Part shown: one piece after another, positions 1 to 53,760 of the stretch
How the letters are laid out: each line of letters starts with the position of its first letter
Numbering within the stretch: position 1 is the first letter of the stretch
DNA from: a virus
Lineage: Duplodnaviria; Caudoviricetes
DNA length: 53,760 nucleotides
Reading direction: 5' to 3' (one strand)
Virus record (IMG/VR): IMGVR_UViG_3300046000_006960
Location: 1-53,760 of that record
The notes under the pieces: model-generated
What the model was told of the DNA's origin: nothing
Seen by the model: the letters and a program-made list of their open reading frames with translations, nothing else
Database searches by the model: none
Position numbers and translations under genes: made by a program

Positions 1-3000
1 TACAACTTGCTCTTCTTCCAGACCTTGTTGCTCTTCTTTACTTTGAAGATCGTTTTCTATCTCTTGATTATTAAGCTCTTCTTCTTTTTGCTTAATGATT
101 TCTTTTATATAAGGGTTTTCAACTAAAGGATTAATGTTTTCTTTCTTATATGTTTTTAAATCATTCCAAAACTTTAATTCATTATCTATAGATGTTATTG
201 CTAACTTATCTATAATAGATTTTTCTAGTCTTTTTAATTTTTCTTTTTCAGACTTTAAATTTTGTTTAGCTTCAAATAATGCTTTTGTAGTTTTTATTAA
301 TTCTTCTTTAATAAACTTATGGTCAGCAACATTTTCATTTTTAATCTTACCCTCAGAAGTTAATAAAGATTTAATTACATTTCTTAATGCATCAGCATAC
401 CCTTCTAATCCTTCAATAGAATTTTCTAAATATTCAATATGCTCTTCTGAAGTTAACTTAGTAGCAAGCAATCTTTCTATAGAATGTCTATGTTCTTTAA
501 ATATTTCCTTATTTTGTTCTAAGTAATCAATTATTTCTGCAATAGAATTAAAATCAGTTTTTTCAATTTGCTCATATCTGTTAAAAACATATTCAATGTT
601 TTTATCAAGTTGTTTCAAATCTTTTTTAATCTCACCTTTAATTCCTTCAAGATATTCTATTTGCTTTTCTACTTTTTTAAGAGCATCTTGACTATCTTTA
701 ATCAACTCTTTTATAAGTTTAGCATTTCTACCTCTTGGAGATTTATCTTGAGCATCTAAACCTTTAATTATTGCATTCTTTTGTTTTACTAAATCATTTA
801 TTTCAGAATCTATTTCTGACATAAAATCATTTAAAGCAGTAACTTCTTGATCAAATGAATCAACTATTTCTGATAAAAATGTTTTAAATTCATCTCTATC
901 TTGTATTTTTTTAGTTATTTTTTCTTCTAAACTTTTTACTGTATCACTTATTTTAGACGAACTAATATTAATAGATTTTAATTTTTCTAAATTAAGCTGA
1001 AGGTTTTCTAAAGAGTCATTTTCATTTACACTTCTAGATAAATCATCTAATATTTCATTTTCCGCAACTTTATCATAATACTCTTTAGTATCTAAAGGAG
1101 TATGAGGTCTAGATAACATTTTATCTAAATCTTCTTTATTTTCTGCAGACTTGATATTATTTATTAAATCATCGGCTTCCTGAATTGCTTCATCTGATGT
1201 TTTTGCACTAAGTTCATTATCTTTTTTAACAAAGTCATCAAAAGTCTCATTAATGTTTTTACCTTGCCATATGTCAGAAATATCTTTTTTACTTTTTTCT
1301 ATTTCTTTTTTTAATGCATTATATTCTTCATTAGTTTTAGATAATAATTCATTGTTTTTAATAGCCTCTTTGGTTCTTTCAGCTCTAGCTATCATTTCAT
1401 CATTAGATATAGTTCCTCCTTTCATATTAGCTACTGGAAATTCAGCGGCTTCATCATATAAAGGATCTATTCCTAATTCATCAAAAATATTATTTCTTTT
1501 TTCTTCTAGCTTTTGTAACTTAGTTTCATTTGCTCTTAACTTATGTTTTGAATTTAAGTAAGAAGCATTTAATCTATTTAAAAATCTATCTTTTTGATCT
1601 TGATTAGCAGACTCGTTATCTAAACTAATTACATCTCTACTAAAATCACCAAACTTTTGATTTTGTTTTTGAAGGTATTTAGCAGTTTCTAATATTTCAT
1701 TCATGAAGTTTTTAGACTTATCTTTCTCATCAGAAGATTGATCTCTTTCTACTATTTCATTTAACTTGACATCTTCTCTTAGCTTTTGTTCTAAAGCCTT
1801 AATACCTATTTCTCCATTATGAATAGATGGCAAGACCATATTAAATATAGCTTCTCTTTTTAACTTGTCAACAACTTCTGTATTTCCAGTTTGAACTGCT
1901 AAATCAAATAGTTTTGATTGTTGTTCAGAAAAATTTAAAGATTTAGCAAGATTATAAACTTCTTTATTATCTAAAAGTCTTTCAGTGGTATCATTGCCAT
2001 CTTTGTCTTTTTTATATTTGTAACTTCCATCTTCATTTTGTTGATATATTTTATTATCAAAAATATCATTAAAATTAGTTATTTGAGAATCTATATTATC
2101 TAATACTTCATTAGTATATTTTCTATTAGCAACATCTTCTTTTCTGCCTTGATAAGACATCATTGGACCACCTAATGCTCCACCTAAAAATATAGCTTTT
2201 TGACCTTCAACAGAAGAAACAGTGTTTACATATTCTTTAGCAAAATCTCCAACGGTTTCAGAAATTTGATCAACATAACTTCTATTATCTTTTTTGCCAA
2301 GCTTATTTTGCATTGCTCTTTTAACATTAAAGTTTTCAGTAGTAGTTTGTAATCCTTCTTCGCCAAAACCTTCAGTTAAAAGAGCTTTTCCTACTTTACC
2401 TACTGACCTTCCAGCTCTATTTACAATACCTTTAATGCCTTGCTCTGCAGATCGCTCAAACTTTTGAGCAGCCTTGCCCCATATAGCTTTGTGCATGATT
2501 GCATTAGGGCCTAAAAGAATACCAACATTAGTTACAAAAGTATTTCTCATAGCCAATGCACGTTGTTCTTTAAAAGCTTCTTCTGCTACATCTGTAGAGG
2601 CTTTTGCAGATAACTCATTGTATTTATTTATATCTATAGAACCATTTCTTCTTTGAACATCTAATTCTTGTAGTTTTTTTGCTACTTTTTGTTGATGATC
2701 TGTACTTCCTACATAACTTTTAATAAAATCAGGCATCTTTCTTTCTAAATCATCACCAACACCTTTAGCTTCTGCTCCAGCCTCTAACAAAGTATTAGAT
2801 GTGATTGCCAAACCACTATCTATTGTTTTTCCAGTAATTCCCATAAATTTTAAAGCACTAACTCCTTCTTCAGCTTTTCCAGCCATTGAAGTATATTTTG
2901 CTAATTTTGCGCTATTTGCAGCTGCTCCAATTAATTTACTTCCAAGTCCTAAATATTCAAAACCAGCGCCAGGAGCCATCATACCTATAATAAAACCAAG

Positions 3001-3576
3001 CCCATCCGCTCCATCTGTAGCCCAAAATGCGGTTGAAGATATATTTGCCCAAAGATTTCCTTCTTTAACGGCTTTAGCTGTATAAACAGGCATTAATTCA
3101 GTATTAATTTTTTCATTCATACTATCCACTGCTTTAATCCATGGATTGTTAAAAGCGGTGTCTATAAACGAATGTTCATCTTTGCCAGAAATTAAATCTT
3201 GAGTATTTTCAGCTGTAGCTTGAATCATCCCTCCAATAACTCCAGGTATTTTTGCAATTTCAGCTCCAGCCTTAATTATAGCTCTTCCTGGTGTTTTTAA
3301 AAGTTGTTCTGTTCCTGATTGATTTTGAGCCCTTAACTCGTTATAAGGATCTTCAGCTTTTAAATCTACAAACTGATCTAAAAATGGATTAGTTCCTTCT
3401 CTGACTTCATCTTGATTATAACTATTAAAATTAACTCTGTGTTTTTCTTTGTTAAATGCATTATTTACAACTAGATTTCTTTTTTTCTTTGTATTTTGCT
3501 TTTTAAAGTTTTCATCTAAAGTATTAAGAAAGTTTTTATCATAACTGCCTAAAAGTCCTTCATCTTCTTCTTCCAT
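1..3576 (-). CDS. Giant virion cargo/ejection protein, N-terminal part only (runs off the window; possibly the virion RNA polymerase-associated giant protein)
   Basis: Absent from the ORF track because it has no stop in the window. ATG at 3576 (MEEEDEGLLGSYDKNF...ELRAQNQSGTEQLLK...AFWATDGADGLGFIIG). Frame read open at both ends (...IENDLQSKEEQQGLEEEQVV at position 1), not checked codon by codon throughout. Position after the cargo genes is typical of Crassvirales. No RNAP catalytic motif seen in this part. Confidence 0.7.
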   Translation of the reverse strand, partial: MEEEDEGLLGSYDKNFLNTLDENFKKQNTKKKRNLVVNNAFNKEKHRVNFNSYNQDEVREGTNPFLDQFVDLKAEDPYNELRAQNQSGTEQLLKTPGRAIIKAGAEIAKIPGVIGGMIQATAENTQDLISGKDEHSFIDTAFNNPWIKAVDSMNEKINTELMPVYTAKAVKEGNLWANISSTAFWATDGADGLGFIIGMMAPGAGFEYLGLGSKLIGAAANSAKLAKYTSMAGKAEEGVSALKFMGITGKTIDSGLAITSNTLLEAGAEAKGVGDDLERKMPDFIKSYVGSTDHQQKVAKKLQELDVQRRNGSIDINKYNELSAKASTDVAEEAFKEQRALAMRNTFVTNVGILLGPNAIMHKAIWGKAAQKFERSAEQGIKGIVNRAGRSVGKVGKALLTEGFGEEGLQTTTENFNVKRAMQNKLGKKDNRSYVDQISETVGDFAKEYVNTVSSVEGQKAIFLGGALGGPMMSYQGRKEDVANRKYTNEVLDNIDSQITNFNDIFDNKIYQQNEDGSYKYKKDKDGNDTTERLLDNKEVYNLAKSLNFSEQQSKLFDLAVQTGNTEVVDKLKREAIFNMVLPSIHNGEIGIKALEQKLREDVKLNEIVERDQSSDEKDKSKNFMNEILETAKYLQKQNQKFGDFSRDVISLDNESANQDQKDRFLNRLNASYLNSKHKLRANETKLQKLEEKRNNIFDELGIDPLYDEAAEFPVANMKGGTISNDEMIARAERTKEAIKNNELLSKTNEEYNALKKEIEKSKKDISDIWQGKNINETFDDFVKKDNELSAKTSDEAIQEADDLINNIKSAENKEDLDKMLSRPHTPLDTKEYYDKVAENEILDDLSRSVNENDSLENLQLNLEKLKSINISSSKISDTVKSLEEKITKKIQDRDEFKTFLSEIVDSFDQEVTALNDFMSEIDSEINDLVKQKNAIIKGLDAQDKSPRGRNAKLIKELIKDSQDALKKVEKQIEYLEGIKGEIKKDLKQLDKNIEYVFNRYEQIEKTDFNSIAEIIDYLEQNKEIFKEHRHSIERLLATKLTSEEHIEYLENSIEGLEGYADALRNVIKSLLTSEGKIKNENVADHKFIKEELIKTTKALFEAKQNLKSEKEKLKRLEKSIIDKLAITSIDNELKFWNDLKTYKKENINPLVENPYIKEIIKQKEEELNNQEIENDLQSKEEQQGLEEEQVV

Positions 3577-3578
3577 AA

Positions 3579-5606
3579 TTAATTTTTATTATTTGGATAT
3601 TTAGTAAGCAATTGAGAAGGTTTTACGCCTCTTTTTATTGCTCTATAATTTAATGCTTGTTGAGCATCGCTATCACTATTATATCTTGCTGCTAATTCTT
3701 TATTTGTTAAATCAGCATAGGCATTATTTACTAGTGAAGTATAAACTTCTTGTCCTTGAAAGTTGCCAGTAATTCCATTAACTGTTCCTTTGTTTTTATA
3801 AAAATTAGCAATAGCTCCTGTTAAATTTTTATAACCTGGAGCAGAACCAGTATCTGCTGAATTTGTAAATCTTTTTAATTTAAATGTCACAGTAACTTGT
3901 TTTTTAGAACCTCCATATTCATCTTTACGCTTAACGCCTTGAGTGTCATACTCATTTGCGTCTTCATTGGTAGTAAATACAGCAGTAATTTCTGGAGATT
4001 TATTGTCTCCATATGTTTTTATATTACTTATTTTAAAAGATTTTTGATCTGAATTTTTAAGTAAATCTTGAATATTAGCAACATCTTCATCGGTCACATC
4101 TTTTCTAAAGCCTCCAGTAGTTTGAACGCCAGTTAAATCTAGAACGCTAGATATATTTGGAATTCCTTTTAATACCGTGGCAACATTTTCATTATGTAGA
4201 TTCCACTCTCCCTCTTCTTTAGGAGTAGACGGCATGTAAGAATAATTATGTCTTAAAGAAGATGATTTTTGCCAAGCATCGTTTTTAAGTTTTTTTCTTT
4301 GTGATAAAATTTTATCCATATAAGATAAATCTTTATCTTGCATTATTAATTTTAAATCAGGATCAGATTGCTTTCCTTTAAAAGACCCTACGCCTTTACT
4401 AAATAACAATCTAGGTAAAATACTTGGATCTTTTTTAACCGCAATAACTTCTTCTTGAGTCATATTCATTTTTTTAGCAAGTCTTTCCCATTTTGAATAT
4501 TCTTTTTTAAATGTTATGTCGTTGGCTTTGTAATCTTTGTTTTGAGTTAACTTAGCATCTGCTTCTCTTCTTAATTCAATTAAATCATCTAACTTTGCTT
4601 GATCTGCAGGATTTAAGCTTTTAGAACTAGACAATCTTTTTATTTCACTTAATACGTCTGAATATTCTTCATAATTAGTAGCGTCGCTTTTTATTTCAGT
4701 ATCGTTGCTAATTATTTGCCCAGCAGGACCTTCTTCGTCAGATTTTTCAGGTTTTGGAGGAGCGTTATAGTTTGCACTTTCAGATATTTTATTAATGTCT
4801 GAATTTTCAAGCATTGAATTAAAGTCATTAATAATTCTATCTTTATTTAATCCTATTCCAGCATGTGTCGCCCATTTTTTACCCTCGCCATTTGGATTGT
4901 CCCATGTATCCAATGCTGAATTAAGTGCAGCTTGAACTTGATCAGTGTTTTTAGATTTAATTCTATCTCCATTTCTAGTAACTTCCCAAAAACTACCATC
5001 AGGACCATATTCTAAATGATGTCCAGCTGAAGAAATTCCCTCAATAGTTTTTCCTAATATTGAATGAGCTCTAGATAAATACTGACCATAATCTTGATAA
5101 GCAGGAGCTCCAAGAGGTTCTATGTTTGTAATTTTACCATCTTTAAATCCAGTATAATTATTCTCAACATAATTGTTCCAATTTTTTTCAGCTTGATCTT
5201 TTCCTATTTTAGAAACTTCAGTTGCATTTTTTATGTAATCATCATGTTCTTTGTTAAAAATAGCTTTTGCTGCATTTATTTTACCAAATTCTCCCATAGG
5301 AGAAACTAAATCTTGATACTTTCTATTTAAAGCAATTGTTTTACCAATCATATCATTGTTTATTCCGTGCTTAGATAATTCAGTAGCAGTATTATCTAAT
5401 TCTGACTCAATACCTTTTTTTAATTCTAAAGCTGTGTCATAATGAAATTTCAATGGATCAACTTTCGCTATACCAGCTCTTATTAATTCGTTTTCAGCTA
5501 ATAATTTATCATGCTTTTCACGTTTCATCATTGGAACAAAAGCTAATTCCTGCATAGTTTGAGGAGTATATCCTGAAACTGTAATATCATCATAACGATT
5601 ACTCAT
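3579..5606 (-). CDS. Putative virion cargo/ejection protein
   Basis: 675 aa, hydrophilic and helical. Lies between the xxGG-repeat cargo protein and the giant protein, as in crAss-like gene order. Confidence 0.55.
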   Translation of the reverse strand: MSNRYDDITVSGYTPQTMQELAFVPMMKREKHDKLLAENELIRAGIAKVDPLKFHYDTALELKKGIESELDNTATELSKHGINNDMIGKTIALNRKYQDLVSPMGEFGKINAAKAIFNKEHDDYIKNATEVSKIGKDQAEKNWNNYVENNYTGFKDGKITNIEPLGAPAYQDYGQYLSRAHSILGKTIEGISSAGHHLEYGPDGSFWEVTRNGDRIKSKNTDQVQAALNSALDTWDNPNGEGKKWATHAGIGLNKDRIINDFNSMLENSDINKISESANYNAPPKPEKSDEEGPAGQIISNDTEIKSDATNYEEYSDVLSEIKRLSSSKSLNPADQAKLDDLIELRREADAKLTQNKDYKANDITFKKEYSKWERLAKKMNMTQEEVIAVKKDPSILPRLLFSKGVGSFKGKQSDPDLKLIMQDKDLSYMDKILSQRKKLKNDAWQKSSSLRHNYSYMPSTPKEEGEWNLHNENVATVLKGIPNISSVLDLTGVQTTGGFRKDVTDEDVANIQDLLKNSDQKSFKISNIKTYGDNKSPEITAVFTTNEDANEYDTQGVKRKDEYGGSKKQVTVTFKLKRFTNSADTGSAPGYKNLTGAIANFYKNKGTVNGITGNFQGQEVYTSLVNNAYADLTNKELAARYNSDSDAQQALNYRAIKRGVKPSQLLTKYPNNKN

Positions 5607-6159
5607 CTTTCAAAAATTTAAATGTTGTTTTATTTTTTTTAATACCATTAATTTGTTGACCAAAAGAACTGTAATTAAAATTATTTTCTAAAGCACATTG
5701 TCTAACAGAACTCCAAATTTTACCAGTAACAGTGCAAATTATTTTTTTAGCTTGACCATTATTTTTTATCATCTTTTCAACATGTTCTTTTGATAATTTT
5801 TTATTTTTCCAAAATCTTAATGGATTTTTTAATAAAAAATCAGATTTTATTTTTTTAGTTTTTTCAGAAACAATCATTCCAAAATTTCCATCACCACCAT
5901 CTGTAAGATTACACAATACACCTGTACTGTTATTTATTCTACCATAATGATAAATTAAAATAATTTCTAATTCAATAGCATCTTCTTTTGATAAGTTTGA
6001 TTTTAATATTTGGATTTCATAATCTGATTTACTTACAATTTTTTTCCAAAAATTACTTCTACCATATTTAATATATGGTCTTTTTTTATTTCCAATACCA
6101 ATATAAAACACTTGATTGTTATCTAATCTCATGTGTCTATATATACAATAATCATTCAT
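5599..6159 (-). CDS. Free-standing GIY-YIG-family homing endonuclease with NUMOD-type C-terminus
   Basis: N-terminal YCIYRH...VFYIGIG, LCNLTDGGDG linker, C-terminal KKIICTVTGKIWSSVRQCA...KNKTTFKFL. Confidence 0.8.
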   Translation of the reverse strand: MNDYCIYRHMRLDNNQVFYIGIGNKKRPYIKYGRSNFWKKIVSKSDYEIQILKSNLSKEDAIELEIILIYHYGRINNSTGVLCNLTDGGDGNFGMIVSEKTKKIKSDFLLKNPLRFWKNKKLSKEHVEKMIKNNGQAKKIICTVTGKIWSSVRQCALENNFNYSSFGQQINGIKKNKTTFKFLKDE

Positions 6160-9100
6160 TATCTTCTTCCTATTTTACTCATTTTTAAATATCCTCCATA
6201 AGCATGCTGAGTAGTTTCTCCAGCAATTTGTTCTGCAGTTTTCTTTGCTCCAGTCTTGTTATGAACATAAAATTTACCATCCCAAGTATATCCTAAAGCC
6301 TCTGCTAATGAATTTTTATTTACTTCTTCTTTCCCAACAGATCCTAAATCTGTTCCAATTGATCCAAGTAATTTAGACTTTTGATTTCTATAATTAGCTT
6401 GGTTTCTATCATTAATTTCTAATTGATTATTAGATTGACCTATATTAGCTTGATCTACACCTAAATTAAATTGTTGTCCTGCTAAATTTTGACCAGCATT
6501 ATATTCATTCATTTTTGCATAAGCATCACTCATTCCTCTAATTCTTCCAGCTGTAGTTCCAACTAAATTAGCTCTTAATGCAGATTCTGAACCAGCAGTT
6601 GCATTTGTTAATCCAGCAACACTATTATTCATTTCATTAGAAACTTGATTTTGAATACGATTTTCATCCATATACGTTGGTTTGTATCTGTTAGATAATC
6701 TATCTAATACAACTCCTGATGGTTTTTTAAGTTGAGATAATTGAAATGCATTCATAGCAATTGGAGCATATTTTAACATTTTACTACCATTTCTTTCAAA
6801 CCAGTTATCGCTAGATTCTCCAGTATCTCCTCCTTTATCAAAGTAATTCATATAGCCACCTTCAGCTTTTATATCTTTTGTAGAAGAAGATTTTTCAGTT
6901 CTACAAGCATCTCCTGCCGCAGAAAAACCATTCTTTAAGTTTTGTTGTCCAACATCTTTAGCTTTTTGCTGCTTTTCAACATATTTAGAATATTCAGCCT
7001 CAGTTTTGCCTGGATTTTCTGACAACCATTTATCTATATAATACCTGTCTGGAGCATTTTTAGTGTAATTATACATTGTTTGATATTCTCTCAATTGAGG
7101 AGTTGTTCTTATATTTCCGTTCTCATCTTTTCTAAGAACTTGTGCAGCTTCTTGAATAAACTTATCATTTCTCATTTCAAGAGGAGAATATCCAGATGAA
7201 TTAAATCTTATATTTTGACCAGAATTAGTAGGAGTAGTTACATAATTTACTGGAGCATAATTCATTGGAGCAACATTATTGGGATTAGATACTGTAAATT
7301 CCAATTCTCCTCCTATAGCAAATTTGTCACTAAAAGCATTATTTGCAGATGTAGCACTAGATCTTGCTTGTTGAACTTTTTGTTTTTCAAAAGTAGAATT
7401 ACCTGTAAACATTCCTACCATAGGCATATCGCTAATGTTTCCAGTTTCTAATGCTGATCCAATTCCTTTAATAGTTCCTAAAGGACTAACCATAGAAGCA
7501 ATTCCTTTTCCTATTTTAGAATCTCCAGCAATACCAGTTATTAATGAATCAGCAGCTCCAGCAGCTGCTCCAGCGCCAGGTATAAAAGCATTTAATGCAG
7601 TAGTAGTCATATTTTTAGCCGCATCTGCCCCTTTGTCTCCAGGCTGAGCAATTCTATTAGATTGAAATTGTTTTCCTATTCCGTCAACAGCACCAAACAT
7701 TCCTTGGTTTTCATCTAAAAAATCAACCATTCCGCCTTTGTCATATCTTTTTATAAAACCTCCATAGGCAGACATTCCAGGTTGTTGCATTTCTCGCTCC
7801 ATTCCTTCTTGAGGCATTTCTTGTTGTCCAACAAATTCTTCCATTCCTTGAGGAACTTGTTGATTTTCAAAACCAGGAGATTGTTGTGCATTTTGAAGTA
7901 TAGCCTGTTCTTTTTGAGCTTCTTCAGCTTTTATTGCCTCTTGAGCTTGTTTTAACCTGTTTAAATGCTCTTTGTGAGTCATCTTATCAGGATTACTATT
8001 TTTATCTTTAAAAGGCTTATCAATCACCTTAGAAGCTTCAGCAAATGTTTTACCTTTAATTGAGTTTGGTAATTTAAATTGTTTTACTAAATCTTCATTA
8101 ATATATAATCTATCTGAGTAAATATATTTACCATTTGGTGTTTTAATAGAAGTTTCACCTTGCTCAACCATTGCGTTTGGTCCTTGAGGTATTCCACCAT
8201 TTGGATTTTGCTCATGAGTACCTCCTTCGTTAAATTGGTTTAAGGTACCACCTTCTGCGTATCTTTTCATATTGTTATTTAAATAATTGTTGTATTTAGC
8301 ATTTAAGTTGTTATTTATTTGACCACCATCAGCATGTTTAATTAAGCCATTACTACTATAATAATCAGCTAATTGCGCATTAGGTATTTGAATTTCTTCT
8401 CCAGTTTTTCTTCCATATTGCACAGCTTCTCTTGGAGTTAATTTACTTAATAGTCCTAACTCATTTTGAATAACTGTAGGGCTCACAAAAGCATTGCCAT
8501 TATTGTCTGTCGAGTATTGCATTAGGTGAGTTGTTCTTGAACCGTCATCGTTTACAATGTAAGGATATTCACCTGGATTTAATGCTCTTTGAACAAAATT
8601 TTTATCTTTATTTCTTTCAGTAATAACTCTAGACATTAGTTCATTTTCATAAGCTGATCTTACTGGTGGCTCTATGTTTCCTCCAAGTTTATATTGCTTT
8701 ATCAATCCAATATTAGGAACGTCAATTCCAAATGTAATTTTTTTAATCCACGGCCCGTTTTCTAACGGTTGAAAATCGTCAACTATTTTTGATAACTTTG
8801 CTTTAGGCATTCCTTCAACTTTTATTCTAGAATTAAATTCAGCTAAAGCTTTTTTAGCCTCATTATAATCTTCAAATTTTACATTTGTTGCTCCTGGAAG
8901 TATTTTGTCATTATTACTAAATATTTTGTTTTTACCTGAATTATTTAATGGTATATATTGTTCTTCATTTGTCCACTTAAATTGTTTAGGATTTTCTGCT
9001 CTTCGCATCATGTTATAAAAACTATCTGTACTTAAAGATTTTTGTTCAAGAATTTTTGATCCTTTAGGTATAAATTGCTCTAAATGCTTATAAGCTTTAC

Positions 9101-10007
9101 CAGCACTTAATCCTCCTTCTGCTACATCTGCACTAAAATAATAAACAGGATTTCCTAATTTATCTACTGATGTTTTTAAAGCTATTTCTCCTTTATTTGG
9201 GACAACAACTTTTTTAACAATCTCTTTGTTAATTCCTTTTCTTAATGGGGTTTGTTCAATTAATCCATTGTCTAATTGTGTTTCCGTCCATTGTGGTAAT
9301 AATTTCTTCTTAACTTTAGCTGAAGACCTTTCTAAATTAAGCCTAGGTTGATTAACATCTATATTAAGTTCTGGCTCAATTTCCGGTAAAGTATAATTTT
9401 TTTTAGGGTTAAATTTAGATAATAAACTTTCTTCTTTACTTAATATTTTTCCTGCATTATTAGCTAGTCTTCCTAAAGATTTATATTCTGAAATTAATGG
9501 CAATACATTTAAAGCATTAATATTTGCATTTTTGTAATCTCTCCAAGCAGCAGGTAATTGTCCATTTTTTAAATTAACTACAGCTTTACCTAAGTTTTGA
9601 GTTACTTGAACGCCTTGATCTGTATAAAATGCAGGATTAACAACATCTATAACTGCGTCAAGAGAATTCCTTTCTCCTCTACTAAAATTTTCAGGAAGAT
9701 TTTCATTTCTTGCAGCGTAACCAAAAGCAGTTAGCGGATTTAACGATATTTCTTTTAATTTAGATGATGTAGACTGTGGAGTAGATGTTTTAATAGTTCC
9801 TTGTTTATCTATTAATTGTTGTACTCTTCTTTCTTCAATTTGTTTAGCAGTTAGTTTTTTATCTAATTTAGGTGTAATTATATTTGTGTTATCTCTTTGC
9901 GTATAATTAATTTCTTTGCCTTTTTCTTTAAATTTATTTTTACGATTTATTGAATTATTAATAAAACTATTTACAGTAGAAAGTTGTATTTTTTTTGGAT
10001 CTGGCAT
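6159..10007 (-). CDS. Large modular virion cargo protein (crAss cargo-protein-1-like)
   Basis: 1282 aa. Contains GGTHEQNPNGGIPQG...VEQGET...YIYSDRL, recognisable from crAss-like cargo proteins, and about 10 xxxGG motifs (YAEGG, FAIGG, YDKGG etc.). Confidence 0.65.
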   Translation of the reverse strand: MPDPKKIQLSTVNSFINNSINRKNKFKEKGKEINYTQRDNTNIITPKLDKKLTAKQIEERRVQQLIDKQGTIKTSTPQSTSSKLKEISLNPLTAFGYAARNENLPENFSRGERNSLDAVIDVVNPAFYTDQGVQVTQNLGKAVVNLKNGQLPAAWRDYKNANINALNVLPLISEYKSLGRLANNAGKILSKEESLLSKFNPKKNYTLPEIEPELNIDVNQPRLNLERSSAKVKKKLLPQWTETQLDNGLIEQTPLRKGINKEIVKKVVVPNKGEIALKTSVDKLGNPVYYFSADVAEGGLSAGKAYKHLEQFIPKGSKILEQKSLSTDSFYNMMRRAENPKQFKWTNEEQYIPLNNSGKNKIFSNNDKILPGATNVKFEDYNEAKKALAEFNSRIKVEGMPKAKLSKIVDDFQPLENGPWIKKITFGIDVPNIGLIKQYKLGGNIEPPVRSAYENELMSRVITERNKDKNFVQRALNPGEYPYIVNDDGSRTTHLMQYSTDNNGNAFVSPTVIQNELGLLSKLTPREAVQYGRKTGEEIQIPNAQLADYYSSNGLIKHADGGQINNNLNAKYNNYLNNNMKRYAEGGTLNQFNEGGTHEQNPNGGIPQGPNAMVEQGETSIKTPNGKYIYSDRLYINEDLVKQFKLPNSIKGKTFAEASKVIDKPFKDKNSNPDKMTHKEHLNRLKQAQEAIKAEEAQKEQAILQNAQQSPGFENQQVPQGMEEFVGQQEMPQEGMEREMQQPGMSAYGGFIKRYDKGGMVDFLDENQGMFGAVDGIGKQFQSNRIAQPGDKGADAAKNMTTTALNAFIPGAGAAAGAADSLITGIAGDSKIGKGIASMVSPLGTIKGIGSALETGNISDMPMVGMFTGNSTFEKQKVQQARSSATSANNAFSDKFAIGGELEFTVSNPNNVAPMNYAPVNYVTTPTNSGQNIRFNSSGYSPLEMRNDKFIQEAAQVLRKDENGNIRTTPQLREYQTMYNYTKNAPDRYYIDKWLSENPGKTEAEYSKYVEKQQKAKDVGQQNLKNGFSAAGDACRTEKSSSTKDIKAEGGYMNYFDKGGDTGESSDNWFERNGSKMLKYAPIAMNAFQLSQLKKPSGVVLDRLSNRYKPTYMDENRIQNQVSNEMNNSVAGLTNATAGSESALRANLVGTTAGRIRGMSDAYAKMNEYNAGQNLAGQQFNLGVDQANIGQSNNQLEINDRNQANYRNQKSKLLGSIGTDLGSVGKEEVNKNSLAEALGYTWDGKFYVHNKTGAKKTAEQIAGETTQHAYGGYLKMSKIGRR

Positions 10008-10028
10008 TATTTATTATTTTTTAATTAT

Positions 10029-10061
10029 AAAAAAAGGAGAAGAAAATTAATCCTTCTCCTT
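10029..10061 (-). terminator. Intrinsic terminator-like hairpin in the leader of the cargo gene
   Basis: Minus strand AAGGAGAAG-loop-CTTCTCCTT followed by a T run. Confidence 0.65.
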
Positions 10062-10091
10062 AAAGTTTATTGTGTTATAAGTTTAGTTTTA

Positions 10092-10122
10092 CAAATATAA
10101 GAAATATTTTAATTAATTCCAA
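10092..10122 (-). promoter_or_regulatory. Bacteroidota sigma70-type -33/-7 promoter
   Basis: Minus strand TTGG-N19-TATATTTG, matching the TTTG/TAnnTTTG consensus. Confidence 0.75.
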
Positions 10123-10154
10123 GAAAATATTAAAATATTTTATAATTTATTTTA

Positions 10155-13100
10155 TTATATAGTGTAGAATATGTTTACTGGGTGTAATACAAACTTATAA
10201 TTATTTGTATTATCAAACTGTAATTTAAGTTTAATGTAGCTACCTCTAATTCTTTCTCTTTTGTTATATTGTCTTGGAATTAGTGCATTCCAATCTCTAA
10301 ACTTTCTACGTAGATTATTATTTCTACCTACTAACAAAGGAGTGACTGCATTACCTATATTACTGTCTTGGTAATCACTATAAGCTCTTATGCCTGTTAA
10401 AGTTTTATCTGGCTGATCTACATTATTTAAATAGCACTCAGACTTAAAATTAACGTTATCAAATATGCAATCTGAATCATATTCAGGATTTACATTTAAA
10501 ACAACATAAGAAGGATAGTATTGTCCAAAAAATTTGTTATACTCTCCGCTGTATTGTTTATATATAGATTTTGAATCTTGAGGTACTGCAAAAAACTTAT
10601 CTCCTCTGCTTATATATCTACTTGGTAAATAATCAAACATAGACACAAAAGCTTTTGAGTTATCATCAAAATTAATAGTAAAAGATTGGTTATCTTGTAA
10701 AAAAGTAAAGAACACTTCATTATTAAGATAATCATATCCAGAAGCTATACCAGCTCTAACTATTGGGTTGTCAACATTAATAAGTGGTTTATTAACATTA
10801 TTGACAAAGTAAGGATGCATTCCTTTTAAATCAGATAACTCGTTTACATCTTGACCTGAACATATATGTAAATTATTATTTATAGTATCATAGAAGTAAA
10901 ATGCAGTAGGAGAATTTACAACGCTCCATTTATTTTTAGTCCCTAATTCAGTAGTAATATATTTATATCTTTCTAATACATTACCAGTACCTAACTGAAC
11001 AGCTATACCATCAGAACCTTGAACTTGTACTCTAGGTTGTATAGATATAAATGCAACTGCATTATCTTGTAAGGTAAATAATTCATCTTTAAAACTATGA
11101 AGATTATTAATTGGTCCAAACTTACCGTCTAAAGTCATAACTTCATTTTGTAATATATCTGTCCAATTATCTATTATTTCTCCAGCAACTTTTACTTTAC
11201 TCACAATAATATTAGTGTCAAAGTTTTTAGCTTTCTTAAAATTGTAGTCAGTATTCCTTCTAATAATTAAATCTGAAGGCTGAGAATAAACATAATTATA
11301 TTTATGGTAGTCTTCATCTTTTATTTGAAATTTAGAATCCCACTCTCCAAAACTTACATCATTTCTATTTTTTAAATCTACAGTTGTTTCAGTCGTGAAT
11401 TCAACTATTTCTTCATATTGTTTAGTTCCTTGATTATTAACATCTGTGTCTTTTCTAACTATCCTTAAAAATCTAAAGTTTTGAACATAAGTATCTCCTG
11501 GGGATTTAATATAATTTGTACTGTTAAATATCTTTTGATAACTACCTATTTCGACATAATTAGTTCTTTTTTTATCTTCCCAGCTATTTCCACCATATAT
11601 ACCTCCTAAATATATTTCATCATTAGTCTTAACCAACTCACCTATTAAACCATTATTATCTCCCGTTATGCCAGAACTTACGGCAATTTGTTCCAAAGAA
11701 AGCCTGTCCCAGTTTTCAGTCACATCTGTATTTGGTCCAGTTACAAATGTAATACATTTATTATTGTCACTATTAACAGAAACAATTCTTCTTCCAAAAT
11801 CACCATCATTAGAATAACTGCTATCTCCATCAGTTAAGCAACTTTGTAATGAATTTGAATATCTGTAGTTTACATCATTATTGTACGTTGTAAAATCTTG
11901 TCCTCTTTCAGTAATTTCAGGTGTTCCATATAAATCATAAATAGTAGTTCCAGATGAAGGATTAAAATAATTAGTAAAAGAAGTAGCAAAAGGAGTAACA
12001 ATAAAATTGTTATTTAAGGATTGTTTCATTAAATCTGTTCCTCCTACAGCATTTTCTAATTTAGCATATAAATTTACTTTTCCATGTAATTCTTGAGTTG
12101 AATTTATAACTAAACAATAAGAGAAAACCCTACTTGGGTTAAATGTTGAAGAAGTAAAAGAGTCATTTCTTTCAATAGAAGAATTTCCAATAACTGCAGA
12201 TAATTCTTCTAAAATATTTTCACCATTTAAATCAGAACATATTCTTACATCGTAAGGAATAGTAGTGTATCCAGTATTTATTAATATGTCATATTTTATA
12301 TTTAATGCATTATAATCTGAATTTAACTTCATAATTATATTTTTATCAAAATAAAATTTATAAATAAGAGTGTATGTTGGGTCAGTTCCAGAAGTTATAC
12401 TTAAAGGATTTGGAATTTGAATTAAATTATTAGACACATAAGTATCTGTAACTTCTATGTTCCCATATCCTCTGTAAAATAAATTTGTTTCCGTAACATT
12501 AGGGTCACTTCCTCCAGGGTGAGCTATTATTCCAGTATCGAGATTATTATATGGATCACCAGTTATGACTCCTATAGAAGAAGAATAAAATGGAGATATA
12601 CCATTATAAGCTTTTGATTCAGTTGTGCCTCCATCACTTATATTAACTTCTTTACTCCAAGAAGCATTATAAACATTTTTTAAAGCTCCTTTAATTTTTA
12701 ACTTTAATCCTGCACTAACAGATATATTATTGTTAAATAATATTTCAGGAGAGTACATTTGAAGCATAGGATTAAACTGCCAAAATTTACCAGATGCATC
12801 TCTATCTCCATAATAAGGAGATGTTACTTCATTTCCAGGATTAGGGCCTCCTCCTACATGCACAAGATTTTCAAGATGGTTACATGTGATTAATGGCCTT
12901 GTATTTCCATAAGAAGAATCTTTGTTAAAATTTCTTAACAATAAATTTGGAAGCTTAGGATCTTCTTTACTGTATTGTTTGATTTGATCAGTAGTAAATT
13001 CTTCCATAGCAGACTTATGATTAAACATCATTGTGCCTAATATTCCATTAGCTATAATAGTTTTATCATTTTGAGTTCTTTCAGCAACTAATATTTTGTA

Positions 13101-14678
13101 TCCAACAGGAATATCATAATCAGATTGAAAATTTGAAGAATTGTTTAACCAAACATAAAAGTCTGATTTTAATGTAGTAGTTAAAGAATTATATTTTTTA
13201 TCTAAATTACCATTTCTTGCTTTAAAATCTGCAATCCATTGAGGTAAAGTTAGTTGACCATATTTATTGTAGAATTGAATAGCTATACGATATATTTCTT
13301 CATCCTTAAAATAAGTAGCATCATTATCTAAAGTGGTAGATTGAGTTAATTCATATTTTATATATTTACCTTCTCCTCCATAAGTTGTGCCATTAAGATT
13401 AAATTTATATAAGTCATAATCTAAATTTATAGAATCTTTTTTATCTTGATAGTTATCAGTAAATGTATTTGTAATAGTTCTCTCTTCCCCAGTTATTCCG
13501 TTAACTACAGGAGTTGTGTCTCCTGGCTCATATTTTTTAATATTATCATAAACTTTACAAACTCCTGAACTATTAAAGCTATATGCTCTAAAATCTTTTT
13601 TAATGTCAAAATTAATTTCTTTATAGTTCGCTTGAAATAATCTATTGAACTTAGAGTTTATGTGCTTTGATATAATTATGTCGGAACCTAAAAATAAAAA
13701 TTCTTCTAAAGATATTGAAGATATTGTTGTTCCATCATCAAATATTTGTATAGCTCCAGAACTTGGTATTTCTGAATCATTTATTATACTTATAGAAGGC
13801 TCTTCGTGATAAGAAGTGTATTTGATTGCATATATCTTTATATGAGTATATGTTTTATCTATATCTTTTATGTTTACAATTGGTATTGTATTCACTTTAG
13901 AATTAACGGCTCCACCACCTAATATTCCATTAGTTAATGAAACCATTTTACTAAATGGAGATAGTTTTGTTTGCGAAGAATTTGATCTATATAAGTTATA
14001 AGCGTATTGTATTCTTCCAGCAGTATGTATTCCTCCAGTTGTTGTAGATAATATAATTGGCTCATTTAAACCATAAGTACCAACCATGTTGATTACATTT
14101 GAAGGAAGATCTATTAACTCTTCTATGTCGCCATTAAATATAGAATGGTTTATATTAATAAATCTCATTTGATATTTTGAATCAACCCAATAAACTTTAT
14201 CTATTTTTTCATTTTCAAAGTTATTTAGCGCTTGTATTGGATTGTTAATACTAAAACCTAGATTTCTTAAATATAACAATCTTATAGAATAGTTTTCATA
14301 ATCTATTGTCCAAATACAATCAAATCCATAATTATCTGTTGTAAATAATATTAATTTACTTCTAGAATTTACATGTCCAACTATTGTTTGAGATAAACTT
14401 TGTTGTGTTGAATTATATTGAGTATTAATTTCGCTATTTATATAACTTAAATTATTACTGCCATAAGTTATTATTTTTGTTGAATAATTTATTACTGGCG
14501 TTGGGATACTTAATACTAATTCGTTACCTTTTTCATTAGTAATAGATCCAGTACTTTGAGTATCAGTAGCTACAATTCTTATGTTACGACCTTCAAAATA
14601 AAAATCATTACTAAATTGTGACTGTGCTACGTCTTGCATCATTCCTTTAAAGGAATGTTTAATTGATTTATTTGACAT
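10155..14678 (-). CDS. Tail stabilisation/muzzle protein (P22 gp10-like, crAss-type)
   Basis: 1507 aa, beta-rich. N-terminal FKGMMQD...EGRNIRI and C-terminal RRKFRDWNALIPR...RIRGSYIKLKL. Position follows the tail ring proteins. Confidence 0.75.
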   Translation of the reverse strand: MSNKSIKHSFKGMMQDVAQSQFSNDFYFEGRNIRIVATDTQSTGSITNEKGNELVLSIPTPVINYSTKIITYGSNNLSYINSEINTQYNSTQQSLSQTIVGHVNSRSKLILFTTDNYGFDCIWTIDYENYSIRLLYLRNLGFSINNPIQALNNFENEKIDKVYWVDSKYQMRFININHSIFNGDIEELIDLPSNVINMVGTYGLNEPIILSTTTGGIHTAGRIQYAYNLYRSNSSQTKLSPFSKMVSLTNGILGGGAVNSKVNTIPIVNIKDIDKTYTHIKIYAIKYTSYHEEPSISIINDSEIPSSGAIQIFDDGTTISSISLEEFLFLGSDIIISKHINSKFNRLFQANYKEINFDIKKDFRAYSFNSSGVCKVYDNIKKYEPGDTTPVVNGITGEERTITNTFTDNYQDKKDSINLDYDLYKFNLNGTTYGGEGKYIKYELTQSTTLDNDATYFKDEEIYRIAIQFYNKYGQLTLPQWIADFKARNGNLDKKYNSLTTTLKSDFYVWLNNSSNFQSDYDIPVGYKILVAERTQNDKTIIANGILGTMMFNHKSAMEEFTTDQIKQYSKEDPKLPNLLLRNFNKDSSYGNTRPLITCNHLENLVHVGGGPNPGNEVTSPYYGDRDASGKFWQFNPMLQMYSPEILFNNNISVSAGLKLKIKGALKNVYNASWSKEVNISDGGTTESKAYNGISPFYSSSIGVITGDPYNNLDTGIIAHPGGSDPNVTETNLFYRGYGNIEVTDTYVSNNLIQIPNPLSITSGTDPTYTLIYKFYFDKNIIMKLNSDYNALNIKYDILINTGYTTIPYDVRICSDLNGENILEELSAVIGNSSIERNDSFTSSTFNPSRVFSYCLVINSTQELHGKVNLYAKLENAVGGTDLMKQSLNNNFIVTPFATSFTNYFNPSSGTTIYDLYGTPEITERGQDFTTYNNDVNYRYSNSLQSCLTDGDSSYSNDGDFGRRIVSVNSDNNKCITFVTGPNTDVTENWDRLSLEQIAVSSGITGDNNGLIGELVKTNDEIYLGGIYGGNSWEDKKRTNYVEIGSYQKIFNSTNYIKSPGDTYVQNFRFLRIVRKDTDVNNQGTKQYEEIVEFTTETTVDLKNRNDVSFGEWDSKFQIKDEDYHKYNYVYSQPSDLIIRRNTDYNFKKAKNFDTNIIVSKVKVAGEIIDNWTDILQNEVMTLDGKFGPINNLHSFKDELFTLQDNAVAFISIQPRVQVQGSDGIAVQLGTGNVLERYKYITTELGTKNKWSVVNSPTAFYFYDTINNNLHICSGQDVNELSDLKGMHPYFVNNVNKPLINVDNPIVRAGIASGYDYLNNEVFFTFLQDNQSFTINFDDNSKAFVSMFDYLPSRYISRGDKFFAVPQDSKSIYKQYSGEYNKFFGQYYPSYVVLNVNPEYDSDCIFDNVNFKSECYLNNVDQPDKTLTGIRAYSDYQDSNIGNAVTPLLVGRNNNLRRKFRDWNALIPRQYNKRERIRGSYIKLKLQFDNTNNYKFVLHPVNIFYTI

Positions 14679-14700
14679 TCTTCAAAAATGTTTTAATTTG

Positions 14701-15387
14701 TTAATGTAAATATTGTATTGTTGTTTTATTTTTTCTATAACCTCTTAAATATTTTGATAACATTTTCATAGGTATATTTAAATCATTAGCACACTCTGTA
14801 ATTGAGTTCCAAATTTTATTTGTTTCAATACATATTACTTTTTTAGACATTTTATTTTCTCCTAATTTTTTTCCAACATTTGAAAACTTTTCATTTTTTC
14901 TAGCAATACTGAGTATTTCTTTATGTTCTTCTGATATTATTTTTCCTTTATTACTAAAAGATATTTTTAATTTAGTTTCATCTGAACAAGGTCTAGTTTT
15001 CATAAAATTACTTATTTGCAACCTTCGCTCAATTGAATTTCTTTTAACTCCTTTATTACCTAAACTTATTTTCTGTTTAGTTTCATTTGATAATTTCCCA
15101 GATTTATCACATGTTTCAGTAAGCTTACAATTTAAACCTTTTACACTTAAAACATCATAATAATCCTGCCAATATCTTTCTTTTTCATTAAGAACATTTA
15201 TATCACATTCTTCAACTATTTCAAATTTATGGCTGTCTATTCCATATTTTAAAAAAGATAATTTAAGTCTTTTATGTGATTTATTTTGATTTATATTTTT
15301 ATAAGAAGAAAATCTTCTATCAATATCAACACTTTGTCCAATATAAATTCTATTTTTTGGAGATATTATTTTATATATTCCTATCAT
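14701..15387 (-). CDS. Free-standing GIY-YIG homing endonuclease with NUMOD3 repeats
   Basis: MIGIYKIISPKNRIYIGQS, ERYWQDYY, SNETKQKIS/SDETKLKIS/SEEHKEILS repeats, KKVICIETNKIWNSITECA. Confidence 0.88.
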   Translation of the reverse strand: MIGIYKIISPKNRIYIGQSVDIDRRFSSYKNINQNKSHKRLKLSFLKYGIDSHKFEIVEECDINVLNEKERYWQDYYDVLSVKGLNCKLTETCDKSGKLSNETKQKISLGNKGVKRNSIERRLQISNFMKTRPCSDETKLKISFSNKGKIISEEHKEILSIARKNEKFSNVGKKLGENKMSKKVICIETNKIWNSITECANDLNIPMKMLSKYLRGYRKNKTTIQYLH

Positions 15388-16139
15388 CTGAAGCGGCGAA
15401 TTCTTTCTTTTTCACCCATTTTCTTAAAGAAGTTTTGATGAGCTGTTGTATTAATAATAAGTTTGTTAATAGAATTCATCATTGATTCCATCATATCTTC
15501 ATTAGGCATTTGCAGAGCAGTATAAGCTGAAGGCATATAGAAATATCTTTTTTGTTGAATATAATCAAACGCTTTGTCCGTTACTTTACCCATCATCCAT
15601 AATGGCTCCAAGTATCTATTTAATACATAGTATTCCATTCCTATCATTACAGTTTCATTGTCAGGTATTAACGGATATCCATCTTCATCTAACATTAAGC
15701 CTTTATAAGCAATCTCAATACATCCTTCTCTCATTGAAGTAAATATAATTCCTTTTTGAATTTTATAGGTAAACTCACTTCTTCTGTGATTACCTCTTAA
15801 ATCAAATTCAGTATCTTGCTCATTTTGATGTTCCGCTGGATCTATATGATAAGTATTTGTGGCCTCTCTCATTGCAATAAAGCTACCTTTCTGACCATCA
15901 TTATTAGAATCTAAATACCTAACTCCATCTATTTTTATAATGTCACAAGGTAATTCTGCTTTGTATGAAACCAAGTCTGTTGAAAAAGTCTTTGTTTCGT
16001 ATGCTGTAGGAGCTCCTAATAATTTAATAAATTCTAGTGCATATTCAGCACATTCTTCATATGTAAGTTCTGAAGCAAGTGGATTTTTTAATATTTTCCA
16101 CATTATTCTTCCTAACGATACGTAATTTCCATTTGTCAT
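15384..16139 (-). CDS. Tail tubular/ring protein (crAss-type)
   Basis: 251 aa with YKAELPCD and IAYKGLMLDEDGYPLIPDN motifs. Directly upstream of the muzzle gene. Confidence 0.7.
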   Translation of the reverse strand: MTNGNYVSLGRIMWKILKNPLASELTYEECAEYALEFIKLLGAPTAYETKTFSTDLVSYKAELPCDIIKIDGVRYLDSNNDGQKGSFIAMREATNTYHIDPAEHQNEQDTEFDLRGNHRRSEFTYKIQKGIIFTSMREGCIEIAYKGLMLDEDGYPLIPDNETVMIGMEYYVLNRYLEPLWMMGKVTDKAFDYIQQKRYFYMPSAYTALQMPNEDMMESMMNSINKLIINTTAHQNFFKKMGEKERIRRFR

Positions 16140-16141
16140 TT

Positions 16142-16672
16142 TTAATATAGTAAAAAGGTGTCGTATTTATCTTTTGTGTCGTCTTTTATTCTTTCACCAA
16201 GAAGTCTGTTAAAACTCCTGCATGATTTAAAGTTGTATAATCTTTTATTCATAAATGGATATATATATTTTTTAAAGTAAACTCTAAATACATATTTTGA
16301 AGTATGAGAATTTGAATATCTTACTAGTAATTTTTTATCTCTAGCTTCTTCATCTTCATTCCACAACTTGTTAGTCTCAACCCAATCAACAGGCGTTGTA
16401 TTTATTAATTTACCATCAACTATCCTAGGTATCCTTTTATCTTTTTTAATACAAAGACTAGCTCCTAAATAAGGCAATACATATTCTAGATTATCCTCAA
16501 TAATAATATCAACTAATTCTTCATTAAATTGAGATATTATTTTGCTATAAATACTTTTACTTATTTTTATATTATCATTATTTTCCTTAAAAAATAAATA
16601 GTAATCTTTTATGCCATAATGAGTTTTAATTTTGCCTTCAGTTCTTTTCTTCTTAGATATCATTATTAGCAT
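16142..16672 (-). CDS. IHF/HU-like DNA-binding protein (crAss late-region family)
   Basis: Basic 176 aa protein with LPYLGASLCIKK and PVDWVETNKLW. Sits between two ring-protein genes, as in crAss-like phages. Confidence 0.6.
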   Translation of the reverse strand: MLIMISKKKRTEGKIKTHYGIKDYYLFFKENNDNIKISKSIYSKIISQFNEELVDIIIEDNLEYVLPYLGASLCIKKDKRIPRIVDGKLINTTPVDWVETNKLWNEDEEARDKKLLVRYSNSHTSKYVFRVYFKKYIYPFMNKRLYNFKSCRSFNRLLGERIKDDTKDKYDTFLLY

Positions 16673-17339
16673 CGTTTTCTTTATCTTCAGGAACAGTAAG
16701 TTGTTTAGTTAACTCTTTAACTATTTCTGATTTTATTAAGTCAATATAATGAGGCTGAATAGGATAGTCAACTGTATTTATATCAAAACAAGGAGTTGCG
16801 TCTGTACAGTTACAGCAATTTGTATAATCTTTTAAATCTAAAGGATCTTCAAAAACTCCAGTTACAGTTATACACTCTAACATGTTTAAACTATCTTCAT
16901 CACTAAGTAGATAGATGTATCTATCATTATCTAAGAACGTAAATATACCTTTACTAAATGGAGAGCTACTACTGTAAACTGCTTTTGCTTTTGTAGTAAA
17001 ATTAAAAGGAACACCTATTCTTTTTGTAGATTTAACACTTGTTATTGCTGATTTTATGTGAAGTTCAATTGGCTTAGGAATTGGCCTTTTTGTTCTTAGA
17101 ATAGTTTCACAATCATAATCTATATTACACTCACTTGCTTTAACTCTTTCCAAGCCCAAACATAATGTTTGAGTTACAGAAATATCAGTAGTCCTTTGGT
17201 AATTATTTAGCTCTTGTCTAAGATATTTAGATCGTTTAAGACCAAATAGATATATTATATATCTATCGTCTATCTCTCCATCAGATGTGTACTGCTTTAA
17301 TTGTTCGCGTACATCATAAATTATTTTTTCTAGTACCAT
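16653..17339 (-). CDS. Tail ring/adaptor protein
   Basis: 228 aa with QTLCLGLERV...C...LRTKRPIP and ITVTGVFEDP motifs. Confidence 0.65.
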   Translation of the reverse strand: MVLEKIIYDVREQLKQYTSDGEIDDRYIIYLFGLKRSKYLRQELNNYQRTTDISVTQTLCLGLERVKASECNIDYDCETILRTKRPIPKPIELHIKSAITSVKSTKRIGVPFNFTTKAKAVYSSSSPFSKGIFTFLDNDRYIYLLSDEDSLNMLECITVTGVFEDPLDLKDYTNCCNCTDATPCFDINTVDYPIQPHYIDLIKSEIVKELTKQLTVPEDKENDANNDI

Positions 17340-17350
17340 TTTTCATTTAT

Positions 17351-17384
17351 AAAAAAAGCTCCCAACTGGTGAGTTAAGAGCTTT
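17351..17384 (-). terminator. Intrinsic terminator after the exonuclease gene
   Basis: Minus strand AAAGCTC...GAGCTTTTTTT. Confidence 0.6.
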
Positions 17385-17392
17385 CGTTAATA

Positions 17393-18325
17393 TTATTTAT
17401 TTAATATGTATTTGTTGTAATTAGTATTTGACATTTCAAACATTCTGTTATTATCTAAATCTTTCATAATTCTTTTAATTGTTCCAGTATTTGTAGTTAC
17501 TGTTTTAATCAATTGTAGATTGTAATTTCCAGATACAGGAGAACTATATTTTACTTCATCATTTAACACTCCAACATGCAATCTTGGATTATCTAGATAC
17601 TGCAACTCGTTATAAACTTTTTCAAGCTGCCTAACATCTTCATCGCAATAATCTAACATATCTTTCATAGCCTCTCTGTCATTCAACATAACCACTTTAT
17701 TCCACAAATCTGGAGTTGTTTGAATTTTTCCTTCAAAACCTAAAAATTTAGAAATATAATCTAGTCTGTTTGAGTTTAAATAAAGTTTAGCTTTTGCAAC
17801 CTTTAAAGTATCAAATTGTTTGTAATTTGGAAGCATTGGTATTCTATGAAATAGAGCTCTAGTTTTTAACCATTTAATATCAAAGTTATCTCCGTTGTGA
17901 GCCACTATTAAATCAGCTTCGTTTAAAACTTCTACAAATTGTTCTATTAAGAATTTATCACATTGTTTATTATCCCATGTTAAATTATAAACCTCATCTT
18001 CGCCTTGCCATTTATAAGAAATACATATAATTGCTCTTTCTTTAATAATTTGATTAGGCATTATGTTTTGTTTATAACCAGCTCTCCAGAACCATCCTAT
18101 GTTAGGACTTGTTTCTAAATCGTATATTAACACTTTAGCTGTTTTAGTTTTTATTTTTAAGGATGTATTCTTAATTTCTTGATTGCATTCTCTTAAGGCT
18201 ATTTTGCAGTTTCCAACTGTAGTTTCAAACCCTTTACTTCTTAAATGATTTCTAAGTCTTTTAGATCCTTCTTTTAAATAACCTGGTTTTGCAATTAAAA
18301 AAGCTTTTATTTCTTGTAAATTCAT
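17393..18325 (-). CDS. DnaQ/RNase H-like 3'-5' exonuclease (DEDD family)
   Basis: ExoI IYDLETS, ExoII AHNGDNFD, ExoIII YCDEDV. Confidence 0.85.
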   Translation of the reverse strand: MNLQEIKAFLIAKPGYLKEGSKRLRNHLRSKGFETTVGNCKIALRECNQEIKNTSLKIKTKTAKVLIYDLETSPNIGWFWRAGYKQNIMPNQIIKERAIICISYKWQGEDEVYNLTWDNKQCDKFLIEQFVEVLNEADLIVAHNGDNFDIKWLKTRALFHRIPMLPNYKQFDTLKVAKAKLYLNSNRLDYISKFLGFEGKIQTTPDLWNKVVMLNDREAMKDMLDYCDEDVRQLEKVYNELQYLDNPRLHVGVLNDEVKYSSPVSGNYNLQLIKTVTTNTGTIKRIMKDLDNNRMFEMSNTNYNKYILNK

Positions 18326-18349
18326 ATAGTATGTTTTATATTTATTTTA

Positions 18350-18380
18350 CAAAGTTACAACAAATATTTGACATTTCCAA
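18350..18380 (-). promoter_or_regulatory. Bacteroidota -33/-7 promoter for the exonuclease gene
   Basis: TTGG-N19-TAACTTTG. Confidence 0.75.
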
Positions 18381-18404
18381 ATATTTTATCACTTTTTTTA
18401 TAAT

Positions 18405-18995
18405 TTATTTTTTTATATTGATAAATCTAAAAGAATATCCAAGATAAATGTTACTATTTGTATCGTATCCAGTACTAAACAAGTCGCCTCTTTTGTTTTG
18501 AAAAAAGATATTACCTTTAGTTCCAAAATTATTTAATTGTAAATTATTAAATGTTTCAAAACCTCCATATAAAGCAAATACTGTTTTCTTTTCAGGCAAC
18601 CTAGCTTTAATTGTTATTGTAGGAGCTATTTTAAGAAGTTCTCCTTTAGTTTCTGTAAAAATAGATACGTCAGCTATACTATCATTAAATTCGTTCTTGT
18701 ATTGTCTTATTTTAGTTGCATTAGCAAACATTTCTAATTTAACACTATCTTTTGCCTTTTCAAAAACTTTAACTTCCACAGTATCAACTCTACCTTTTAA
18801 AAATACAGTATCTCCTTTTATAGTTTTGTATTTAGTTACAAATTTAGTTGCTATTTCTTCTGGAAAATATATTGTGTCATATTGCTTAATTATTTTATCT
18901 TTATAAGTTATCTTATCTCCTTTGCAACTTCTTTGTAAGAACAATAATGTGCATAAAACAAGAATAACTATATAAGGTACATATCTTTTATCCAT
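18405..18995 (-). CDS. Membrane-anchored lysis accessory protein (spanin-like)
   Basis: N-terminal TM helix followed by SC, DTI/DTV repeats and a C-terminal beta-rich end. Directly downstream of the endolysin. Confidence 0.5.
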   Translation of the reverse strand: MDKRYVPYIVILVLCTLLFLQRSCKGDKITYKDKIIKQYDTIYFPEEIATKFVTKYKTIKGDTVFLKGRVDTVEVKVFEKAKDSVKLEMFANATKIRQYKNEFNDSIADVSIFTETKGELLKIAPTITIKARLPEKKTVFALYGGFETFNNLQLNNFGTKGNIFFQNKRGDLFSTGYDTNSNIYLGYSFRFINIKK

Positions 18996-19498
18996 TATTT
19001 AGGTAGTCTTTTTATAACAGATTTCATTACCTGTTTTAATTGTTCTGCATAATCAGGAGCGGTTGCGTAACCAGCCTTTGCGATTTCATCAAAAAATAAC
19101 GTAGGTGTATTTTTTACTTTTATAGCTTTTGCGTATCTAGGATTCTTTAAAAAGAAATTAACATGATCTGTAAATGCTAGCTCAGCAGAAGGATATTTTC
19201 TAAAATAATCTTTTACTGTATACTTAAATTTATTTCCTGCTTTTACAATTTTTAATATTACAGGAAACTTAACTTTATCAGTAGACAAATACTCCGTTGT
19301 TGTAATTAATTGCTCATTACCATTTACTCCATCAGTATCTTTAATACCAAAGAAGTTGTTTCCCACAGCCTTCTGACCCCAGCCACTCTCAAGCGCACCC
19401 TGAGTCAGAGGTATGAGGTAATGAAATCCTGTTTTAGCCTCTACTTTTTTAGCTTCTGGCAAATATGTTTTTACAAATTCTTCTGGTGTAATATTCAT
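18995..19498 (-). CDS. Endolysin, GH73 glucosaminidase (FlgJ-like)
   Basis: QGALESGWG, NNFFGIK and GYATAPDY motifs. Confidence 0.9.
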   Translation of the reverse strand: MNITPEEFVKTYLPEAKKVEAKTGFHYLIPLTQGALESGWGQKAVGNNFFGIKDTDGVNGNEQLITTTEYLSTDKVKFPVILKIVKAGNKFKYTVKDYFRKYPSAELAFTDHVNFFLKNPRYAKAIKVKNTPTLFFDEIAKAGYATAPDYAEQLKQVMKSVIKRLPK

Positions 19499-20109
19499 AT
19501 TAAAAATTTTAAAGATGTTTTATTTTTATTTTGTCCTATTAACATTGCTGTTAAAGTTGTTCTTTTCATATTAAAAAATTCAGCAGCTATAGAGGAACTT
19601 TCAAATATTTTATTTGTACAAGTATCTATTACTTTTTTAGCAGATGGATTTTTACCTCCTTTAGTAGCTTTTGAAATATTAGATCTCCATTCATTAGAAA
19701 ATACCTTACCTTTCATCCAAATGTTTTTACCTTTAAAGGCTTTTGATCTTTTTTGTTTTTCATCATCAGACATTTTATGTCCAGAACAACCTTTCCCTCC
19801 TTTAGATATATTACATAATTTATTTCCAGATTTTATGTAATAATCAATCCAATAAATTTCTCTGTCTTCCCATTTTTCTAAACACTCTTCTATTATTTCC
19901 ATAATTGGTTTTTTACCATCTTTTAAAAAAGTTAATAACCAGTTTGATAAATGTTTACTTTTTGAGTTTAATTGTATTTTGTAATTAGAATGTTGTATAT
20001 ATCTTTTTTTTGGCTCAATAGATTTTCCAACATATTTAATTTCTAATGTATCTGGATGTTTTAATATATAAATATATGTAATTTTATTATCACATTCTTC
20101 TGGTGTCAT
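19495..20109 (-). CDS. Free-standing GIY-YIG homing endonuclease inserted in the lysis cassette
   Basis: YIYILKHPDTLEIKYVGKS, REIYWIDYY, LCNISKGGKG, KKVIDTCTNKIFES. Confidence 0.85.
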   Translation of the reverse strand: MTPEECDNKITYIYILKHPDTLEIKYVGKSIEPKKRYIQHSNYKIQLNSKSKHLSNWLLTFLKDGKKPIMEIIEECLEKWEDREIYWIDYYIKSGNKLCNISKGGKGCSGHKMSDDEKQKRSKAFKGKNIWMKGKVFSNEWRSNISKATKGGKNPSAKKVIDTCTNKIFESSSIAAEFFNMKRTTLTAMLIGQNKNKTSLKFLI

Positions 20110-20504
20110 TATTTTGTTTTTTTGTATTTATCTAATTCTAACTTTAGTTTTTCACAAAACAACTTTAATGCTTCGTGATCTCTAGCTAAAGCTTCGTGTT
20201 TCTCCATTAACTGTCTATGAAGTTTTTCCCAATTTTGAGAAACTTCAACTTCTCTTGCGTAGGCCAATTGAATAGTGTTAAATTGATCTTGTAAACTTCT
20301 TAAATCTGATTTAAAATCTTTAATTTCAACTTTAAGACTTTCTCTATCTTCTTTTAATTCATCAACTAATCCACTATATATTGCTTCAACTTTAGTAAGA
20401 AAATCAGCTTTTGAATTTTTCTTATTAAAAAGATAATTAATAATTGTAGTAATAGTTCCTGTACCTACTATGCTTTGCCAGTTTTGAGAAAACCAATCGT
20501 TCAT
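20109..20504 (-). CDS. Putative holin/lysis membrane protein with coiled coil
   Basis: N-terminal hydrophobic segment plus a long coiled coil. Upstream of the endolysin. Confidence 0.45.
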   Translation of the reverse strand: MNDWFSQNWQSIVGTGTITTIINYLFNKKNSKADFLTKVEAIYSGLVDELKEDRESLKVEIKDFKSDLRSLQDQFNTIQLAYAREVEVSQNWEKLHRQLMEKHEALARDHEALKLFCEKLKLELDKYKKTK

Positions 20505-20515
20505 TTTTATTTTTT

Positions 20516-20899
20516 TTAATTATTTATCAGTATGTAAATTATTGCCCCCAATATACCTCCATAAGCACCAGCATGTACGTCACACCAGTCAAACTTAGCT
20601 TTCCCTGTATCTTCTAAATACCCTTCTCTTATGATATTTACAAGATAACCAATTACCCATCCACATAGTATTTGAAACCAAATAGGTGTATCTACTAAGT
20701 GCATATTAACACACATAAATCTTATTACTACAAAAGATATAGCAATGGATATAAAAAAATGTAAGTAGTGTCTTTGTTTAAAAAAGTTTTCGCCAAACAC
20801 TTTTGGTATAGCTGTAAAGCCTCCTGACAAGAATTTTAAAAATCCTGGTACTGCTGAAAAATCTGGTATTAGATCTTGTAAAATTTGTTTTAGTTTCAT
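20516..20899 (-). CDS. Multi-pass membrane protein (holin candidate)
   Basis: About three hydrophobic helices. Confidence 0.5.
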   Translation of the reverse strand: MKLKQILQDLIPDFSAVPGFLKFLSGGFTAIPKVFGENFFKQRHYLHFFISIAISFVVIRFMCVNMHLVDTPIWFQILCGWVIGYLVNIIREGYLEDTGKAKFDWCDVHAGAYGGILGAIIYILINN

Positions 20900-21243
20900 A
20901 AGTTGTTATTTATTGAGTTTTTACAGTGATCTTTATCTATAAAGTCTAAAATACTACATAATATTTTTCCTGTTTTTGTTAATGTATTATCTCTTTGGTT
21001 TTTTCCTAATACTGAGGATATTGTTTCTCCTATTGTTCCAAACTGATAACCTTGTTTGGTTATTAATAATTTATTCCAAGTAGCTCTAAACTCTCTATTT
21101 GCAAAAACATCTATGTTTCTTGCAGTGCTTTTAAAATATCCTTTTTTAACATTAACTACAAAATAATTTATAAGTGTTATTGGTAGTAAAAGTATATAAG
21201 CTAATATAAATAGTATAAAATTCATTTTATATGTTTGATGCAC
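20896..21243 (-). CDS. Conserved phage membrane-anchored protein
   Basis: N-terminal TM, FGTIGETISSVLGKN and LDFIDKDHC motifs. Confidence 0.55.
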   Translation of the reverse strand: MHQTYKMNFILFILAYILLLPITLINYFVVNVKKGYFKSTARNIDVFANREFRATWNKLLITKQGYQFGTIGETISSVLGKNQRDNTLTKTGKILCSILDFIDKDHCKNSINNNL

Positions 21244-21667
21244 TTATAAATATATTGTCCAAATCTAAACTTGTTAATCCTAGTTGTGTAGCAAGGTTTA
21301 TAAGAAGTTGATTATTTCTTTCAAATAAAGTTGCATCATTCCAAGATATTGATGTTAATGAACGTTGAGGTTCTGGTAGTTGATTTATAGCATTATCAAT
21401 CAATGTTAAATCAAATCCACTTATTGTTAATTGGAGTTTTAACTGAAGTTTTGTTACTGTTTCAGGAACTAGACTTTTACTGTATTCATCAATTTCTTCT
21501 TGCGTAGCTCCCTCATAATATTCTCTTGTATCAAAATTAAAATAAGGTTTTAAACACCAGAATGTTCTTATTTCTGTAACAAGAGTTTCTGTTGGTAAAC
21601 ATTCATTAGAAGCTGTACCATATAATTCTCTACCTGTAGCTGTTTCTATTACTCTTTTTATCTCCAT
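21227..21667 (-). CDS. Putative tail-fibre assembly/chaperone protein
   Basis: VPETVTKLQLKLQL...WNDATLFER...LGLTSLDLDNIF. Directly downstream of the fibre gene. Confidence 0.55.
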   Translation of the reverse strand: MEIKRVIETATGRELYGTASNECLPTETLVTEIRTFWCLKPYFNFDTREYYEGATQEEIDEYSKSLVPETVTKLQLKLQLTISGFDLTLIDNAINQLPEPQRSLTSISWNDATLFERNNQLLINLATQLGLTSLDLDNIFISASNI

Positions 21668-21671
21668 TATT

Positions 21672-24170
21672 TTAATTTGTTATACTTGCTAATTGAAATG
21701 TAATTGAGTCTGTTATTGATACAAATTGTATTGTAAAAAAAACATACAAATCTGATGCTGTATTATATACAACAGAACCTCCTACTGTATTGGTTGCTGC
21801 TATATCAAAAGCAACAGAACTATTTACATTATAAGTATAAAGATTACCTCCTGCTAAATTAGGGGTTCTACTCATATAACCATAAGTAGCTGCTGCTGTT
21901 AATTGCAATATTGCTATTTGTGTAGCGGTAGCTGGATTATTTACAGTGTTTATTTTAACTCTCATATTAGCTACTGATAATGATCCTTTAGTTGTTTTAT
22001 ACAATAAGTTTAATATATCATTAGTATTAAATGTATTTGCTGGAATCGTTGTTTGTGCAACTACTGTTTCTGTAGTACCTATGACTGACCCTAAATATGT
22101 AGCTTGAGTTGAGTTTAACCACTTAAATGGTGTATAACTTAAGGCATTTTGTTTTAAAGCTAAAGCATCAAAAACAGAATTTTGACTTGGAGCTTTATCT
22201 ATAACACCATCAGTTATACTATCTTCAATTATAGTTTTGTTCTTCCATAAAGAAGTTGATGACTCAAAAATTACTGCTTGTCCATTAGTAGGAGTATTTG
22301 TAATCAAATCTACATCGTGTATTTCTTTTAATTCAAATCCATTCTGTACTTTAACAAATATCTCACCATTTCCTGCACTTACTTTAGTAACTATTCCTAT
22401 GAATACTAAATGAGCTGGAGCATAAGGTTTATTTATAAGTCCATATATTAAAGCACCATTTACGCCTAACCATACAGGATCTCCTGCTGTTGTACCTGCA
22501 GTATTTAATCCTCCAAGTAAACCTTCTGTAACTACAAAACCTGTTTGTGTTCCACCAGTAGTTGTAATGTCAGATTGCATAAGACCCATAGTCTTACTTG
22601 ATGTAGCTTCATAGGTATTACTTGCTTTTCCAACAAGCATATTTGTGCCATTACTACTTGTAACATATACTGCAGTTCCTTTAGTTATTAGACCTACACC
22701 ATTATTCTTTACAGTATGTTTTACTACTGAAGTCCAATCAGCATAATTCTCTTGCCAAGTAGCATTATAATCAGTAGCATCTACTTTTGTAAGTATTTGC
22801 CCTGCTGTTCCTCCTGCAGGAAGTCCTCCTCCTGTAGGTATATCATCTATAGTTGCTAACGTATAAGTGCCAGAGGTCGATTTTACTGGAAGTTGAAATA
22901 TTGTGTCGGCAACAGTTTGAGAAGCATTAGATTGTAACTTTTGCTCAGCTACAGAACTAACGCCATTTCTTAAATACAATCCGTCTTGTTTAATTATTAA
23001 TCTTGGATTAAAAGATATCGCATAAGACGCTAATGTAATAGTGTTTCCTGCTAAAGCAGTATATTTACCTAAAGGTGTATTATTTATTGCTAAAATATTA
23101 TTTAATGAATTACCTCCAGTAGCATTATCTAAATTAGAAAGTCCAGGCACGACCCACGAATTATTAAATCTTGAGTAATATTTAGAATCATTAGGCGCAT
23201 CAGATATTCCAGGAGAAGGTATGTCAGAAATTAAAGCAAAAGTACCTCCATTAACAGGAAAATAATAATTATTGTTATGAGATGTATCGTCTAATAAAAG
23301 ATTTATTCTTTTATATCCAAAATTACCATCTTTAATTAATTCAAAACCAGACGGAGAAACTATTAATTCTGAATAATTTAATAATGAACTAGTTTGAGAA
23401 CTTAATGATATTCTATCTGCGGTAACTCCTAATTGGGAAACATAATCAAGATTTAAAGCAGTTTGTGAAATATTGTTGTATTGAATGTTAAAACTAGTTT
23501 TATTGTTGGGGTCTGAAGTGTTTTGTCTTTCAATTTGAAAACTACTAACCGTGCTCCAATTATGACCTCCATCAAACCAATTTTCAAACCCATCATCTTG
23601 CAATAAAAAATAAGTTCCAGTCCCGCTACCACCAGTTCCTATTTGTATGTCATTAGTTGTAATGTAACCATTGTCTGTAACATCTTGTAATGTATAGCTA
23701 GGTACAGATGTTATATATCCTGCTGGATTACTGGATAAAGGGTAATAATTATCACTTACCCAAGATTGACTAGCATAATTATTACTCACCCAAGATTCAG
23801 TAGCATATCCAGTTAAAGAAGGTATGTCTGAAGTTAAAGCTATAGTTCCTGACAAGCCAGGTAAGCTCCAACCAACTGCAGGCCCACTGTAAGATAATGT
23901 CCCAGAGTTAAGTTGTAATCCATAAGGAGAAAGTACACTTTGATTTCCAGCAAAATCATCTAAAATTAATCCTACATATGGCATATATTGAAGGTTATAA
24001 TTTGTATCAAAATTATCACTGATTCCAAAACTATAACCATCAGCATAAAAATTACCAGCTATAATTGATCCTACAGTTATTCCATTTGTAGTAATATTAC
24101 CATTATCAGTAACTTCTTGAAGATTTAAAGCTGAGCCATAATTTCCTAATGAATTATCTATGTCTGCCAT
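21672..24170 (-). CDS. Tail fibre/receptor-binding protein
   Basis: 832 aa, G/T/S/N-rich. Repeats LQ[ED]VTDNGxITTN and GT[IF]ALxSDIP, plus GGTAGQILTK. Confidence 0.75.
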   Translation of the reverse strand: MADIDNSLGNYGSALNLQEVTDNGNITTNGITVGSIIAGNFYADGYSFGISDNFDTNYNLQYMPYVGLILDDFAGNQSVLSPYGLQLNSGTLSYSGPAVGWSLPGLSGTIALTSDIPSLTGYATESWVSNNYASQSWVSDNYYPLSSNPAGYITSVPSYTLQDVTDNGYITTNDIQIGTGGSGTGTYFLLQDDGFENWFDGGHNWSTVSSFQIERQNTSDPNNKTSFNIQYNNISQTALNLDYVSQLGVTADRISLSSQTSSLLNYSELIVSPSGFELIKDGNFGYKRINLLLDDTSHNNNYYFPVNGGTFALISDIPSPGISDAPNDSKYYSRFNNSWVVPGLSNLDNATGGNSLNNILAINNTPLGKYTALAGNTITLASYAISFNPRLIIKQDGLYLRNGVSSVAEQKLQSNASQTVADTIFQLPVKSTSGTYTLATIDDIPTGGGLPAGGTAGQILTKVDATDYNATWQENYADWTSVVKHTVKNNGVGLITKGTAVYVTSSNGTNMLVGKASNTYEATSSKTMGLMQSDITTTGGTQTGFVVTEGLLGGLNTAGTTAGDPVWLGVNGALIYGLINKPYAPAHLVFIGIVTKVSAGNGEIFVKVQNGFELKEIHDVDLITNTPTNGQAVIFESSTSLWKNKTIIEDSITDGVIDKAPSQNSVFDALALKQNALSYTPFKWLNSTQATYLGSVIGTTETVVAQTTIPANTFNTNDILNLLYKTTKGSLSVANMRVKINTVNNPATATQIAILQLTAAATYGYMSRTPNLAGGNLYTYNVNSSVAFDIAATNTVGGSVVYNTASDLYVFFTIQFVSITDSITFQLASITN

Positions 24171-24568
24171 TACAATGTAGGTATTAAATATTCAACTACA
24201 ACCGTTGCTCCAGCTTTAACTTTAAATGAAAAAGATGTTTGATTAAGAGTTGTTACTGTATTGTTAAGTACAGATCCTTTTGGATAACTAACTGTTATTG
24301 AATTTATAGTTTGAGTAATTGATCCATTTGTAACCATTACAGATATAGAATGAAACGTATTTATTGGGTATGTTACAACTTGGTCTGAAACTGGTTGATA
24401 CACTTCTTGAATCATTGTATCATAACGAGCTCCTCCATTTGCGCAAGTATTAACTGCAGCAACTAATTCAGTAAGTTTTCTTAAATCTTCATTTTTTATT
24501 TTATTACAGTCTTGAAATGCAATTAACAATTCATTCACTGTTTGTGATATTTCATTACACTGTATCAT
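24170..24568 (-). CDS. Putative virion fibre-associated protein
   Basis: 132 aa ORF coupled to the fibre gene. Confidence 0.5.
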   Translation of the reverse strand: MIQCNEISQTVNELLIAFQDCNKIKNEDLRKLTELVAAVNTCANGGARYDTMIQEVYQPVSDQVVTYPINTFHSISVMVTNGSITQTINSITVSYPKGSVLNNTVTTLNQTSFSFKVKAGATVVVEYLIPTL

Positions 24569-24580
24569 ATTTTATTTAAA

Positions 24581-24892
24581 TTAAACACATGGTCCATCAT
24601 ATGTTATTGTTAACGCTGGTATTACTGAAGGAGCAATTCTATATACACTTCCTTGTATTGCACAGATATAACCTTCTAATGATATTTCAAAAGGACATTG
24701 ATTTCCCGGCTCTGGATTAATTGGCATATAGGCAATAATACTTTGCAAGTCGCCATTACAATCTGTGTATCCAAAAGTAGCATCATATCCGCCAAGACCT
24801 TTAAATGTTCCTCCAGGAACCATAACGCAATCTCCAACAAAAGGAACTACATCTTGTTCTGTTCTTAGTATATTTTTTTTAAAAGATCTCAT
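24581..24892 (-). CDS. Hypothetical Cys-containing structural protein
   Basis: 103 aa with YTDCNG and a C-terminal GPC. Confidence 0.5.
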   Translation of the reverse strand: MRSFKKNILRTEQDVVPFVGDCVMVPGGTFKGLGGYDATFGYTDCNGDLQSIIAYMPINPEPGNQCPFEISLEGYICAIQGSVYRIAPSVIPALTITYDGPCV

Positions 24893-24894
24893 TA

Positions 24895-25689
24895 TTAAAC
24901 TTTCGTATTACCTAATAAAAACCAATTAGGATTGTTTAATTCTTTTTCAAGCATTACTTGATAATTTACTCCTTTTATTTTATAACCTACAGGAGTATAC
25001 AATGTATCGCTTCCTGTAGAAACAAATGTTACGGTGCCAGATCCTTTTTGAATAAATCCTATAGACAAACTATCTGACAATCCAGACGGAACAGATATAG
25101 TAACGTTGTTTGTTGAATTATTTATAAATATAGTATAGTTATTATCGGCATTTGTTATTGTATAATTAGTAGTAACTGTAATAATTTTTTGTAAATTATT
25201 TGCAGTAGCATCTGTGCCATTAGTTCCATTAGTTCCATTAGAACCATTGGTTACTGTATATGTCTGAGTAGTTGAATCAGTGTATGTTATTCTGTATGTA
25301 TCAACTAGTCCTACTGTACTTATTTTTACAATAGAAGTTATTCCTTTCCCTGGAGGACCAGTAAGTCCTTGCGGCCCAGTAAGATTTACTATGAAAAAAT
25401 TAAATGATTTGCCAGAATAATCTATTCCATTGCAAATAACTCCAGATGGATAAGTAAAGTCACTAACAACTAATCCAGTATCCTCCTGTCCAACAGGAAC
25501 TTCTTTCCACTCATACACTGTTCTTTCTTCTTGACAGAATATTCTTAATCCATCATAATACGTATAAGCTAAATTATCATTCAATCCTAAATCAGCCAAT
25601 GTAGCTTCATTTAAACAATAAGCCTTATAATCTAATGGTATTTGTGATGTTATATTTAACCCTGTCGGTATGTTTGAAAAATTTGACAT
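24895..25689 (-). CDS. Fibre-like structural protein with a short collagen segment
   Basis: GPQGLTGPPG, NGSNGTNGTNGT and a C-terminal beta domain (YTITNADNN...IQKGSGTVTF). Confidence 0.6.
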   Translation of the reverse strand: MSNFSNIPTGLNITSQIPLDYKAYCLNEATLADLGLNDNLAYTYYDGLRIFCQEERTVYEWKEVPVGQEDTGLVVSDFTYPSGVICNGIDYSGKSFNFFIVNLTGPQGLTGPPGKGITSIVKISTVGLVDTYRITYTDSTTQTYTVTNGSNGTNGTNGTDATANNLQKIITVTTNYTITNADNNYTIFINNSTNNVTISVPSGLSDSLSIGFIQKGSGTVTFVSTGSDTLYTPVGYKIKGVNYQVMLEKELNNPNWFLLGNTKV

Positions 25690-25691
25690 TA

Positions 25692-26180
25692 TTAATTTTT
25701 TACTATTATTTGAAATGAAGTTCTGGCTAGAAATGAATCAGATGGTGTATTTCCAGGAACGCTTATGCTATATACTGAAAACCAGTAGGTTCCAACTCCA
25801 TCAGTCCCAATTGTCATTTCATTTCTACTTGACACCGGGTTGTTTCCAGATCCTACTAAATAAAATGATTTTGTTAAATAGTCTGAAGAAGTTAACCCAG
25901 CTATAGATATACTGTATATACCCGTAGCAGTTCTTGCCATTGTTATTGCTCCAGAGAAATCATTTTTAAAAATTGTCATTGTCGGAGCGGACGTTCCTGA
26001 TTGATCTAAAAATCCTCTCAATTCTCGAACCCCTCCGGTAGATACCGTAGCCACTTGTTGATCAACATAGTCAACCAAAGCTTTCATATCGTTACCTAAA
26101 GTGACATTACTTAAGCTTTTTACTAAAGTTTTATTGGTAACATCTGTATCTATTTGTGTTTTTAATTGTGTATTAGTCAT
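25692..26180 (-). CDS. Putative fibre/structural protein
   Basis: 162 aa with LDQSGTSAPT...RTATGIYSI. Confidence 0.5.
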   Translation of the reverse strand: MTNTQLKTQIDTDVTNKTLVKSLSNVTLGNDMKALVDYVDQQVATVSTGGVRELRGFLDQSGTSAPTMTIFKNDFSGAITMARTATGIYSISIAGLTSSDYLTKSFYLVGSGNNPVSSRNEMTIGTDGVGTYWFSVYSISVPGNTPSDSFLARTSFQIIVKN

Positions 26181-26884
26181 TAGTTAAATATATCGTTAAA
26201 TGTGTCGTTAAAAATTCCAGTGTCAAAAATATTGTTTGTTTTTTTAATTTTAAAAAATATATTTCCATGGCTATATACATTCTTAGAAACAAACAACATT
26301 GTTTTTATTGAGTGAATATAAGCAATATCAAAAGTGTTAGTTACGTCGTTGTTAAGTACATCATATATTTTATACTCTTCAGTATCTAATGCCTCTGTGA
26401 TTGAAAAACAAATTCTGCCTATATTGGTATATTCTATTGTTTTGCCTATAACAAAATTTTCTTTTGTATCGTATTTCTTATTTAAAAAATAACCACTATT
26501 AGTAATTAAACTTAATATATTATATATTGTTGTATTTAAACTACTTTCTTGCCAATAATGAATTTTATTTGTCATCGTGTAATCATTACAGTCAGCTGAT
26601 TCAGCTTGCGTAAATTGAGACATAACTGGCGCAATATATCCTTGTATATGTGATACCGGACATATGTATTCTGTATTAAAATAAAAATGTCTATACAGTT
26701 CCATCAGCGTTCTTCTCTGATTGTGAGTTAATTCAATACAACATCCGTTTAGCAATTTAAATATAATATTTAATACATATAAATCTATTGATTTTAATTT
26801 ACCATTTACCCTTCCTAAATTATATATTTTATCTAAAGAACTAATTAATACAGACGTGTTATTTAATTCGTTAATTTCTAGCAT
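26180..26884 (-). CDS. Putative tail hub protein
   Basis: 234 aa ending in IFNDTFNDIFN. Gene order as in crAss-like phages. Confidence 0.45.
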   Translation of the reverse strand: MLEINELNNTSVLISSLDKIYNLGRVNGKLKSIDLYVLNIIFKLLNGCCIELTHNQRRTLMELYRHFYFNTEYICPVSHIQGYIAPVMSQFTQAESADCNDYTMTNKIHYWQESSLNTTIYNILSLITNSGYFLNKKYDTKENFVIGKTIEYTNIGRICFSITEALDTEEYKIYDVLNNDVTNTFDIAYIHSIKTMLFVSKNVYSHGNIFFKIKKTNNIFDTGIFNDTFNDIFN

Positions 26885-26886
26885 GT

Positions 26887-27453
26887 TTAAGATTGTATGA
26901 ATTGACTACAGTTGTTACAAGTAACTGTATTACAGTTTGTACATTGATGTAGTGAACATAGTTTTTTTAATTTATGAACATTTGATATTGCTTGTAAATA
27001 AAAGCCTAGTTCAATTGAGGTTTTTACTGAGTCTATTAAAAGACTTATTGTTACAAGTAAATTTTTATTAGTTAAGTCTTTACAGCTTATAATATCTTTT
27101 TTAGATAAATAATCTAACATACAAGCATAATAAGGTAAAAGACTATATGTGATTCCAAGAGCAGGTATTAAGCAAGTGCTACATGTTTCTTCAGGAGCAT
27201 CGCTTTCTACTTCAATGAAGTATATATCTTCAAATTTTAATATACCTAATTCATTAGCTGAAACAATAAATACTTCTTTATTATTAATAGCCTCTATTTT
27301 ATATCCTAAATTTGTAGCTAAAGTATAGTCCTTAAAAGAATCCATATTCCATAATAAAATAGAAGTTATATTATAACCTGTAGTTGTTTCGACATCAATA
27401 GCTAATTGACTTCCGTCATTTATTATTTCAAAATTATTTATAGTTATCGCCAT
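26887..27453 (-). CDS. Putative tail hub protein, Cys-rich C-terminus
   Basis: 188 aa, C-terminal CxxCxxxxCxxC. Follows the auxiliary capsid gene. Confidence 0.5.
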   Translation of the reverse strand: MAITINNFEIINDGSQLAIDVETTTGYNITSILLWNMDSFKDYTLATNLGYKIEAINNKEVFIVSANELGILKFEDIYFIEVESDAPEETCSTCLIPALGITYSLLPYYACMLDYLSKKDIISCKDLTNKNLLVTISLLIDSVKTSIELGFYLQAISNVHKLKKLCSLHQCTNCNTVTCNNCSQFIQS

Positions 27454-27465
27454 ATTTTTTTATAT

Positions 27466-27501
27466 AAAAAAAAGGGAAGCAAGTTTTCACTTAACTTCCC
27501 T
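27466..27501 (-). terminator. Intrinsic terminator after the auxiliary capsid gene
   Basis: AGGGAAG...CTTCCCT followed by a T run. Confidence 0.7.
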
Positions 27502-27519
27502 CATTTATTAGGTTATTTA

Positions 27520-28527
27520 TTATACTACTGCTAAGTTAGCAGGAACAACCGCATAAGATCCAACAGCAGTTCTAATACTAGTTAAAATAGTGTTAGTTGC
27601 AGCGTTGTTAGCTAATGTATCGGTCACTTTGTCAATCATGATTGTAAGAACTTTGTATTGTCTTTCAACAGAAGTTGCTTTACGAGGAGTATAGTAAACT
27701 ATATTCAAAGTATTGTAAACTCCAGTTGGAGAAGCATAATATGGAGTTGAGAAATCAGCAGGATAACCAGTTTGTCTGTAAACCTCATATTTATATCCTT
27801 TAGTAAACCATTCGTAATTGATAGCATGTTTTGCAGTACCACTTCCTGGATTTGGAGCAGTAGTTAAAGCTACTGTAACCAATCCTGTATTTTGAGTAAT
27901 CAATGTTACATCAAATGCATTTGAGTAAGATTTACCTAAAACATCAAATTCAATTTGTTTTCCTATAATTTTACCAGGAACAACTTTTTGAAATTTACCT
28001 TCAATAGTAAAAGTTGAAGCTCCTGTAGAAACTACAGCTAATTCAAAGTTTCCTCTTTTCATTAAGTTTTTTTGTAAAGAAGCAACTAAGCCGTCTTTTA
28101 CTTGTGTGGCAGTTTCTGATGCTGCACCAGTTACATAAAAACCTTGAATGATTGCAAAATTCTCAGGAGATAAAGATCCACCGTCGTTATACAATCTAAC
28201 TTCAATTTCGTAAGTAGTATTAGTAGTTGGAGATCCAACTGTACAAGTTACTTTCTTTTGAGTTTCAGCAAGATAAGTTCCTAATGTCACTTTCTCTACA
28301 TATCTAGGGTCTACTACATCAGAAAATTCATAGTTTAATCCTTTTGTAGAATCACCTGCAGTTTTTTGAACTACTTTAAAAGGTACATTGGCAGCAGCGG
28401 CAGTACCTGATTCACTTAAAACTTTAAGTGCTTTGTCAGCAGCATTTGCAATAAATCCTTGAATAGTTGTTTCAGTTGATGCTGAATTACCAATAAGTAA
28501 TTCGCCGACTTGATTTGGTCCAAACAT
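27520..28527 (-). CDS. Auxiliary capsid/structural protein (crAss-type)
   Basis: 335 aa, MFGPNQVGEL..., YEWFTKGYKYEVYRQTGYP. Followed by a terminator. Confidence 0.65.
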   Translation of the reverse strand: MFGPNQVGELLIGNSASTETTIQGFIANAADKALKVLSESGTAAAANVPFKVVQKTAGDSTKGLNYEFSDVVDPRYVEKVTLGTYLAETQKKVTCTVGSPTTNTTYEIEVRLYNDGGSLSPENFAIIQGFYVTGAASETATQVKDGLVASLQKNLMKRGNFELAVVSTGASTFTIEGKFQKVVPGKIIGKQIEFDVLGKSYSNAFDVTLITQNTGLVTVALTTAPNPGSGTAKHAINYEWFTKGYKYEVYRQTGYPADFSTPYYASPTGVYNTLNIVYYTPRKATSVERQYKVLTIMIDKVTDTLANNAATNTILTSIRTAVGSYAVVPANLAVV

Positions 28528-28559
28528 AATTTATTTATTTAATTTATTAATTTATTAAT

Positions 28560-29297
28560 TTATTCATTTCTTGTATCTAACTGAATTTTTGATTCTAAGT
28601 TAGAAGGTTTGTAATCTCTTAATGCAATCTCAATAGCTCTATCTAAAATTTCTCTATGAATTTCTTCATTAAGCATACAAGTTTGTTCTGCCGTCTGACC
28701 GTCTATAGATAACCCTTCAGAAGGAAAGGATGTTAATAGATTTGAAATAATTATAGGAGAAGGATATTTTATGTATCTACATTGATATTCTGTAATATTA
28801 TATGCACTTATAAGTTCAACAACTTTATCAGCCCCAATAGTAGAATAATCTATTCTCCAAACATGTTTTTCATCAGGTCTTTTAAACGGATTTTTTATTT
28901 GTGTATTAAACTCATCATGAGTTTTAACATAAACACTTATATTTGTATTATTAAGACAATCAGTCGAGGAGACTTTTACAGACTCATATACTGGTAAAAA
29001 TACATTATTAGGTATTTTAAATATTTGAGAGGAAGGAATAATCTTGTTTGCAGAAGTTATTTTTGTGGTAGATTTATTATCTACTAAAAGTTCTTTTAAA
29101 TCAACTCTTCTTTTTTCAGTACCCTCAAATCCTTTTTTATATTTGTTTCCTAATGGATTGTAATAATCTTTTATAATTTCTAATTGAGCTTTAGTCAAGT
29201 AAACTGATAACTCATAATCATCAATAGATGGAGCTGAGTTACTAGCAATCGCATTGTAGTGGATATTAAACTCGTTTTTAAACTCTTTTGTAGTCAT
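28560..29297 (-). CDS. Ring/adaptor structural protein
   Basis: EFNIHYNAIASNSAP..DDYELSVYLTKAQ, GFEGTEKRRVDL, HREILDRAI. Confidence 0.65.
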   Translation of the reverse strand: MTTKEFKNEFNIHYNAIASNSAPSIDDYELSVYLTKAQLEIIKDYYNPLGNKYKKGFEGTEKRRVDLKELLVDNKSTTKITSANKIIPSSQIFKIPNNVFLPVYESVKVSSTDCLNNTNISVYVKTHDEFNTQIKNPFKRPDEKHVWRIDYSTIGADKVVELISAYNITEYQCRYIKYPSPIIISNLLTSFPSEGLSIDGQTAEQTCMLNEEIHREILDRAIEIALRDYKPSNLESKIQLDTRNE

Positions 29298-30160
29298 TAT
29301 TTATTGTTTAAAGTTTTAGCTTCAATAAAAGATCTAACTTCTTGATGTTTTGGATTATCTAAATATGTAACTGCATTTTCAAATGTAGCTATCTGTCCAT
29401 TTTCACATAAATCTAAACCATCAGATGTTTTATATTTATTTCCAGCTTTAACAATTATTTTTTTGTCAATAGCATCTTGAATAAGAAGTTTGGTATCTAG
29501 TGACTTATCTTTAATCAAAGAAACAAATAATTCTGGTTTACTATCTAAGTATTCTTCTACTTTTGTTTGTAACCACGCTAATCCTGAATCAGCAGATATA
29601 GGTTTATTTGTTAATAAACTCAATATACCAATAAGCTTAGCTTTATCGTCTTCAATTTTTCCGTAAAGTTTAAATGCTTCTTTCTTGTTATCAAAACCAA
29701 CTTTCTTTTCATTAAGTTCTTCATCTCCAGAAGTAATTACAAACTGGTATGTTTGTTTTTTATTTCTATCAGACCAAGTTTGAGCAACATCATCTTTTAA
29801 GTTTAATAATATCTTATATGAAATATAATCCATAGGATTACTTAAATCAAAAGTATTATCGTCTTTAAATAATGCTACAAAATGATTTTGCCAAAATTCA
29901 CCATATACTGATAAATCTAATCCAGTTAAATCCTCTATAGTTGTTTTTTCTTCTTTTGTCAAAACGTTAGCTAATGAGCCATTTCTTAACATTGGACATT
30001 GGAATCTTTTAACAGACCCAGATAGCATTCCTCCAGATATAACATGATCTTCAGATACATGTGATGCCATTCCTTTTTTTCTATGAATATATTTAACTTT
30101 AATTACCTCACTTGGTAAAGAAAAGTTTGATAAAATTTCTTCTTTAATCTCTTTTCCCAT
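29297..30160 (-). CDS. Conserved crAss-type head-module protein downstream of the major capsid gene
   Basis: 287 aa with FDLSNPMDYISYKIL. Position matches the conserved gene after MCP. Confidence 0.6.
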   Translation of the reverse strand: MGKEIKEEILSNFSLPSEVIKVKYIHRKKGMASHVSEDHVISGGMLSGSVKRFQCPMLRNGSLANVLTKEEKTTIEDLTGLDLSVYGEFWQNHFVALFKDDNTFDLSNPMDYISYKILLNLKDDVAQTWSDRNKKQTYQFVITSGDEELNEKKVGFDNKKEAFKLYGKIEDDKAKLIGILSLLTNKPISADSGLAWLQTKVEEYLDSKPELFVSLIKDKSLDTKLLIQDAIDKKIIVKAGNKYKTSDGLDLCENGQIATFENAVTYLDNPKHQEVRSFIEAKTLNNK

Positions 30161-30183
30161 TTTAATTCTCCCTATTAAATTTT

Positions 30184-30217
30184 AAAAAAAAGAGGTGTTT
30201 TTTTTGGCACACCTCTT
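30184..30217 (-). terminator. Intrinsic terminator after the major capsid gene
   Basis: AAGAGGTGT...ACACCTCTTTTTTTT. Confidence 0.75.
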
Positions 30218-30236
30218 AAAAGCCTATCTAATTCTA

Positions 30237-31742
30237 TTAGTCTATAATAGAAGGTTTCAATGTAGCAGTTCTTGATGGATCTTTAACCATTGCTCCAGTA
30301 CCACACATAGCGGTCATTGTAGCAGAGTCTTCCATTAATTGCATAATTCCACCTCTACGTCCAGAGAAAGGATCTCTAATACCAGCCATATAACCACGTA
30401 ACTCATCATCGCCACGTACTTTAATTTTTTGGATATTAGGCTCTTCCATAGATCCAATATATAAGATATCATATCTGTAAGACTCAGCAACTCCACCATC
30501 AGGGTGTAATACTTTGTTACGAACTTTATCGTCATACATTGGGTCAACTTCTAACATAATGTGAATATTGTTAGGAGCTCTCCATTCTGTGAATTGGAAT
30601 CCACCTTGGAAAGAATTGTCATGAAACTTAGAGCTAGTTTGTTTAACTGCATTTTGGTTAGTGTTATCAAAGATAGCTTTCCAACCAGAAGCAGCCGCAG
30701 TACAAGCACGATTAAATTGTGCAGCTCCACGCTCTCCAGTTCTTAACATGAATTTTCTTTCGTCAAAATCTAACTTACCTTCAGACAACTCAGATAATAC
30801 ATCTTCTAAAAGACGAATAGAGAATCTATTGTAAGTAATAGTATTTGAAACTTCCATTTGCTCTCTAATACCAGAACCAGCTTTGATTTCAATATTAGCA
30901 TTTCCTTTGTTTAAGAAACGTCCGTTTTCATCTCTGTTTGTTTTACCAAACATAATTGTACGTGATTTAATTCTTGAAAAAGCTTTTTCAAACTGCCAGT
31001 ATACTTCTTGCATCCAAGTAGCAGATTTGTGTACTTTTCCAGTGTTAGGATCTCTAGTTTCAATACCAGCAAAATATACTGGCTCTACTTTAGCATCTAT
31101 CATAGCTCCTGAAACTTTATGTTCCATACGTAATGTAGAAACTGAGTTTCTCATTAAGTAAGGTGATGTAAATTGAATTCCAGCACCTTGAGTTGAAAGC
31201 TCGTCTTCAGCGTAAGAAGATTCAATAGAGAATCTATTACCTCCTACAAGCTCGTCTCCAGGAATACCAGCAAGTGATTCTTGACCACCCCATACTTCAC
31301 ATTCGTAAACGTAATTTCCACCTTCTTCAAAAGGCTCATCTAAAATTCTAATTTGGTATACATCTGGACGAGGTCCTGCAATAACATGCATTTTAGTAAA
31401 CCATTTCTCAGCAAAAACTAATTGGAATTTTGTTCTTGCTACTCCAACTCCTGTGTCACTAGATGCAACTACAGCTCCTTGGAATCTTGCTTCAACAAGT
31501 GGAATATTTCTTTCGTCACTACCAACTACTTTCCATACGAAATCATCTGCAGTGTTTAATACTTTCTCAGGGAATAAAGATAAAGTTGTATCTAAATTTT
31601 TCATTCCTGAGTTTTGTAGCAAAACAGTTGTTAATGGAGAAACTAATTGTGGCTGACTTCCAAAAATAGCACCAATGTGATTTTTCAGTGTTAACCCTGA
31701 CCAAGCTTTTCCTTTGGTCATTACAAACTTACCTAAACTCAT
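30237..31742 (-). CDS. Major capsid protein (crAss-like HK97 fold)
   Basis: 501 aa with WSGLTLKNHIG, GSGIREQME, TGERGAAQF and HPDGGVAESYRY. Position after portal and scaffold. Confidence 0.9.
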   Translation of the reverse strand: MSLGKFVMTKGKAWSGLTLKNHIGAIFGSQPQLVSPLTTVLLQNSGMKNLDTTLSLFPEKVLNTADDFVWKVVGSDERNIPLVEARFQGAVVASSDTGVGVARTKFQLVFAEKWFTKMHVIAGPRPDVYQIRILDEPFEEGGNYVYECEVWGGQESLAGIPGDELVGGNRFSIESSYAEDELSTQGAGIQFTSPYLMRNSVSTLRMEHKVSGAMIDAKVEPVYFAGIETRDPNTGKVHKSATWMQEVYWQFEKAFSRIKSRTIMFGKTNRDENGRFLNKGNANIEIKAGSGIREQMEVSNTITYNRFSIRLLEDVLSELSEGKLDFDERKFMLRTGERGAAQFNRACTAAASGWKAIFDNTNQNAVKQTSSKFHDNSFQGGFQFTEWRAPNNIHIMLEVDPMYDDKVRNKVLHPDGGVAESYRYDILYIGSMEEPNIQKIKVRGDDELRGYMAGIRDPFSGRRGGIMQLMEDSATMTAMCGTGAMVKDPSRTATLKPSIID

Positions 31743-31768
31743 TTAATTTAATTTTAATTATTTATTTT

Positions 31769-32836
31769 TTATATTACTAACTCGGATCCAAAACCGCCGT
31801 AGCTGTTTGAATCTTGCATATAGCCTGGTGTTCCATTATCTTCAAACTTTGTTTTTCTTAGTACTTTTTCTAAAGTCTTTGTGGCTTTAGAATTTACCGT
31901 TGTTTGAAACTTACCTAAATCAGTAAAGCCATTGGTTAACTCATAAAAGTAATACATTCTAGTATCAAACTCTATTGGGTTCATTCCTCTGTCTTTCATT
32001 AACTTATTTTCAAACTCTCCTGTTTGAGGATTTTTAGCGACAATTTCTGTCATAGTTTTAAATACCTTTTCTTGTAATACTTTTGTATTTGGTATTCCTT
32101 TTACTATTTCAGGAGATTCAAATATATACTTTTTAATAGCATTATCTGTTTGCTCTTGTTGCTCTTTTTGTAATTTAAGATTTTCTTTATATCTTTCTTG
32201 CTCGAATTCTATTTGTCTGTTTTCAAACTCTTTTAGACTTTCTTTAGATTCCAAAGCATCTTCTAATATAACATCCTCTCCTAAATCAATTGTTTTTCTA
32301 AGCATCTTTCTTGCTCTGTCTTCAGATAACCCTTGATTCAGATAATCTCTATAGATCATGTCTTTAGCGATTTCCAAATTATCTCTTAAATAATCTTCGT
32401 CAATATTATCTAAATCAATTATTGCTTTTTTTGAAACTGCTATTTGATCAACATCTAAATTATCAAGATAATCTTGTAATCTACGTTCTGTCTGTATATC
32501 AATTTCTTTTTTTAAGACACCAACAAAATCATCTGTTGTTTTAATATTTTCTGAAGACTCCAGTGAAGGTATAATTCCTTGTTCAAAAAGAACATTGGCG
32601 ATGGAAGAATAGAGATTGGGAGAAGATTCGTCATCGGAAAAATCACCTTCACTATTATCGTCTTCTTCCCCATCTACGTTCTCCTGAAGTCCATCATCTA
32701 CTTCATCAATAGGTTTATCTTGTAATTGATCGTCAGCATCATCTGCTGGTTGATCGTCATTGTCTTGTGTAAAACCGTCATAATTTAATTCTATTCCAGA
32801 ACCAAATATAGACATTAAATCTTTTTCATCTTCCAT
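31769..32836 (-). CDS. Putative scaffolding protein
   Basis: Highly acidic N-terminus and coiled coil. Between portal and MCP. Confidence 0.65.
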   Translation of the reverse strand: MEDEKDLMSIFGSGIELNYDGFTQDNDDQPADDADDQLQDKPIDEVDDGLQENVDGEEDDNSEGDFSDDESSPNLYSSIANVLFEQGIIPSLESSENIKTTDDFVGVLKKEIDIQTERRLQDYLDNLDVDQIAVSKKAIIDLDNIDEDYLRDNLEIAKDMIYRDYLNQGLSEDRARKMLRKTIDLGEDVILEDALESKESLKEFENRQIEFEQERYKENLKLQKEQQEQTDNAIKKYIFESPEIVKGIPNTKVLQEKVFKTMTEIVAKNPQTGEFENKLMKDRGMNPIEFDTRMYYFYELTNGFTDLGKFQTTVNSKATKTLEKVLRKTKFEDNGTPGYMQDSNSYGGFGSELVI

Positions 32837-32865
32837 AATTTTTCTCCCTATTTATTATAAAGCTA

Positions 32866-32896
32866 CAAATATAAGCTATTTTTATTCTTAATCCAA
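32866..32896 (-). promoter_or_regulatory. Bacteroidota -33/-7 promoter for scaffold-MCP
   Basis: TTGG-N19-TATATTTG. Confidence 0.75.
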
Positions 32897-32944
32897 AAAA
32901 ATATTCAATTATTTTAATTTTTTTTATATTAAGCAATAGCTTTT

Positions 32945-35347
32945 TTATGTAGTTTTCTTTTTCTGCATTTTCTGAATCTTGTGAGATTCTTGTTCTAACT
33001 TAACATTATCATTATGTTTTCTCATGTCATTTTCAAGTTCTTTCATTTTAAGAATGTAATTTTCTCTTTTTTGTTCAACTTGTAATGCAAACTTCTCTCT
33101 TTCTAAAGGATCTTGAATTCCATCTCCATTTAAATCGCCTCCGCTAACTTCTGACTGTAATAAAGCAATATCGTATCTAGTTTGATTATCTCTTTGATTT
33201 TTAATATCTTCAAGTTCTAATTTTCTGTTTTCAATATCAGCAGCTTGTGCCATTGCAGCTTGATTATCTTTAGATTGTTGTTGAGATGCTTCAGATTGTC
33301 TTTGATGTAATTGATCTTCTGCTTCTTCTAGTCTTCTTCTCATATCCATTAATGAAGGACTGAAGTAAATATCCATTATAGTAGAAAGGCTTCCTCCGCT
33401 TTGTAAGAATGCTTGAGCGTTTTGTTTTATCATTTGCTCAAGTTCAATAGTTTTAGAAGAAGTGGTTAATACTATTCCATAGTCTTGCTCACAGAAATCC
33501 TCATCTTCAATGTTTAAGATTTGAATAGATTGATCGTCTAATATAAATTGAACCTTTTTGTTATTACCTCTTAAAGCCTCTTTTGCTGTTTCTAGAAAAC
33601 ATTCTAATACTCTTATTTTACATTGCTCGTGCAACATAAACCAGTACTCTGTAATGTGAGATGATTGATTTACAGATCTTTCAACTCCACCAACAGTTTC
33701 TCTATTTTCTATTTGACCTTGACGTTGAGCAGTAACTCCTGCAATCTCGCCCATTTCAGCTTTAATAAATTCTAGCAATTGAATATGTTGTTGAATATAA
33801 GATCCTGTTTCCATATCCATAACACGCCCACCTTGAGTATTCATTGATCCAGCTAACTTACCAGTTGCCGCTCCTTGATTTCCTTCTTTAAATGAGTCTA
33901 TTACAGCTATTTTATTTACAACAGCAAAGTGCATCCATTTATCTATTTCCCAGTTATTAGGTACTTTAGCAATATCTAATTCAAATATTTTACCATAGTT
34001 TGTTGCTATAGCTTTATTTAATCTATCCCAAATAACATCGTACATGTATTGATAGTTTTTACATCTATCAACTAAAGATACTGCTTTGGATTGATTTGTA
34101 TTGTATATTTGACCTATAATACCTGGACCACAAACAGAAGGATTATATATTTTATTATACTGTACTTTACGAGGTTTTAAGTTAAGATAAATGTCTTTAC
34201 CAACTTTTACTCCTTCCCACCATTCACTTACCCACAATGAAGTAGATTCTTCTCCTAAATCTTTATTTGGAATATATTCTTCTGATACTGTTTTAAATTG
34301 TTCAGTGCCATATTCATCATAGAATTTTATTTTCTTAACTTGCTTGATTGATTTCCATAATACTTTTAGTACACGGATGTTACCAGTATCATCAGTATAG
34401 TTAGATCCAAAAAAGTGACCATTTAGTTCTGCTAAATTAAAGATAGTGTCATACATACCCTCAACTCCAGTGTTTAATGCATCACGTAATAATACGTGAT
34501 TATTTTGGTCATCAGAATAAGAACCTTTTGAAGATGTTGTACTATAGTTTAATATATAGTCAATGTCTTCTGGCTTTAGTTCGTCATGATATACATCTAT
34601 AATTCTATGAGGGCTCCAGTGATCCTGTATAATAATAATAGATGAATCTTCAATTCTATCTGAATTACCTGATCTAACAGTATGAACTTTTAATGGATTT
34701 AACTTTGTTAATACCGGTTCATTTTGAATTATATCACATTGATAAATTTCTTCAGCAAATATTAAAGCATCCTTAAATCCGTCATTAAATATTCTATCAA
34801 ACCTTTGTTCTTGAGAATAATGTTTTAATATTTGACTTGCAGTTTTCTCTCTAATATCTTGCCAAGTATACTTCATGTGTTTACCAAGTTCTTCCATTTT
34901 AGCTTTTAATTCTTCTTCAGAATAATTAGCTTGTAAAAACTCAGTAACTTTTTGTTGTAAGAATGTTTTCTTATCTTCTTCTTTCTTTGTTATAGCATCA
35001 GGATTAGTAACTATACAATTCCAATCAAACCTTCTTTTAATCTCTTCTCCAACAAGCAAGTCTATTTTAGGAACTACTATTGGGTGATGAGGAATATTAT
35101 CTGGAACAAATGAAGCATCTATTTGATGTGGGTTTACAACGTTAGATAAATCTCTTACATCTATAATGCCATTATACATGTTTAAGTTTATGATCTTATT
35201 TTGCAAACTTTTTCTAACTCTTTCGTTATTATAGAAAGAGTGTCTATCTGCGTAGTCTACACAAGATTTTCTCCATTCCAAATTCTTTTGTTTATAAGGT
35301 AATCTTTGTCTTGGTAAAACCAGCGAATTTATTCTTGGTGTTGACAT
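32945..35347 (-). CDS. Portal protein
   Basis: 800 aa with LPRQRLP..QKNLEW, PKIDLLVGEE, WVSEWWEG, GVTAQRQGQI..RETVGGVER. Directly after TerL. Confidence 0.9.
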   Translation of the reverse strand: MSTPRINSLVLPRQRLPYKQKNLEWRKSCVDYADRHSFYNNERVRKSLQNKIINLNMYNGIIDVRDLSNVVNPHQIDASFVPDNIPHHPIVVPKIDLLVGEEIKRRFDWNCIVTNPDAITKKEEDKKTFLQQKVTEFLQANYSEEELKAKMEELGKHMKYTWQDIREKTASQILKHYSQEQRFDRIFNDGFKDALIFAEEIYQCDIIQNEPVLTKLNPLKVHTVRSGNSDRIEDSSIIIIQDHWSPHRIIDVYHDELKPEDIDYILNYSTTSSKGSYSDDQNNHVLLRDALNTGVEGMYDTIFNLAELNGHFFGSNYTDDTGNIRVLKVLWKSIKQVKKIKFYDEYGTEQFKTVSEEYIPNKDLGEESTSLWVSEWWEGVKVGKDIYLNLKPRKVQYNKIYNPSVCGPGIIGQIYNTNQSKAVSLVDRCKNYQYMYDVIWDRLNKAIATNYGKIFELDIAKVPNNWEIDKWMHFAVVNKIAVIDSFKEGNQGAATGKLAGSMNTQGGRVMDMETGSYIQQHIQLLEFIKAEMGEIAGVTAQRQGQIENRETVGGVERSVNQSSHITEYWFMLHEQCKIRVLECFLETAKEALRGNNKKVQFILDDQSIQILNIEDEDFCEQDYGIVLTTSSKTIELEQMIKQNAQAFLQSGGSLSTIMDIYFSPSLMDMRRRLEEAEDQLHQRQSEASQQQSKDNQAAMAQAADIENRKLELEDIKNQRDNQTRYDIALLQSEVSGGDLNGDGIQDPLEREKFALQVEQKRENYILKMKELENDMRKHNDNVKLEQESHKIQKMQKKKTT

Positions 35348-35373
35348 AAGTTTTAATTAATATTTTTAACTTG

Positions 35374-35404
35374 CTAATATACTAAAAATTTAATCTAAAT
35401 CCAA
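35374..35404 (-). promoter_or_regulatory. Bacteroidota -33/-7 promoter for portal
   Basis: TTGG-N19-TATATTAG (one mismatch to consensus). Confidence 0.65.
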
Positions 35405-35452
35405 ATAAATCCAGATAAAAGATTAAATTTTTAATATTAAGTAATAGCTTTT

Positions 35453-37687
35453 TTAGTAATGTTGCTTTCTTGCATTCCAGTTTCTTTCAAAGAATTTATC
35501 ATTAGAAACTTGATCTATTTTTTTGTGCTGATTAGCTATAGCCGCATTAGTTCTTTTTACTCTATCTTCTCTAAGCAGAAATAACATACCTCCTGCAGAT
35601 ACACGGTCAAAGTTGCCATCACTATTCCAAGCAACACATTCTTCTAAATAAGGTATGCTTCTTATGTGATGTAGCTTTAAACTATTATCTTCTTCATCTC
35701 CTTCGTTATATTGCGTAAGCATGTATTGTGCCTGAAGTAATCTTCCCCATTTATTTATCTCTCGATTAGCATGAGTTCCTTTAGCTTTGTTTCCATATAG
35801 ATTAGTAGCTTTTACCATATCCATATCTTTAAGTATCTGAGGCACATCGCATAAATAATGCAAACAATTTCTTGCATCAAAATAACTAAACAAACCTTTT
35901 AAGTTGCTTTCGTAGTTTGCTTCTGCATTATAAAATTTAAGAAGTCTTAATGACAGTTCATAAGCATCATTTGCTAATCTTGGTCTTCCTGTATATTCAG
36001 CAACAATTCTATCTGTAAAAGTATCCATTATTAAAATACTAAATAAAGATGTTCCTGTGTCTGCGTCAATAGGGTCAATACCAGCAATATATCTTCCTCT
36101 TTGTATTTCTCCATGACCATTTTTCTTTGGCATTTCAAATATTTCAAGACAACCTGTTCTATCTGTATCAGAACTATCATAAGCTCTTAACGGATATTTA
36201 TCAGATGTAGGTTTCCATTCAACTTCACCTGTAGGGCCGTAAACTAATTCTCCAATATAATGTTCTGCTAAAAATGATTCCTTTTTAGGACCTATGCTTT
36301 CTAGATAGTCTTTTATATCAGCTACAGGAAATACTGTTCCCTCAGTACGCATAATTGCCTCCTGTGGCGTTATAGGTTCCTCTGCTTTCTTTTGAGTAAT
36401 AGCTCTGGCATCAGATGAATTATATTTGACTTCATGTCTATCTAATAAAATTTCAATCAAAGCTTTTATTACATCAGGCTCACCATTTACTTCATCATAA
36501 CATTCATTACGATTTAAATATGCTCCCCAAAAGAATCCACATTCTAAATCGCCATTTGCTCCTTTATCAAAAACATTAGGGATTCCTAATATATTATAAG
36601 CTCCTGGTTTATAAAATAGTTTCTCAGACCCAGCAAATGAGGCTCCTTCAACTCCACCGGTTCCTCCTGCAAGCATAAATCCAAATGATACTCCACCATC
36701 CTCTACTGCTTTTCTGTTAACGTTCCATGCTTTTTCAAGATTAGGAAACAATCCATCTTCTTCGTAATGTATTAATGGCCCACGAATACCCCTTGCTTTA
36801 TCAGGGTTATCTTTTAATGATATCCCAAACACAGATGATAACAATCCTTTACGAGATCCATATTCATCTTTATATCCTAATTGAATATTCATTTCTTTTG
36901 TGGCATCAATAGTACGCATACGAGGCAAAGGAGTATGTTCTGCTATCCAGTCTAATGTATCTAATACTTTACCCCATATTCCTTTATCTCCAGACAAGAA
37001 TCCTTTATCAGATGCTAAATGGAAATTAGGATTACCAGATCCAGGAAATACATACATATTTCTTGGTGACTCTGATGCATTCTTGAAACTAAATCCAATA
37101 CCACGAGTTTTTAATACTTTACCATGTTTACCTAAACGTTTAGCTCTTGCTGTATAGTGAAAATAAAGATAATCACCTAACCATGGTTTAGCAAACTTTT
37201 TAACACGCTCTCCTTGACTACGCTCTCCTTTACCACTTTTAGCAATAGTTTGAACCAACCAAATAGGGCTGTAATTCCAGTAAAAATACAACTCGCCAGG
37301 AATCCATTCTCCATCAGACTCTCTAACTATACCATACTTCCATTTAATTAATTCTTGCTTCCAATACTCTGCGTATTCTGATTTAGGGTTACTATTTGGT
37401 TGCAGATTAGTATACCTTCCATTGTTCTCAAAGAATATAGCTGGTTGTCTAAAATAATCCATATCTTCAAGTATGTGAGGATTAGTGATGTCAACATCTA
37501 TCCTATTATCATCATACAGTTCTGACTTTGGCCTATCTTTAGCGTAACCACGAATACTCTCGTGAGCAATAAGATTTTTTACAAACTTAATAGTTGATGT
37601 ATATTCTACAAGGTTTTCATATACTTCTCTTGGCAACGATTGTCTTAATTCATCAGTTATTACAGTTTGGTATTTATTTAATTCCAT
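35453..37687 (-). CDS. terL: Terminase large subunit
   Basis: LKTRGIGFS (Walker A-like), IHYEEDG (Walker B), GGTGG, nuclease motifs YIAGIDPID and NFDRVSA. Confidence 0.92.
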   Translation of the reverse strand: MELNKYQTVITDELRQSLPREVYENLVEYTSTIKFVKNLIAHESIRGYAKDRPKSELYDDNRIDVDITNPHILEDMDYFRQPAIFFENNGRYTNLQPNSNPKSEYAEYWKQELIKWKYGIVRESDGEWIPGELYFYWNYSPIWLVQTIAKSGKGERSQGERVKKFAKPWLGDYLYFHYTARAKRLGKHGKVLKTRGIGFSFKNASESPRNMYVFPGSGNPNFHLASDKGFLSGDKGIWGKVLDTLDWIAEHTPLPRMRTIDATKEMNIQLGYKDEYGSRKGLLSSVFGISLKDNPDKARGIRGPLIHYEEDGLFPNLEKAWNVNRKAVEDGGVSFGFMLAGGTGGVEGASFAGSEKLFYKPGAYNILGIPNVFDKGANGDLECGFFWGAYLNRNECYDEVNGEPDVIKALIEILLDRHEVKYNSSDARAITQKKAEEPITPQEAIMRTEGTVFPVADIKDYLESIGPKKESFLAEHYIGELVYGPTGEVEWKPTSDKYPLRAYDSSDTDRTGCLEIFEMPKKNGHGEIQRGRYIAGIDPIDADTGTSLFSILIMDTFTDRIVAEYTGRPRLANDAYELSLRLLKFYNAEANYESNLKGLFSYFDARNCLHYLCDVPQILKDMDMVKATNLYGNKAKGTHANREINKWGRLLQAQYMLTQYNEGDEEDNSLKLHHIRSIPYLEECVAWNSDGNFDRVSAGGMLFLLREDRVKRTNAAIANQHKKIDQVSNDKFFERNWNARKQHY

Positions 37688-39126
37688 TCGTTTTTATTTA
37701 AAACAATACAGTCTGTTGATAAAACTGTTTTAGCAATAGATACTGCGTTTTCTAATGCACACCTAGTAACCTTAAGTGGATCTATGATATTTTGTTCAAA
37801 CATATTTTTAATATGATTAGCATTAATTATGTTTTTAGGCGTATCTAAAGCTTTAAAAATAGCACATGCTTCAGGATACATAAACATATCCATAATCATA
37901 TCGTTAGCCCAATATAATGCTAATCCACCGCCTTCCACAATGCCTTCTTCTAATGCGCATGCTACAGCTTTAACCGCATCATCATATCTATCGTACTTTT
38001 CTTTAACCTCAATTTCAGATCCACCGCCTACTTTAATTAGGGCAACTTTAGCTGTTAGATTTTCAATACGTTTATTAATGATTTCTACATCATGCTTAGT
38101 TAGTTCTTTTGATTTAGATAACTCTGTAAGATTATCTATAATATCAGCAACATCAACATCGTCATGCTTAATTAGTAAAGAATTATTTTTAGTTATTTTA
38201 CAAGACTTTAGTTTTCCAAAAGTATTTGCTGTAGATTTGCCAATGGCAGTCATTATTTCTGCTCCAGTAAAGTCAGATATGTCTCTAAGGAAATCTTTTC
38301 TTACAGGGCCAAATCCTGGTGTTTTAATAACACATAATTGAATGTTACCACTCAATACATTAGATTCTAACTTACGTAATTCTTTTTCAACTATATCTTC
38401 TGTTATAATTAATAGCGGTTTCCCTGATTGTGCAAATGTATTTAGTACTCCTTGTAATGGTATTAAATCTGTTAATTTACCATCTATAATTAATACGGAT
38501 GGATCGATAAATAAACACTCTCCTTTTTTAAGGTTATTTACGAAATGCTTAGAAAAATAAGATACATCTAATTGCATTCCATCAATTAACTCTACAGAAT
38601 CTTTTTGATTAGTAGACTCCTCAACTTTAATTATATTAGAAAAATTGTAAGCTTGTTGAATAATATCGCCAATCTGTATATCGTTATTAGCAGATATACT
38701 TGCAACATATTTAATCTCTTCATGTTTTAATTCTTTTGAATTAAGTTTTAATTGTTCAATTACTTTTGGTATAATTTCATCAAACGCTTTATTAATTTCA
38801 TTTGAATCAAAATCTTTTAAGTTTTGTATAAAAGCATTAGCTAATACAATTGCAGTGGTAGTTCCATCTCCAGCTAAATCAACTTGCAATTCAGCAACTT
38901 CTTTTACTAATTGTGCGCCTATGTTTTCTATTGCATTTTTAAAACTTACCTCTCTAGCTACAGATACGCCGTCCTTTGTTATTTTATATTTATTAAACTC
39001 AGTGCTATCTGGTATAATTACTGTTTTACCATTAGGCCCCATTGTTTTTGACACTGCGTCACATAACTTTTGGATTCCATTAAACAATAAGTTTCTTGCT
39101 TCTTTTTCAAAGTATATTTCTTCCAT
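37678..39126 (-). CDS. groEL: Phage-encoded GroEL-like chaperonin
   Basis: TMGPNG, ITKDGVSVA, AGDGTTTA, PGFG, IKVGGGSE, EEGIVEGGG, IIDPLKVTRCALENAVS. Confidence 0.93.
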   Translation of the reverse strand: MEEIYFEKEARNLLFNGIQKLCDAVSKTMGPNGKTVIIPDSTEFNKYKITKDGVSVAREVSFKNAIENIGAQLVKEVAELQVDLAGDGTTTAIVLANAFIQNLKDFDSNEINKAFDEIIPKVIEQLKLNSKELKHEEIKYVASISANNDIQIGDIIQQAYNFSNIIKVEESTNQKDSVELIDGMQLDVSYFSKHFVNNLKKGECLFIDPSVLIIDGKLTDLIPLQGVLNTFAQSGKPLLIITEDIVEKELRKLESNVLSGNIQLCVIKTPGFGPVRKDFLRDISDFTGAEIMTAIGKSTANTFGKLKSCKITKNNSLLIKHDDVDVADIIDNLTELSKSKELTKHDVEIINKRIENLTAKVALIKVGGGSEIEVKEKYDRYDDAVKAVACALEEGIVEGGGLALYWANDMIMDMFMYPEACAIFKALDTPKNIINANHIKNMFEQNIIDPLKVTRCALENAVSIAKTVLSTDCIVLNKNEWN

Positions 39127-39130
39127 AATT

Positions 39131-39694
39131 TTATATGCCTGTAAATCCGTCCTCGAACAAACCCATCGTTCTACTTCCTTTAGTTCTTCCTTCTAATTCT
39201 TTTTGCTCAGCTATAACTTCCTTGTATGCTGCTTTTAGATTCTTCATAATTTCAGGTAATGTTTTTTGAGAAGCGGTTATCATTGGCAACGTTGTAACAG
39301 TACCTCCTTTGTCTGTTCTCTCTCTAAGCAAATCAGCAGTCATTTCTAAGTACTCGCTTGTATCATTAGCTGACTTCAATGCACTTTTATACAACTTAGC
39401 TATAACACTTACACTTCTTTCCTCATAAAAATTAATAGCATCCTGCATTATGGAATCTAATTTCCAATCTGTTGGCAATCCAATGTCTTTTATTATTTCT
39501 TTTAATTTTTCACCATCAGTATAATGAACATAATCTGATCTAACATCAGTGTAAAAATAAATAAATAACATTTCTTTGAAAGCCATTTCCTTGTTACGAC
39601 TTTTATCTCTTTTAAGAATAGCCTTAAAAGGCAACAGCCCCCATGCTTCTTCTGATACATGGAGGTTGTAGTCTTTCATTTCAAATAATTTCAT
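39131..39694 (-). CDS. Conserved crAss-type protein, putative terminase small subunit
   Basis: 187 aa helical protein with RDKSRNKEMAFKEMLFIYF. Upstream of TerL. Confidence 0.5.
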   Translation of the reverse strand: MKLFEMKDYNLHVSEEAWGLLPFKAILKRDKSRNKEMAFKEMLFIYFYTDVRSDYVHYTDGEKLKEIIKDIGLPTDWKLDSIMQDAINFYEERSVSVIAKLYKSALKSANDTSEYLEMTADLLRERTDKGGTVTTLPMITASQKTLPEIMKNLKAAYKEVIAEQKELEGRTKGSRTMGLFEDGFTGI

Positions 39695-39876
39695 TATTTT
39701 TTAACTTTCTCTTCTTTTTTAACTTCTTCGTTAACTTCTGAACTGTTAATGTATTCTCTTTTAACAATTTCCATAGCTGTGTTAATTGTTGATGAATCTT
39801 GCAAGTTAAATACACCTGCTTTCGCTGAAGCGTTTAACGCTTGCTCTAAAATCTTAATTGCTTGTTCCGTATTCAT
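39694..39876 (-). CDS. Hypothetical protein
   Basis: 60 aa, coupled to neighbouring genes. Confidence 0.6.
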   Translation of the reverse strand: MNTEQAIKILEQALNASAKAGVFNLQDSSTINTAMEIVKREYINSSEVNEEVKKEEKVKK

Positions 39877-39877
39877 A

Positions 39878-40000
39878 TTATTTATTTATTGCTTTATGTA
39901 ATTTTTTATAACAATACACTACATCTTCAGTGTACCATTCTTCACTAGACGCACTTTTTAAAATTATTTTTAGTAATTTTAATTTATGTTTTGTCTTCAT
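39878..40000 (-). CDS. Small hypothetical protein (40 aa, not in the ORF track)
   Basis: MKTKHKLKLLKIILKSASSEEWYTEDVVYCYKKLHKAINK. Fills the gap with a TAATG overlap at its start. Confidence 0.55.
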   Translation of the reverse strand: MKTKHKLKLLKIILKSASSEEWYTEDVVYCYKKLHKAINK

Positions 40001-40365
40001 TATCTATTATCTTTTGCTTTTATTACTCTATCTTCTACTAATGCAAATGCATTTCCATCAATATTTACTAAATCTAATTGGATCTCTCTTACTTCTTCAT
40101 ATTGATTTGTTGATTCATATCCTTTTGGTTTCATTAACTTTTCAATATCAATTAATACTTTTTGACCAACTTCAACTCCGTTTACCATAGGTCCTTTCGC
40201 AACAACAAACTGACAGTCTGATAATACATTGTCTGACAGTACCATGCCACCATCTTCTTCTAAACTATTTAAAGTAATATATACTTTATTAAACATTGGT
40301 TCTAATGGAAACTTACCCATTAAATCTAAAACGTCACCTTGTGTTAACCTTTTTTGTTCTCCCAT
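40000..40365 (-). CDS. groES: GroES-like co-chaperonin
   Basis: PLEPMFNKVYI...GGMVL...VVAKGPMVNGVEVGQKVLI...ALVEDRVI. Close to the groEL gene. Confidence 0.75.
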   Translation of the reverse strand: MGEQKRLTQGDVLDLMGKFPLEPMFNKVYITLNSLEEDGGMVLSDNVLSDCQFVVAKGPMVNGVEVGQKVLIDIEKLMKPKGYESTNQYEEVREIQLDLVNIDGNAFALVEDRVIKAKDNR

Positions 40366-40637
40366 TTCTCTTTTAAATTATTCTTTTGCTTATTTAATTT
40401 TTCATACACCTTATAATTAGTATATATTTTGCCAATATAAGGATATATAAAATTTGTTTTTAATTTATTAAAATCATCTTCATTATTAATGCCATCTAAA
40501 TCTAGATTAGATATTGTTTCTCTAGTAAACTTGTATGGAGATGAAACTATCTTTCTAATATCGTCATCTCTTAAATTAAACTCTAATCCAAGTTTGTGTA
40601 TTAGCATTTTTAATTTACTATTCTCTATTTTGCTCAT
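40344..40637 (-). CDS. IHF/HU-like small DNA-binding protein
   Basis: LIHKLGLEFNL..DDIRKIVSSPYKF...NFIYPYIGKIY. Confidence 0.5.
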   Translation of the reverse strand: MSKIENSKLKMLIHKLGLEFNLRDDDIRKIVSSPYKFTRETISNLDLDGINNEDDFNKLKTNFIYPYIGKIYTNYKVYEKLNKQKNNLKEKWENKKG

Positions 40638-41025
40638 TACCTACAATATTAAAATTAAATATAACTTTAAAATTCTTTGCATTTAGATCTAACTCTGGAA
40701 TAAATATAGGTGATATCTTTCCATCTACTATAATATTCTTTTTCCTTAAAATAGTTAATATATTTTGTAAAGCATTATCACTTAATCCTTTAGCAAAAAT
40801 CTCATCCTCTTTTATTTTTAACTTAGTATCATAATCAAATAATATCTTCCAAAGTATTTTATCATTTGTTGTTTCTTTTCTGTACTGGTAATGATAGTAT
40901 AAAAGTAAAGCTAATACTTGTTGCTGTTGATTATTTAATTTATGAAATGCCTTGGTTATATCTAACCATCTAAAAAATAAATCTTTAATCTTTATGTTAA
41001 GATTAGCTACTTTTACGTTATTCAT
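40618..41025 (-). CDS. Hypothetical winged-helix-like protein
   Basis: 135 aa with LSDNALQNILTILRKKNII. Confidence 0.5.
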   Translation of the reverse strand: MNNVKVANLNIKIKDLFFRWLDITKAFHKLNNQQQQVLALLLYYHYQYRKETTNDKILWKILFDYDTKLKIKEDEIFAKGLSDNALQNILTILRKKNIIVDGKISPIFIPELDLNAKNFKVIFNFNIVGNEQNRE

Positions 41026-41335
41026 CTTTTAATTTTAAATACTCTTTATATTTGTAAATATTTTCAAACTCTTTTAGTTCGTTTACAGCTCCACACCTCA
41101 TGCATACATTGTTGTCTATTTCATCAGATACAATATGCAAGCTTTTACAGTGTCTGCAAGCTACAACTGGGTCATCGTCATAGTTATTTTTACTATCTTC
41201 CATTATTTTATTTAATTTTAATTCTAATTCATTTACATAACTAGTATCGAACACTGGAAATGGAGCCATACTGTTGTAATATTTCATATGTTTAAGATAC
41301 TTCTTTAAGTAATCTTTTATTATCTTGCTTTTCAT
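41018..41335 (-). CDS. Zn-ribbon protein
   Basis: CRHCKSL...CMRCG. Confidence 0.6.
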   Translation of the reverse strand: MKSKIIKDYLKKYLKHMKYYNSMAPFPVFDTSYVNELELKLNKIMEDSKNNYDDDPVVACRHCKSLHIVSDEIDNNVCMRCGAVNELKEFENIYKYKEYLKLKDE

Positions 41336-41516
41336 GTTTTATATTTATCTCAGCATCCCATAGATTGTTATTGTTAATTATTTTTATGTCATAAAAGTAT
41401 CCAGAATGTTTTTGTTTAAATGTACTTATATTTGTAACAATTACATCTAACTCATTTAGTAATTCTTTTAGTGGTTTATTTTGCAGTTTATATACGTTAC
41501 TTAATGTCATTGTCAT
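41292..41516 (-). CDS. Hypothetical protein
   Basis: 74 aa in a tightly packed operon. Confidence 0.5.
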   Translation of the reverse strand: MTMTLSNVYKLQNKPLKELLNELDVIVTNISTFKQKHSGYFYDIKIINNNNLWDAEINIKHEKQDNKRLLKEVS

Positions 41517-41790
41517 TTTTATATTTATCCCAATCAGGTTTACTCATTAGATTTGGAAATCTTTCTCCTTTATTGCAACTTTCACTAACATATAATTTTC
41601 CAGGCAAATCACAGTGACAAACTTTACAAGCTCCTTCTTTCATGCAGTCAGAACATATTAACATTCTATATGCAACTTGTTCTTTTATATGATCTTGCTG
41701 AATACCTGCGCTGGCTAATAACATTTTAGAGTTACCTTCTAAAAAGGATTTAATATTTTTCAGGTTAATCTTTGGCTTGTTCTGTTCCAT
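41497..41790 (-). CDS. Cys-rich small protein
   Basis: CSDCMKEGACKVCHC...C. Confidence 0.6.
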   Translation of the reverse strand: MEQNKPKINLKNIKSFLEGNSKMLLASAGIQQDHIKEQVAYRMLICSDCMKEGACKVCHCDLPGKLYVSESCNKGERFPNLMSKPDWDKYKNDNDIK

Positions 41791-41977
41791 TTAATTCTTT
41801 TTCTAATAATTCTTCTATAGTAAATACGTCAAATACTAATCCTTTAGCTTCTGTGTTTCTAATAAAAAAATAAGGTATACTAAATATTTCTTTATCTTTG
41901 TTTTTCATTAAATTAAATGAAGTAAGAAATTTAAACTGTTGTTTCGTTAATCTTGCTTTGACTCTCTTCTTTTCCAT
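41765..41977 (-). CDS. Hypothetical protein
   Basis: 70 aa, overlaps its neighbours. Confidence 0.5.
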   Translation of the reverse strand: MEKKRVKARLTKQQFKFLTSFNLMKNKDKEIFSIPYFFIRNTEAKGLVFDVFTIEELLEKELNGTEQAKD

Positions 41978-42209
41978 GATGTAATTTTCCTAATACTACA
42001 AATTTTTCCATTGAATCTAAATCTCTACCAATAATAGGATTTACGTATTCGTTTATATTCTCTTCATTGTATTCTAAAGACGGATCTAAATCTTTTGCAA
42101 TTACATCCATCTCTCCAAGTATTTTATAAAAAGCTTTTACATGAGCTTTTGTTTTCTTTCTTTCCGCTAACTTCACTTGTCTTTGTCCGTTTTTATTATA
42201 TGTACTCAT
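41931..42209 (-). CDS. Hypothetical protein
   Basis: 92 aa. Confidence 0.55.
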   Translation of the reverse strand: MSTYNKNGQRQVKLAERKKTKAHVKAFYKILGEMDVIAKDLDPSLEYNEENINEYVNPIIGRDLDSMEKFVVLGKLHHGKEESQSKINETTV

Positions 42210-42511
42210 TATGGTTCTAATTTAGGAAAGTTTAATATTTCTTTTTTATCAACAAATAGTCCTTTGTTTTCAAAGTTAACTAATTTGTTATATCTTTTTC
42301 TACTCATTACTACACAATCAATTTCCATTTCTACATCTGATATATCATTGTTAGGATATCCTTGCTTAGTTTTAACTAAATCAGTGTGCTCTCTGATTAC
42401 ATCAAATAACATTGTTCTTTTAGCAAAGTCTAAGTTTTGCTGATTCATTGTTCCACTATTATTTAAATTAATAGCATGTGTTTGTTTTTTATATAAAATT
42501 ATATCTTCCAT
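42209..42511 (-). CDS. Hypothetical protein
   Basis: 100 aa, TAATG coupling. Confidence 0.55.
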   Translation of the reverse strand: MEDIILYKKQTHAINLNNSGTMNQQNLDFAKRTMLFDVIREHTDLVKTKQGYPNNDISDVEMEIDCVVMSRKRYNKLVNFENKGLFVDKKEILNFPKLEP

Positions 42512-42777
42512 TAATTTAGTCTTTTAATTATTAAAGCATTATCAAACATATTAAAGTTTTCATCTAAAAATAATTGCTCTCTTATCTTAGTATTCTTATC
42601 TGCTACATATATCTGTGCAGTGAGAACTTGTTTATCATTTCTAAATAACCCTACATTAATATCTAGTAGTCTATCATTACTTCTCCATTTATGAGTATAG
42701 TAATTATATAAGTTAAATAAATCTTTTCTATTTTGTATTAAATCTCTTCTAATTGTATCGTGTATTTGTTCTATCAT
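42511..42777 (-). CDS. Hypothetical protein
   Basis: 88 aa, TAATG coupling. Confidence 0.55.
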   Translation of the reverse strand: MIEQIHDTIRRDLIQNRKDLFNLYNYYTHKWRSNDRLLDINVGLFRNDKQVLTAQIYVADKNTKIREQLFLDENFNMFDNALIIKRLN

Positions 42778-42965
42778 TATTCGCTTGTGTGTTTTAAAAA
42801 TTGACTTAAACTCATATGCTTAAATCTTTCATTTAATTTATATTCTAATGTTCCTTTTGTATTTACATTTTTAATATATTCTTCTCTTTCTAAAAATATT
42901 TCTAGATCTGAATAATTTCTATTTAAATCAATACCTTTCCATTTATTTTTTATATCTTCTTCCAT
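42777..42965 (-). CDS. Hypothetical protein
   Basis: 62 aa. Confidence 0.5.
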   Translation of the reverse strand: MEEDIKNKWKGIDLNRNYSDLEIFLEREEYIKNVNTKGTLEYKLNERFKHMSLSQFLKHTSE

Positions 42966-43137
42966 CTGGCTTAGTAGGATGTTGTTTGTTATATTCCTTA
43001 AACAACATAGAATTAAATTTATCTATGTCAAATCCTTTTTCTGTTTGATAACTTGTTTTACTAATCCTATTATTATCTGGCAGTATAACTTTATCTTTTA
43101 ACCATATTATCTTTTTAAACCAATCTCTATAATTCAT
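42943..43137 (-). CDS. Hypothetical protein
   Basis: 64 aa. Confidence 0.5.
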   Translation of the reverse strand: MNYRDWFKKIIWLKDKVILPDNNRISKTSYQTEKGFDIDKFNSMLFKEYNKQHPTKPDGRRYKK

Positions 43138-43360
43138 TATATCTATTTACTAAGTATCTTGTAAACTCATTATTATCAAATCTTTGTTGTAAATCCATAA
43201 ACAATTTAGCAAATGTTTTACTACCATCTGGTAAATATATATGATATTTATCTTGTGTTATTCCTTCTGACCAAGCCATAAATCCATTAGGATGTTCTGG
43301 AGAATTTATAACTGTCGCTTCAAAGTAAGGACATTCTAATTCATTATTTTCATCACTCAT
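43127..43360 (-). CDS. Hypothetical protein, first gene of the late operon
   Basis: 77 aa, directly downstream of the promoter at 43386-43416. Confidence 0.55.
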   Translation of the reverse strand: MSDENNELECPYFEATVINSPEHPNGFMAWSEGITQDKYHIYLPDGSKTFAKLFMDLQQRFDNNEFTRYLVNRYNEL

Positions 43361-43385
43361 TTAACTTCTAATTTTAAATCTTGTA

Positions 43386-43416
43386 CAAAGATACAACAAA
43401 TAAATGACATATGCAA
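43386..43416 (-). promoter_or_regulatory. Bacteroidota -33/-7 promoter heading the late operon
   Basis: TTGC-N19-TATCTTTG. Confidence 0.75.
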
Positions 43417-43465
43417 GTTTTTTTGCAATTATTTTTAAAAAAAGTGAAAATAATTTAAAAGGCAT

Positions 43466-43500
43466 AAAAAAACCCACTAAAACAATAAGTTAAAGTGGGT
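43466..43500 (-). terminator. Intrinsic terminator closing the candidate ncRNA
   Basis: ACCCACT...AGTGGGT followed by a T run. Confidence 0.7.
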
Positions 43501-43816
43501 GTAATAAAAGTAATTGCAATTTAGCCCTGTCTTTTTTAGACTGTCCAGACTACTTTATCTTAAACATAAGTTTCCTATAACTATAACGTTGTTATAAGTT
43601 TACTTTAAATAGTTATTTAATTAATATATATGGCGAGGTTTCCCACAAAACTGTTGTTCTGCAGAAACCCTTGGCTTACCAGTGTTATTGAAGTCGTCAT
43701 ACCTCGCTAAACCCGTACCTACATTATCTATCCTCTTTTGCCCTGGACTGTGATTGCAATAATCACTATAATGTAGCAACAATATCCTTAATAAGTTGCC
43801 TGTTTATTTTACTGAG
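43466..43816 (-). ncRNA. Candidate ~350-nt structured ncRNA of unknown family
   Basis: Bounded by a consensus promoter and a terminator. Longest ORF seen is 27 codons. Many helices, with G-U pairs valid only on the minus strand. Confidence 0.55.
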
Positions 43817-43819
43817 CCA

Positions 43820-43850
43820 CAAAGATACAACATTTATTTGACAAATCCAA
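43820..43850 (-). promoter_or_regulatory. Bacteroidota -33/-7 promoter
   Basis: TTGG-N19-TATCTTTG. Confidence 0.75.
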
Positions 43851-44116
43851 ATTTTTTAGTAACTATTTTCATATATTTTATATTACCTATAGCTTTTATT
43901 GTAAAAAATATTTTTTAAAAAAATTTTTCAAAACGTTTTTTATTAATGTAAGAGTGAGATAACCCAACATCATGCCCCGACCTTTTTCAAATTTTGGGAT
44001 ATACCCGTGGCTTTTTGCTACAGGTATCTCACAAATTGTCTAACTTGAATAATACGCGATGAATCAGCGATTATTCTACAAAACAAAGCAGGCGTGCTTA
44101 ATAATACGTTATAGTT

Positions 44117-44581
44117 ATGGAAATTACTAAAGAAAGAGCAGAACAAATCATTAACAAACGTTCGTTAGTTGAGCAAGCAGGTGTTCCTTACAAAAAAGTA
44201 GAAGTACTTTATGTAGGATATACTGACGCAGACGGCGACGCTTTTGTTAATGATGAAACAGGCGAAGAATTCGCTATTGTTAGTTTCAATGCAGTAACAC
44301 CTTATCAGCTTGAGAAAGCTGTTGAAGATTTTGTTGCAGAAGATTATGATTCAGCTACTAATCATAAAGTATCTATGCGTATGCCTATTAAACAAGCTAA
44401 TCTTGTTTCTAAAGGTTGTCCAGGTACTTTAATTCTTCGCGAGGCTGAAGTAGAAGTTGACGGAGAGAAAGTAATTGGTTTATTTGCTAAATCATTTACA
44501 CCTGCGCAAGCTGTTGATAGTAAGAAAGTATCTCTTGCAGATTTACTTGCTAAAGCATCAGCACCAGCTGTTACAGCTTAA
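44117..44581 (+). CDS. Hypothetical acidic protein, first gene of the plus-strand early region
   Basis: 154 aa, GCT/GTT/GAA-rich codons suggesting high expression, own terminator. Confidence 0.7.
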   Translation: MEITKERAEQIINKRSLVEQAGVPYKKVEVLYVGYTDADGDAFVNDETGEEFAIVSFNAVTPYQLEKAVEDFVAEDYDSATNHKVSMRMPIKQANLVSKGCPGTLILREAEVEVDGEKVIGLFAKSFTPAQAVDSKKVSLADLLAKASAPAVTA

Positions 44582-44588
44582 TAATTAT

Positions 44589-44617
44589 AGGCTACCTTCG
44601 GGTAGCTTATTTTTTTT
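44589..44617 (+). terminator. Intrinsic terminator
   Basis: AGGCTACC-TTCG-GGTAGCTT followed by a T run. Confidence 0.85.
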
Positions 44618-44878
44618 GACATTCATAACTATATTAGCTACGTATTCAGTACGTGAGTAGTAGCCACATATTTTTGATTTAGACATCGTGAGTATTTTGT
44701 TTGACTTTGATTGTGTGAGTGGTAGTACGTGAGTATATCCCTTCACATTCCAATTGCGTACCATCTCACAAACAAACTTTGCAAAATAGTAAATATATAT
44801 AGCTTTTTAAGTTATTTCCCATCTACTATCAAACACCTAATTCGTAACTAATTAAAAACAAATAAATACAAAATCATT

Positions 44879-45007
44879 ATGAAATTTCAAATAATTGGAC
44901 AAGACAATTTTATTTACGGACTATTCCCTACAAAAATTTGTGCTAATTTAGCACTAAAAGGTATGAATATTATGCTTGAGGGATTAAGAGTAGAAAAGAT
45001 TAAATAA
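44879..45007 (+). CDS. Small hypothetical protein (42 aa)
   Basis: MKFQIIGQDNFIYGLFPTK..., with an A-rich Bacteroidota-type leader ending ATTATG. Confidence 0.5.
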   Translation: MKFQIIGQDNFIYGLFPTKICANLALKGMNIMLEGLRVEKIK

Positions 45008-45637
45008 AAAAATCAACTACCAACAGATGATTGGCATACTTTAGAGGAGCATTAAAGGACATAACATATGCTATAGTTGATTTAAATTCATAACACATAA
45101 GGTTTTTAGGTAGCACTCTTATTGAGTTGTAAACTATTGTAAAAAATTACCATTGTGTTGCAACCCTAGAAGCGGGGTTCAATGTAGATATAATGCGAAG
45201 TGAAACTACATTTATTTCAAATACTTTGATATAAAACTAATCACCATTTTATAATTAAGCCAATTAAGGCCAGTGACGAGCTGTTTATATTATGTTTATT
45301 CAATTACAGAGAAGGATTAGACTCTCTTGATATATCAAAGTATTAACTATTCAGAACCATTTAAGGTTGTTATTAAACGAGTTGTAAGTTTAAGTTTAAT
45401 AACGTAAAATTAACAAAAGAATAACTTTCATTATGGGAAATCAAAATCGTTTTATCTTTATTGCTTTAGATATGTAAGTCGTTACAGTAGAGTTTAGCAA
45501 ACTCGATCAGAAAAAACTCAATAACTTTCCAAGATGTTGAGGACACCAGTTTCTATACAATACATGTTGATATATGTTCGACCATATGTTAAGTATAGTT
45601 TTAGGTGTAAAACACAAAACTAATTAAATTAAATATT

Positions 45638-45835
45638 ATGAAAAACACAAAAATTATGGTAGCTTTTATAGCTATAACATTATGCACTTGGTGCTTAATA
45701 GGTCTGATAGTATATACATTATCTTCAATGAATTACAAAGAATCAATGTGTAATCAAGGAACATTTTTCTTAATGTTATTAGTAGGTTGGCTTCCAGGAG
45801 TAATTGTTTCAGCTGATTTAGAAGATGAATTATAA
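45638..45835 (+). CDS. Small two-TM membrane protein
   Basis: 65 aa with two hydrophobic helices. Confidence 0.65.
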   Translation: MKNTKIMVAFIAITLCTWCLIGLIVYTLSSMNYKESMCNQGTFFLMLLVGWLPGVIVSADLEDEL

Positions 45836-45843
45836 CTAATATT

Positions 45844-45966
45844 ATGAAAAAAAGATTAAGATTTTATTGGGACAACAAAGAAGTTATTGGTATTTTAGCA
45901 TTGTTATTGTTTTCTTTAACAATGCTATTAATTATAATCAACAATGCTATTGAATATGTATTGTAA
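45844..45966 (+). CDS. Small membrane protein (40 aa)
   Basis: MKKRLRFYWDNKEVIGILALLLFSLTMLLIIINNAIEYVL. Confidence 0.5.
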   Translation: MKKRLRFYWDNKEVIGILALLLFSLTMLLIIINNAIEYVL

Positions 45967-46225
45967 TTACAATATTAATAACTTTAACTACAACAAAGAA
46001 AACAACACACTAATTGGAAATGAAGAGGAGTTACATATAGACAGTGTAACTCCTTATTTTCCTAACTGTAGAAAACAATTCTTTGTTAGTAATGATAAAA
46101 CTAAAAACTTTAGAAGATTTAGATTATCATTAGAAACGTGCTATTATTATATATTTGAATCAGAAGACAAAATCAAATGTATAGTAAATAAAAAGCTGAA
46201 TATGTTTTCAGCAGGTAACTTTTAA
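45944..46225 (+). CDS. Hypothetical protein (start may be 45956)
   Basis: ORF track, 93 aa. Confidence 0.55.
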   Translation: MLLNMYCNYNINNFNYNKENNTLIGNEEELHIDSVTPYFPNCRKQFFVSNDKTKNFRRFRLSLETCYYYIFESEDKIKCIVNKKLNMFSAGNF

Positions 46226-46234
46226 ATAAATAAA

Positions 46235-46330
46235 ATGTCAAAGAAAATTAAATTATATGGTAGATTCTTAAGAAAAGAACTATCATTCAAAAAACTAGCG
46301 AAAGCCGCTAGTGAAGTTCAAAATTATTAA
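46235..46330 (+). CDS. Small basic peptide (31 aa)
   Basis: MSKKIKLYGRFLRKELSFKKLAKAASEVQNY. Fills the gap between genes. Confidence 0.4.
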   Translation: MSKKIKLYGRFLRKELSFKKLAKAASEVQNY

Positions 46331-46348
46331 CAAATTAAATTAAACATT

Positions 46349-46699
46349 ATGGGAACAATAATAGTTATTGGATTAGCAATATTTTTATTGATATCAGCAA
46401 TTGTATTGTCAAAAACAGAAACTCCTGTTCATTTAGATGGTGCAAACAAACCAATTACATCTCAAGACGGACTTGAAGATGTAATTAAAGAACCTGTTGT
46501 AAATACAGATATTGTATTAGACAAAAAAGAATTAGAAGTAGAGTTTGTAGAAAAACAACCTACTAAAAAATTAAAAGGAATTAGGCAATTATCGGATCAT
46601 ATTGCTACAGTTGTAGAAAATAATCCTGATTCTAAAAAACATTTAAACAAACGTCAACGTAAAACAGTTGATAAAATTGTTAAAGAAAAGAAACAATGA
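46349..46699 (+). CDS. Membrane-anchored hypothetical protein
   Basis: N-terminal TM, charged C-terminus. Confidence 0.6.
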   Translation: MGTIIVIGLAIFLLISAIVLSKTETPVHLDGANKPITSQDGLEDVIKEPVVNTDIVLDKKELEVEFVEKQPTKKLKGIRQLSDHIATVVENNPDSKKHLNKRQRKTVDKIVKEKKQ

Positions 46700-46971
46700 A
46701 TTCTGGTAGTTCATTACCATTTGTTAAGACAGTAAATTAATAAAAAACTACCAATGCTCGCTGTTAGGCTACACACACAACAAAAAGGGTTTATATTACG
46801 ATAGCAAACCAGAAACCCTGAAAGACCAAGGTTGGTAAATAGTAGTTCGCGGGAGAGCACCTACTTTAAAAATAGCGATCCCATCATGGGGGTGCCTGGT
46901 TTTGACAGGTTACTAATAATTAATACAATCAGCCAGAGAGATAACTGTAAACTAAGGTGAATTAAATAAAC

Positions 46972-47073
46972 GACAAAAATACAACAGCTCAAACAAGAGC
47001 AAACATGCAAGTGGTTCATAACATCTTAAATGGTGGAACTTCAGTATCAACAGAAATGTTGATTGCTGCGTAA
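46972..47073 (+). other. tmRNA tag reading frame, (A)DKNTTAQTRANMQVVHNILNGGTSVSTEMLIAA
   Basis: Resume codon GAC inferred from the AAATAAAC context. 33 codons, then TAA. Confidence 0.8.
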
Positions 47074-47435
47074 TATTTTTAGATTATTTTAAGGATTTCC
47101 TTGTTAGATTAAACAAGGTGGTGGAATCACTGATTAATCAGTTGACCTCGTGTATCTAAACACATAAAACTATAGTGAAGCTGTATAAATTGTATTAAGG
47201 AATGTAATTTGGACGGGAGTTTGAGAACGGACTCACTATGTAGGGATATGTAGTTAAAAATTGGAAGAATTGCTGGAACACTAAAGCCATTTAGGTATGT
47301 ACAAAATTACAGTACACTAAGTAGTCAATCAGCAGCCGAGCTTACTGGCGGAAGTAAGAAGGTTCAACGACTAGGGAATCTAAGGATAGCCCACAGCCTC
47401 CAACACCTAGAACAGGTGATGATATAGTCTAATCA

Positions 47436-47855
47436 CTAGTGAAAACTAGTGCAGAAAAATAGCCTTTCATAAGCTAATTTTCTATCGTATTCTATTATAG
47501 AATATTTACCATTCTTTTTAGTTACAATATTATGATACTTTAATATAGTATTGATTCTATGTAATTTTTTAGAATGATGAGAATTTAATAATTCACAAAG
47601 CTTGTAACATACTTGATTGCTACTTGCAGATAAAGAATAGCCAATAGAATGGCTTGTCTTTTTAGCTGGTTTTGTACTGATTGAAAGTTTTAAATTATAA
47701 TTTAACAATAAATATTGTTGAATTTCTAATAAAAGATTTTTATCAGTATTTGTAAAATCAATTTTAATACAACGAAATTTGTCATCTTTAGATTGATAAG
47801 ACATTGTAATTGAGCCATCTGCATCAAAAAAACCTGAAATGTAATTTAAGTCCAT
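47436..47855 (-). CDS. Single-motif LAGLIDADG homing endonuclease, antisense within the intron
   Basis: MDLNYISGFFDADGSI motif and IDFTNTD. 139 aa. Confidence 0.9.
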   Translation of the reverse strand: MDLNYISGFFDADGSITMSYQSKDDKFRCIKIDFTNTDKNLLLEIQQYLLLNYNLKLSISTKPAKKTSHSIGYSLSASSNQVCYKLCELLNSHHSKKLHRINTILKYHNIVTKKNGKYSIIEYDRKLAYERLFFCTSFH

Positions 47856-47889
47856 AATAATAGGATAAGGGTTATATATACGTTAGGTG

Positions 47890-47920
47890 CAAATATACAA
47901 AATTTAATTACAAAAAACAA
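47890..47920 (-). promoter_or_regulatory. Bacteroidota -33/-7 promoter inside the intron, driving the LAGLIDADG gene
   Basis: TTGT-N19-TATATTTG, 34 nt upstream of the ATG, same spacing as the six other copies. Confidence 0.7.
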
Positions 47921-48257
47921 GTAAATGTTAAATTATTTTATAATAATTTTTATAATGAATTATAAATGCGATTCTCCCCACCTCCACTATATTTAATCTC
48001 TAAAATGGCAGAGAATAGGATTATATTAAAGTCACTGCATCCACTAACGATAATTGTATTTATATACAATTGTTTATTAAGTCTAAATCAGTCTAAACAA
48101 TATAATGCAAATTTGTGAGCAGTACGCCACTCACTTAAATAGAACAAAATTAAGGGTCTTAATAAATGTTAAAGATATTGAATCTGTCTATTATATATAG
48201 ACCCTTATTTTTTAAATTATAAATTATAACAAAATTATTAACTAACAATTAAATATT

Positions 48258-48437
48258 ATGAGTAATACAATAAAAGAACATGATGAAAAGCGTAAAGATT
48301 TATGGATAAAAGCTTGGTGCGCAACTGCAAACGCAAATGATTGTAAGCATACGAGTACAGCTACAAGATACGCAGATGAGGCGTTAAAAGCTTTTGATGA
48401 TAGATTTCCAAAGCCAACAATCACTAAAGACGCTTAA
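48258..48437 (+). CDS. Small hypothetical protein (59 aa, not in the ORF track)
   Basis: MSNTIKEHDEKRKDLWIKAWCATANANDCK...RYADEALKAFDDRFPKP, with an ATTATG start context. Confidence 0.65.
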   Translation: MSNTIKEHDEKRKDLWIKAWCATANANDCKHTSTATRYADEALKAFDDRFPKPTITKDA

Positions 48438-48557
48438 TAATGAATAATATACAATATATAAGATTATGGTTTCCAGATGGTGAATTTACCTATGTACATA
48501 TTTGGAATACTATTGATTTAAATAATTGTTTAAAACTTAACTAAAACTAAAAACATT

Positions 48558-48887
48558 ATGAAAACAGAATTAAAATCTATATCTCAGCTTGAAAAAGCAG
48601 GATATAAAGGAACAAAAGTGATGTCAATGATTAAAGCTATTGAATCACAAGAAATTTTTAAACATTTACGACTTGTACAACAAGATGAATTTAGTAGATG
48701 TAAAAACAAATACAATAAGTTAGGTTATTTAACGCAACCATACTTTAGTTATTTATGGAACCTTTATTGGAACTTTGTATTAAATGATTTTAGATATGAA
48801 TCGTCAAAATCATGGACAGAGGTAACAAAGATTAAGAATGTTCAAACAGAACATATTGGAATGAAAATATTAAAATCTTTTAAATAA
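48558..48887 (+). CDS. Hypothetical protein
   Basis: 109 aa. Confidence 0.6.
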   Translation: MKTELKSISQLEKAGYKGTKVMSMIKAIESQEIFKHLRLVQQDEFSRCKNKYNKLGYLTQPYFSYLWNLYWNFVLNDFRYESSKSWTEVTKIKNVQTEHIGMKILKSFK

Positions 48888-48983
48888 AATAAAATATATC
48901 CAACGAGAACAAAAGTTCGGGAAGAAAGCAGTATAATACGTCTTGGTTCTGCATATTTTATATAAACTAATTAATTAAAAATT

Positions 48984-49157
48984 ATGAACACACAAAACAC
49001 ACCAAAAATTACTGCGAACAATAGTAACAGTAATAAGAATAAATTCTTCAAAAAAGAAGTAAAATTCAATTCACAACAACAACTTCAAGCTTATTTAGCT
49101 GATGCTGTTGTAAGTAACAAGCGTAAAGCATTCAATCTTACTGTTAAGATTGGTTAA
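48984..49157 (+). CDS. Small hypothetical protein (57 aa)
   Basis: MNTQNTPKITANNSNSNKNKFFKKEVKFNSQQQLQAYL..., ATTATG context. Confidence 0.6.
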   Translation: MNTQNTPKITANNSNSNKNKFFKKEVKFNSQQQLQAYLADAVVSNKRKAFNLTVKIG

Positions 49158-49168
49158 TATATTATATT

Positions 49169-49441
49169 ATGTTACGCCGTTTCAAACGATACATTGCTTA
49201 TAAGTTTATAGGTTATGTACCTGGTACTAGTAAATTAGCTACAATGGAAGCTAAAAGACTATCAAAACATATATTTGAGAATTGGGACGAAAACTCTCAA
49301 TTAATTATCTTAGATGATATTAAAATGAATTTAATTGAAATGAGAGAGAATCAAATTAAAAACAAAGAGATAGAAATTATTCAAGCTCAACAAAATTTAA
49401 AATCATTGCAATATAACTTTAGTAAATTGCAATTGAAATAA
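49169..49441 (+). CDS. Hypothetical coiled-coil protein
   Basis: 90 aa. Confidence 0.55.
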   Translation: MLRRFKRYIAYKFIGYVPGTSKLATMEAKRLSKHIFENWDENSQLIILDDIKMNLIEMRENQIKNKEIEIIQAQQNLKSLQYNFSKLQLK

Positions 49442-49446
49442 TAAAA

Positions 49447-49521
49447 GTCTTAATCGTACAATAGTGAGTATTCTCTATATTTTTTATAGAGACAATTTAG
49501 GTTCAAGTCCTAATTAAGATA
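49447..49521 (+). tRNA. tRNA-like element with an aberrant U-rich anticodon arm (Lys-UUU-like or pseudo-tRNA)
   Basis: Acceptor GTCTTAA/TTAAGAT, D stem GTAC/GTAT, anticodon stem CTCTA/TAGAG around 9 nt TATTTTTTA, T arm TTAGG-TTCAAGT-CCTAA. Confidence 0.6.
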
Positions 49522-49591
49522 TCGTATTTAGATAAAAGAAAAAGGTGCGTTCGTCAGTACAGGGAAGAGGTCCTATCTAAATTGGAACATA

Positions 49592-49663
49592 ATCTGTATC
49601 TGCTAAGGGTAAGCTGCCTAGCTTGGTGTTAGGAGAACGTGGGTTCGATCCCCATTACAGGTT
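49592..49663 (+). tRNA. tRNA-Pro(TGG), non-canonical
   Basis: Acceptor ATCTGTA/TACAGGT, anticodon arm CCTAG-CTTGGTG-TTAGG, T arm GTGGG-TTCGATC-CCCAT. Confidence 0.7.
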
Positions 49664-49800
49664 CAAATAAACTTCATAATGTTTATTTATTAGTTAGTTA
49701 ATAATGTGAGTGAAACTTAGCGTCCAGTCTGTGGAATAGGAGTAGCTCACATTTTTTAAATATTAGAAAACAATTAAAAACAATAAAAAATTAAATAATT

Positions 49801-49929
49801 ATGACAATATGGAAAATAGTATGTGTGACATACTTTCAGCTAGGAGTTAATGTTATAGGATTACCTATAGGTATTAATCATTATCAATGGGAAGCAAATA
49901 AAATTAAAACATCAAAATATCATGGATAA
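49801..49929 (+). CDS. Small hypothetical protein (42 aa)
   Basis: MTIWKIVCVTYFQLGVNVIGLPIGINHYQW..., A-rich leader. Confidence 0.4.
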   Translation: MTIWKIVCVTYFQLGVNVIGLPIGINHYQWEANKIKTSKYHG

Positions 49930-50015
49930 AAAAGAAATTGATTATTTAGATCAAATGGATTTAGATGGATGGTTTAATGGCCAAGTTATATGTTCCTAAT
50001 TAATAAATAAATAAA

Positions 50016-50711
50016 ATGAAAAAAGAAAAATATGTGGAATGCTTACAAGTTGTAAGTAATGTTTTTTACAAAGTAGGTAAATTGTATAAAATAATTGACG
50101 AATCTTTATTGCCATCTCAATTAAATATAATGGCAGAAAATGGAACTGAATCTAAAATAATAAATTGGACTGAAGATTTTTTATCAGCAGGAAATAATTG
50201 TTTTAAAATAGTAGAATGTTATTGTAATCAAGAAAAATGTAAAGACCAAGTGTTATCAAAAGAATTTAACAACGATATTTCAACTGTACAATCTTCAGAA
50301 GGAGCTGTATTTGAATTAGGCGATAAAATTACTGTATTTACAAGAACTTCTCCAAACAAAGGTAAAATGTTTACAATTCAAGGTTTTAGATGGAATAATA
50401 ATAAAACATCTATATGTGCTCTTACTGAATCACATGGTAAAAATGGTATTGGTTTAGACAAAATAGAATTATATGTTGAAACTAAAAAAGAATTAAGTTT
50501 ATTCGAACAAGCTAAAATTAAATACCCTGCAGGATGTAGAGTAAACAATGCAGGTATTATTTGAGTTGCGGCAATCCATTATCCAGGAGATTTTACATGT
50601 GGACCTGTTTTTGAAGATAAAATTAATTACATAACAAATAATTCATTAGAAGGGGATGGTAGAACAATTTATAATAAGCTAACAAAATCGTGGGCTGAAA
50701 TAATAATTTAA
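50016..50711 (+). pseudogene. Hypothetical gene interrupted by one in-frame TGA (50562-50564)
   Basis: The 182-aa ORF continues in frame for 48 codons after the TGA to TAA at 50711, 3 nt before the next ATG, ending IYNKLTKSWAEIII. Confidence 0.55.
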
Positions 50712-50714
50712 ATT

Positions 50715-51464
50715 ATGAAAAAATATAAATTAATAAAAGAATATCCGGGCAGTCCAATACTAGGATCTTTTACAGAAGGCACAAGTGAATCAGGGAAGTC
50801 TTGTAAAGTTATTAGACCAGACGGAATTACTTTTAGTAATTCTTTTGGATGGTATTGGGTGGAAAATTATCCAGAATTTTGGGAATTAGTAATTGAAAAA
50901 GATTATAAAGTGTTATCTATGAAATGTAATATATCAGGGTGTTTTCATTCTAATAATTGTGAATCAAGTATTGATTTTATGTTAGAAAATAAATATTCTA
51001 TTCATTCAGTTAAAAGGTTATCTGATGGAGAAATATTTACTATTGGTGATTTATGTAGCCCTATAGGTAAATATGATGACAATAAATGTATTTTAAATAG
51101 AATATGGTTTTGTGATCCAGGATGTCTAAGGTTATCAAGTGATAATTTTACATTAGGAATTAATGATATTCAAAAAGTTAAACAACCGTTATTTACAACT
51201 AAAGACGGTGTTGATATTTTTAAAGGAGATTCTTATTGTAAAGTAAATCATTATTCTGATTATAGTATTGTATCTGGATTTACAGCTCAAGGATCACATG
51301 AAAACTATGAAGGTTTAAAATTCTCAACCAAAGAATCTGCTCAAGAATATGTTTTAATGAATAAGCCTTGTTTGTCTGTTAGAAATATTATGTCTGAGAT
51401 ATCTTTAACAGATACTGAAAAAAAAACACTAAAAAGTTTAATCGAAAAAAAATTAAATAAATAG
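50715..51464 (+). CDS. Hypothetical protein, partly paralogous to the upstream gene
   Basis: KYKLIKEYPGS, IHSVKRLSDGEIFTIGD, LFTTKDGVDIFKGD. Confidence 0.7.
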   Translation: MKKYKLIKEYPGSPILGSFTEGTSESGKSCKVIRPDGITFSNSFGWYWVENYPEFWELVIEKDYKVLSMKCNISGCFHSNNCESSIDFMLENKYSIHSVKRLSDGEIFTIGDLCSPIGKYDDNKCILNRIWFCDPGCLRLSSDNFTLGINDIQKVKQPLFTTKDGVDIFKGDSYCKVNHYSDYSIVSGFTAQGSHENYEGLKFSTKESAQEYVLMNKPCLSVRNIMSEISLTDTEKKTLKSLIEKKLNK

Positions 51465-51466
51465 AT

Positions 51467-51637
51467 ATGAATTTAACAACAGTAACGTATCATTTTGAAG
51501 ATGGTACAAAGCAGGTTTCTCAAATTAACAAAGCAATGTTGAGAGATGAAAAAGGAAGATTAAGATCTCAAGAACAAATCATGAAAGTATTTGATGATAC
51601 AGCTCATGATCTTGGAGCAATTAAGTTTGAATTGTAG
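51467..51637 (+). CDS. Small hypothetical protein (56 aa)
   Basis: MNLTTVTYHFEDGTKQVSQINKAMLRDEKGRLRSQEQIMK... Confidence 0.6.
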   Translation: MNLTTVTYHFEDGTKQVSQINKAMLRDEKGRLRSQEQIMKVFDDTAHDLGAIKFEL

Positions 51638-51813
51638 TGATTTCAACTATAATTATTACTGTTATTTTTATAGTAGCTATTATATTTTTTTTAGGTTTTA
51701 TTCTACATTTAGGATATTTAATAATAACTCCTAGTAATAAATTATCAACAGATGATTTTGGAAAAAAGAATATGATAATAAAATACTTTAAACGTAAAAA
51801 TGATTGTAAATAA
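51637..51813 (+). CDS. Small membrane protein (GTG start, 58 aa)
   Basis: Long hydrophobic N-terminus. Overlaps the stop of the previous gene. Confidence 0.45.
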   Translation: MISTIIITVIFIVAIIFFLGFILHLGYLIITPSNKLSTDDFGKKNMIIKYFKRKNDCK

Positions 51814-52198
51814 AAAACCATTAGCAGGAAATATATTTGTAAGAATTAATAATAAATTCTACGAAATACCTGATGTGCCATTATTTAAAACTAAATCTAA
51901 TAAAGATGTGTATCTTTGTGGTTTATCAATGATTAATGAAGGTTATAATAAATACAAAACAATAGCTACTGTAAAAATAATAGAGGAAAATAAATATGAA
52001 GAAGTTCCTTTTGAATTGATTAAAAAATTTATTGATTATAAGTTTAGAAAAATTGTAATAGATAATGATGAATATGACATCCCATTACATATAATAGACG
52101 AACTAAAAAGTAAATTAAGTAAATTACATAAAAAAGACATAAGGTCTTTAAATTTAATAAAAGAAGAATATAATAAATATATTTTTAAACAAAATTAA
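51800..52198 (+). CDS. Hypothetical protein
   Basis: 132 aa. Confidence 0.6.
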   Translation: MIVNKKPLAGNIFVRINNKFYEIPDVPLFKTKSNKDVYLCGLSMINEGYNKYKTIATVKIIEENKYEEVPFELIKKFIDYKFRKIVIDNDEYDIPLHIIDELKSKLSKLHKKDIRSLNLIKEEYNKYIFKQN

Positions 52199-52200
52199 TT

Positions 52201-52401
52201 ATGGTCAAACAATATTCCCAATTATCATTGGCTGTAGACTTAGTTAGTTATGAATACAAAACCTCTAATCCTATAATTATATCTGAAAAAATTGAAGAAG
52301 ATTTAGGATTAGAGTATACTATTCATCAAGTAGCTGATTATATGGATATTAATAAATTTGAAGATTATGAAAAACAATCAAACATGATACAATATGTGTA
52401 A
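52201..52401 (+). CDS. Hypothetical protein
   Basis: 66 aa. Confidence 0.6.
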   Translation: MVKQYSQLSLAVDLVSYEYKTSNPIIISEKIEEDLGLEYTIHQVADYMDINKFEDYEKQSNMIQYV

Positions 52402-52585
52402 CAATTTAGTACAATGTCCTGAATGTATTGGTGCAAAAGAAATAATGATCCCTAAAGAAACTAAAGGATTTAAATATGTTTCTTGCAACTTATGTAATGG
52501 AGAAGGAAAAGTTCATCCACAAATAGCAGATGATTTCATATTTGCTATGACTGAAGATGATTTTGAAACAAACGATGATTGGTAA
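52394..52585 (+). CDS. DnaJ-type zinc-finger miniprotein
   Basis: CPECIGAK and CNLCNGEG. Confidence 0.65.
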   Translation: MCNNLVQCPECIGAKEIMIPKETKGFKYVSCNLCNGEGKVHPQIADDFIFAMTEDDFETNDDW

Positions 52586-52965
52586 TGGAAAAAGAATTTA
52601 TACCTTACGAACAAGCATTAGTTCTAAAAGAATTAGGATTTGATGAACCTTGTTTAGTTTTTTGGACAAATACTCCTAAATATAAAGGAGATAACATACA
52701 ATTATGTATTACTGATGGGATGCATGGTTATTCTCCTGATTCAATTTCATTTAAACAAGATTTTCTTAGAGAAGGTGAAGTTTTAGCTCCACTTTACCAA
52801 CAAGCATTTAGATGGTTTAGAGATAAACATAATTTACATTGCAATATAGATCCGTGGGGTTATTGTATTTACGATGATAATCAAACTGAAAAAACAGGTT
52901 TTAAGTCTTATAAAAAATCACAAACTGAATGTTTAAAGAAATTAATAGAAATAGTAAAAGAATGA
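52579..52965 (+). CDS. Conserved Bacteroidota-phage hypothetical protein
   Basis: EFIPYEQALVLKELGFDEPC...APLYQQAFRWFRDKH. Confidence 0.7.
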   Translation: MVMEKEFIPYEQALVLKELGFDEPCLVFWTNTPKYKGDNIQLCITDGMHGYSPDSISFKQDFLREGEVLAPLYQQAFRWFRDKHNLHCNIDPWGYCIYDDNQTEKTGFKSYKKSQTECLKKLIEIVKE

Positions 52966-53357
52966 AAAAAAACTTAATTGCAGTATATGGTTCATTACGA
53001 AAAGAAATGGGTAATGATTACATATTAAAAAATGCTGAATATTTAGGAGAATTTAAGACAGAACCTATTTTTAGCTTATATAGTCTAGGATCATATCCAG
53101 GACTAAAAGAAAATGGATCTACTTCAGTAGTAATGGAAGTTTATGAAGTAGATGATGTTACAGCTAATCGCGTTGATAGTCTTGAAGGATATTCTCCTGA
53201 TTCACCAGCTACATTTTACGATAAAATTCCAATTAAAACACCTTACGGTGATGCTAGTGTCTATACTTACGTAAATAACATACCAGAAGATAGATTAGTA
53301 GAGTCAGGTGATTGGAAAGAATATAAAACAGCGTATTTTTCACCAACAATGAATTAA
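52962..53357 (+). CDS. Gamma-glutamylcyclotransferase (GGCT/AIG2-like)
   Basis: IAVYGSLR, YPGL, EVYEV, DSLEGY, SGDW. Probable start is ATG 52962 rather than 52929. Confidence 0.85.
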   Translation: MKKNLIAVYGSLRKEMGNDYILKNAEYLGEFKTEPIFSLYSLGSYPGLKENGSTSVVMEVYEVDDVTANRVDSLEGYSPDSPATFYDKIPIKTPYGDASVYTYVNNIPEDRLVESGDWKEYKTAYFSPTMN

Positions 53358-53375
53358 TAATTTAAAAACAAAATT

Positions 53376-53699
53376 ATGGAATTAAGTAAAATAAAGAATA
53401 CTTGTTCAATGTTTGAACTTGGTGATGTTAATTATCTTGAAGATAAGACAAAAAAAAATTTTGATACATTTATTATTCAAGAGTTTGTTAAATTAGGTAT
53501 TAATCCTAATAAAGAAAACTATGCAATAATCTATAATTGCACAAATTCAACAAATTATAAAGCAGCAAAAAAATTAGGCTTTAAACAAGTTGCTAGATAC
53601 AAAGGGTATTCTCACGATAGAGATGTAAAAGTATTAATTTGGAAATCAAACAAATACAGTTTAATAGAAAAACTTGAAGTGTTTTTTAAATTCAGATAA
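53376..53699 (+). CDS. Hypothetical protein
   Basis: 107 aa, with AAKKLGFKQV weakly GNAT-like. Confidence 0.55.
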   Translation: MELSKIKNTCSMFELGDVNYLEDKTKKNFDTFIIQEFVKLGINPNKENYAIIYNCTNSTNYKAAKKLGFKQVARYKGYSHDRDVKVLIWKSNKYSLIEKLEVFFKFR

Positions 53700-53760
53700 A
53701 TTAAATGATAGAAAATTCTTATATACTTGATTTCCAAGTATTGAAAGAACAGAATATCCC

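Follow-up and report, generated by a model that had tools for sequence, protein, structure and literature searches.

A pseudoknotted noncoding RNA family with its own promoter and terminator in phi14:2-like crAss phages

GOLLD, ROOL and the stable RNAs C and D of phage T4 are orphan structured RNAs of phages and prophages, often encoded beside tRNAs or co-transcribed with them. The pRNA of phage phi29 is a structured RNA of ~170 nt that lies upstream of packaging genes and shows a covarying loop pairing, which is 4 bp long and intermolecular. Promoter-proximal structured RNAs that head long operons are represented by HK022 put and the Bacillus EAR element, the latter of which is also pseudoknotted. 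Few known phages are as abundant as the crAss-like ones, and to our knowledge almost nothing has been learned about their RNAs. For the crAss-like phage phi14:2, one preprint describes long noncoding RNAs at the g004-g005 and g005-g006 junctions that are abundant, early and rightward (bioRxiv 10.1101/2020.03.07.982082).

Here, we describe an RNA family common to a group of aquatic crAss-like phages, starting from a 53.8-kb virus-record fragment with a completeness estimate of 53% (53,760 nt; hereafter the window, meaning this entire stretch of DNA). As an orphan structured phage RNA near tRNAs it resembles GOLLD, ROOL and T4 RNAs C and D; compared with GOLLD and ROOL, however, it is much smaller, its fold is unrelated, it has no Rfam match, and it is carried by phi14:2-like crAss phages. 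The resemblance to phi29 pRNA lies in size, loop pairing and location, whereas crAss-like phages use a terminase, a relative with an 86% identical terminase lacks the RNA, and Rfam 15 returns no match. Like put and EAR, it is a promoter-proximal structured RNA heading a long operon; unlike them, it ends in a strong terminator of its own, behind which lies a second promoter, shows no sequence or model match to either, and is dispensable in relatives with the same operon. The phi14:2 long noncoding RNAs are likewise noncoding transcripts of a related crAss-like phage, but they map to another part of the genome, and our covariance model (R1) finds nothing in the whole phi14:2 record.

An insulated unit at the head of a co-directional block

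Genes for a Crassvirus major capsid protein (PF23898, E = 3.6e-173), a portal protein and a GroEL-like chaperonin are found in the window; among named phages, those closest to it are Cellulophaga phage phi14:2 (Crassvirales) and the FpV phages of Flavobacterium psychrophilum. From position 43360 down to position 1, nearly all genes lie on the (-) strand, and a (+) strand block begins at 44117. The RNA unit (43466-43851 on the (-) strand; Table 1) is self-contained, consisting of a Bacteroidetes-type promoter, ~350 nt of RNA and an intrinsic terminator. It stands at the head of the ~43-kb co-directional block, a position that is invariant among homologues, and includes a G+C island (43650-43749) with a G+C fraction of 0.45, compared with 0.18-0.30 in flanking genes. 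PHROGs offered no family for six of the seven ORFs neighbouring the unit, and peptide patterns from the early 154-aa protein encoded upstream of the RNA retrieved no relatives.

Table 1. Features of the RNA unit and of the downstream promoter in the window; the last column gives base pairs with changes on both sides (double changes) in alignment A5.
Feature	Position	Strand	Description	Double changes (A5)
Promoter P1	43820-43851	-	-33 TTTG (GATTTGTCA) at 43839-43851; -7 TATCTTTG at 43820-43827	
Conserved pseudoknotted core	43627-43801	-	175 nt here, 151-175 nt in homologues; 167.2 bits with R1	
Hairpin P1	43776-43799	-	GCAAC...GUUGC; loop carries pseudoknot 5' strand CUUAUUA (43789-43795)	0/5 pairs; 3/5 pairs never vary
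P2 domain (helix 3, P2)	43720-43775	-	Outer helix UACAUUAU/AUAAUGUA	7/8 pairs
P2a (helix 4)	43750-43766	-		5/6 pairs
P2b (helix 5)	43730-43748	-	Loop GGGCAAAAG	3/4 pairs
Invariant single-stranded ACGGGUUU	43709-43716	-	Invariant in alignments A2 to A5	
P3 5' strand (helix 6, P3)	43701-43707	-	GCGAGGU; partner ACCUCGC at 43633-43639	3/6 pairs (G-C <-> A-U types); 100% paired
Junction, then pseudoknot 3' strand (helix 2, pseudoknot)	43670-43700	-	Conserved junction AUGACGACUUCAAUAACA; 3' strand UGGUAAG at 43675-43681	5/8 pairs; not part of the model
P4 hairpin abutting P3 3' strand (helix 7, P4)	43633-43667	-	P4 at 43639-43667, P3 3' strand at 43633-43639; includes near-invariant GGGAAACC	8/10 pairs
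P5 hairpin	43574-43598	-	In A+U-rich 3' part; position kept, sequence variable; read by eye	
Optional 3' hairpin module	43522-43553	-	Contains CUGGAC of the earlier note	
Intrinsic terminator	43466-43500	-	ACCCAC...GUGGGU + U7; hairpin -13.4 kcal/mol, then T7	
Promoter P2	43386-43417	-	Promoter of the downstream operon, not part of the RNA; 26 nt upstream of the ATG at 43360 that starts the first ORF	

Promoter P1 combines a -33 TTTG with a -7 TAnnTTTG, which we take to be the Bacteroidetes sigma-A promoter form, and transcription from it probably starts near 43812-43819. Exactly two copies of the 13-mer TGTTGTATCTTTG occur in the window, one in promoter P1 (43820-43832) and one in promoter P2 (43386-43398), each on the (-) strand. 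The terminator was missed by a simple scanner with an 8-nt loop limit, and we suspect its longer loop to be the reason. An earlier note on this DNA had proposed a stand-alone, late-expressed RNA of ~350 nt at a strand switch, enclosed by a promoter from 43820 upward and a terminator at 43466-43500 and followed by a second promoter from 43386 upward. All three signals are present, and the RNA is indeed a stand-alone one of ~350 nt, to which no Rfam 15 family matches. The location at a strand switch is correct for the window but does not generalize, as one gene intervenes in two near-complete relatives. The timing needs revision: the sequence of promoter P1 closely resembles that of the promoter in front of phi14:2 g110, which the preprint classes as a middle promoter mapped by primer extension and read by the host polymerase (bioRxiv 10.1101/2020.03.07.982082). 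Because of this match, "middle" fits promoter P1 better than "late."

A GCTAT(A/T)(G/A) box is conserved in place among homologues ~50-60 nt upstream of the promoter P1 -7 box (~43880-43895 on the (-) strand of the window), and none is found at promoter P2. Since three homologues (L004, L035 and L040) carry an extra promoter-like TAnnTTTG just before this box, some transcripts may start upstream of promoter P1.

Searches of viral and metagenome contigs yielded 33 homologues (31 distinct sequences), which score from 71.6 to 190.3 bits with R1. They always lie on the same strand, upstream of the small-gene/GroEL-like/terminase/portal block of phi14:2-like crAss phages. Specifically, loci reached through the GroEL-like neighbour contained the element in four cases (L004, L009, L010 and L012), and a search with the invariant pattern returned 13 viral and 14 metagenome stretches. 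Two looser patterns returned 66 and 26 stretches, from which R1 accepted 4 and 5 new loci, respectively; GenBank phages contained no blastn match to the region. The RNA is present in one copy in the window and in each of two near-complete genomes searched with R1. Homologues of the window's operon proteins follow on the same strand in 14 of the 17 loci examined, and the first ORF downstream of the RNA varies between phages. Two loci (L081 and L100) had no match at all to these operon proteins, and the sole match in L090 was on the opposite strand, to the early 154-aa protein encoded upstream of the RNA.

The RNA is missing from some close relatives. R1 did not detect it in the complete phi14:2 and FpV4 records or in the L005 contig, nor did it do so at the syntenic sites of L005 and phi14:2 when its filters were switched off. 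Contigs L005 and L006 span the same site without the RNA, and both of these, as well as L007, share the operon. L005 lacks the RNA although its terminase and capsid proteins are 86% and 94% identical to those of the window. The RNA is still present where terminase identity is down to 46% (L075).

The arrangement of the unit is maintained across homologues. Among the 32 homologues with upstream sequence, 28 have a -7 box 12-30 nt ahead of the core, and a terminator is located 71-208 nt downstream of the core in 26 of the 30 with at least 120 nt of downstream sequence. These terminators are conserved, with hairpins of -10.9 to -15.2 kcal/mol and T-runs of 6-9, and are followed by a new TAnnTTTG box in 25 of 26 cases, the exception being L040, which has only 123 nt of downstream sequence. 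tRNA genes share the unit in two homologues: a tRNA-Thr sits between promoter and core, 12 nt upstream of the core, in L054, and a tRNA-Tyr sits 60 nt downstream of the core, ahead of the terminator, in L075. Both lie beside the core rather than inside it, and ARAGORN found no tRNA or tmRNA gene within 43466-43851 of the window. In L081 and L090, the core is followed by an ORF with no terminator before it, so the RNA would be a 5' leader there. Separately, L020 carries a ~120-nt insertion (~3700-3820) between P5 and the terminator with a T-arm-like end (AGAGTTCGACTCTCT), in which ARAGORN found no tRNA.

Fold, novelty and possible expression of the RNA

The (-) strand of the region folds better than its shuffles (z = -3.63; 0/100 shuffles as good), whereas the (+) strand is not outstanding (z = -1.72; 8/100 as good). 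The core consists of hairpin P1, a branched P2 domain, the helices P3 and P4, which abut with no nucleotide between them, and a pseudoknot. Around the helices run invariant unpaired stretches (ACGGGUUU, GGUAUGACGACUUCAA, AAGCCAAG and GGGAAACC), and the 13 distinct variants of P4 share one hairpin fold. Applied to the unrefined MAFFT alignment, RNAalifold yielded only 19 pairs because variable hairpins were misaligned there, and it was replaced by a hand-set structure with realignment to the model.

Covariation was counted on alignment A5, which comprises 47 pairs in seven helices (1307 cells). Of these cells, 89.7% are paired, compared with 37.6-48.3% when partners are slid, with the qualification that nested helices were counted on a model-fitted alignment, which favours the structure, and that the sequences represent few clades, so cells are not independent events. 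Changes on both sides were found in 31 of the 47 pairs, and none of 500 shuffles attained the observed value on any of five measures. Hairpin P1 is invariant, and covariation therefore neither supports nor contradicts it. A scan of all column pairs returned, as extra helices, only alternatives built from invariant letters, pairing GGGUUU with AAACC or AAGCC and UUGUUG with CAAYAA. Given these alternative pairings, the fold described here may be one of several states. K-turn and T-loop readings of GACGACUUCAA, made by eye, were both dropped; L075 breaks the T-loop pattern.

The pseudoknot, 6-9 bp long, crosses P3 and links the loop of hairpin P1 with the strand directly 5' of GCCAAG. It is maintained by six or more distinct sequence pairs, among them CUUAUAUAG/CUAUAUAAG, CUUAUCUAG/CUAGAUAAG, CUUAACUAG/CUAGUUAAG, CUAAUUA/UGAUUAG, CUAGUU/GGCUAG and CUUACA/UGUAAG, with CUUAUUA/UGGUAAG in the window, where the 3' strand overlaps the invariant GCCAAG (43670-43675). 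Because the pseudoknot is absent from the model, its covariation constitutes an independent test.

The earlier note had described a structured, strand-specific RNA with the helices GCAAC/GUUGC, CUACAUUAU/AUAAUGUAG, GUGAUU/AAUCAC and GCGAG/CUCGC and a long hairpin. This description agrees with the strand difference in folding, and all five helices are present; the covariation check on homologues, a failure of which the note had named as refuting, showed that they covary, except for the invariant GCAAC/GUUGC. The note was also right to call the RNA pseudoknotted, by virtue of the covarying P1-loop pairing, but not in the pair it named. Of the 28 distinct homologues whose downstream sequence extends for 150 nt or more, only 2 have both halves of its pairing, GUCCAG (43748-43743) with CUGGAC (43548-43543). 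GUCCA belongs to the local covarying hairpin P2b, and CUGGAC sits in the optional 3' module, which among those 28 is confined to the window and L029; the long-range pairing was accordingly rejected.

As the earlier note had anticipated, the family is not a recognised one. At gathering thresholds, Rfam 15 matched only a tRNA (49592-49663) in the whole window. With E up to 10, the stretch from 43300 to 44150 gave five weak matches, each below half its gathering score, and with E up to 5, 11 homologue loci gave four matches, all under gathering, with no family in more than two loci. Full-text literature searches of main texts listed no description of this RNA. Set against Rfam 15 and this literature, the RNA family and its fold are new; the newness concerns family and fold, as other orphan structured RNAs encoded by phages near tRNAs, a loosely defined category, were known before.

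Contigs of 200-268 nt from a close relative, with a P4 resembling that of L031, were present in three metatranscriptome runs of one study. They span 43663 to 43789, 43795 or 43840, plus 73-91 nt further 3'. These contigs are a weak hint of expression, coming from a single study with possible DNA carry-over and including one that begins ~20 nt upstream of the likely transcription start; the stretches that they leave uncovered are evidence of nothing.

Possible roles of the RNA

We think it rather probable that the unit constitutes a gene in its own right, whose product is a stable, structured noncoding RNA that is expressed from a middle-type promoter, acts in trans and serves an accessory function. 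The insulated unit, the company of tRNAs and the conserved unpaired nucleotides in a pseudoknotted core argue for this reading, as do the lack of antisense targets and of a reverse transcriptase and the patchy occurrence among close relatives. Specifically, a search of the window revealed no target complementary to either of two conserved single-stranded motifs, and reverse transcriptase (PF00078) was found in none of five records, including two near-complete RNA-bearing genomes, with positive controls, which speaks against an RT-template RNA (retron, DRT or UG27). Under this reading, the host sigma-A RNA polymerase would start at the phage promoter P1, make ~350 nt and halt at the strong intrinsic terminator, and the operon would be served by the identical promoter P2. 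The functional part would be the core of ~150-175 nt, with hairpin P1, the branched P2 domain, abutting P3/P4, the pseudoknot and the invariant unpaired stretches. The folded RNA would then act in trans, offering a protein or small-ligand binding site or a catalytic core; we do not think that it is an mRNA, an antisense RNA or a leader. Its function would be accessory rather than core, such as host takeover or counter-defence. The earlier note had suggested a packaging, regulatory or decoy role; of these, packaging as a core function is made unlikely by the absence of the RNA from close relatives.

Covariation, a complex pseudoknotted fold and invariant unpaired nucleotides are together hallmarks of specific binding or catalysis, and its length brings the RNA within reach of chemical probing and structure determination. 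Its carriers are relatives of culturable systems (Cellulophaga and Flavobacterium phages), and natural genomes with and without it can be compared.

The invariant position at the head of the ~43-kb block would suit a cis role too, and such a role, by antitermination or attenuation, is the main rival to a trans-acting RNA. In processive antitermination of the HK022 put or Bacillus EAR type, the RNA would make the polymerase read through its own and later terminators, which would suit its constant promoter-proximal, same-strand position, the terminator directly after it and the two loci (L081 and L090) in which an ORF follows with no terminator between. We judge this unlikely, since the equivalent of promoter P2 after nearly every terminator relieves the operon of any need for read-through, the terminators are strong and conserved, and the same operon does without the RNA in close relatives. 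Moreover, terminator-like sites in the block show no enrichment over shuffled sequence (7 versus 5.0 expected and 5 versus 4.5 expected).

Another conceivable function, to which we give a small probability, is that of a free-standing aptamer with no gene to control, produced in quantity so as to sequester a host molecule, such as a nucleotide used in immune signalling or a protein of defence or translation. The look of a large riboswitch aptamer, the RNA's own terminator and gain and loss among close relatives in the manner of counter-defence genes would fit this idea, which, if true, would make the RNA a counterpart of known protein sponges.

It is about as doubtful that the RNA is a self-cleaving or RNA-processing ribozyme tied to the maturation of co-transcribed RNAs. 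In HDV-like ribozymes, a nested double pseudoknot is combined with P1.1, a short P3/L3 and, in J4/2, a catalytic C, and the strand order of our core (pseudoknot 5', P3 5', pseudoknot 3', P4, P3 3') is somewhat reminiscent of that architecture; in addition, two homologues have tRNAs inside the promoter-terminator unit. However, in the majority of homologues there is no tRNA that could be processed, Rfam ribozyme families gave no match even with E as high as 10, and the core has neither an equivalent of the short P3/L3 nor any nucleotides between P4 and the P3 3' strand, the place of the catalytic C in HDV-like ribozymes.

Attenuation by a riboswitch, in which a ligand-sensing aptamer and the terminator would choose between a short RNA and read-through, receives little credence from us. 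The compact pseudoknotted core with invariant unpaired nucleotides, the terminator behind it and the mutually exclusive pairings among invariant segments are what one would expect of such a device, but the stretch between core and terminator is A+U-rich, variable in length (71-208 nt) and tolerant of insertions, including a tRNA. No conserved anti-terminator pairing was seen by eye in that stretch, promoter P2 bypasses any such control, and no Rfam riboswitch family matches.

It is highly improbable that the RNA is a primer or origin transcript, i.e., a middle-promoter RNA that primes or opens an origin beside the divergent region, as happens at T4 oriF and oriG. Although the RNA adjoins the strand switch in the window and an A+U-rich stretch follows the core, the loss of the RNA from close relatives is unexpected for an origin, an R-loop primer has no need of a conserved tertiary fold, and a gene separates RNA and switch in G002 and G003.

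A small protein gene is almost certainly not the explanation: of 26 distinct homologues, 6 (the window, four L015-clade sequences and L075) keep one sense frame free of stops over the core, but in the other 20 every sense frame is interrupted, substitutions compensate one another in helices and do not follow a codon pattern, and the longest candidate, a 53-codon ORF at 43621-43782, starts with TTG instead of ATG and is not conserved. The 27-codon ATG ORF (43617-43700) that the earlier note took to be the longest does exist, although the TTG ORF exceeds it, and conservation follows neither frame, contrary to the outcome that the note had named as refuting.

Other elements in the window and its relatives

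Several further elements surround the unit. Between the strand switch and the RNA, one near-complete relative (L095) has a 205-aa HNH-endonuclease-like ORF (1748-2365, (-) strand), and another (L094) has a 108-aa ORF with an HExxH motif (1074-1400, (+) strand). In the divergent region, the G-rich motif AAAAAG.GT.GGGG..TGAT...GGGTTA occurs once in the window (43955-43995, (-) strand), as well as at L002 2395-2430 and L005 ~2635-2670, with a looser version at L003 ~370-400; it is kept in the window, phi14:2 and L005 and, more loosely, in FpV4, and it could be an early promoter or origin element. The early (+) strand region of the window contains long stretches without ORFs of at least 70 aa and encodes tRNA-Lys(UUU) and tRNA-Pro(UGG) at 49447-49664.

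In L005 (~2800-3700), the same promoter-to-terminator slot holds another, G+C-richer noncoding stretch of ~330 nt (fold z = -2.5) with no Rfam match, followed by a GIY-YIG-like ORF; this stretch may represent an RNA cargo of another, unrelated kind or else an endonuclease leader. The closest relative of the window, L004 (GroEL-like protein 85% identical), has a tmRNA gene in its early region (182-550 on the (-) strand of the locus), which matches RF00023 with 58.4 bits (gathering score 47; E = 1.8e-21) and for which ARAGORN predicts a tag ending in FELAA; the window has no tmRNA gene. Finally, the GroEL-like gene of L097 (4182-6635) matches as two pieces ~930 nt apart, and this split may reflect an inserted element such as an intron, intein or endonuclease gene.

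Follow-up and report, generated by a model that had tools for sequence, protein, structure and literature searches.

A tmRNA gene of a freshwater crAss-like phage, split in its T-loop by a group I intron with an antisense LAGLIDADG gene

Intron-form tmRNA is already known in bacteria. The available text of a 2025 survey (PMC11915505) counts 883 unique sequences of intron-form tmRNA across 21 phyla, with introns at four subsites of the T-loop. The main subsite is position 7, which is there called the previously known one, and position 3 (TT/CGA, with the slash marking the insertion point) is reported only from class Bacteroidia. The numbering of T-loop positions used here follows the legend of Figure 2 of that survey. 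The original prediction for the DNA described below regarded T-loop introns in tmRNA as rare, with Clostridium botulinum as the classic case, a view that the 883 sequences make outdated. Because both the bacterial class and the Bacteroidia subsite have been described, intron-form tmRNA is not a new kind of gene.

The C. botulinum gene resembles the one described here in having a group I intron in the tmRNA T-loop and differs from it in being a chromosomal gene of the Bacillota and not a phage gene. The 2002 tmRNA Website paper is said to place this intron in subgroup IA3; a literature check found no paper on subgroup IA3 with tmRNA. Since position 7 is the previously known site, the C. botulinum subsite differs from the one reported here (PMC11915505, available text).

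Among phages, tmRNA genes have been described in mycobacteriophages Bxz1, Cali, Catera, and others, in DS6A, and in Bacillus phage G (PMC4131195). These are likewise phage-borne ssrA genes, but the available text of that paper mentions no intron in them, and the phages belong to unrelated groups with Actinomycetota and Bacillota hosts. The tmRNA of Cellulophaga phage phi14:2 (crAss-like, Steigviridae) is closer: its first 150 bases match at 72% identity, and both the 30-base block and the tag family are shared. Unlike the gene described here it is uninterrupted. Spurious small ORF calls have already befallen it, as GenBank annotates the stretch as small hypothetical proteins and not as tmRNA.

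The window, defined here as the whole 53,760-nucleotide stretch of DNA that was analyzed, is classed as a virus record in IMG/VR. Genes for a major head protein, a portal, and a large terminase identify it as phage, as does the homology of its tmRNA to that of phi14:2. It represents roughly half of the genome of a freshwater crAss-like phage (completeness 53%). The split tmRNA gene at 46888-47986 was confirmed as a real feature. It is very probably a phage ssrA gene whose T-loop, TT/CGATT, is interrupted by a 747-nucleotide mobile group I intron, a reading carried by the observed anatomy of the gene, by homology and covariation, and by the existence of both intron-bearing and intron-less alleles. 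The parts of the tmRNA gene are as follows.

46888 to 47221, plus strand: tmRNA exon 1 (ARAGORN on the spliced form; partial Rfam tmRNA match at 46895-47218).
46930 to 46959, plus strand: conserved 30-base block in the pseudoknot 1 region, 5' of the tag (exact-match scan, Rfam alignments).
46972 to 47073, plus strand: tag reading frame of 33 residues ending LIAA, with stop TAA at 47071-47073.
47969 to 47986, plus strand: tmRNA exon 2, composed of T-loop bases CGATT, 3' T-stem CTCCC, acceptor strand CACCTCC, and discriminator A.

Exon 1 contains the 5' acceptor strand GGGGGTG, the pseudoknot and tag region, the 5' T-stem GGGAG, and T-loop bases TT. Its last 11 nucleotides (47211-47221) are GGACGGGAGTT, and exon 2 reads CGATTCTCCCCACCTCCA. 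Joining the exons gives a T-stem of GGGAG with CTCCC, a 7-nucleotide T-loop TTCGATT, and the 3' acceptor strand CACCTCC. The T-arm is thus restored by removal of 47222-47968, as the original prediction had stated. The alanine acceptor end that it also described holds for the stem, where CACCTCC pairs with GGGGGTG (46888-46894) including G3:U70. It needs correction at the 3' end, where the discriminator A47986 is followed by CTA and no CCA is encoded. The spliced tmRNA is 352 nucleotides long (46888-47221 plus 47969-47986).

With 47222-47968 removed, ARAGORN calls a tmRNA of 353 nucleotides that begins at 46888 and encodes the tag DKNTTAQTRANMQVVHNILNGGTSVSTEMLIAA, closed by the stop codon, which bears out the prediction of a tmRNA split in its T-loop. 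The resume codon called by ARAGORN is GAC at 46972; the exact codon is not settled. Neither the window nor the unspliced stretch gave an ARAGORN tmRNA call, and a whole-window Rfam run at gathering thresholds reported neither tmRNA nor group I intron, so the expectation that gene finders would miss the gene was correct. Covariance models applied to the unspliced sequence gave a divided result. Intron_gpI (RF00028) scored 80.2 bits, above its gathering threshold of 50 bits, and tmRNA (RF00023) scored 21.9 bits against a gathering score of 47, matching only the 5' part at 46895-47218. No SmpB gene was found within the 53%-complete fragment, and host SmpB is assumed to serve the phage tmRNA. A sigma-70 promoter scan returned 16 sites against 10.5 expected; sigma-70 is uninformative for Bacteroidota and crAss-like phage, and no promoter is claimed for the tmRNA or for the endonuclease gene described below.

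The intron separates T-loop base 2 from base 3, and its boundaries, a U at -1 and a terminal G, rebuild the T-loop, which places it at position 3. Its parts are as follows.

47222 to 47968, plus strand: group I intron, 747 nucleotides, ending at G47968 (omega G) (Rfam Intron_gpI; removal restores the tmRNA).
47217 to 47234, plus strand: P1, exon GAGUU (47217-47221) with internal guide GACUC (47230-47234).
47223 to 47229, plus strand: P10 guide GAGAACG, pairable with exon 2 at 47969-47976.
47235 to 47451, plus strand: catalytic core, from a structure drawn by hand on alignment A1.
47235 to 47254, plus strand: P2.
47261 to 47267 with 47397 to 47403, plus strand: P3.
47271 to 47276 with 47329 to 47334, plus strand: P4.
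47280 to 47283 with 47322 to 47325, plus strand: P5.
47336 to 47362, plus strand: P6 and P6a.
47369 to 47373 with 47425 to 47429, plus strand: P7.
47374 to 47392, plus strand: P7.1 hairpin.
47404 to 47418, plus strand: P8.
47434 to 47451, plus strand: P9.

The group I core elements that had been predicted are present. The Intron_gpI match (E 2.4e-20) covers 47184-47451 on the plus strand and model positions 1-253, the full model. Across six phage introns, the P1 to P9 model, including the P7 pseudoknot and P7.1, is paired in 98.3% of 354 cells, compared with 31-41% of cells when the model is slid as a control. Changes on both sides of a pair occur in 15 of 59 pairs, including an exon-intron pair of P1; the shuffle mean is 8.8, and none of 500 shuffles reached 15. 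P4, P6, and P7 are invariant across the six introns and are therefore uninformative either way on covariation. A centroid fold recovers P1, P2, P4/P5, P6a, P7.1, P8, and P9, and the folding energy of the core is modestly better than that of shuffles (z -1.94).

The 5' splice site is marked by the U47221-G47230 wobble, and G47968 is the terminal G, in agreement with the predicted U-G wobble at the 5' junction. A U-G pair occupies this place in 6/6 sequences of alignment A1. The exon-intron P1 pair at columns 7-23 of A1 covaries (GC in 3, AU in 2, GU in 1) and tracks the T-stem sequence. P1 duplex energies, at -6.73 for own exons and -6.19 for non-own exons, do not separate own from foreign. The P10 guide and exon 2 sequence CGAUUCUC can form seven pairs with one bulged A at -6.6 kcal/mol, the best duplex that this guide formed with any of 10 exon-2 sequences, so the predicted P10 is possible in the window. 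Family-wide, P10 is weak (own -4.39 vs non-own -3.23 kcal/mol, sd 2.2). It is convincing in the window and two relatives (L107 and L110) but not across the family.

Subgroup IA introns are marked by two additional helices, P7.1 and P7.2, in the region from P7 to P3'. Here, this region contains one hairpin, P7.1, with 2 covarying pairs, and no P7.2. The predicted assignment to subgroup IA, tested in this part, agrees in the first helix and not in the second.

Inside the intron is a gene that the original prediction had overlooked.

47436 to 47855, minus strand: single-motif LAGLIDADG homing-endonuclease gene, 139 amino acids, antisense to the intron (Pfam).

On the intron map, this gene falls between P9, which its last codons overlap, and the 3' splice site. 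Its Pfam matches are LAGLIDADG_3 at 37.9 bits (against a cut-off of 22.5) and LAGLIDADG_1 at 28.2 bits (against 23.1). The motif is GFFDADGS, with the acidic motif residue included. Single-motif LAGLIDADG endonucleases act as homodimers, and since only one motif is present, this protein is assumed to do the same. A PDB sequence search with the endonuclease returned weak matches to the N-terminal motif only, the best being 4z1x and 4efj (E 5e-4), and no close solved relative. The ORF is intact in 5/5 complete introns of the first scan, and its amino acid identity is 59-64% to phage relatives and 59% to the intron ORF of a Flavobacteriaceae MAG. The antisense ORF of one phage relative (L079) had no Pfam match and falls in PHROGs groups with endonuclease and HNH families. 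Antisense transcription of the endonuclease gene could in principle interfere with the tmRNA precursor.

The intron is present in at most 12 IMG/VR phage contigs, and about 100 relatives, including phi14:2, are intron-less; the search for intron-less alleles in related phages thus succeeded. The 30-base block at 46930-46959 is identical in 106 IMG/VR contigs and phi14:2, as determined by an exact-match scan of viral contigs. Homologous introns at the same subsite occur in L027, L029, L075, L079, and L107. Exon 1 is 81-83% identical to exon 1 of L100 and L079. The intron-less L100 (81% over exon 1) has the same downstream flank and scores 58.4 bits with the Rfam tmRNA model; two other uninterrupted relatives, L015 and phi14:2, score 56.4 and 46.0 bits (gathering score 47). 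ARAGORN found no tmRNA in the unspliced form of 10 intron-bearing phage genes and found 5/10 in spliced form (the window, L027, L029, L125, and L131). It also misses many uninterrupted members, calling 64/106 loci of the family.

The tRNA-like domain closes in 95/104 family genes, with G3:U70 in 94/95, and the acceptor and T-stems contain many compensatory variants. A tag frame of 30-49 codons, ending in (V/L/I/A)AA or (M/L)VA, is open in 105/105 related genes. Judged by its sequences, the phage tmRNA family behaves as a selected tRNA-like RNA.

These data bear on whether the gene could be dead, that is, whether the intron splices too poorly or not at all, leaving no working phage tmRNA and a locus that only parks a selfish element. 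About 100 of the 106 first-scan loci lack the intron, which is dispensable in that most related phages do without it, and P10 is weak in several relatives, as a dead gene would allow. Against this, the two phage intron clades are only 73-75% identical to each other, and compensatory changes nevertheless preserve every helix, the exon-intron P1 among them. The exons retain an intact T-arm, acceptor stem (with G3:U70), and tag frame, and none of the complete phage and bacterial relatives tabulated has lost the U at -1 or the terminal G. A dead gene is considered improbable.

A working RNA could also consist of two unligated halves held by T-stem and acceptor pairing, as in permuted tmRNAs. The split does lie in a loop between two helices, and natural two-piece tmRNAs exist, but the known forms come from circular permutation and not from T-loop insertion (PMC11915505, available text). 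A conserved, covarying group I core, a guide, a U-G pair, and a terminal G would have no role in such an RNA, which makes this explanation very improbable.

A third explanation, an assembly chimera or a bacterial ssrA-intron fragment misjoined to phage DNA, could appeal to the Bacteroidota tmRNA genes that carry the same intron lineage and to the similar tmRNA 5' end of one of them (L110), but it has almost no probability, as the same arrangement recurs on independent contigs of other runs and studies and on 11 other IMG/VR contigs with the same phage tmRNA family (several of 85-134 kb), exon 1 and the 33-residue tag are of the phage family and not of the GESNYAMAA host type, and the contig also encodes head, portal, and terminase proteins. 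A contig from run X1 matches 46934-48050 exactly, and runs X2 and X5 contain contigs, 5% diverged, that span 47090-48007 and 47090-48047, respectively; given these independent contigs, the locus is not an assembly artefact. Run X5 also contains a contig in which exon 1 continues to 47221 and is followed directly by exon-2-like sequence. No RNA run is listed among those that contain the stretch; run X24 had been guessed to be RNA but is probably DNA, and it gave short, diverged pieces only.

With a phage tmRNA gene interrupted by a mobile group I intron as the preferred reading, the following mechanism is proposed. The precursor would be transcribed across the intron, which would fold into P1 to P9 with the P7.1 hairpin. 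Sequence and covariation suggest that 47222-47968 is then spliced out. An external guanosine would attack 3' of U47221, held in P1 by its wobble with G47230, and the released exon 1 would attack after G47968, aided by P10, and join exon 2. The ligated product would be a 352-nucleotide tmRNA with an alanine-identity acceptor stem (G3:U70), whose ends host enzymes would trim and complete with CCA. Host SmpB, alanyl-tRNA synthetase, and ribosomes would use this presumably active RNA in trans-translation, adding the tag (about 33 residues, ending LIAA). The LAGLIDADG gene would be expressed separately from the opposite strand, and its putative endonuclease most likely cuts intron-less tmRNA T-arm DNA, into which the intron would be copied (homing).

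Homologous introns with 60-78% core identity were found in the tmRNA T-loops of six Bacteroidota genomes, and splicing in silico restored an ARAGORN tmRNA in 4/5 of those tried. In a class-level search of sampled genomes, the intron was present in the centre genome only and in 0/400 others of that class. Position-3 examples are Marinoscillum luteum KCTC 23939 (L113), an Ekhidna sp. MAG (L112), and two Bacteroidota MAGs (L110 and L111). Like the window intron, the Bacteroidia position-3 introns have the subsite TT/CGA and a core with P7.1, at 60-74% core identity, and L109, L112, and L113 also contain a homologous LAGLIDADG gene after P9 (34-35% amino acid identity). The Bacteroidia intron-form genes differ from that of the window in being chromosomal host genes with short tags (GESNYAMAA), as opposed to a phage-borne gene with a tag of about 33 residues. 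Any endonuclease gene that they have lies in the sense orientation and extends into the 3' splice site, whereas that of the window is antisense. The closest bacterial relative of the phage introns is in a Flavobacteriaceae MAG (L114), with 69-78% core identity. Its endonuclease gene is antisense like that of the window (59% amino acid identity), but the intron lies at T-loop position 7 (TTCGAT/T), with a P1 of UCGAU and GUCGA.

Three features appear to be unreported: the recurrent virus-borne intron-form tmRNA (at most 12 IMG/VR contigs, at subsites 3 and 7), the kinship of the phage introns with host tmRNA introns, and the antisense endonuclease gene with swaps between LAGLIDADG and HNH-type in otherwise close introns. 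Literature searches on phage and intron-form tmRNA yielded none of the three, with the reservation that the sequence tables of PMC11915505, beyond its available text, may list intron-form sequences from RefSeq viruses. Nor was any of the three found in 50,697 deposited phage genomes. Intron-form phage tmRNA genes are invisible to ARAGORN and Rfam at default settings, and annotation pipelines will therefore skip them or call spurious small ORFs.

The intron of the jumbo Pseudomonas phage PhiPA3 reportedly interrupts a protein-coding gene, unlike the tmRNA intron of the window. Its endonuclease interferes with a co-infecting phage (PMC11620839, available text). In both systems, a phage intron comes with a homing endonuclease potentially active against competitors that lack the intron. 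The intron lineage described here occurs at two T-loop subsites, in both phages and hosts, and its endonuclease cargo is an antisense LAGLIDADG, an antisense HNH-type, a sense LAGLIDADG, or none. The sequence kinship of phage and host tmRNA introns points to exchange between phage and host gene copies. It is possible, although doubtful, that the phage tmRNA is a second home and shuttle for the Bacteroidota T-loop introns and that the endonuclease is a weapon, which would explain the two subsites, the phage and host carriers, and the varied cargo. The T-arm DNA is common to host ssrA and many intron-less phage ssrA genes, so an immune intron-bearing phage could cut the ssrA of co-infecting rivals and possibly that of the host. 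If this is true, the intron would spread together with flanking markers, and the ribosome rescue of a rival or of the host could be disabled.

The gene at 46888-47986 opens with a tmRNA-type 5' end, GGGGGTGCCTGGTTTTGACAGG, as read directly in the window sequence. Positions 47211-47221 read GGACGGGAGTT, and CGATTCTCCCCACCTCCA is found at 47969-47986, 747 bases beyond 47221. Joining 47221 to 47969 forms the T-arm GGGAG-TTCGATT-CTCCC and also yields a 7-bp acceptor stem with G3:U70 and a discriminator A. This anatomy is as the original prediction described it. The parts of the gene are listed below.

46888-47221, plus strand, tmRNA exon 1
47222-47968, plus strand, group I intron
47436-47855, minus strand, 139-aa ORF with Pfam LAGLIDADG_3 and LAGLIDADG_1 matches above cut-offs
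47969-47986, plus strand, tmRNA exon 2

The expectation that standard gene finders miss this gene held for both ARAGORN and Rfam at gathering thresholds. The only ARAGORN calls in the window were tRNA-Lys and tRNA-Pro, and the unspliced stretch gave none. With 47222-47968 deleted in silico, ARAGORN called a tmRNA that starts at 46888 and encodes a tag of 33 residues, the last four being LIAA. Rfam at gathering thresholds reported one tRNA and nothing else in the whole window. In a 1.7-kb stretch searched with laxer filters, Intron_gpI matched over its full model at 47184-47451 (80.2 bits, E 2.4e-20), which bears out the claim of a group I intron. The tmRNA model matched at 46895-47218 in its 5' part only (21.9 bits). 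The 80-bit intron match was missed in the 53.8-kb scan at gathering thresholds because the AT-rich intron was hidden by speed filters. The split tmRNA gene is real, far beyond chance. The tRNA-Lys(UUU) and tRNA-Pro(UGG) genes are located at 49447-49664 (+), 1.5 kb downstream on the same strand; of this pair, Rfam reported tRNA-Pro(UGG) alone at gathering thresholds.

The IMG/VR virus record carrying the gene is 53,760 bases in length, is estimated to be 53% complete, and encodes a major head protein, a portal, and a large terminase. No SmpB gene is present in this 53%-complete fragment. A 482-aa ORF at 37678-39126 (-) adjoins the terminase gene and has a PHROG match annotated as chaperonin GroEL (386 bits). 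Over its first 150 bases, the tmRNA shares 72% identity with part of the genome of Cellulophaga phage phi14:2 (crAss-like, Steigviridae). Metagenome runs bearing the tmRNA-intron stretch come from lake, drinking-water, and other freshwater sources. A contig of run X1, possibly the source sample, is identical to the window over 46934-48050. Contigs of runs X2 and X5, each from another study and approximately 5% diverged, cover 47090-48007 and 47090-48047, respectively, with the intron. In one X5 contig the match to exon 1 stops precisely at 47221 and exon-2-like sequence follows, so the same water also contains an intron-less allele. None of the runs gave RNA evidence.

Exact copies of a 30-base block located a short way 5' of the tag (46930-46959) were found in 106 IMG/VR contigs, many being 85-117 kb in length. 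ARAGORN called an uninterrupted tmRNA in 64 of the 106. When the complementary acceptor strand was sought, the remaining 42 proved to be mostly uninterrupted genes of approximately 320-470 nt or genes cut by contig ends. Closure of the tRNA-like domain was obtained for 95 of 104 genes, a few closures being spurious (for example, L029), and G3:U70 is present in 94 of these 95. Acceptor stems come in 12 variants and T-stems in 22, and almost all of the changes are compensatory. The tags are very long and conserved: a frame of 30-49 codons opening just past the block is open in 105 of 105 genes (46966-47073 in the window; loci L003-L108), with the tag start provisional because the ARAGORN resume codon differs between relatives. 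The core ANM..V...L is common to the phage family, and the tags end in (V/L/I/A)AA or (M/L)VA. The commonest bacterial tag length is 10 aa in the available text of a tmRNA survey (PMC11915505).

Intron-less alleles, proposed as a search target among related phages, were found. The closest (L100) shares the window's downstream flank and is 81% identical to it in exon 1. This gene and L015, also intron-less, match the Rfam tmRNA model above threshold (58.4 and 56.4 bits). Directly upstream of the L015 tmRNA, at 7392-7498 (-), is a match to Rfam Atu_At1, a Rhizobiales sRNA, with 57.2 bits, just below the gathering score of 60. The phi14:2 tmRNA is likewise uninterrupted and was found by both ARAGORN and Rfam (46.0 bits). 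It is unannotated in the GenBank record, where the gene is overlaid by four small hypothetical CDS (gp011-gp014).

L001 (phi14:2) 2383-2990, equal to KC821624.1 3912-4519, tmRNA stretch; ARAGORN gene at 2502-2971

The window's intron was found by BLAST in five of the 106 loci (L079, L027, L029, L075, and L107), each time directly 3' of exon 1. The L079 contig terminates within the intron. The other four genes are complete, with introns of 696-703 nt at the window's subsite and junctions ...GTT|T... and ...AAAATG|C(G/A)A.... A second IMG/VR scan with a degenerate intron-core pattern returned the 18 contigs listed below, where subsites 3 and 7 are the T-loop positions TT|CGA and TTCGAT|T.

Contigs returned by the second scan (oriented coordinates)
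L027, L029, L075, L079, L107: known from the first scan, found again
L125, L131: intron-form tmRNA, subsite 3, ARAGORN call after splicing
L128: subsite 3, 5' end lost at the contig end
L130: subsite 3
L121: 1402-1936, subsite 3, 224-nt intron without an ORF; T-arm and acceptor closure, Rfam Intron_gpI
L120: 3219-4201, subsite 7, antisense LAGLIDADG ORF; T-arm and acceptor closure, Rfam Intron_gpI
L122, L123, L124, L126, L127, L129, L132: core pattern outside a tmRNA context, upstream apparently protein-coding

Rfam confirmed Intron_gpI in L120, L121, L125, and L130 at 83-103 bits. ARAGORN called five of 10 phage genes after in-silico splicing versus none of 10 unspliced, and the spliced forms of L120 and L121 gave no call. 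The sequence of L120 suggests a phage tmRNA whose intron is at T-loop position 7. With the core present in seven viral contigs outside tmRNA, the intron lineage may also live in phage protein genes. The sequence upstream of the core in L123 and L124 reads like an HNH-type motif. The intron is absent from 50,697 deposited phage genome records, where the sole match was 37 bases in a Vibrio phage.

Six phage introns were aligned from the last 10 bases of exon 1 through P9, and P1-P9 were drawn by hand with the Rfam alignment as a guide. P7 is a pseudoknot, and a P7.1 hairpin is located between P7 and P3'. Standard pairs fill 98.3% of 354 cells, compared with 31-41% when partners were slid by 1-3 columns. 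Changes on both sides occur in 15 of 59 pairs (shuffle mean 8.8, with 0 of 500 shuffles reaching 15), and stand for few independent events because the six sequences form two clades. P4, P6, and P7 are invariant in this alignment and so carry no information for or against pairing. Judged by eye, the bacterial relatives add more covariation, for instance in P4 (UGCUGG/UCAGCA versus UGCAAG/UUUGCA). The splice-site U-G pair is invariant, and the exon-intron P1 pair between T-stem base -4 and the guide occurs as GC (three sequences), AU (two), or GU (one). For the P10 guide GAGAACG, the strongest partner is the window's own exon 2 (-6.6 kcal/mol versus -1.0 to -4.3 for nine others). Family-wide there is little difference (own -4.39 versus non-own -3.23 kcal/mol, sd 2.2). 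Most helices reappear in the thermodynamic fold of the core, which is only modestly better than shuffles (z -1.94).

The window's LAGLIDADG ORF is located between P9 and the 3' splice site, its final codons overlapping P9. Each of the five complete first-scan introns has this antisense ORF intact, as do L120, L125, and L131. The window's protein has 59-64% amino acid identity to its four first-scan relatives. The core closest to the window's is that of L079 (87% across the core alignment and 92% within the BLAST segment). L079 and L130, both at subsite 3, have a different antisense ORF at the position of the LAGLIDADG ORF. In L079 this ORF (9598-10116, minus strand) has PHROG endonuclease and HNH family matches (E 3.9e-20) and zero Pfam matches. 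The ORF in the L130 intron (793-1565 of the oriented locus) resembles it by eye. These two introns show swapping of endonuclease cargo, HNH-type for LAGLIDADG.

The available text of the survey reports homing-endonuclease genes in 23 of 844 cases, four after P9 and 19 in P7.1 (PMC11915505). Antisense genes of this kind are reported for nuclear rDNA group I introns. The PhiPA3 intron endonuclease is reported to mediate competition between co-infecting phages (PMC11620839).

The intron-core pattern was also searched in one genome per species for 185,579 species. Six records matched, all Bacteroidota (two Marinoscillum, an Ekhidna, a Flavobacteriaceae MAG, and two further MAGs), and all six matches are inside tmRNA genes. 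In-silico splicing restores an ARAGORN tmRNA with a host-type tag, GESNYAMAA or GESNYALAA, in four of five tried. Five of the six introns are at TT|CGA, with L111 assigned by its exon-1 junction alone; that of the Flavobacteriaceae MAG (L114) is at TTCGAT|T. Three contain a sense-strand homologous LAGLIDADG gene 34-35% identical to the window's. The L114 gene is antisense and 59% identical, and the L110 intron is 255 nt in length without a LAGLIDADG gene. At approximately 870-1000 of oriented L111, a sense LAGLIDADG ORF starts normally and breaks off into unrelated sequence. Decay or rearrangement of the copy could account for this, as could an assembly join. Phage and bacterial cores are 60-78% identical, the L027 group being nearest to L114. 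The intron is sporadic in hosts: a sample of 400 further genomes from the class to which Marinoscillum luteum KCTC 23939 (L113) belongs contained no copy.

The available survey text places most tmRNA introns at T-loop position 7 and restricts position 3 to class Bacteroidia (PMC11915505). That text describes a screen of RefSeq viruses and mentions neither a viral intron form nor endonuclease gene orientation. Phage ssrA is given as mycobacteriophages and Bacillus phage G only in the available text of a 2014 paper (PMC4131195). No description of an intron in a phage tmRNA was found in literature searches aimed at phage or intron-form tmRNA, and an earlier listing in a database table is possible. 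A 2020 preprint gives a count of 343 intron-form tmRNA genes. The premise of rarity does not stand: the kind itself is known and is now common in databases.

The window gene is a phage-borne member of the known intron-form tmRNA class. Its intron is at subsite 3, as is typical for the class of the likely host, with an antisense LAGLIDADG gene as cargo. Splicing, tmRNA function, and endonuclease activity are predicted with good support. For specialists, the main points are the phage carrier, the kinship between introns of phages and hosts, and endonuclease cargo turnover.

Follow-up and report, generated by a model that had tools for sequence, protein, structure and literature searches.

A phage tmRNA gene split in its T-loop by a group I intron with an antisense LAGLIDADG gene, and the tmRNA T-arm as the putative target of the enzyme

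The locus described here raises the question of what a homing endonuclease gene inside the tmRNA gene of a phage acts on, i.e., whether the enzyme serves the spread of its own intron among phages or is also directed against the tmRNA gene (ssrA) of the host cell. An earlier note on this DNA had proposed that the enzyme targets a palindromic T-arm and might cut the host ssrA, so that host trans-translation would be replaced by a phage tmRNA carrying a different tag. The window, by which we mean the whole stretch of DNA that was analysed, is a virus record of 53,760 bases that is ~53% complete. The public runs found to hold the stretch are labelled as lake, drinking-water and other freshwater metagenomes, with no RNA run among them; run X1 contains 93% of the sampled words of the stretch, and the remaining runs contain at most a third each. 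Among cultured phages, the sole DNA kinship is a short match to the crAss-like Cellulophaga phage phi14:2, which lies within the tmRNA gene of that phage.

The tmRNA gene is located on the plus strand in two parts. The 5' exon (46888..47221; Rfam match 46895-47218, with the start at 46888 given by ARAGORN on the spliced sequence) comprises the acceptor 5' strand GGGGGTG, the tag frame, the pseudoknot region, the T-stem GGGAG and the T-loop bases TT, and it terminates in GGACGGGAGTT at 47221. The 3' exon (47969..47986; from the sequence and ARAGORN on the spliced sequence) opens with CGATTCTCCCCACCTCCA at 47969 and supplies the T-loop bases CGATT, the T-stem CTCCC, the acceptor strand CACCTCC and the discriminator A, which is followed directly by CTA, as CCA is not encoded. 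The spliced gene restores a 7-bp acceptor stem (GGGGGTG paired with CACCTCC, including a G3-U pair, and then the discriminator A), a 5-bp T-stem and a 7-nt T-loop in the arrangement GGGAG TTCGATT CTCCC.

ARAGORN reported no tmRNA in the raw, unspliced window, and after in-silico removal of 747 bases it reported a tmRNA of 355 nt (CCA added). The Rfam tmRNA model (RF00023) matches 46895-47218 with 21.9 bits in a 3'-truncated alignment that ends at the T-stem; the interrupted gene is thus below the curated cut-off of 47 bits, and the uninterrupted tmRNA gene of the kin phage phi14:2 scores 46.0 bits against the same cut-off. The tag reading frame (DKNTTAQTRANMQVVHNILNGGTSVSTEMLIAA and a stop codon; 46972..47073, plus strand, positions 85-186 of the tmRNA given by ARAGORN on the spliced sequence) has 33 codons and an LIAA end before the stop; it is unusually long, and ARAGORN labels it 'tag not identified'. 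The intron-split tmRNA gene in this phage is a real structure, and the anatomy of the locus is established. The earlier note had placed its feature at 47211-47986, which holds in that the GGAC preceding the T-stem and the discriminator A of the tmRNA gene mark the two ends of this stretch, and it had overlooked the antisense orientation of the ORF inside.

The group I intron occupies 47222..47968 on the plus strand (747 nt). Its core matches RF00028 at 47184-47451 with 80.2 bits (gathering score 50) and an E-value of 2.1e-20, which indicates that the catalytic core P3-P9 is present. The boundaries follow the rules for group I introns: the U at position −1 is paired with a G of P1, in which the exon GAGUU faces the guide GACUC, and the last base of the intron is a G. 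The same boundaries were recovered by script. In the close relative L254, where the exon GAG is changed to GGG, the guide is changed from GACUC to the matching GACCC. Splicing would restore a working tmRNA from the split gene. The insertion point lies between the second and third bases of the T-loop (TT|CGATT), a position that the 2025 tmRNA database paper (PMC11915505) numbers as subsite 3.

The sole long ORF of the intron (47436..47855, minus strand; from the ORF list and Pfam) is antisense to the intron and encodes a single-motif LAGLIDADG homing endonuclease of 139 aa. It follows P9, with an overlap of ~16 nt between its 3' end and the P9 hairpin. Two Pfam families match above the cut-off, LAGLIDADG_3 (PF14528) at 2.1e-9 and LAGLIDADG_1 (PF00961) at 3.8e-6. 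A TATATTTG box on the minus strand at 47890..47897, ~35 nt upstream of the antisense ATG, is a putative −7 promoter element, and a like box (TATATTTG or TATATTTA) is found upstream of the ORF in L123, L124 and L125. We take this box to resemble the Bacteroidota-type −7 element, of consensus TAnnTTTG, which makes it a possible promoter. A sigma-70 scan of the window gave 16 sites, where 10.5 ± 3.0 are expected, with no site upstream of the antisense ATG.

The predicted structure of the protein is confident over all 139 residues (AlphaFold2 pLDDT 91.4) and consists of one domain with the order alpha-beta-beta-alpha-beta-beta-alpha (AlphaFold2, Foldseek). The best Foldseek matches are I-Vdi141I, I-CreI and I-TnaI with TM values of 0.6-0.67 at 11-20% identity, and the Foldseek probability is 1.00 for both I-Vdi141I and I-CreI, by which the fold is established. 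The two-copy model scored 0.59 against 0.01 for the best control, a value that may echo solved dimers of the I-CreI type; among proteins of solved structure, 20 of 30 pairs and 1 of 23 single chains attain the mark used for this model. Repeated runs share at least 96% of the contacts, the pLDDT of the partner is at least 87, and the predicted interface is the LAGLIDADG helix.

The single motif, YISGFFDADG at residues 5-14, retains both acidic residues in 8/8 relatives, and the enzyme looks intact. It was considered whether the ORF might instead encode an inactive nuclease, either a decaying passenger or a protein that only helps splicing as a maturase. LAGLIDADG maturases are known, the solved maturase 2ab5 is among the weak sequence matches of the ORF, and decayed copies do occur in the family, e.g., a 43-aa remnant in the bacterial genome G456. 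We regard this alternative as distinctly unlikely: the ORF is of full length with an invariant motif and a fold confident throughout, relatives of 134-165 aa are numerous, and three free-standing copies stand beside uninterrupted tmRNA genes, where there is no intron to help.

The reading that we favour, and that we hold to be probable on the whole, is that of a selfish mobile intron with a homodimeric LAGLIDADG nuclease in a phage tmRNA gene, which homes through cutting of the T-arm. The enzyme gene would be expressed from the opposite strand, probably from its own promoter, and the protein would act as a homodimer, most likely on tmRNA genes with an uninterrupted T-arm region. Repair off the intron-bearing copy would then spread the intron together with the nuclease gene, and the phage's own tmRNA gene would escape cutting because the intron splits the site. 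The usual substrates would be intronless tmRNA genes of related phages co-infecting the same cell, and bacterial ssrA genes with a near-identical T-arm may be secondary substrates. What we infer from the comparisons given here is cleavage with its position and specificity, homing, and whatever effect there may be on the host.

The earlier note had argued for the T-arm from its symmetry, since the intronless site is an inverted repeat that would suit a homodimer. The inverted repeat GGGAG...CTCCC does exist; it is the 5-bp T-stem, which is present in every tRNA-like T-arm, and it is therefore a given for any such arm. It is centred on a base, as the loop has 7 nt, and 6 of 11 positions are symmetric about that centre. 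According to PMC3943268, LAGLIDADG enzymes always leave 4-base overhangs, which requires the dyad to lie between two base pairs, and significant symmetry of the site is said there to be necessary for multimeric homing enzymes. A pseudo-palindrome of ~22 bp with such a dyad would be expected as the site of a homodimeric enzyme of this type. When even dyads were placed at offsets of −6 to +8 relative to the insertion site, 1-5 positions out of 11 were symmetric, which is not above chance, as the mean best value of shuffled sequences over nine offsets is 5.1. With its centre on an odd base and with chance-level even dyads, the palindrome is a trivial one whose register does not suit a LAGLIDADG enzyme. 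The palindrome reasoning is thus weak; that a homodimer acts on the T-arm, as it concluded, may be true regardless.

The case for the T-arm is carried by the enzyme family. At E ≤ 1e-5 the family has 620 proteins, nearly all of them metagenomic, on contigs of up to ~140 kb. Five members have an NCBI source, and there is one relative of 92% identity. A search of 50,697 cultured phage records returned no close relative and no named host for the family, the only match being in Sphingobium phage Lacusarx at 28% identity. For the locus survey, the window was taken together with 26 viral loci at which a relative of the enzyme is encoded (n = 27). The T-loop intron of a tmRNA gene contains the enzyme gene in 17 of these 27 loci, in 15 on the antisense strand, as in the window, and in two (L270, L273) in the sense orientation. 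In three more (L269, L271, L272) the gene is free-standing and convergent, 11-59 nt past a tmRNA gene whose intron is ORF-less and 194-225 nt long, and in another three (L274, L276, L280) it is free-standing directly past an uninterrupted tmRNA gene. The tmRNA 3' end is therefore the location of the enzyme gene in 23/27 loci, by which the family-wide link is established. No tmRNA was found at the other four, of which L267 has a group I intron alone, and L277, L278 and L281 are without an Rfam match at E ≤ 0.001. The association of a homodimer-type LAGLIDADG enzyme with the tmRNA T-arm, as the earlier note had suggested, is thereby borne out as far as gene location can indicate.

Among 20 introns that could be resolved, subsite 3 is used by 15, subsite 2 by one, and subsites 7 and 8 by two each. 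The 19 cognate sites resolved by script share conserved columns, namely AC, three G's of the stem, TTC-A-T and CTCCAC, which are features expected in most tmRNA genes. By these comparisons, the tmRNA T-arm is a well-supported candidate for the target of the enzyme. A gapped intron-core pattern, scanned over metagenomes, gave 119 stretches with 124 core matches; the pattern was too generic, the script resolved no tmRNA in these stretches, and the only tmRNA recognised by eye (L376) has a different antisense ORF. Reading the specificity of the enzyme from co-variation with the site was also attempted and rejected, as identity and mismatch are uncoupled in this small set: L256 has 74% enzyme identity and 7/22 site mismatches, and L258 has 66% and 0/22. 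Since enzyme identity does not track the likeness of the sites, specificity is not readable from these loci.

The three uninterrupted tmRNA genes that adjoin an enzyme gene bear on how such a target could be protected. In L274 and L276 the T-loop is AGTCGGAG, with 8 nt, and in L280, where the enzyme gene is apparently intact, the T-stem is TCCAG/CTGGA and the T-loop is canonical. These deviant T-arms would fit self-protection through sequence change, without an intron. The canonical loop next to this enzyme gene in L280 implies that the enzyme reads the stem or has its target elsewhere, and the latter would agree with an enzyme that cuts, for example, just downstream of tmRNA genes, with T-loop introns as a tolerated landing spot. 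That 6 of 27 copies lie outside introns, directly past the tmRNA 3' end, and that the insertion site lacks even-dyad symmetry can be read in the same direction. However, 17 copies are inside introns, for which the T-arm is the only common flank; those introns occupy four subsites of one 7-nt loop; the regions downstream of tmRNA genes are dissimilar in the sequences compared; and the T-loop is rewritten in two of the three uninterrupted neighbours. A target away from the T-arm accordingly appears improbable to us.

For cutting of the T-arm to result in homing, uninterrupted T-arms must be available, and they are found in the close lineage of the phage. Of 94 viral contigs sharing a 33-mer with the tmRNA of the window, 82 have an uninterrupted gene, four have a subsite-3 intron with the enzyme, and eight could be assigned to neither class. 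When 77 uninterrupted alleles with a 7-nt loop were compared with the 22-mer at the exon junction of the window, 15 differed by one mismatch, eight by two and 12 by three. In run X1, a contig terminates in an uninterrupted GGACGGGAGTTCGAAT allele, and contigs of the allele with intron and enzyme are present in four runs from four studies. The window contains no second site with fewer than 8 mismatches out of 22 to the cognate 22-mer, in keeping with self-protection of the phage. The exact uninterrupted 22-mer is also present in at least 120 viral contigs; of the 120 listed, ARAGORN assigned a tmRNA to 97, in most cases a permuted one with an ANDxxFALAA tag, and by BLAST none of those listed is kin to the tmRNA of the window. 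A pool of candidate sites is thereby established. The main substrates are probably the intronless tmRNA alleles of related phages, and homing among such phages is the best-supported role of the enzyme at the level of sequence comparison, because near-matching intronless alleles abound and there is no second site in the window.

The pool of candidate sites extends to bacteria. A collection of bacterial species contains at least 120 genome stretches in which the 3' end of ssrA carries the exact 22-mer. These stretches come from many phyla, with Flavobacteriaceae among them, and all 121 matches listed are followed by an acceptor-type 3' strand. In the four Flavobacteriaceae genomes checked (4/4), the 22-mer belongs to the chromosomal tmRNA gene (138-161 bits), of which it forms the 3' end, and the tags in three of these chromosomes are GESNYALAA, GEDNYALAA and GEGNYALAA. 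Many differences across the site in host ssrA, which the earlier note had named together with a lack of cleavage as telling against its proposal, are thus not a general rule. The Flavobacteriales were sampled as 401 genomes, including a centre genome that was picked for having the site, and a match was counted as ssrA-type when prefixed by GGAC. Such a site was found without mismatch in one genome, the centre itself, with one mismatch in five, with two in 14 and with three in 21. Exact or near matches exist in this order, but only 6/401 genomes are within one mismatch and 41/401 within three. The exact 22-mer was found in 0/400 sampled Flavobacteriales besides the centre and is thus rare in the order. 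Another 31 genomes of the sample have only matches without the GGAC prefix, which are probably tRNA genes, and a reversed-pattern control gave no match in the 401 genomes. Cutting of host ssrA by the enzyme would be plausible for this phage, and at the level of the enzyme family it is likely to have happened.

One trace of host invasion is found in a bacterial chromosome. A search of 401 Bacteroidia genomes with the enzyme profile gave one match, in G456 (7.2 Mb). Its only tmRNA above the cut-off (76.1 bits) has the tag GNNQFALAA, and this ssrA is interrupted by a group I intron (83.6 bits) at subsite 3 (GAGGG TT|CGATC CCCTC); the intron is 72-74% identical to the phage introns of L272, L269 and L376. 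The remnant of the enzyme family lies downstream of ssrA, past a terminator and in the convergent orientation. The ssrA is on a 155.7-kb contig of ordinary chromosomal gene content, with type IX secretion cargo, a 3-hydroxyacyl-CoA dehydrogenase and a trehalose-phosphate synthase encoded around it. In the bacterial family of G456, the intron is present in 3 of 52 genomes; the matches in 36 other genomes end at the insertion point, and G811, the one inspected, is uninterrupted. The split ssrA and the enzyme remnant indicate that the element family has entered a bacterial ssrA. Judged from its sequence, the ssrA of G456 carries the intron and, when spliced, encodes a canonical tag, which means invasion and not gene loss.

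The strongest form of the host-cutting proposal is that the enzyme cuts the host ssrA adaptively, and that the phage tmRNA with its different tag thereby replaces host trans-translation. The exact 22-mer in the chromosomal ssrA of some Flavobacteriaceae, the difference of the phage tag (33 aa, LIAA end) from GE(S/D/G)NYALAA in three of them, and the arrival of the enzyme family in the ssrA of G456 are in line with this explanation. On the other hand, so few Flavobacteriales have an ssrA-type site within one or three mismatches, and the only host trace, in G456, is one of invasion. In addition, the 82 of 94 lineage contigs with an uninterrupted gene have neither intron nor enzyme, which implies that the role of the tmRNA is independent of the nuclease. 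tmRNA is a stable and abundant RNA, so that cutting of its gene would not be expected to clear it within one lytic cycle. None of the results supports the replacement of host trans-translation, and we consider the adaptive explanation very unlikely.

A broader version is that the element shuttles between phages and Bacteroidota hosts, with the enzyme cutting any host ssrA that matches at the T-arm. The cut would usually just break the chromosome of a doomed cell, and in survivors it would plant the intron in the bacterial ssrA; in the boldest form, which includes the adaptive cut, the supply of fresh host tmRNA would be stopped and the phage tmRNA with its 33-residue tag would take over ribosome rescue. 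We regard this version as unlikely as well.

Intron-form tmRNA genes with a group I intron in the T-loop were reportedly first described for Clostridium botulinum. The phage family has in common with the bacterial intron forms the T-loop group I intron, the −1 U, the terminal G and the same four subsites. It differs in that the tmRNA gene belongs to a phage, most copies of the enzyme gene are in antisense orientation, some copies stand free beside intron-bearing or uninterrupted genes, and a single enzyme family uses all four subsites. For bacteria, PMC11915505 gives subsites 2, 3, 7 and 8, with subsite 3 only from the class Bacteroidia; of the 883 intron forms surveyed there, 36 contain a LAGLIDADG gene, which in some cases is placed after P9. 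Phage intron forms and the orientation of the enzyme gene were not found in the available text of that paper, the supplements of which may hold such cases.

With I-CreI, I-MsoI, I-CvuI, I-Vdi141I and I-TnaI, the enzyme shares a single motif, a length of ~140-160 aa, encoding within an intron and, in its case putatively, a conserved stable RNA gene as the target. Its fold is like that of homodimeric LAGLIDADG endonucleases (Foldseek E 4e-5 to 4e-4, TM 0.56-0.67), and a symmetric dimer is predicted. Unlike the I-CreI-type enzymes, to which it is 11-20% identical, it has tmRNA instead of rRNA as the putative target, its gene is antisense to the intron, and its cognate site is without above-chance even symmetry. 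I-Ssp6803I, the endonuclease of a cyanobacterial tRNA-fMet intron, is a PD-(D/E)xK tetramer with an anticodon-loop target. It is likewise intron-encoded and directed at a tRNA-like stem-loop, hence at a target with a built-in inverted repeat, but it is not a LAGLIDADG enzyme and its target is the anticodon loop, whereas it would be the T-loop here.

In collaborative homing, a free-standing endonuclease targets the insertion site of an ORF-less intron (PMC3984707; PMC2790892, PMC6083498). L269, L271 and L272 resemble these cases in gene arrangement only, with an ORF-less T-loop intron and a free-standing enzyme gene. Collaborative homing links the free-standing and the in-intron states, and the enzyme family here shows both, with another enzyme family and another target gene than in the known cases. 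Beyond them, a third state is seen, in which a free-standing gene stands beside an uninterrupted, altered target. No description of intron-form tmRNA genes in phages, of an enzyme gene antisense or free-standing at such genes, or of the altered T-loops was found in the literature searched, where the supplements of PMC11915505 may list phage cases. The same literature yielded no paper on the function of phage tmRNA or on homing enzymes that cut host genes, within the parts of it that were available.

T-loop introns of tmRNA genes, with rare LAGLIDADG genes inside them, were already known from bacterial genomes. Phage tmRNA genes appear to be a large reservoir of such introns, in which one endonuclease family is seen at every stage of the life cycle of a mobile intron: free-standing by an intact target or by an ORF-less intron, within the intron on either strand, and decayed. 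Cutting of the host gene, a step that the data do not support, would if true be a new route by which phages interfere with ribosome rescue. The presence of the same enzyme family in a bacterial chromosome makes phages a candidate vector for the invasion of a near-universal gene by introns. The family is also a naturally occurring series in which one could study how a homodimeric meganuclease keeps pace with a stem-loop target that changes fast.

The tag reading frames of the phage tmRNAs are long, with 33 residues in the window (46972-47073) and 28, 21, and 21 residues in the phage tmRNAs L123, L126, and L127, respectively, whereas the tags in the Flavobacteriaceae chromosomes checked consist of 9 residues. 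These four phage tags end in IAA or VA, and the resume codon of the window tmRNA is GAC. The window also contains phage tRNA genes for Lys(UUU) at 49447-49521 and for Pro(UGG) at 49592-49664; the former is strongly A+T-rich and was called by ARAGORN only, with no Rfam match at the gathering score. In Cellulophaga phage phi14:2 (L002), both ARAGORN and Rfam (46.0 bits) interpret positions 2463-2932 as an uninterrupted tmRNA gene, a region to which GenBank assigns three short ORFs, gp011 to gp013, as hypothetical proteins.

A tmRNA gene with an intron was also observed at 9044-10116 of the compared locus L254, with 83% identity to the 5' exon of the window. Its T-stem is GCGGG, and the intron guide is altered in compensation. 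The antisense ORF after P9 is cysteine-rich, differs from that of the window, and carries an HNH-like motif (DRID..GY..NV) spotted by eye; the contig stops short of the ORF start. Two nuclease families thus share one intron slot. The metagenome contig L376 contains a further phage-type tmRNA, with the intron at subsite 8; its antisense ORF, approximately 180 codons long, is cysteine-rich and unrelated. At another compared locus, L273, a LAGLIDADG gene lies in the sense orientation (approximately 1600-2000, plus strand), and the terminal G of the intron is part of its stop codon TAG, so that the reading frame reaches the 3' splice site itself.

Among the 82 uninterrupted tmRNA genes of the window's phage lineage, eight (L404, L412, L430, L438, L458, L475, L486, and L490) have non-canonical T-loops, namely TATCGTAT, GGCAGTA, TGCAACT, or the 6-nt TTCGAT, and a LAGLIDADG gene was absent from all eight within the locus sequence examined. 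The uninterrupted phage tmRNA genes of L274 (805-1213, 75.8 bits) and L276 (1351-1740, minus strand, 62.6 bits) both have the 8-nt T-loop AGTCGGAG in place of TTCGAnT, and a free-standing, convergent LAGLIDADG gene is located directly downstream of each. These two tmRNA genes may represent nuclease-resistant alleles.

Follow-up and report, generated by a model that had tools for sequence, protein, structure and literature searches.

The window analysed here, a 53,760-nt stretch of viral DNA, carries on its plus strand a tmRNA gene whose T-loop is split by a 747-nt group I intron (47222–47968), and on the opposite strand, within the intron, a gene for a 139-amino-acid LAGLIDADG homing endonuclease (47436–47855). 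Judged by similarity of its structural genes, the window is a contig of a crAss-like phage (Crassvirales) with a Bacteroidota host, an assignment that is new here. Its major capsid protein most resembles the one of Cellulophaga phage phi14:2 (63% identity), followed at about 45% by gut phages of the crAss-like group, and PHROGs family matches were found for the terminase, portal and capsid. Phage phi14:2 is classified within the Crassvirales and carries an uninterrupted tmRNA gene. The phi14:2 tmRNA is annotated as hypothetical proteins.

The 5' exon of the tmRNA gene (46888–47221, plus strand) begins with the 5' strand of the acceptor stem, GGGGGTG (46888–46894), holds the tag reading frame and the pseudoknot region, and ends with the 5' strand of the T-stem, GGGAG (47215–47219), followed by the first two T-loop bases, TT (to 47221). 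It was delimited by ARAGORN, which placed the start at 46888 on intron-deleted joins, by the Rfam tmRNA model and by contigs from runs X2 and X6. The 3' exon (47969–47987, plus strand), located by ARAGORN, a rule-based search and reading of the sequence, consists in order of the rest of the T-loop (CGATT), the 3' strand of the T-stem (CTCCC), the 3' strand of the acceptor (CACCTCC) and the bases A and C. Pairing of the acceptor strands, as read off the sequence, yields a G3-U70 pair, and the tag peptide ends in LIAA. ARAGORN called a tmRNA only once approximately 47220–47968 had been removed; 12 of 750 junction trials were positive, all of them near 47219–47226/47967–47974, as were 2 of 3604 rule-limited trials. 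The Rfam tmRNA model matched 46895–47218 at 21.9 bits (E 2e-6), which is below its gathering score of 47 because it was scored on a split gene with the 3' part lying 750 nt away. A dedicated tmRNA_intron model is absent from Rfam.

The rule-based search required a U at position -1 paired to G in P1 and a G as last intron base and, on the exon side, a rebuilt 5-bp T-stem with a 7-nt loop and a ..TCCA tail. It returned two sites, of which only 47221/47968 combines the CACCTCCAC end with a T-arm of tmRNA type (GGGAG/CTCCC); the alternative pair (5' site 47203, last base 48396) would form an A+T-rich stem and was taken as a chance match. Short contigs from runs X2 and X6 match the window through 47221 and then end or diverge, and two contigs of metatranscriptome X23, which are strandless, cover 46887–47150 and 46915–46967, that is, the 5' exon only. 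In none of the four runs, all of them assembled into contigs, was a join spanning the intron reported, a result that is neutral as to splicing and antisense transcription. Joining at 47221/47969 restores the T-loop TTCGATT. The insertion (TT/CGATT) falls between T-loop nucleotides 2 and 3, at position 3 of the four published subsites, and the introns of relatives occupy positions 3, 7, 8 and perhaps 2.

The ribozyme core, P1 to P9, spans 47222–47451 on the plus strand. In a focused search the Rfam model RF00028 matched 47184–47451 at 80.2 bits (gathering score 50, E ~2e-20); a default-filter Rfam pass across the whole window detected neither the intron nor the tmRNA. In P1 (47217–47234) the exon sequence GAGUU (47217–47221) pairs with the intron sequence GACUC (47230–47234), bringing a U47221-G47230 pair to the 5' splice site, and the rule-based search placed at 47968 the terminal guanosine that is needed at the 3' splice site. 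RNAalifold predicted 52 pairs for 18 aligned loci, the P7 pseudoknot being outside the model, and 38 of them show compensatory (double) changes. The U-G pair of P1 is retained in 17 of the 18 loci, and the exon T-stem covaries with the internal guide (GAGTT with GACTC, GGGTT with GACCC), the P1 pairs showing double changes in 3–4 of the sequences. By these compensatory changes, the ribozyme appears functional.

Less regularity was seen in the way the distant 3' splice site might be chosen. The internal guide segment GAGAACG (47223–47229) could form a P10 with the 3' exon CG(A)UUCUC (47969–47976), for which RNAduplex gave -5.3 kcal/mol, a value equalled by 4% of 300 shuffles. Pairing at a level of 5% or less was found in only 9 of 20 loci (the window and 8 others), and as a general selector of the 3' splice site P10 fails in 11 of the 20. 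Folding of the 3' tail (47856–47975) yielded no closing helix (MFE -8.1 kcal/mol, z = +1.55, 188 of 200 shuffles as good), and the inverted repeats flanking the nuclease cassette, which might have pointed to an inversion, were confined to A+T-rich matches at chance level.

The nuclease gene is read from an ATG on the minus strand to a stop codon at 47436–47438. The initial annotation had described an antisense, single-motif LAGLIDADG ORF of 139 amino acids within a tmRNA intron, and Pfam, the count of motifs, the Rfam core match and ARAGORN agree on this. Pfam matches are to LAGLIDADG_3 (PF14528, 37.9 bits, cutoff 22.5) and LAGLIDADG_1 (PF00961, 28.2 bits, cutoff 23.1), and the sole motif is ISGFFDADGS at residues 6–15. 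An AF2 model (pLDDT 93.8) shows one alpha-beta-beta-alpha-beta-beta-alpha domain with additional helices. The top Foldseek matches are I-Vdi141I, I-CreI and I-TnaI (E 5e-5 to 1e-4); 70 PDB chains were matched at E <=0.001, and those among the matches listed are LAGLIDADG enzymes throughout. A PDB sequence search gave weak matches only (best E 5e-4), and I-AniI occurs among the weak matches of both sequence and fold. The PHROGs label for the protein, HNH endonuclease (phrog_5046), was taken as a mislabel because Pfam and the fold indicate LAGLIDADG.

Residues D11, D13, G14 and K97 are among 17 columns that are invariant in all 29 homologues, and D11 and D13 probably correspond to the catalytic aspartate of I-CreI. 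The ORF is full-length in 16/16 loci of the antisense-in-intron set, which comprises the window and 15 other viral contigs, and dN/dS is 0.17–0.44 in 11 of 12 pairs, the remaining pair being saturated. By these ratios the ORF is under purifying selection across the 16 loci and, given also the invariant motif and the confidently predicted fold, the protein looks functional. ESMFold2 gave a homodimer score of 0.58, where the best control reached 0.02, although this pass may reflect the model's memory of solved I-CreI-type dimers. Among proteins of solved structure, 20 of 30 homomers (pairs of one chain) and 1 of 23 monomers attain the mark used, and the homodimer runs showed a contact agreement of at least 88% and a partner pLDDT of at least 87. 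The modelled interface is the LAGLIDADG helix (residues 4–14), with D13 facing D13. The homodimeric action that the initial annotation cites for single-motif LAGLIDADG proteins is supported here by the model only, and a homodimer would most likely be the acting form of the nuclease.

At its 3' end the nuclease gene overlaps the P9 hairpin, CACTAGU-GAAA-ACUAGUG (47434–47451, plus strand), the reverse complement of which, TGC ACT AGT TTT CAC TAG, reads C T S F H stop and supplies the last five codons and the stop; counted with its stop codon, the ORF has 16 nt within P9. As an RNA helix P9 is well supported by covariation, with 89.7% of cells paired against 54.0% after shuffling (0/500 shuffles as high) and with changes on both sides in 6 of its 7 pairs. 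At locus L013 the usual stop is lost and the ORF extends 62 nt into the core. It had been claimed that this DNA is used on both strands. The overlap is real, but from the sequence comparison it looks less like a dual use by design than like a variable C-terminal tail that reads into an RNA-constrained helix. The P9 complement was also considered as a terminator; there is no U-run after it on the minus strand, and the idea was therefore dropped.

Ahead of the nuclease gene lies a promoter-like site (47890–47920, minus strand) consisting of TTG (47920–47918), a 20-nt spacer and TATATTTG (47897–47890), which ends 34 nt upstream of the ATG. In Bacteroidota promoters the -33 and -7 elements are separated by about 19–21 nt. 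At the window's site the spacing is 20 nt, TATATTTG fits the Bacteroidota -7 box TAnnTTTG, and the -33 element is cTTG only, not TTTG. The consensus of TTTG at -33 and TAnnTTTG at -7 has been described for Bacteroidota (PMC6847099, PMC9723704), with the -33 motif reported as 'much less evident' (PMC6847099). The flavobacterial -7 box has been placed at -12 to -5 (PMC9723704), and the nuclease transcript is therefore predicted to start near 47885, with a 5' UTR of ~30 nt (47856–47885, minus strand). This published placement agrees with the start near 47885 that had been predicted from the sequence alone.

The composite motif TTG-N20-TAnnTTTG occurs 7 times in the window compared with 1.99 +/- 1.37 in shuffled sequences, none of 100 shuffles reaching 7. 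The minus strand carries six of the 7 and, apart from the nuclease's own, its five sites lie just before minus-strand ORFs or in a divergent intergenic region. Among relatives, TTG-N20-TAnnTTT(G/A) is present 23–53 nt ahead of the ATG in 13/16 antisense-in-intron loci, and also in L034; for each locus, this relaxed motif turned up in 0.4–1.3% of 5000 shuffles of a 130-nt upstream region. The spacer differs in sequence among these 13 of the 16 loci but stays at exactly N20 in length. The strict motif is missing from L012, L029 and L033 (3/16 of the set) and from all 5 loci of the L023-L030 clade. A sigma-70-type scan returned 16 sites where 10.8 +/- 3.1 were expected, none of them at the proposed promoter, and was set aside because this is the wrong promoter type for the host phylum. 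The promoter noted initially as TTGT-N19 is thus the TTG-N20-TATATTTG site, of Bacteroidota type, enriched in the phage and conserved in relatives. Since the antisense ORF is under purifying selection, minus-strand transcription would be required, and the dedicated transcription unit proposed earlier would be the sole route to expression of an ORF that is intact at 16 loci.

By sequence comparison, the nuclease belongs to a family tied to tmRNA genes, new here, that occurs in four layouts at 25 viral and 6 bacterial (Bacteroidota) loci and is antisense in 21/25 of the former and 0/6 of the latter. L035, encoding a 922-amino-acid two-motif protein with no nearby tmRNA, was excluded from all counts. 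The whole layout of the window, with the ORF antisense in the intron after P9, recurs in 15 of 26 viral loci. In three others (L023, L025 and L026) the ORF lies antisense directly behind an intron-containing tmRNA gene; their introns are 194–225 nt long with the nuclease gene outside, and in L026 the splice sites were not fixed by the rule-based search, which found no P1. A further three (L028, L030 and L034) carry it antisense 1–10 nt behind an uninterrupted tmRNA gene, in four the ORF is sense within the intron, and one of the 26 is unrelated. In the 4 viral loci, and in 3 bacterial ones, the sense nuclease gene comes after P9 in a tmRNA intron of this kind. It had been suggested that the antisense orientation is what allows an intron in a non-coding RNA to express its nuclease; the sense-oriented relatives show that expression within a non-coding gene does not depend on this orientation, and other related nucleases lying wholly outside the tmRNA gene count further against the suggestion. 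A tblastn search with the nuclease against 50,697 phage records gave a sole match, 28% identical, in Sphingobium phage Lacusarx.

Identity to the window protein is 58–74% for 12 in-clade loci and 34–44% for L022, L029 and L033. In the protein tree the window clade (14 rows, support 100/100) comprises 13 in-intron genes together with L034, where the nuclease sits behind an uninterrupted tmRNA. The tree is unrooted, with deep-branch support of only 82/77 to 85/85; the antisense-in-intron label changes 4 times on it, and at least 2 of the changes are forced by well-supported branches. At L026, L034 and L038 the nuclease gene is located between two copies of the tmRNA 3' end, the duplicates matching at 12/12 positions by eye and at 10/14 and 14/14 in a separate comparison. 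At L034 a nuclease of the window clade adjoins an unbroken T-loop, TTCGATT, the very sequence that splicing would restore in the window, and therefore the loop alone cannot be the entire target.

Several other readings of the locus have to be weighed. The nuclease might have no promoter of its own, the TATATTTG match being a by-product of A+T-richness and any expression arising from stray or read-through minus-strand transcription. The window is A+T-rich, with 112 TAnnTTTG boxes over both strands and many weak sites in the sigma-70-type scan, the -33 element is partial, and the strict motif is missing in 8 of 24 relatives examined. Nevertheless, no minus-strand ORF of at least 90 amino acids lies upstream anywhere in 47856–53760, so that a source of read-through is lacking; the composite motif is 3.5-fold enriched, a level seen in 0/100 shuffles, its other sites precede minus-strand genes, and the exact 20-nt spacing has persisted in 13/16 loci while the spacer diverged. 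We consider a nuclease without a promoter unlikely. Homing endonuclease genes degenerate after fixation, and the ORF could also be a decaying passenger, formerly homing and now inert, which survives by its overlap or abutment with RNA elements; in a bacterial relative, L041, it is truncated to 43 amino acids, and the L013 ORF has run past its usual stop into the core. The full-length ORF in all 16 antisense-in-intron loci, the low dN/dS, the motif aspartates invariant in 29/29 homologues and the confident fold prediction speak against decay, which we regard as very improbable.

That the protein serves mainly as a splicing helper (maturase), or in some other phage role, rather than as a homing nuclease is suggested by the existence of bifunctional LAGLIDADG proteins such as I-AniI, itself one of the weak matches, and by the long unstructured 3' tail and weak P10 of many loci, which could need a helper. 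The same family, however, adjoins the uninterrupted tmRNA genes of L028, L030 and L034, which have no intron for it to assist, neither motif aspartate varies, and the best fold matches are to plain nucleases, all of which makes a mainly helping role quite improbable. It is least probable of all, to the point of being barely credible, that the ORF lies outside the functional tmRNA, with a nearer 3' splice site immediately after P9 and the distal 3' exon a relic. Such a layout is real in L023, L025 and L026, but in the window the rule-based search found no T-stem or acceptor sequence behind P9; only 47221/47968 gives a G+C-rich T-stem, a P1 and the ..TCCAC end, and ARAGORN needs the distal junction.

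The window element is a real mobile intron and nuclease composite, as observed in its anatomy, conservation, covariation, purifying selection and fold. We consider it likely that it represents a mobile group I intron with an autonomous antisense nuclease cassette in the T-loop of a phage tmRNA gene, and that the orientation of the cassette was inherited. The cassette, which would comprise a host sigma-A-type promoter (TTG-N20-TATATTTG), a leader of ~30 nt and the 139-amino-acid gene, lies after P9 on the opposite strand, where the intron is otherwise without structure, and the variable C-terminal tail of the gene continues into the P9 complement until a stop codon arises. Pre-tmRNA would be transcribed from the plus strand and the ribozyme would ligate U47221 to C47969, giving the spliced junction ...GGGAGUU/CGAUUCUCCC and restoring the T-loop UUCGAUU, while the nuclease would be translated only from the separate minus-strand mRNA. 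The homodimer most likely cleaves tmRNA genes that lack the intron, within the T-arm, an inverted repeat at the DNA level, and repair from an intron-bearing copy would then spread the intron and the nuclease gene jointly. In the lineage of the window the 3' splice site is beyond the nuclease gene, and therefore the intron encloses it.

From the comparison of layouts, the antisense orientation is best read as an inheritance from a free-standing gene arranged tail-to-tail behind the tmRNA gene. A fuller scheme, which joins a stepwise capture to a regulatory effect, is offered only tentatively. A tmRNA-targeting LAGLIDADG gene would have stood tail-to-tail behind an uninterrupted phage tmRNA gene, as at L028, L030 and L034; the tmRNA gene ahead of it would have gained a nuclease-less T-loop intron, as at L023, L025 and L026; and a duplicated tmRNA 3' end past the nuclease gene, of the kind seen at L026, L034 and L038, would have become the 3' exon, fixing an antisense gene within the ribozyme in the manner of the window. 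The mRNA of that gene would have to extend into the core of the ribozyme and into the 5' exon, and would in addition time or damp phage tmRNA maturation.

Introns in the tmRNA T-loop with a U at -1 and G as last base have been described (PMC11915505); subsite position 3 was found there only in class Bacteroidia, and a LAGLIDADG gene followed P9 in 4 of 23 nuclease-bearing introns among 844 founding sequences. The window's intron shares with those introns the T-loop location, position 3, the U at -1, the last G and the LAGLIDADG gene after P9. It differs in that none of the described introns exceeds 700 bp, whereas the window's has 747 nt and is in a phage, and its nuclease gene is on the opposite strand, the main text of PMC11915505 being silent on orientation. 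I-CreI, I-TnaI and I-Vdi141I resemble the window nuclease in size, single motif, fold (TM 0.52–0.64) and predicted motif-helix dimer, and they too are encoded in group I introns of structural RNA (rRNA) genes. Their genes are sense-oriented in their introns, the window nuclease is only 11–19% identical to them and its putative target is the tmRNA T-arm.

Some nuclear rDNA group I introns (PMC9548176) carry, like the window, a nuclease gene opposite to the ribozyme in a non-coding host RNA, and in both cases the gene therefore needs its own transcription unit. The nuclear introns have eukaryotic His-Cys box genes, spliceosomal introns and eukaryotic expression signals (PMC9548176), in contrast to the LAGLIDADG gene, bacterial promoter and phage tmRNA of the window, which is analogous in its working and not a member of that group. 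Literature searches on nuclease genes placed antisense in group I introns of bacteria or phages yielded eukaryotic nuclear and organellar examples only, and others may be in print.

The described cases of collaborative homing involve protein-coding genes and enzymes of HNH or GIY-YIG type. The window differs from them in its tmRNA host gene, LAGLIDADG enzyme and antisense merged form. In collaborative, or trans, homing in phages a nuclease-less intron is paired with a free-standing nuclease directed at the site where the intron inserts (PMC2988022). The short ORF-less introns of L023, L025 and L026, each with a free-standing nuclease gene adjoining, resemble this arrangement, and by its sequence organisation the window has the look of the merged product expected under the model.

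Standard pipelines miss the tmRNA genes of crAss-like phages, as is illustrated by the annotation of phi14:2 and by the loss of the window's intron in the default Rfam pass. Enzyme engineers may take an interest in small LAGLIDADG homodimers, if the modelled dimer holds, whose target is a palindromic stem-loop. For the biology of the introns themselves, the locus indicates that a convergent transcription unit can be tolerated within a group I intron of bacterial type, and that one stretch of DNA can serve both an RNA helix such as P9 and a protein tail, the constraint on the RNA prevailing. Group I introns that carry a homing endonuclease gene are a textbook case of selfish elements, and very few natural examples show how the intron and the nuclease gene unite. 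Here one nuclease family is found at every stage around one small target, the tmRNA 3' end, among phages as well as their Bacteroidota hosts and in either orientation, and this series of layouts makes the collaborative-homing model of their origin testable, both by comparison and at the bench.

The initial annotation placed a single-motif LAGLIDADG reading frame on the strand opposite the tmRNA intron, and this gene proved to be real. The ORF at 47436–47855 (−), encoding 139 residues, is the sole minus-strand ORF of at least 90 aa within 42,512–53,760; it matches Pfam LAGLIDADG_3 and LAGLIDADG_1, both over the cut-off, carries one motif and is predicted to fold as one LAGLIDADG domain (pLDDT 93.8). 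The predicted fold is closest to I-Vdi141I, I-CreI and I-TnaI, intron nucleases that act as homodimers, and a homodimer model scored 0.58 versus 0.02 for the control, the homodimer mark being reached by 20 of 30 solved homomers and one of 23 solved monomers. Contact agreement was at least 88%, pLDDT at least 87, and the modelled interface is formed by the motif helix, with D13 opposite D13. The model passes its controls and shows likeness rather than proof, because such dimers have already been solved. Motif residues G8–G14, including D11 and D13, and K97 are invariant in 29 homologues, and dN/dS lies at 0.17–0.44 in 11 pairs, one further pair being saturated, which argues that the gene is maintained for its protein; if it is so maintained, a minus-strand mRNA must exist.

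Neither intron nor tmRNA was detected in a default whole-window Rfam pass. A focused Rfam search yielded a group I intron core at 47184–47451 (+; 80.2 bits, E 2e-20) and a tmRNA match at 46895–47218 that spans the 5' four-fifths of the gene. ARAGORN called no tmRNA in the native sequence; one appeared once about 47220–47968 was deleted, at 12 of 750 trial junctions and at two of 3604 in a second trial set. Under the usual splice-site rules, exon 1 must close on a U that pairs with G in P1, the intron must finish on G, and the joined exons must restore a T-stem of 5 bp, its 7-nt loop and an acceptor end. The window has two such sites; one was dismissed for its A+T-rich stem (TATTA/TGATA) and lack of a tmRNA-like end. 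The real splice site is the other, with U47221 as the last base of exon 1, a 747-nt intron at 47222–47968 (+) and exon 2 starting from C47969. The spliced T-arm reads GGGAG-UUCGAUU-CUCCC, and G3-U70 is present in the acceptor stem. In short contigs from two other metagenomes the exon match ends exactly at 47221, after which the contig stops or diverges, while in a 101-nt contig from sequencing run X1 a related exon continues directly into GGACGGGAGTTCGAAT, giving an uninterrupted T-arm.

Insertion between T-loop nucleotides 2 and 3 corresponds to 'position 3' of the tmRNA database paper, where this subsite is confined to class Bacteroidia and no tmRNA intron exceeds 700 bp (PMC11915505), a maximum that the window's intron surpasses. 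The putative ribozyme is well supported by comparison, with compensatory changes in 38 of 52 predicted pairs across 18 related loci. Its P5 region carries an extension of about 37 nt (47283–47322), shared with viral locus L011 and lacking from the other 16 aligned loci. The 3' splice site lies 517 nt beyond P9. A P10 of 7 bp with one bulge (−5.3 kcal/mol) is possible, although P10 was better than 95% of shuffles in only nine of 20 loci, and a folding check detected no structure in the intron's 3' tail. The tag frame called by ARAGORN (46888–47221) is unusually long, with 33 residues ending STEMLIAA; tags of relatives vary in length and end in LIAA, LVAA or LAA.

The window is, on the sequence of its major head protein, a crAss-like phage, since this protein shares 63% identity with that of Cellulophaga phage phi14:2, classified in the Crassvirales, Steigviridae, and about 45% with those of gut crAss-like phages. 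The host is most likely a member of the Bacteroidota. The 53,760-bp IMG/VR virus contig has an estimated completeness of 53% and carries a minus-strand gene block at 1–42,511, including terminase, portal and major head protein, and small plus-strand genes with two tRNAs from 44,117 on. Adjoining the terminase gene, a 482-aa ORF (37678–39126, −) matches the PHROG 'chaperonin groEL' (E 5e-115). Contigs carrying the window or its relatives came from lake, freshwater and drinking-water metagenomes.

Two viral contig scans produced 26 loci, including seven from the first, and one bacterial genome scan produced six; an HMM constructed for the purpose located their ribozyme cores, ARAGORN and Rfam their tmRNAs, and the rules their splice sites. 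One viral locus (L035) was unrelated and excluded. The gene is arranged as in the window, antisense inside the intron after P9, in 15 viral loci (L010–L022, L029, L033). In three (L023, L025, L026) the intron is 194–225 nt and the gene lies antisense right behind the tmRNA 3' end; in three more (L028, L030, L034) it is antisense 1–10 nt behind an uninterrupted tmRNA. Four (L024, L027, L031, L032) carry it in sense within the intron after P9, the last intron base of L027 being the G of the stop codon. All six bacterial loci belong to Bacteroidota: three have the gene in sense inside the intron (L036, with its ribozyme core beyond the contig end, L039, from the isolate Marinoscillum pacificum, and L041, where the gene is truncated) and three in sense behind the tmRNA gene, past a terminator (L037, L038, L040). 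Of the 25 viral loci linked to a tmRNA, 21 thus carry the gene antisense (22 of 26 once the window is counted), against none of the six bacterial loci; these counts are given without a statistical test as the loci are mutually related.

The intron mostly occupies position 3, with position 8 used in L013, L021 and L033 and position 7 in L029. The L025 intron (2278–2471 in tmRNA orientation; 194 nt) lacks the P9 hairpin entirely and probably occupies position 2, which the published survey gives only for Anaerolineae and one member of the Myxococcota (PMC11915505). In phi14:2, a cultured relative, an uninterrupted 470-nt tmRNA with the tag GSSVQKLAMVA (ARAGORN; L009:2502–2971, KC821624 ~4031–4500) is an intron-less allele; the record shows only short hypothetical proteins there (gp011–gp014). 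L028 (805–850, −) and L030 (1351–1396, −) have an 8-nt T-loop, AGTCGGAG, between GAGGG and CCCTC in place of TTCGAxT. These tmRNAs were overlooked by ARAGORN and scored 75.8 and 62.6 bits with Rfam; the odd loop may represent a cleavage-resistant allele.

The ORF, stop included, shares 16 nt with the P9 hairpin (47434–47451, +) and its last residues are CTSFH, which bears out the earlier proposal that this DNA is used on both strands. P9 is overlapped in all 16 antisense-in-intron loci, by 7–20 nt in 15 and by 62 nt in L013, where the usual stop is lost. RNA constraint on P9 is strong: 89.7% of its cells are paired versus 54.0% in shuffles (0 of 500 as high) and 32–49% in slid controls, and six of seven pairs have changes on both sides. 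The protein tail past a conserved ...RLFF varies between homologues (CTSFH, CSIFQ, LPTFL, LVS and others). We read this as an ORF that just continues into the P9 helix until a stop arises, with both DNA strands used and the RNA dictating the sequence.

The candidate promoter of the initial annotation is present as TTG-N20-TATATTTG at 47920–47890 (−), 34 nt upstream of the nuclease ATG. It resembles sites described for the Bacteroidota housekeeping sigma factor, −33 TTTG and −7 TAnnTTTG (PMC6847099). Since the −7 box is reported to span −12 to −5 (PMC9723704), the predicted start falls near 47885, where it had been placed earlier. The composite motif occurs seven times in the window versus 1.99 ± 1.37 expected (0 of 100 shuffles reach seven), with six of the sites on the minus strand. 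Apart from the nuclease's own, these six precede minus-strand ORFs (10007, 18325, 32836) by 25–85 nt or fall within the divergent region at 42.5–44.1 kb. TTG-N20-TAnnTTTG is evidently, from this distribution, a promoter type used by the phage. Among the antisense-in-intron loci 13 of 16, and L034, carry TTG-N20-TAnnTTT[G/A] 23–53 nt upstream of the ATG with divergent spacers, the chance expectation being 0.4–1.3% per locus; L012, L029, L033 and the L023–L030 clade either lack the motif or only nearly match it.

Three of the seven window sites (18350–18380, 43386–43416, 43820–43850, all −) share a far longer near-identical string, TTG..A..TGTCA..TA..TGTTGTA.CTTTG, pointing to an extended, phage-specific family of promoters that would serve the minus-strand genes. 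Right after the −7-like box most loci (e.g., L013, L023, L025, L030; window 47862–47889) carry a leader, CC(A/C)CATCTCCA or CACCTCCACA, which looks like a tmRNA acceptor 3' end read in the direction of the nuclease gene; a small hairpin often follows or overlaps it. In the sense loci L024 and L027 (both 2470–2503), TTG-N20/21-TAnnTTT[G/A] ends 3–4 nt before the ATG; this site would yield a leaderless mRNA, so the sense copies, too, may be driven by a promoter of their own. No U-run follows the P9 complement on the minus strand, and a terminator-like hairpin is present only at 46833–46814, so the predicted transcript may cover the ribozyme core and the entire 5' exon in antisense.

In the protein tree the window falls in a clade of 14 rows (support 100/100) comprising 13 in-intron genes and the free-standing L034. 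The antisense-in-intron label changes four times, at least two changes being forced by well-supported branches, which implies more than one move of the gene between the 'inside' and 'behind' positions on this unrooted tree. The gene lies between two direct repeats of the tmRNA's 3' end in L038 (2436–2925; perfect 14/14 beyond the gene), L034 (~900–1430; 10/14, beyond the promoter) and L026 (2424–2910 in tmRNA orientation; 12 nt, beyond the promoter), and in L038 either copy could act as 3' exon. A duplicated 3' end past the gene would supply an alternative 3' exon whose use would enclose the gene within the intron. This agrees with the published idea of 'collaborative homing' (PMC2988022), which pairs an intron lacking a nuclease gene with a free-standing nuclease already adapted to that intron's insertion site. 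Antisense orientation would then be a relic of tail-to-tail placement, the direction of change being unrooted.

At the DNA level the T-arm forms an inverted repeat, which would make a suitable target for a homodimer, and all intron subsites lie within the loop. L034 retains an intact TTCGATT loop next to a window-clade nuclease, so the predicted recognition must reach into the stem or elsewhere.

Introns in the tmRNA T-loop, a few with LAGLIDADG genes after P9, have already been published (PMC11915505), as have antisense nuclease genes in eukaryotic nuclear rDNA introns (PMC9548176). Our literature search found no phage tmRNA intron and no group I intron of a bacterium or phage with its nuclease gene antisense, the orientation of the 36 nuclease genes of PMC11915505 lying outside its coverage. 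What the present loci add is a series of layouts.
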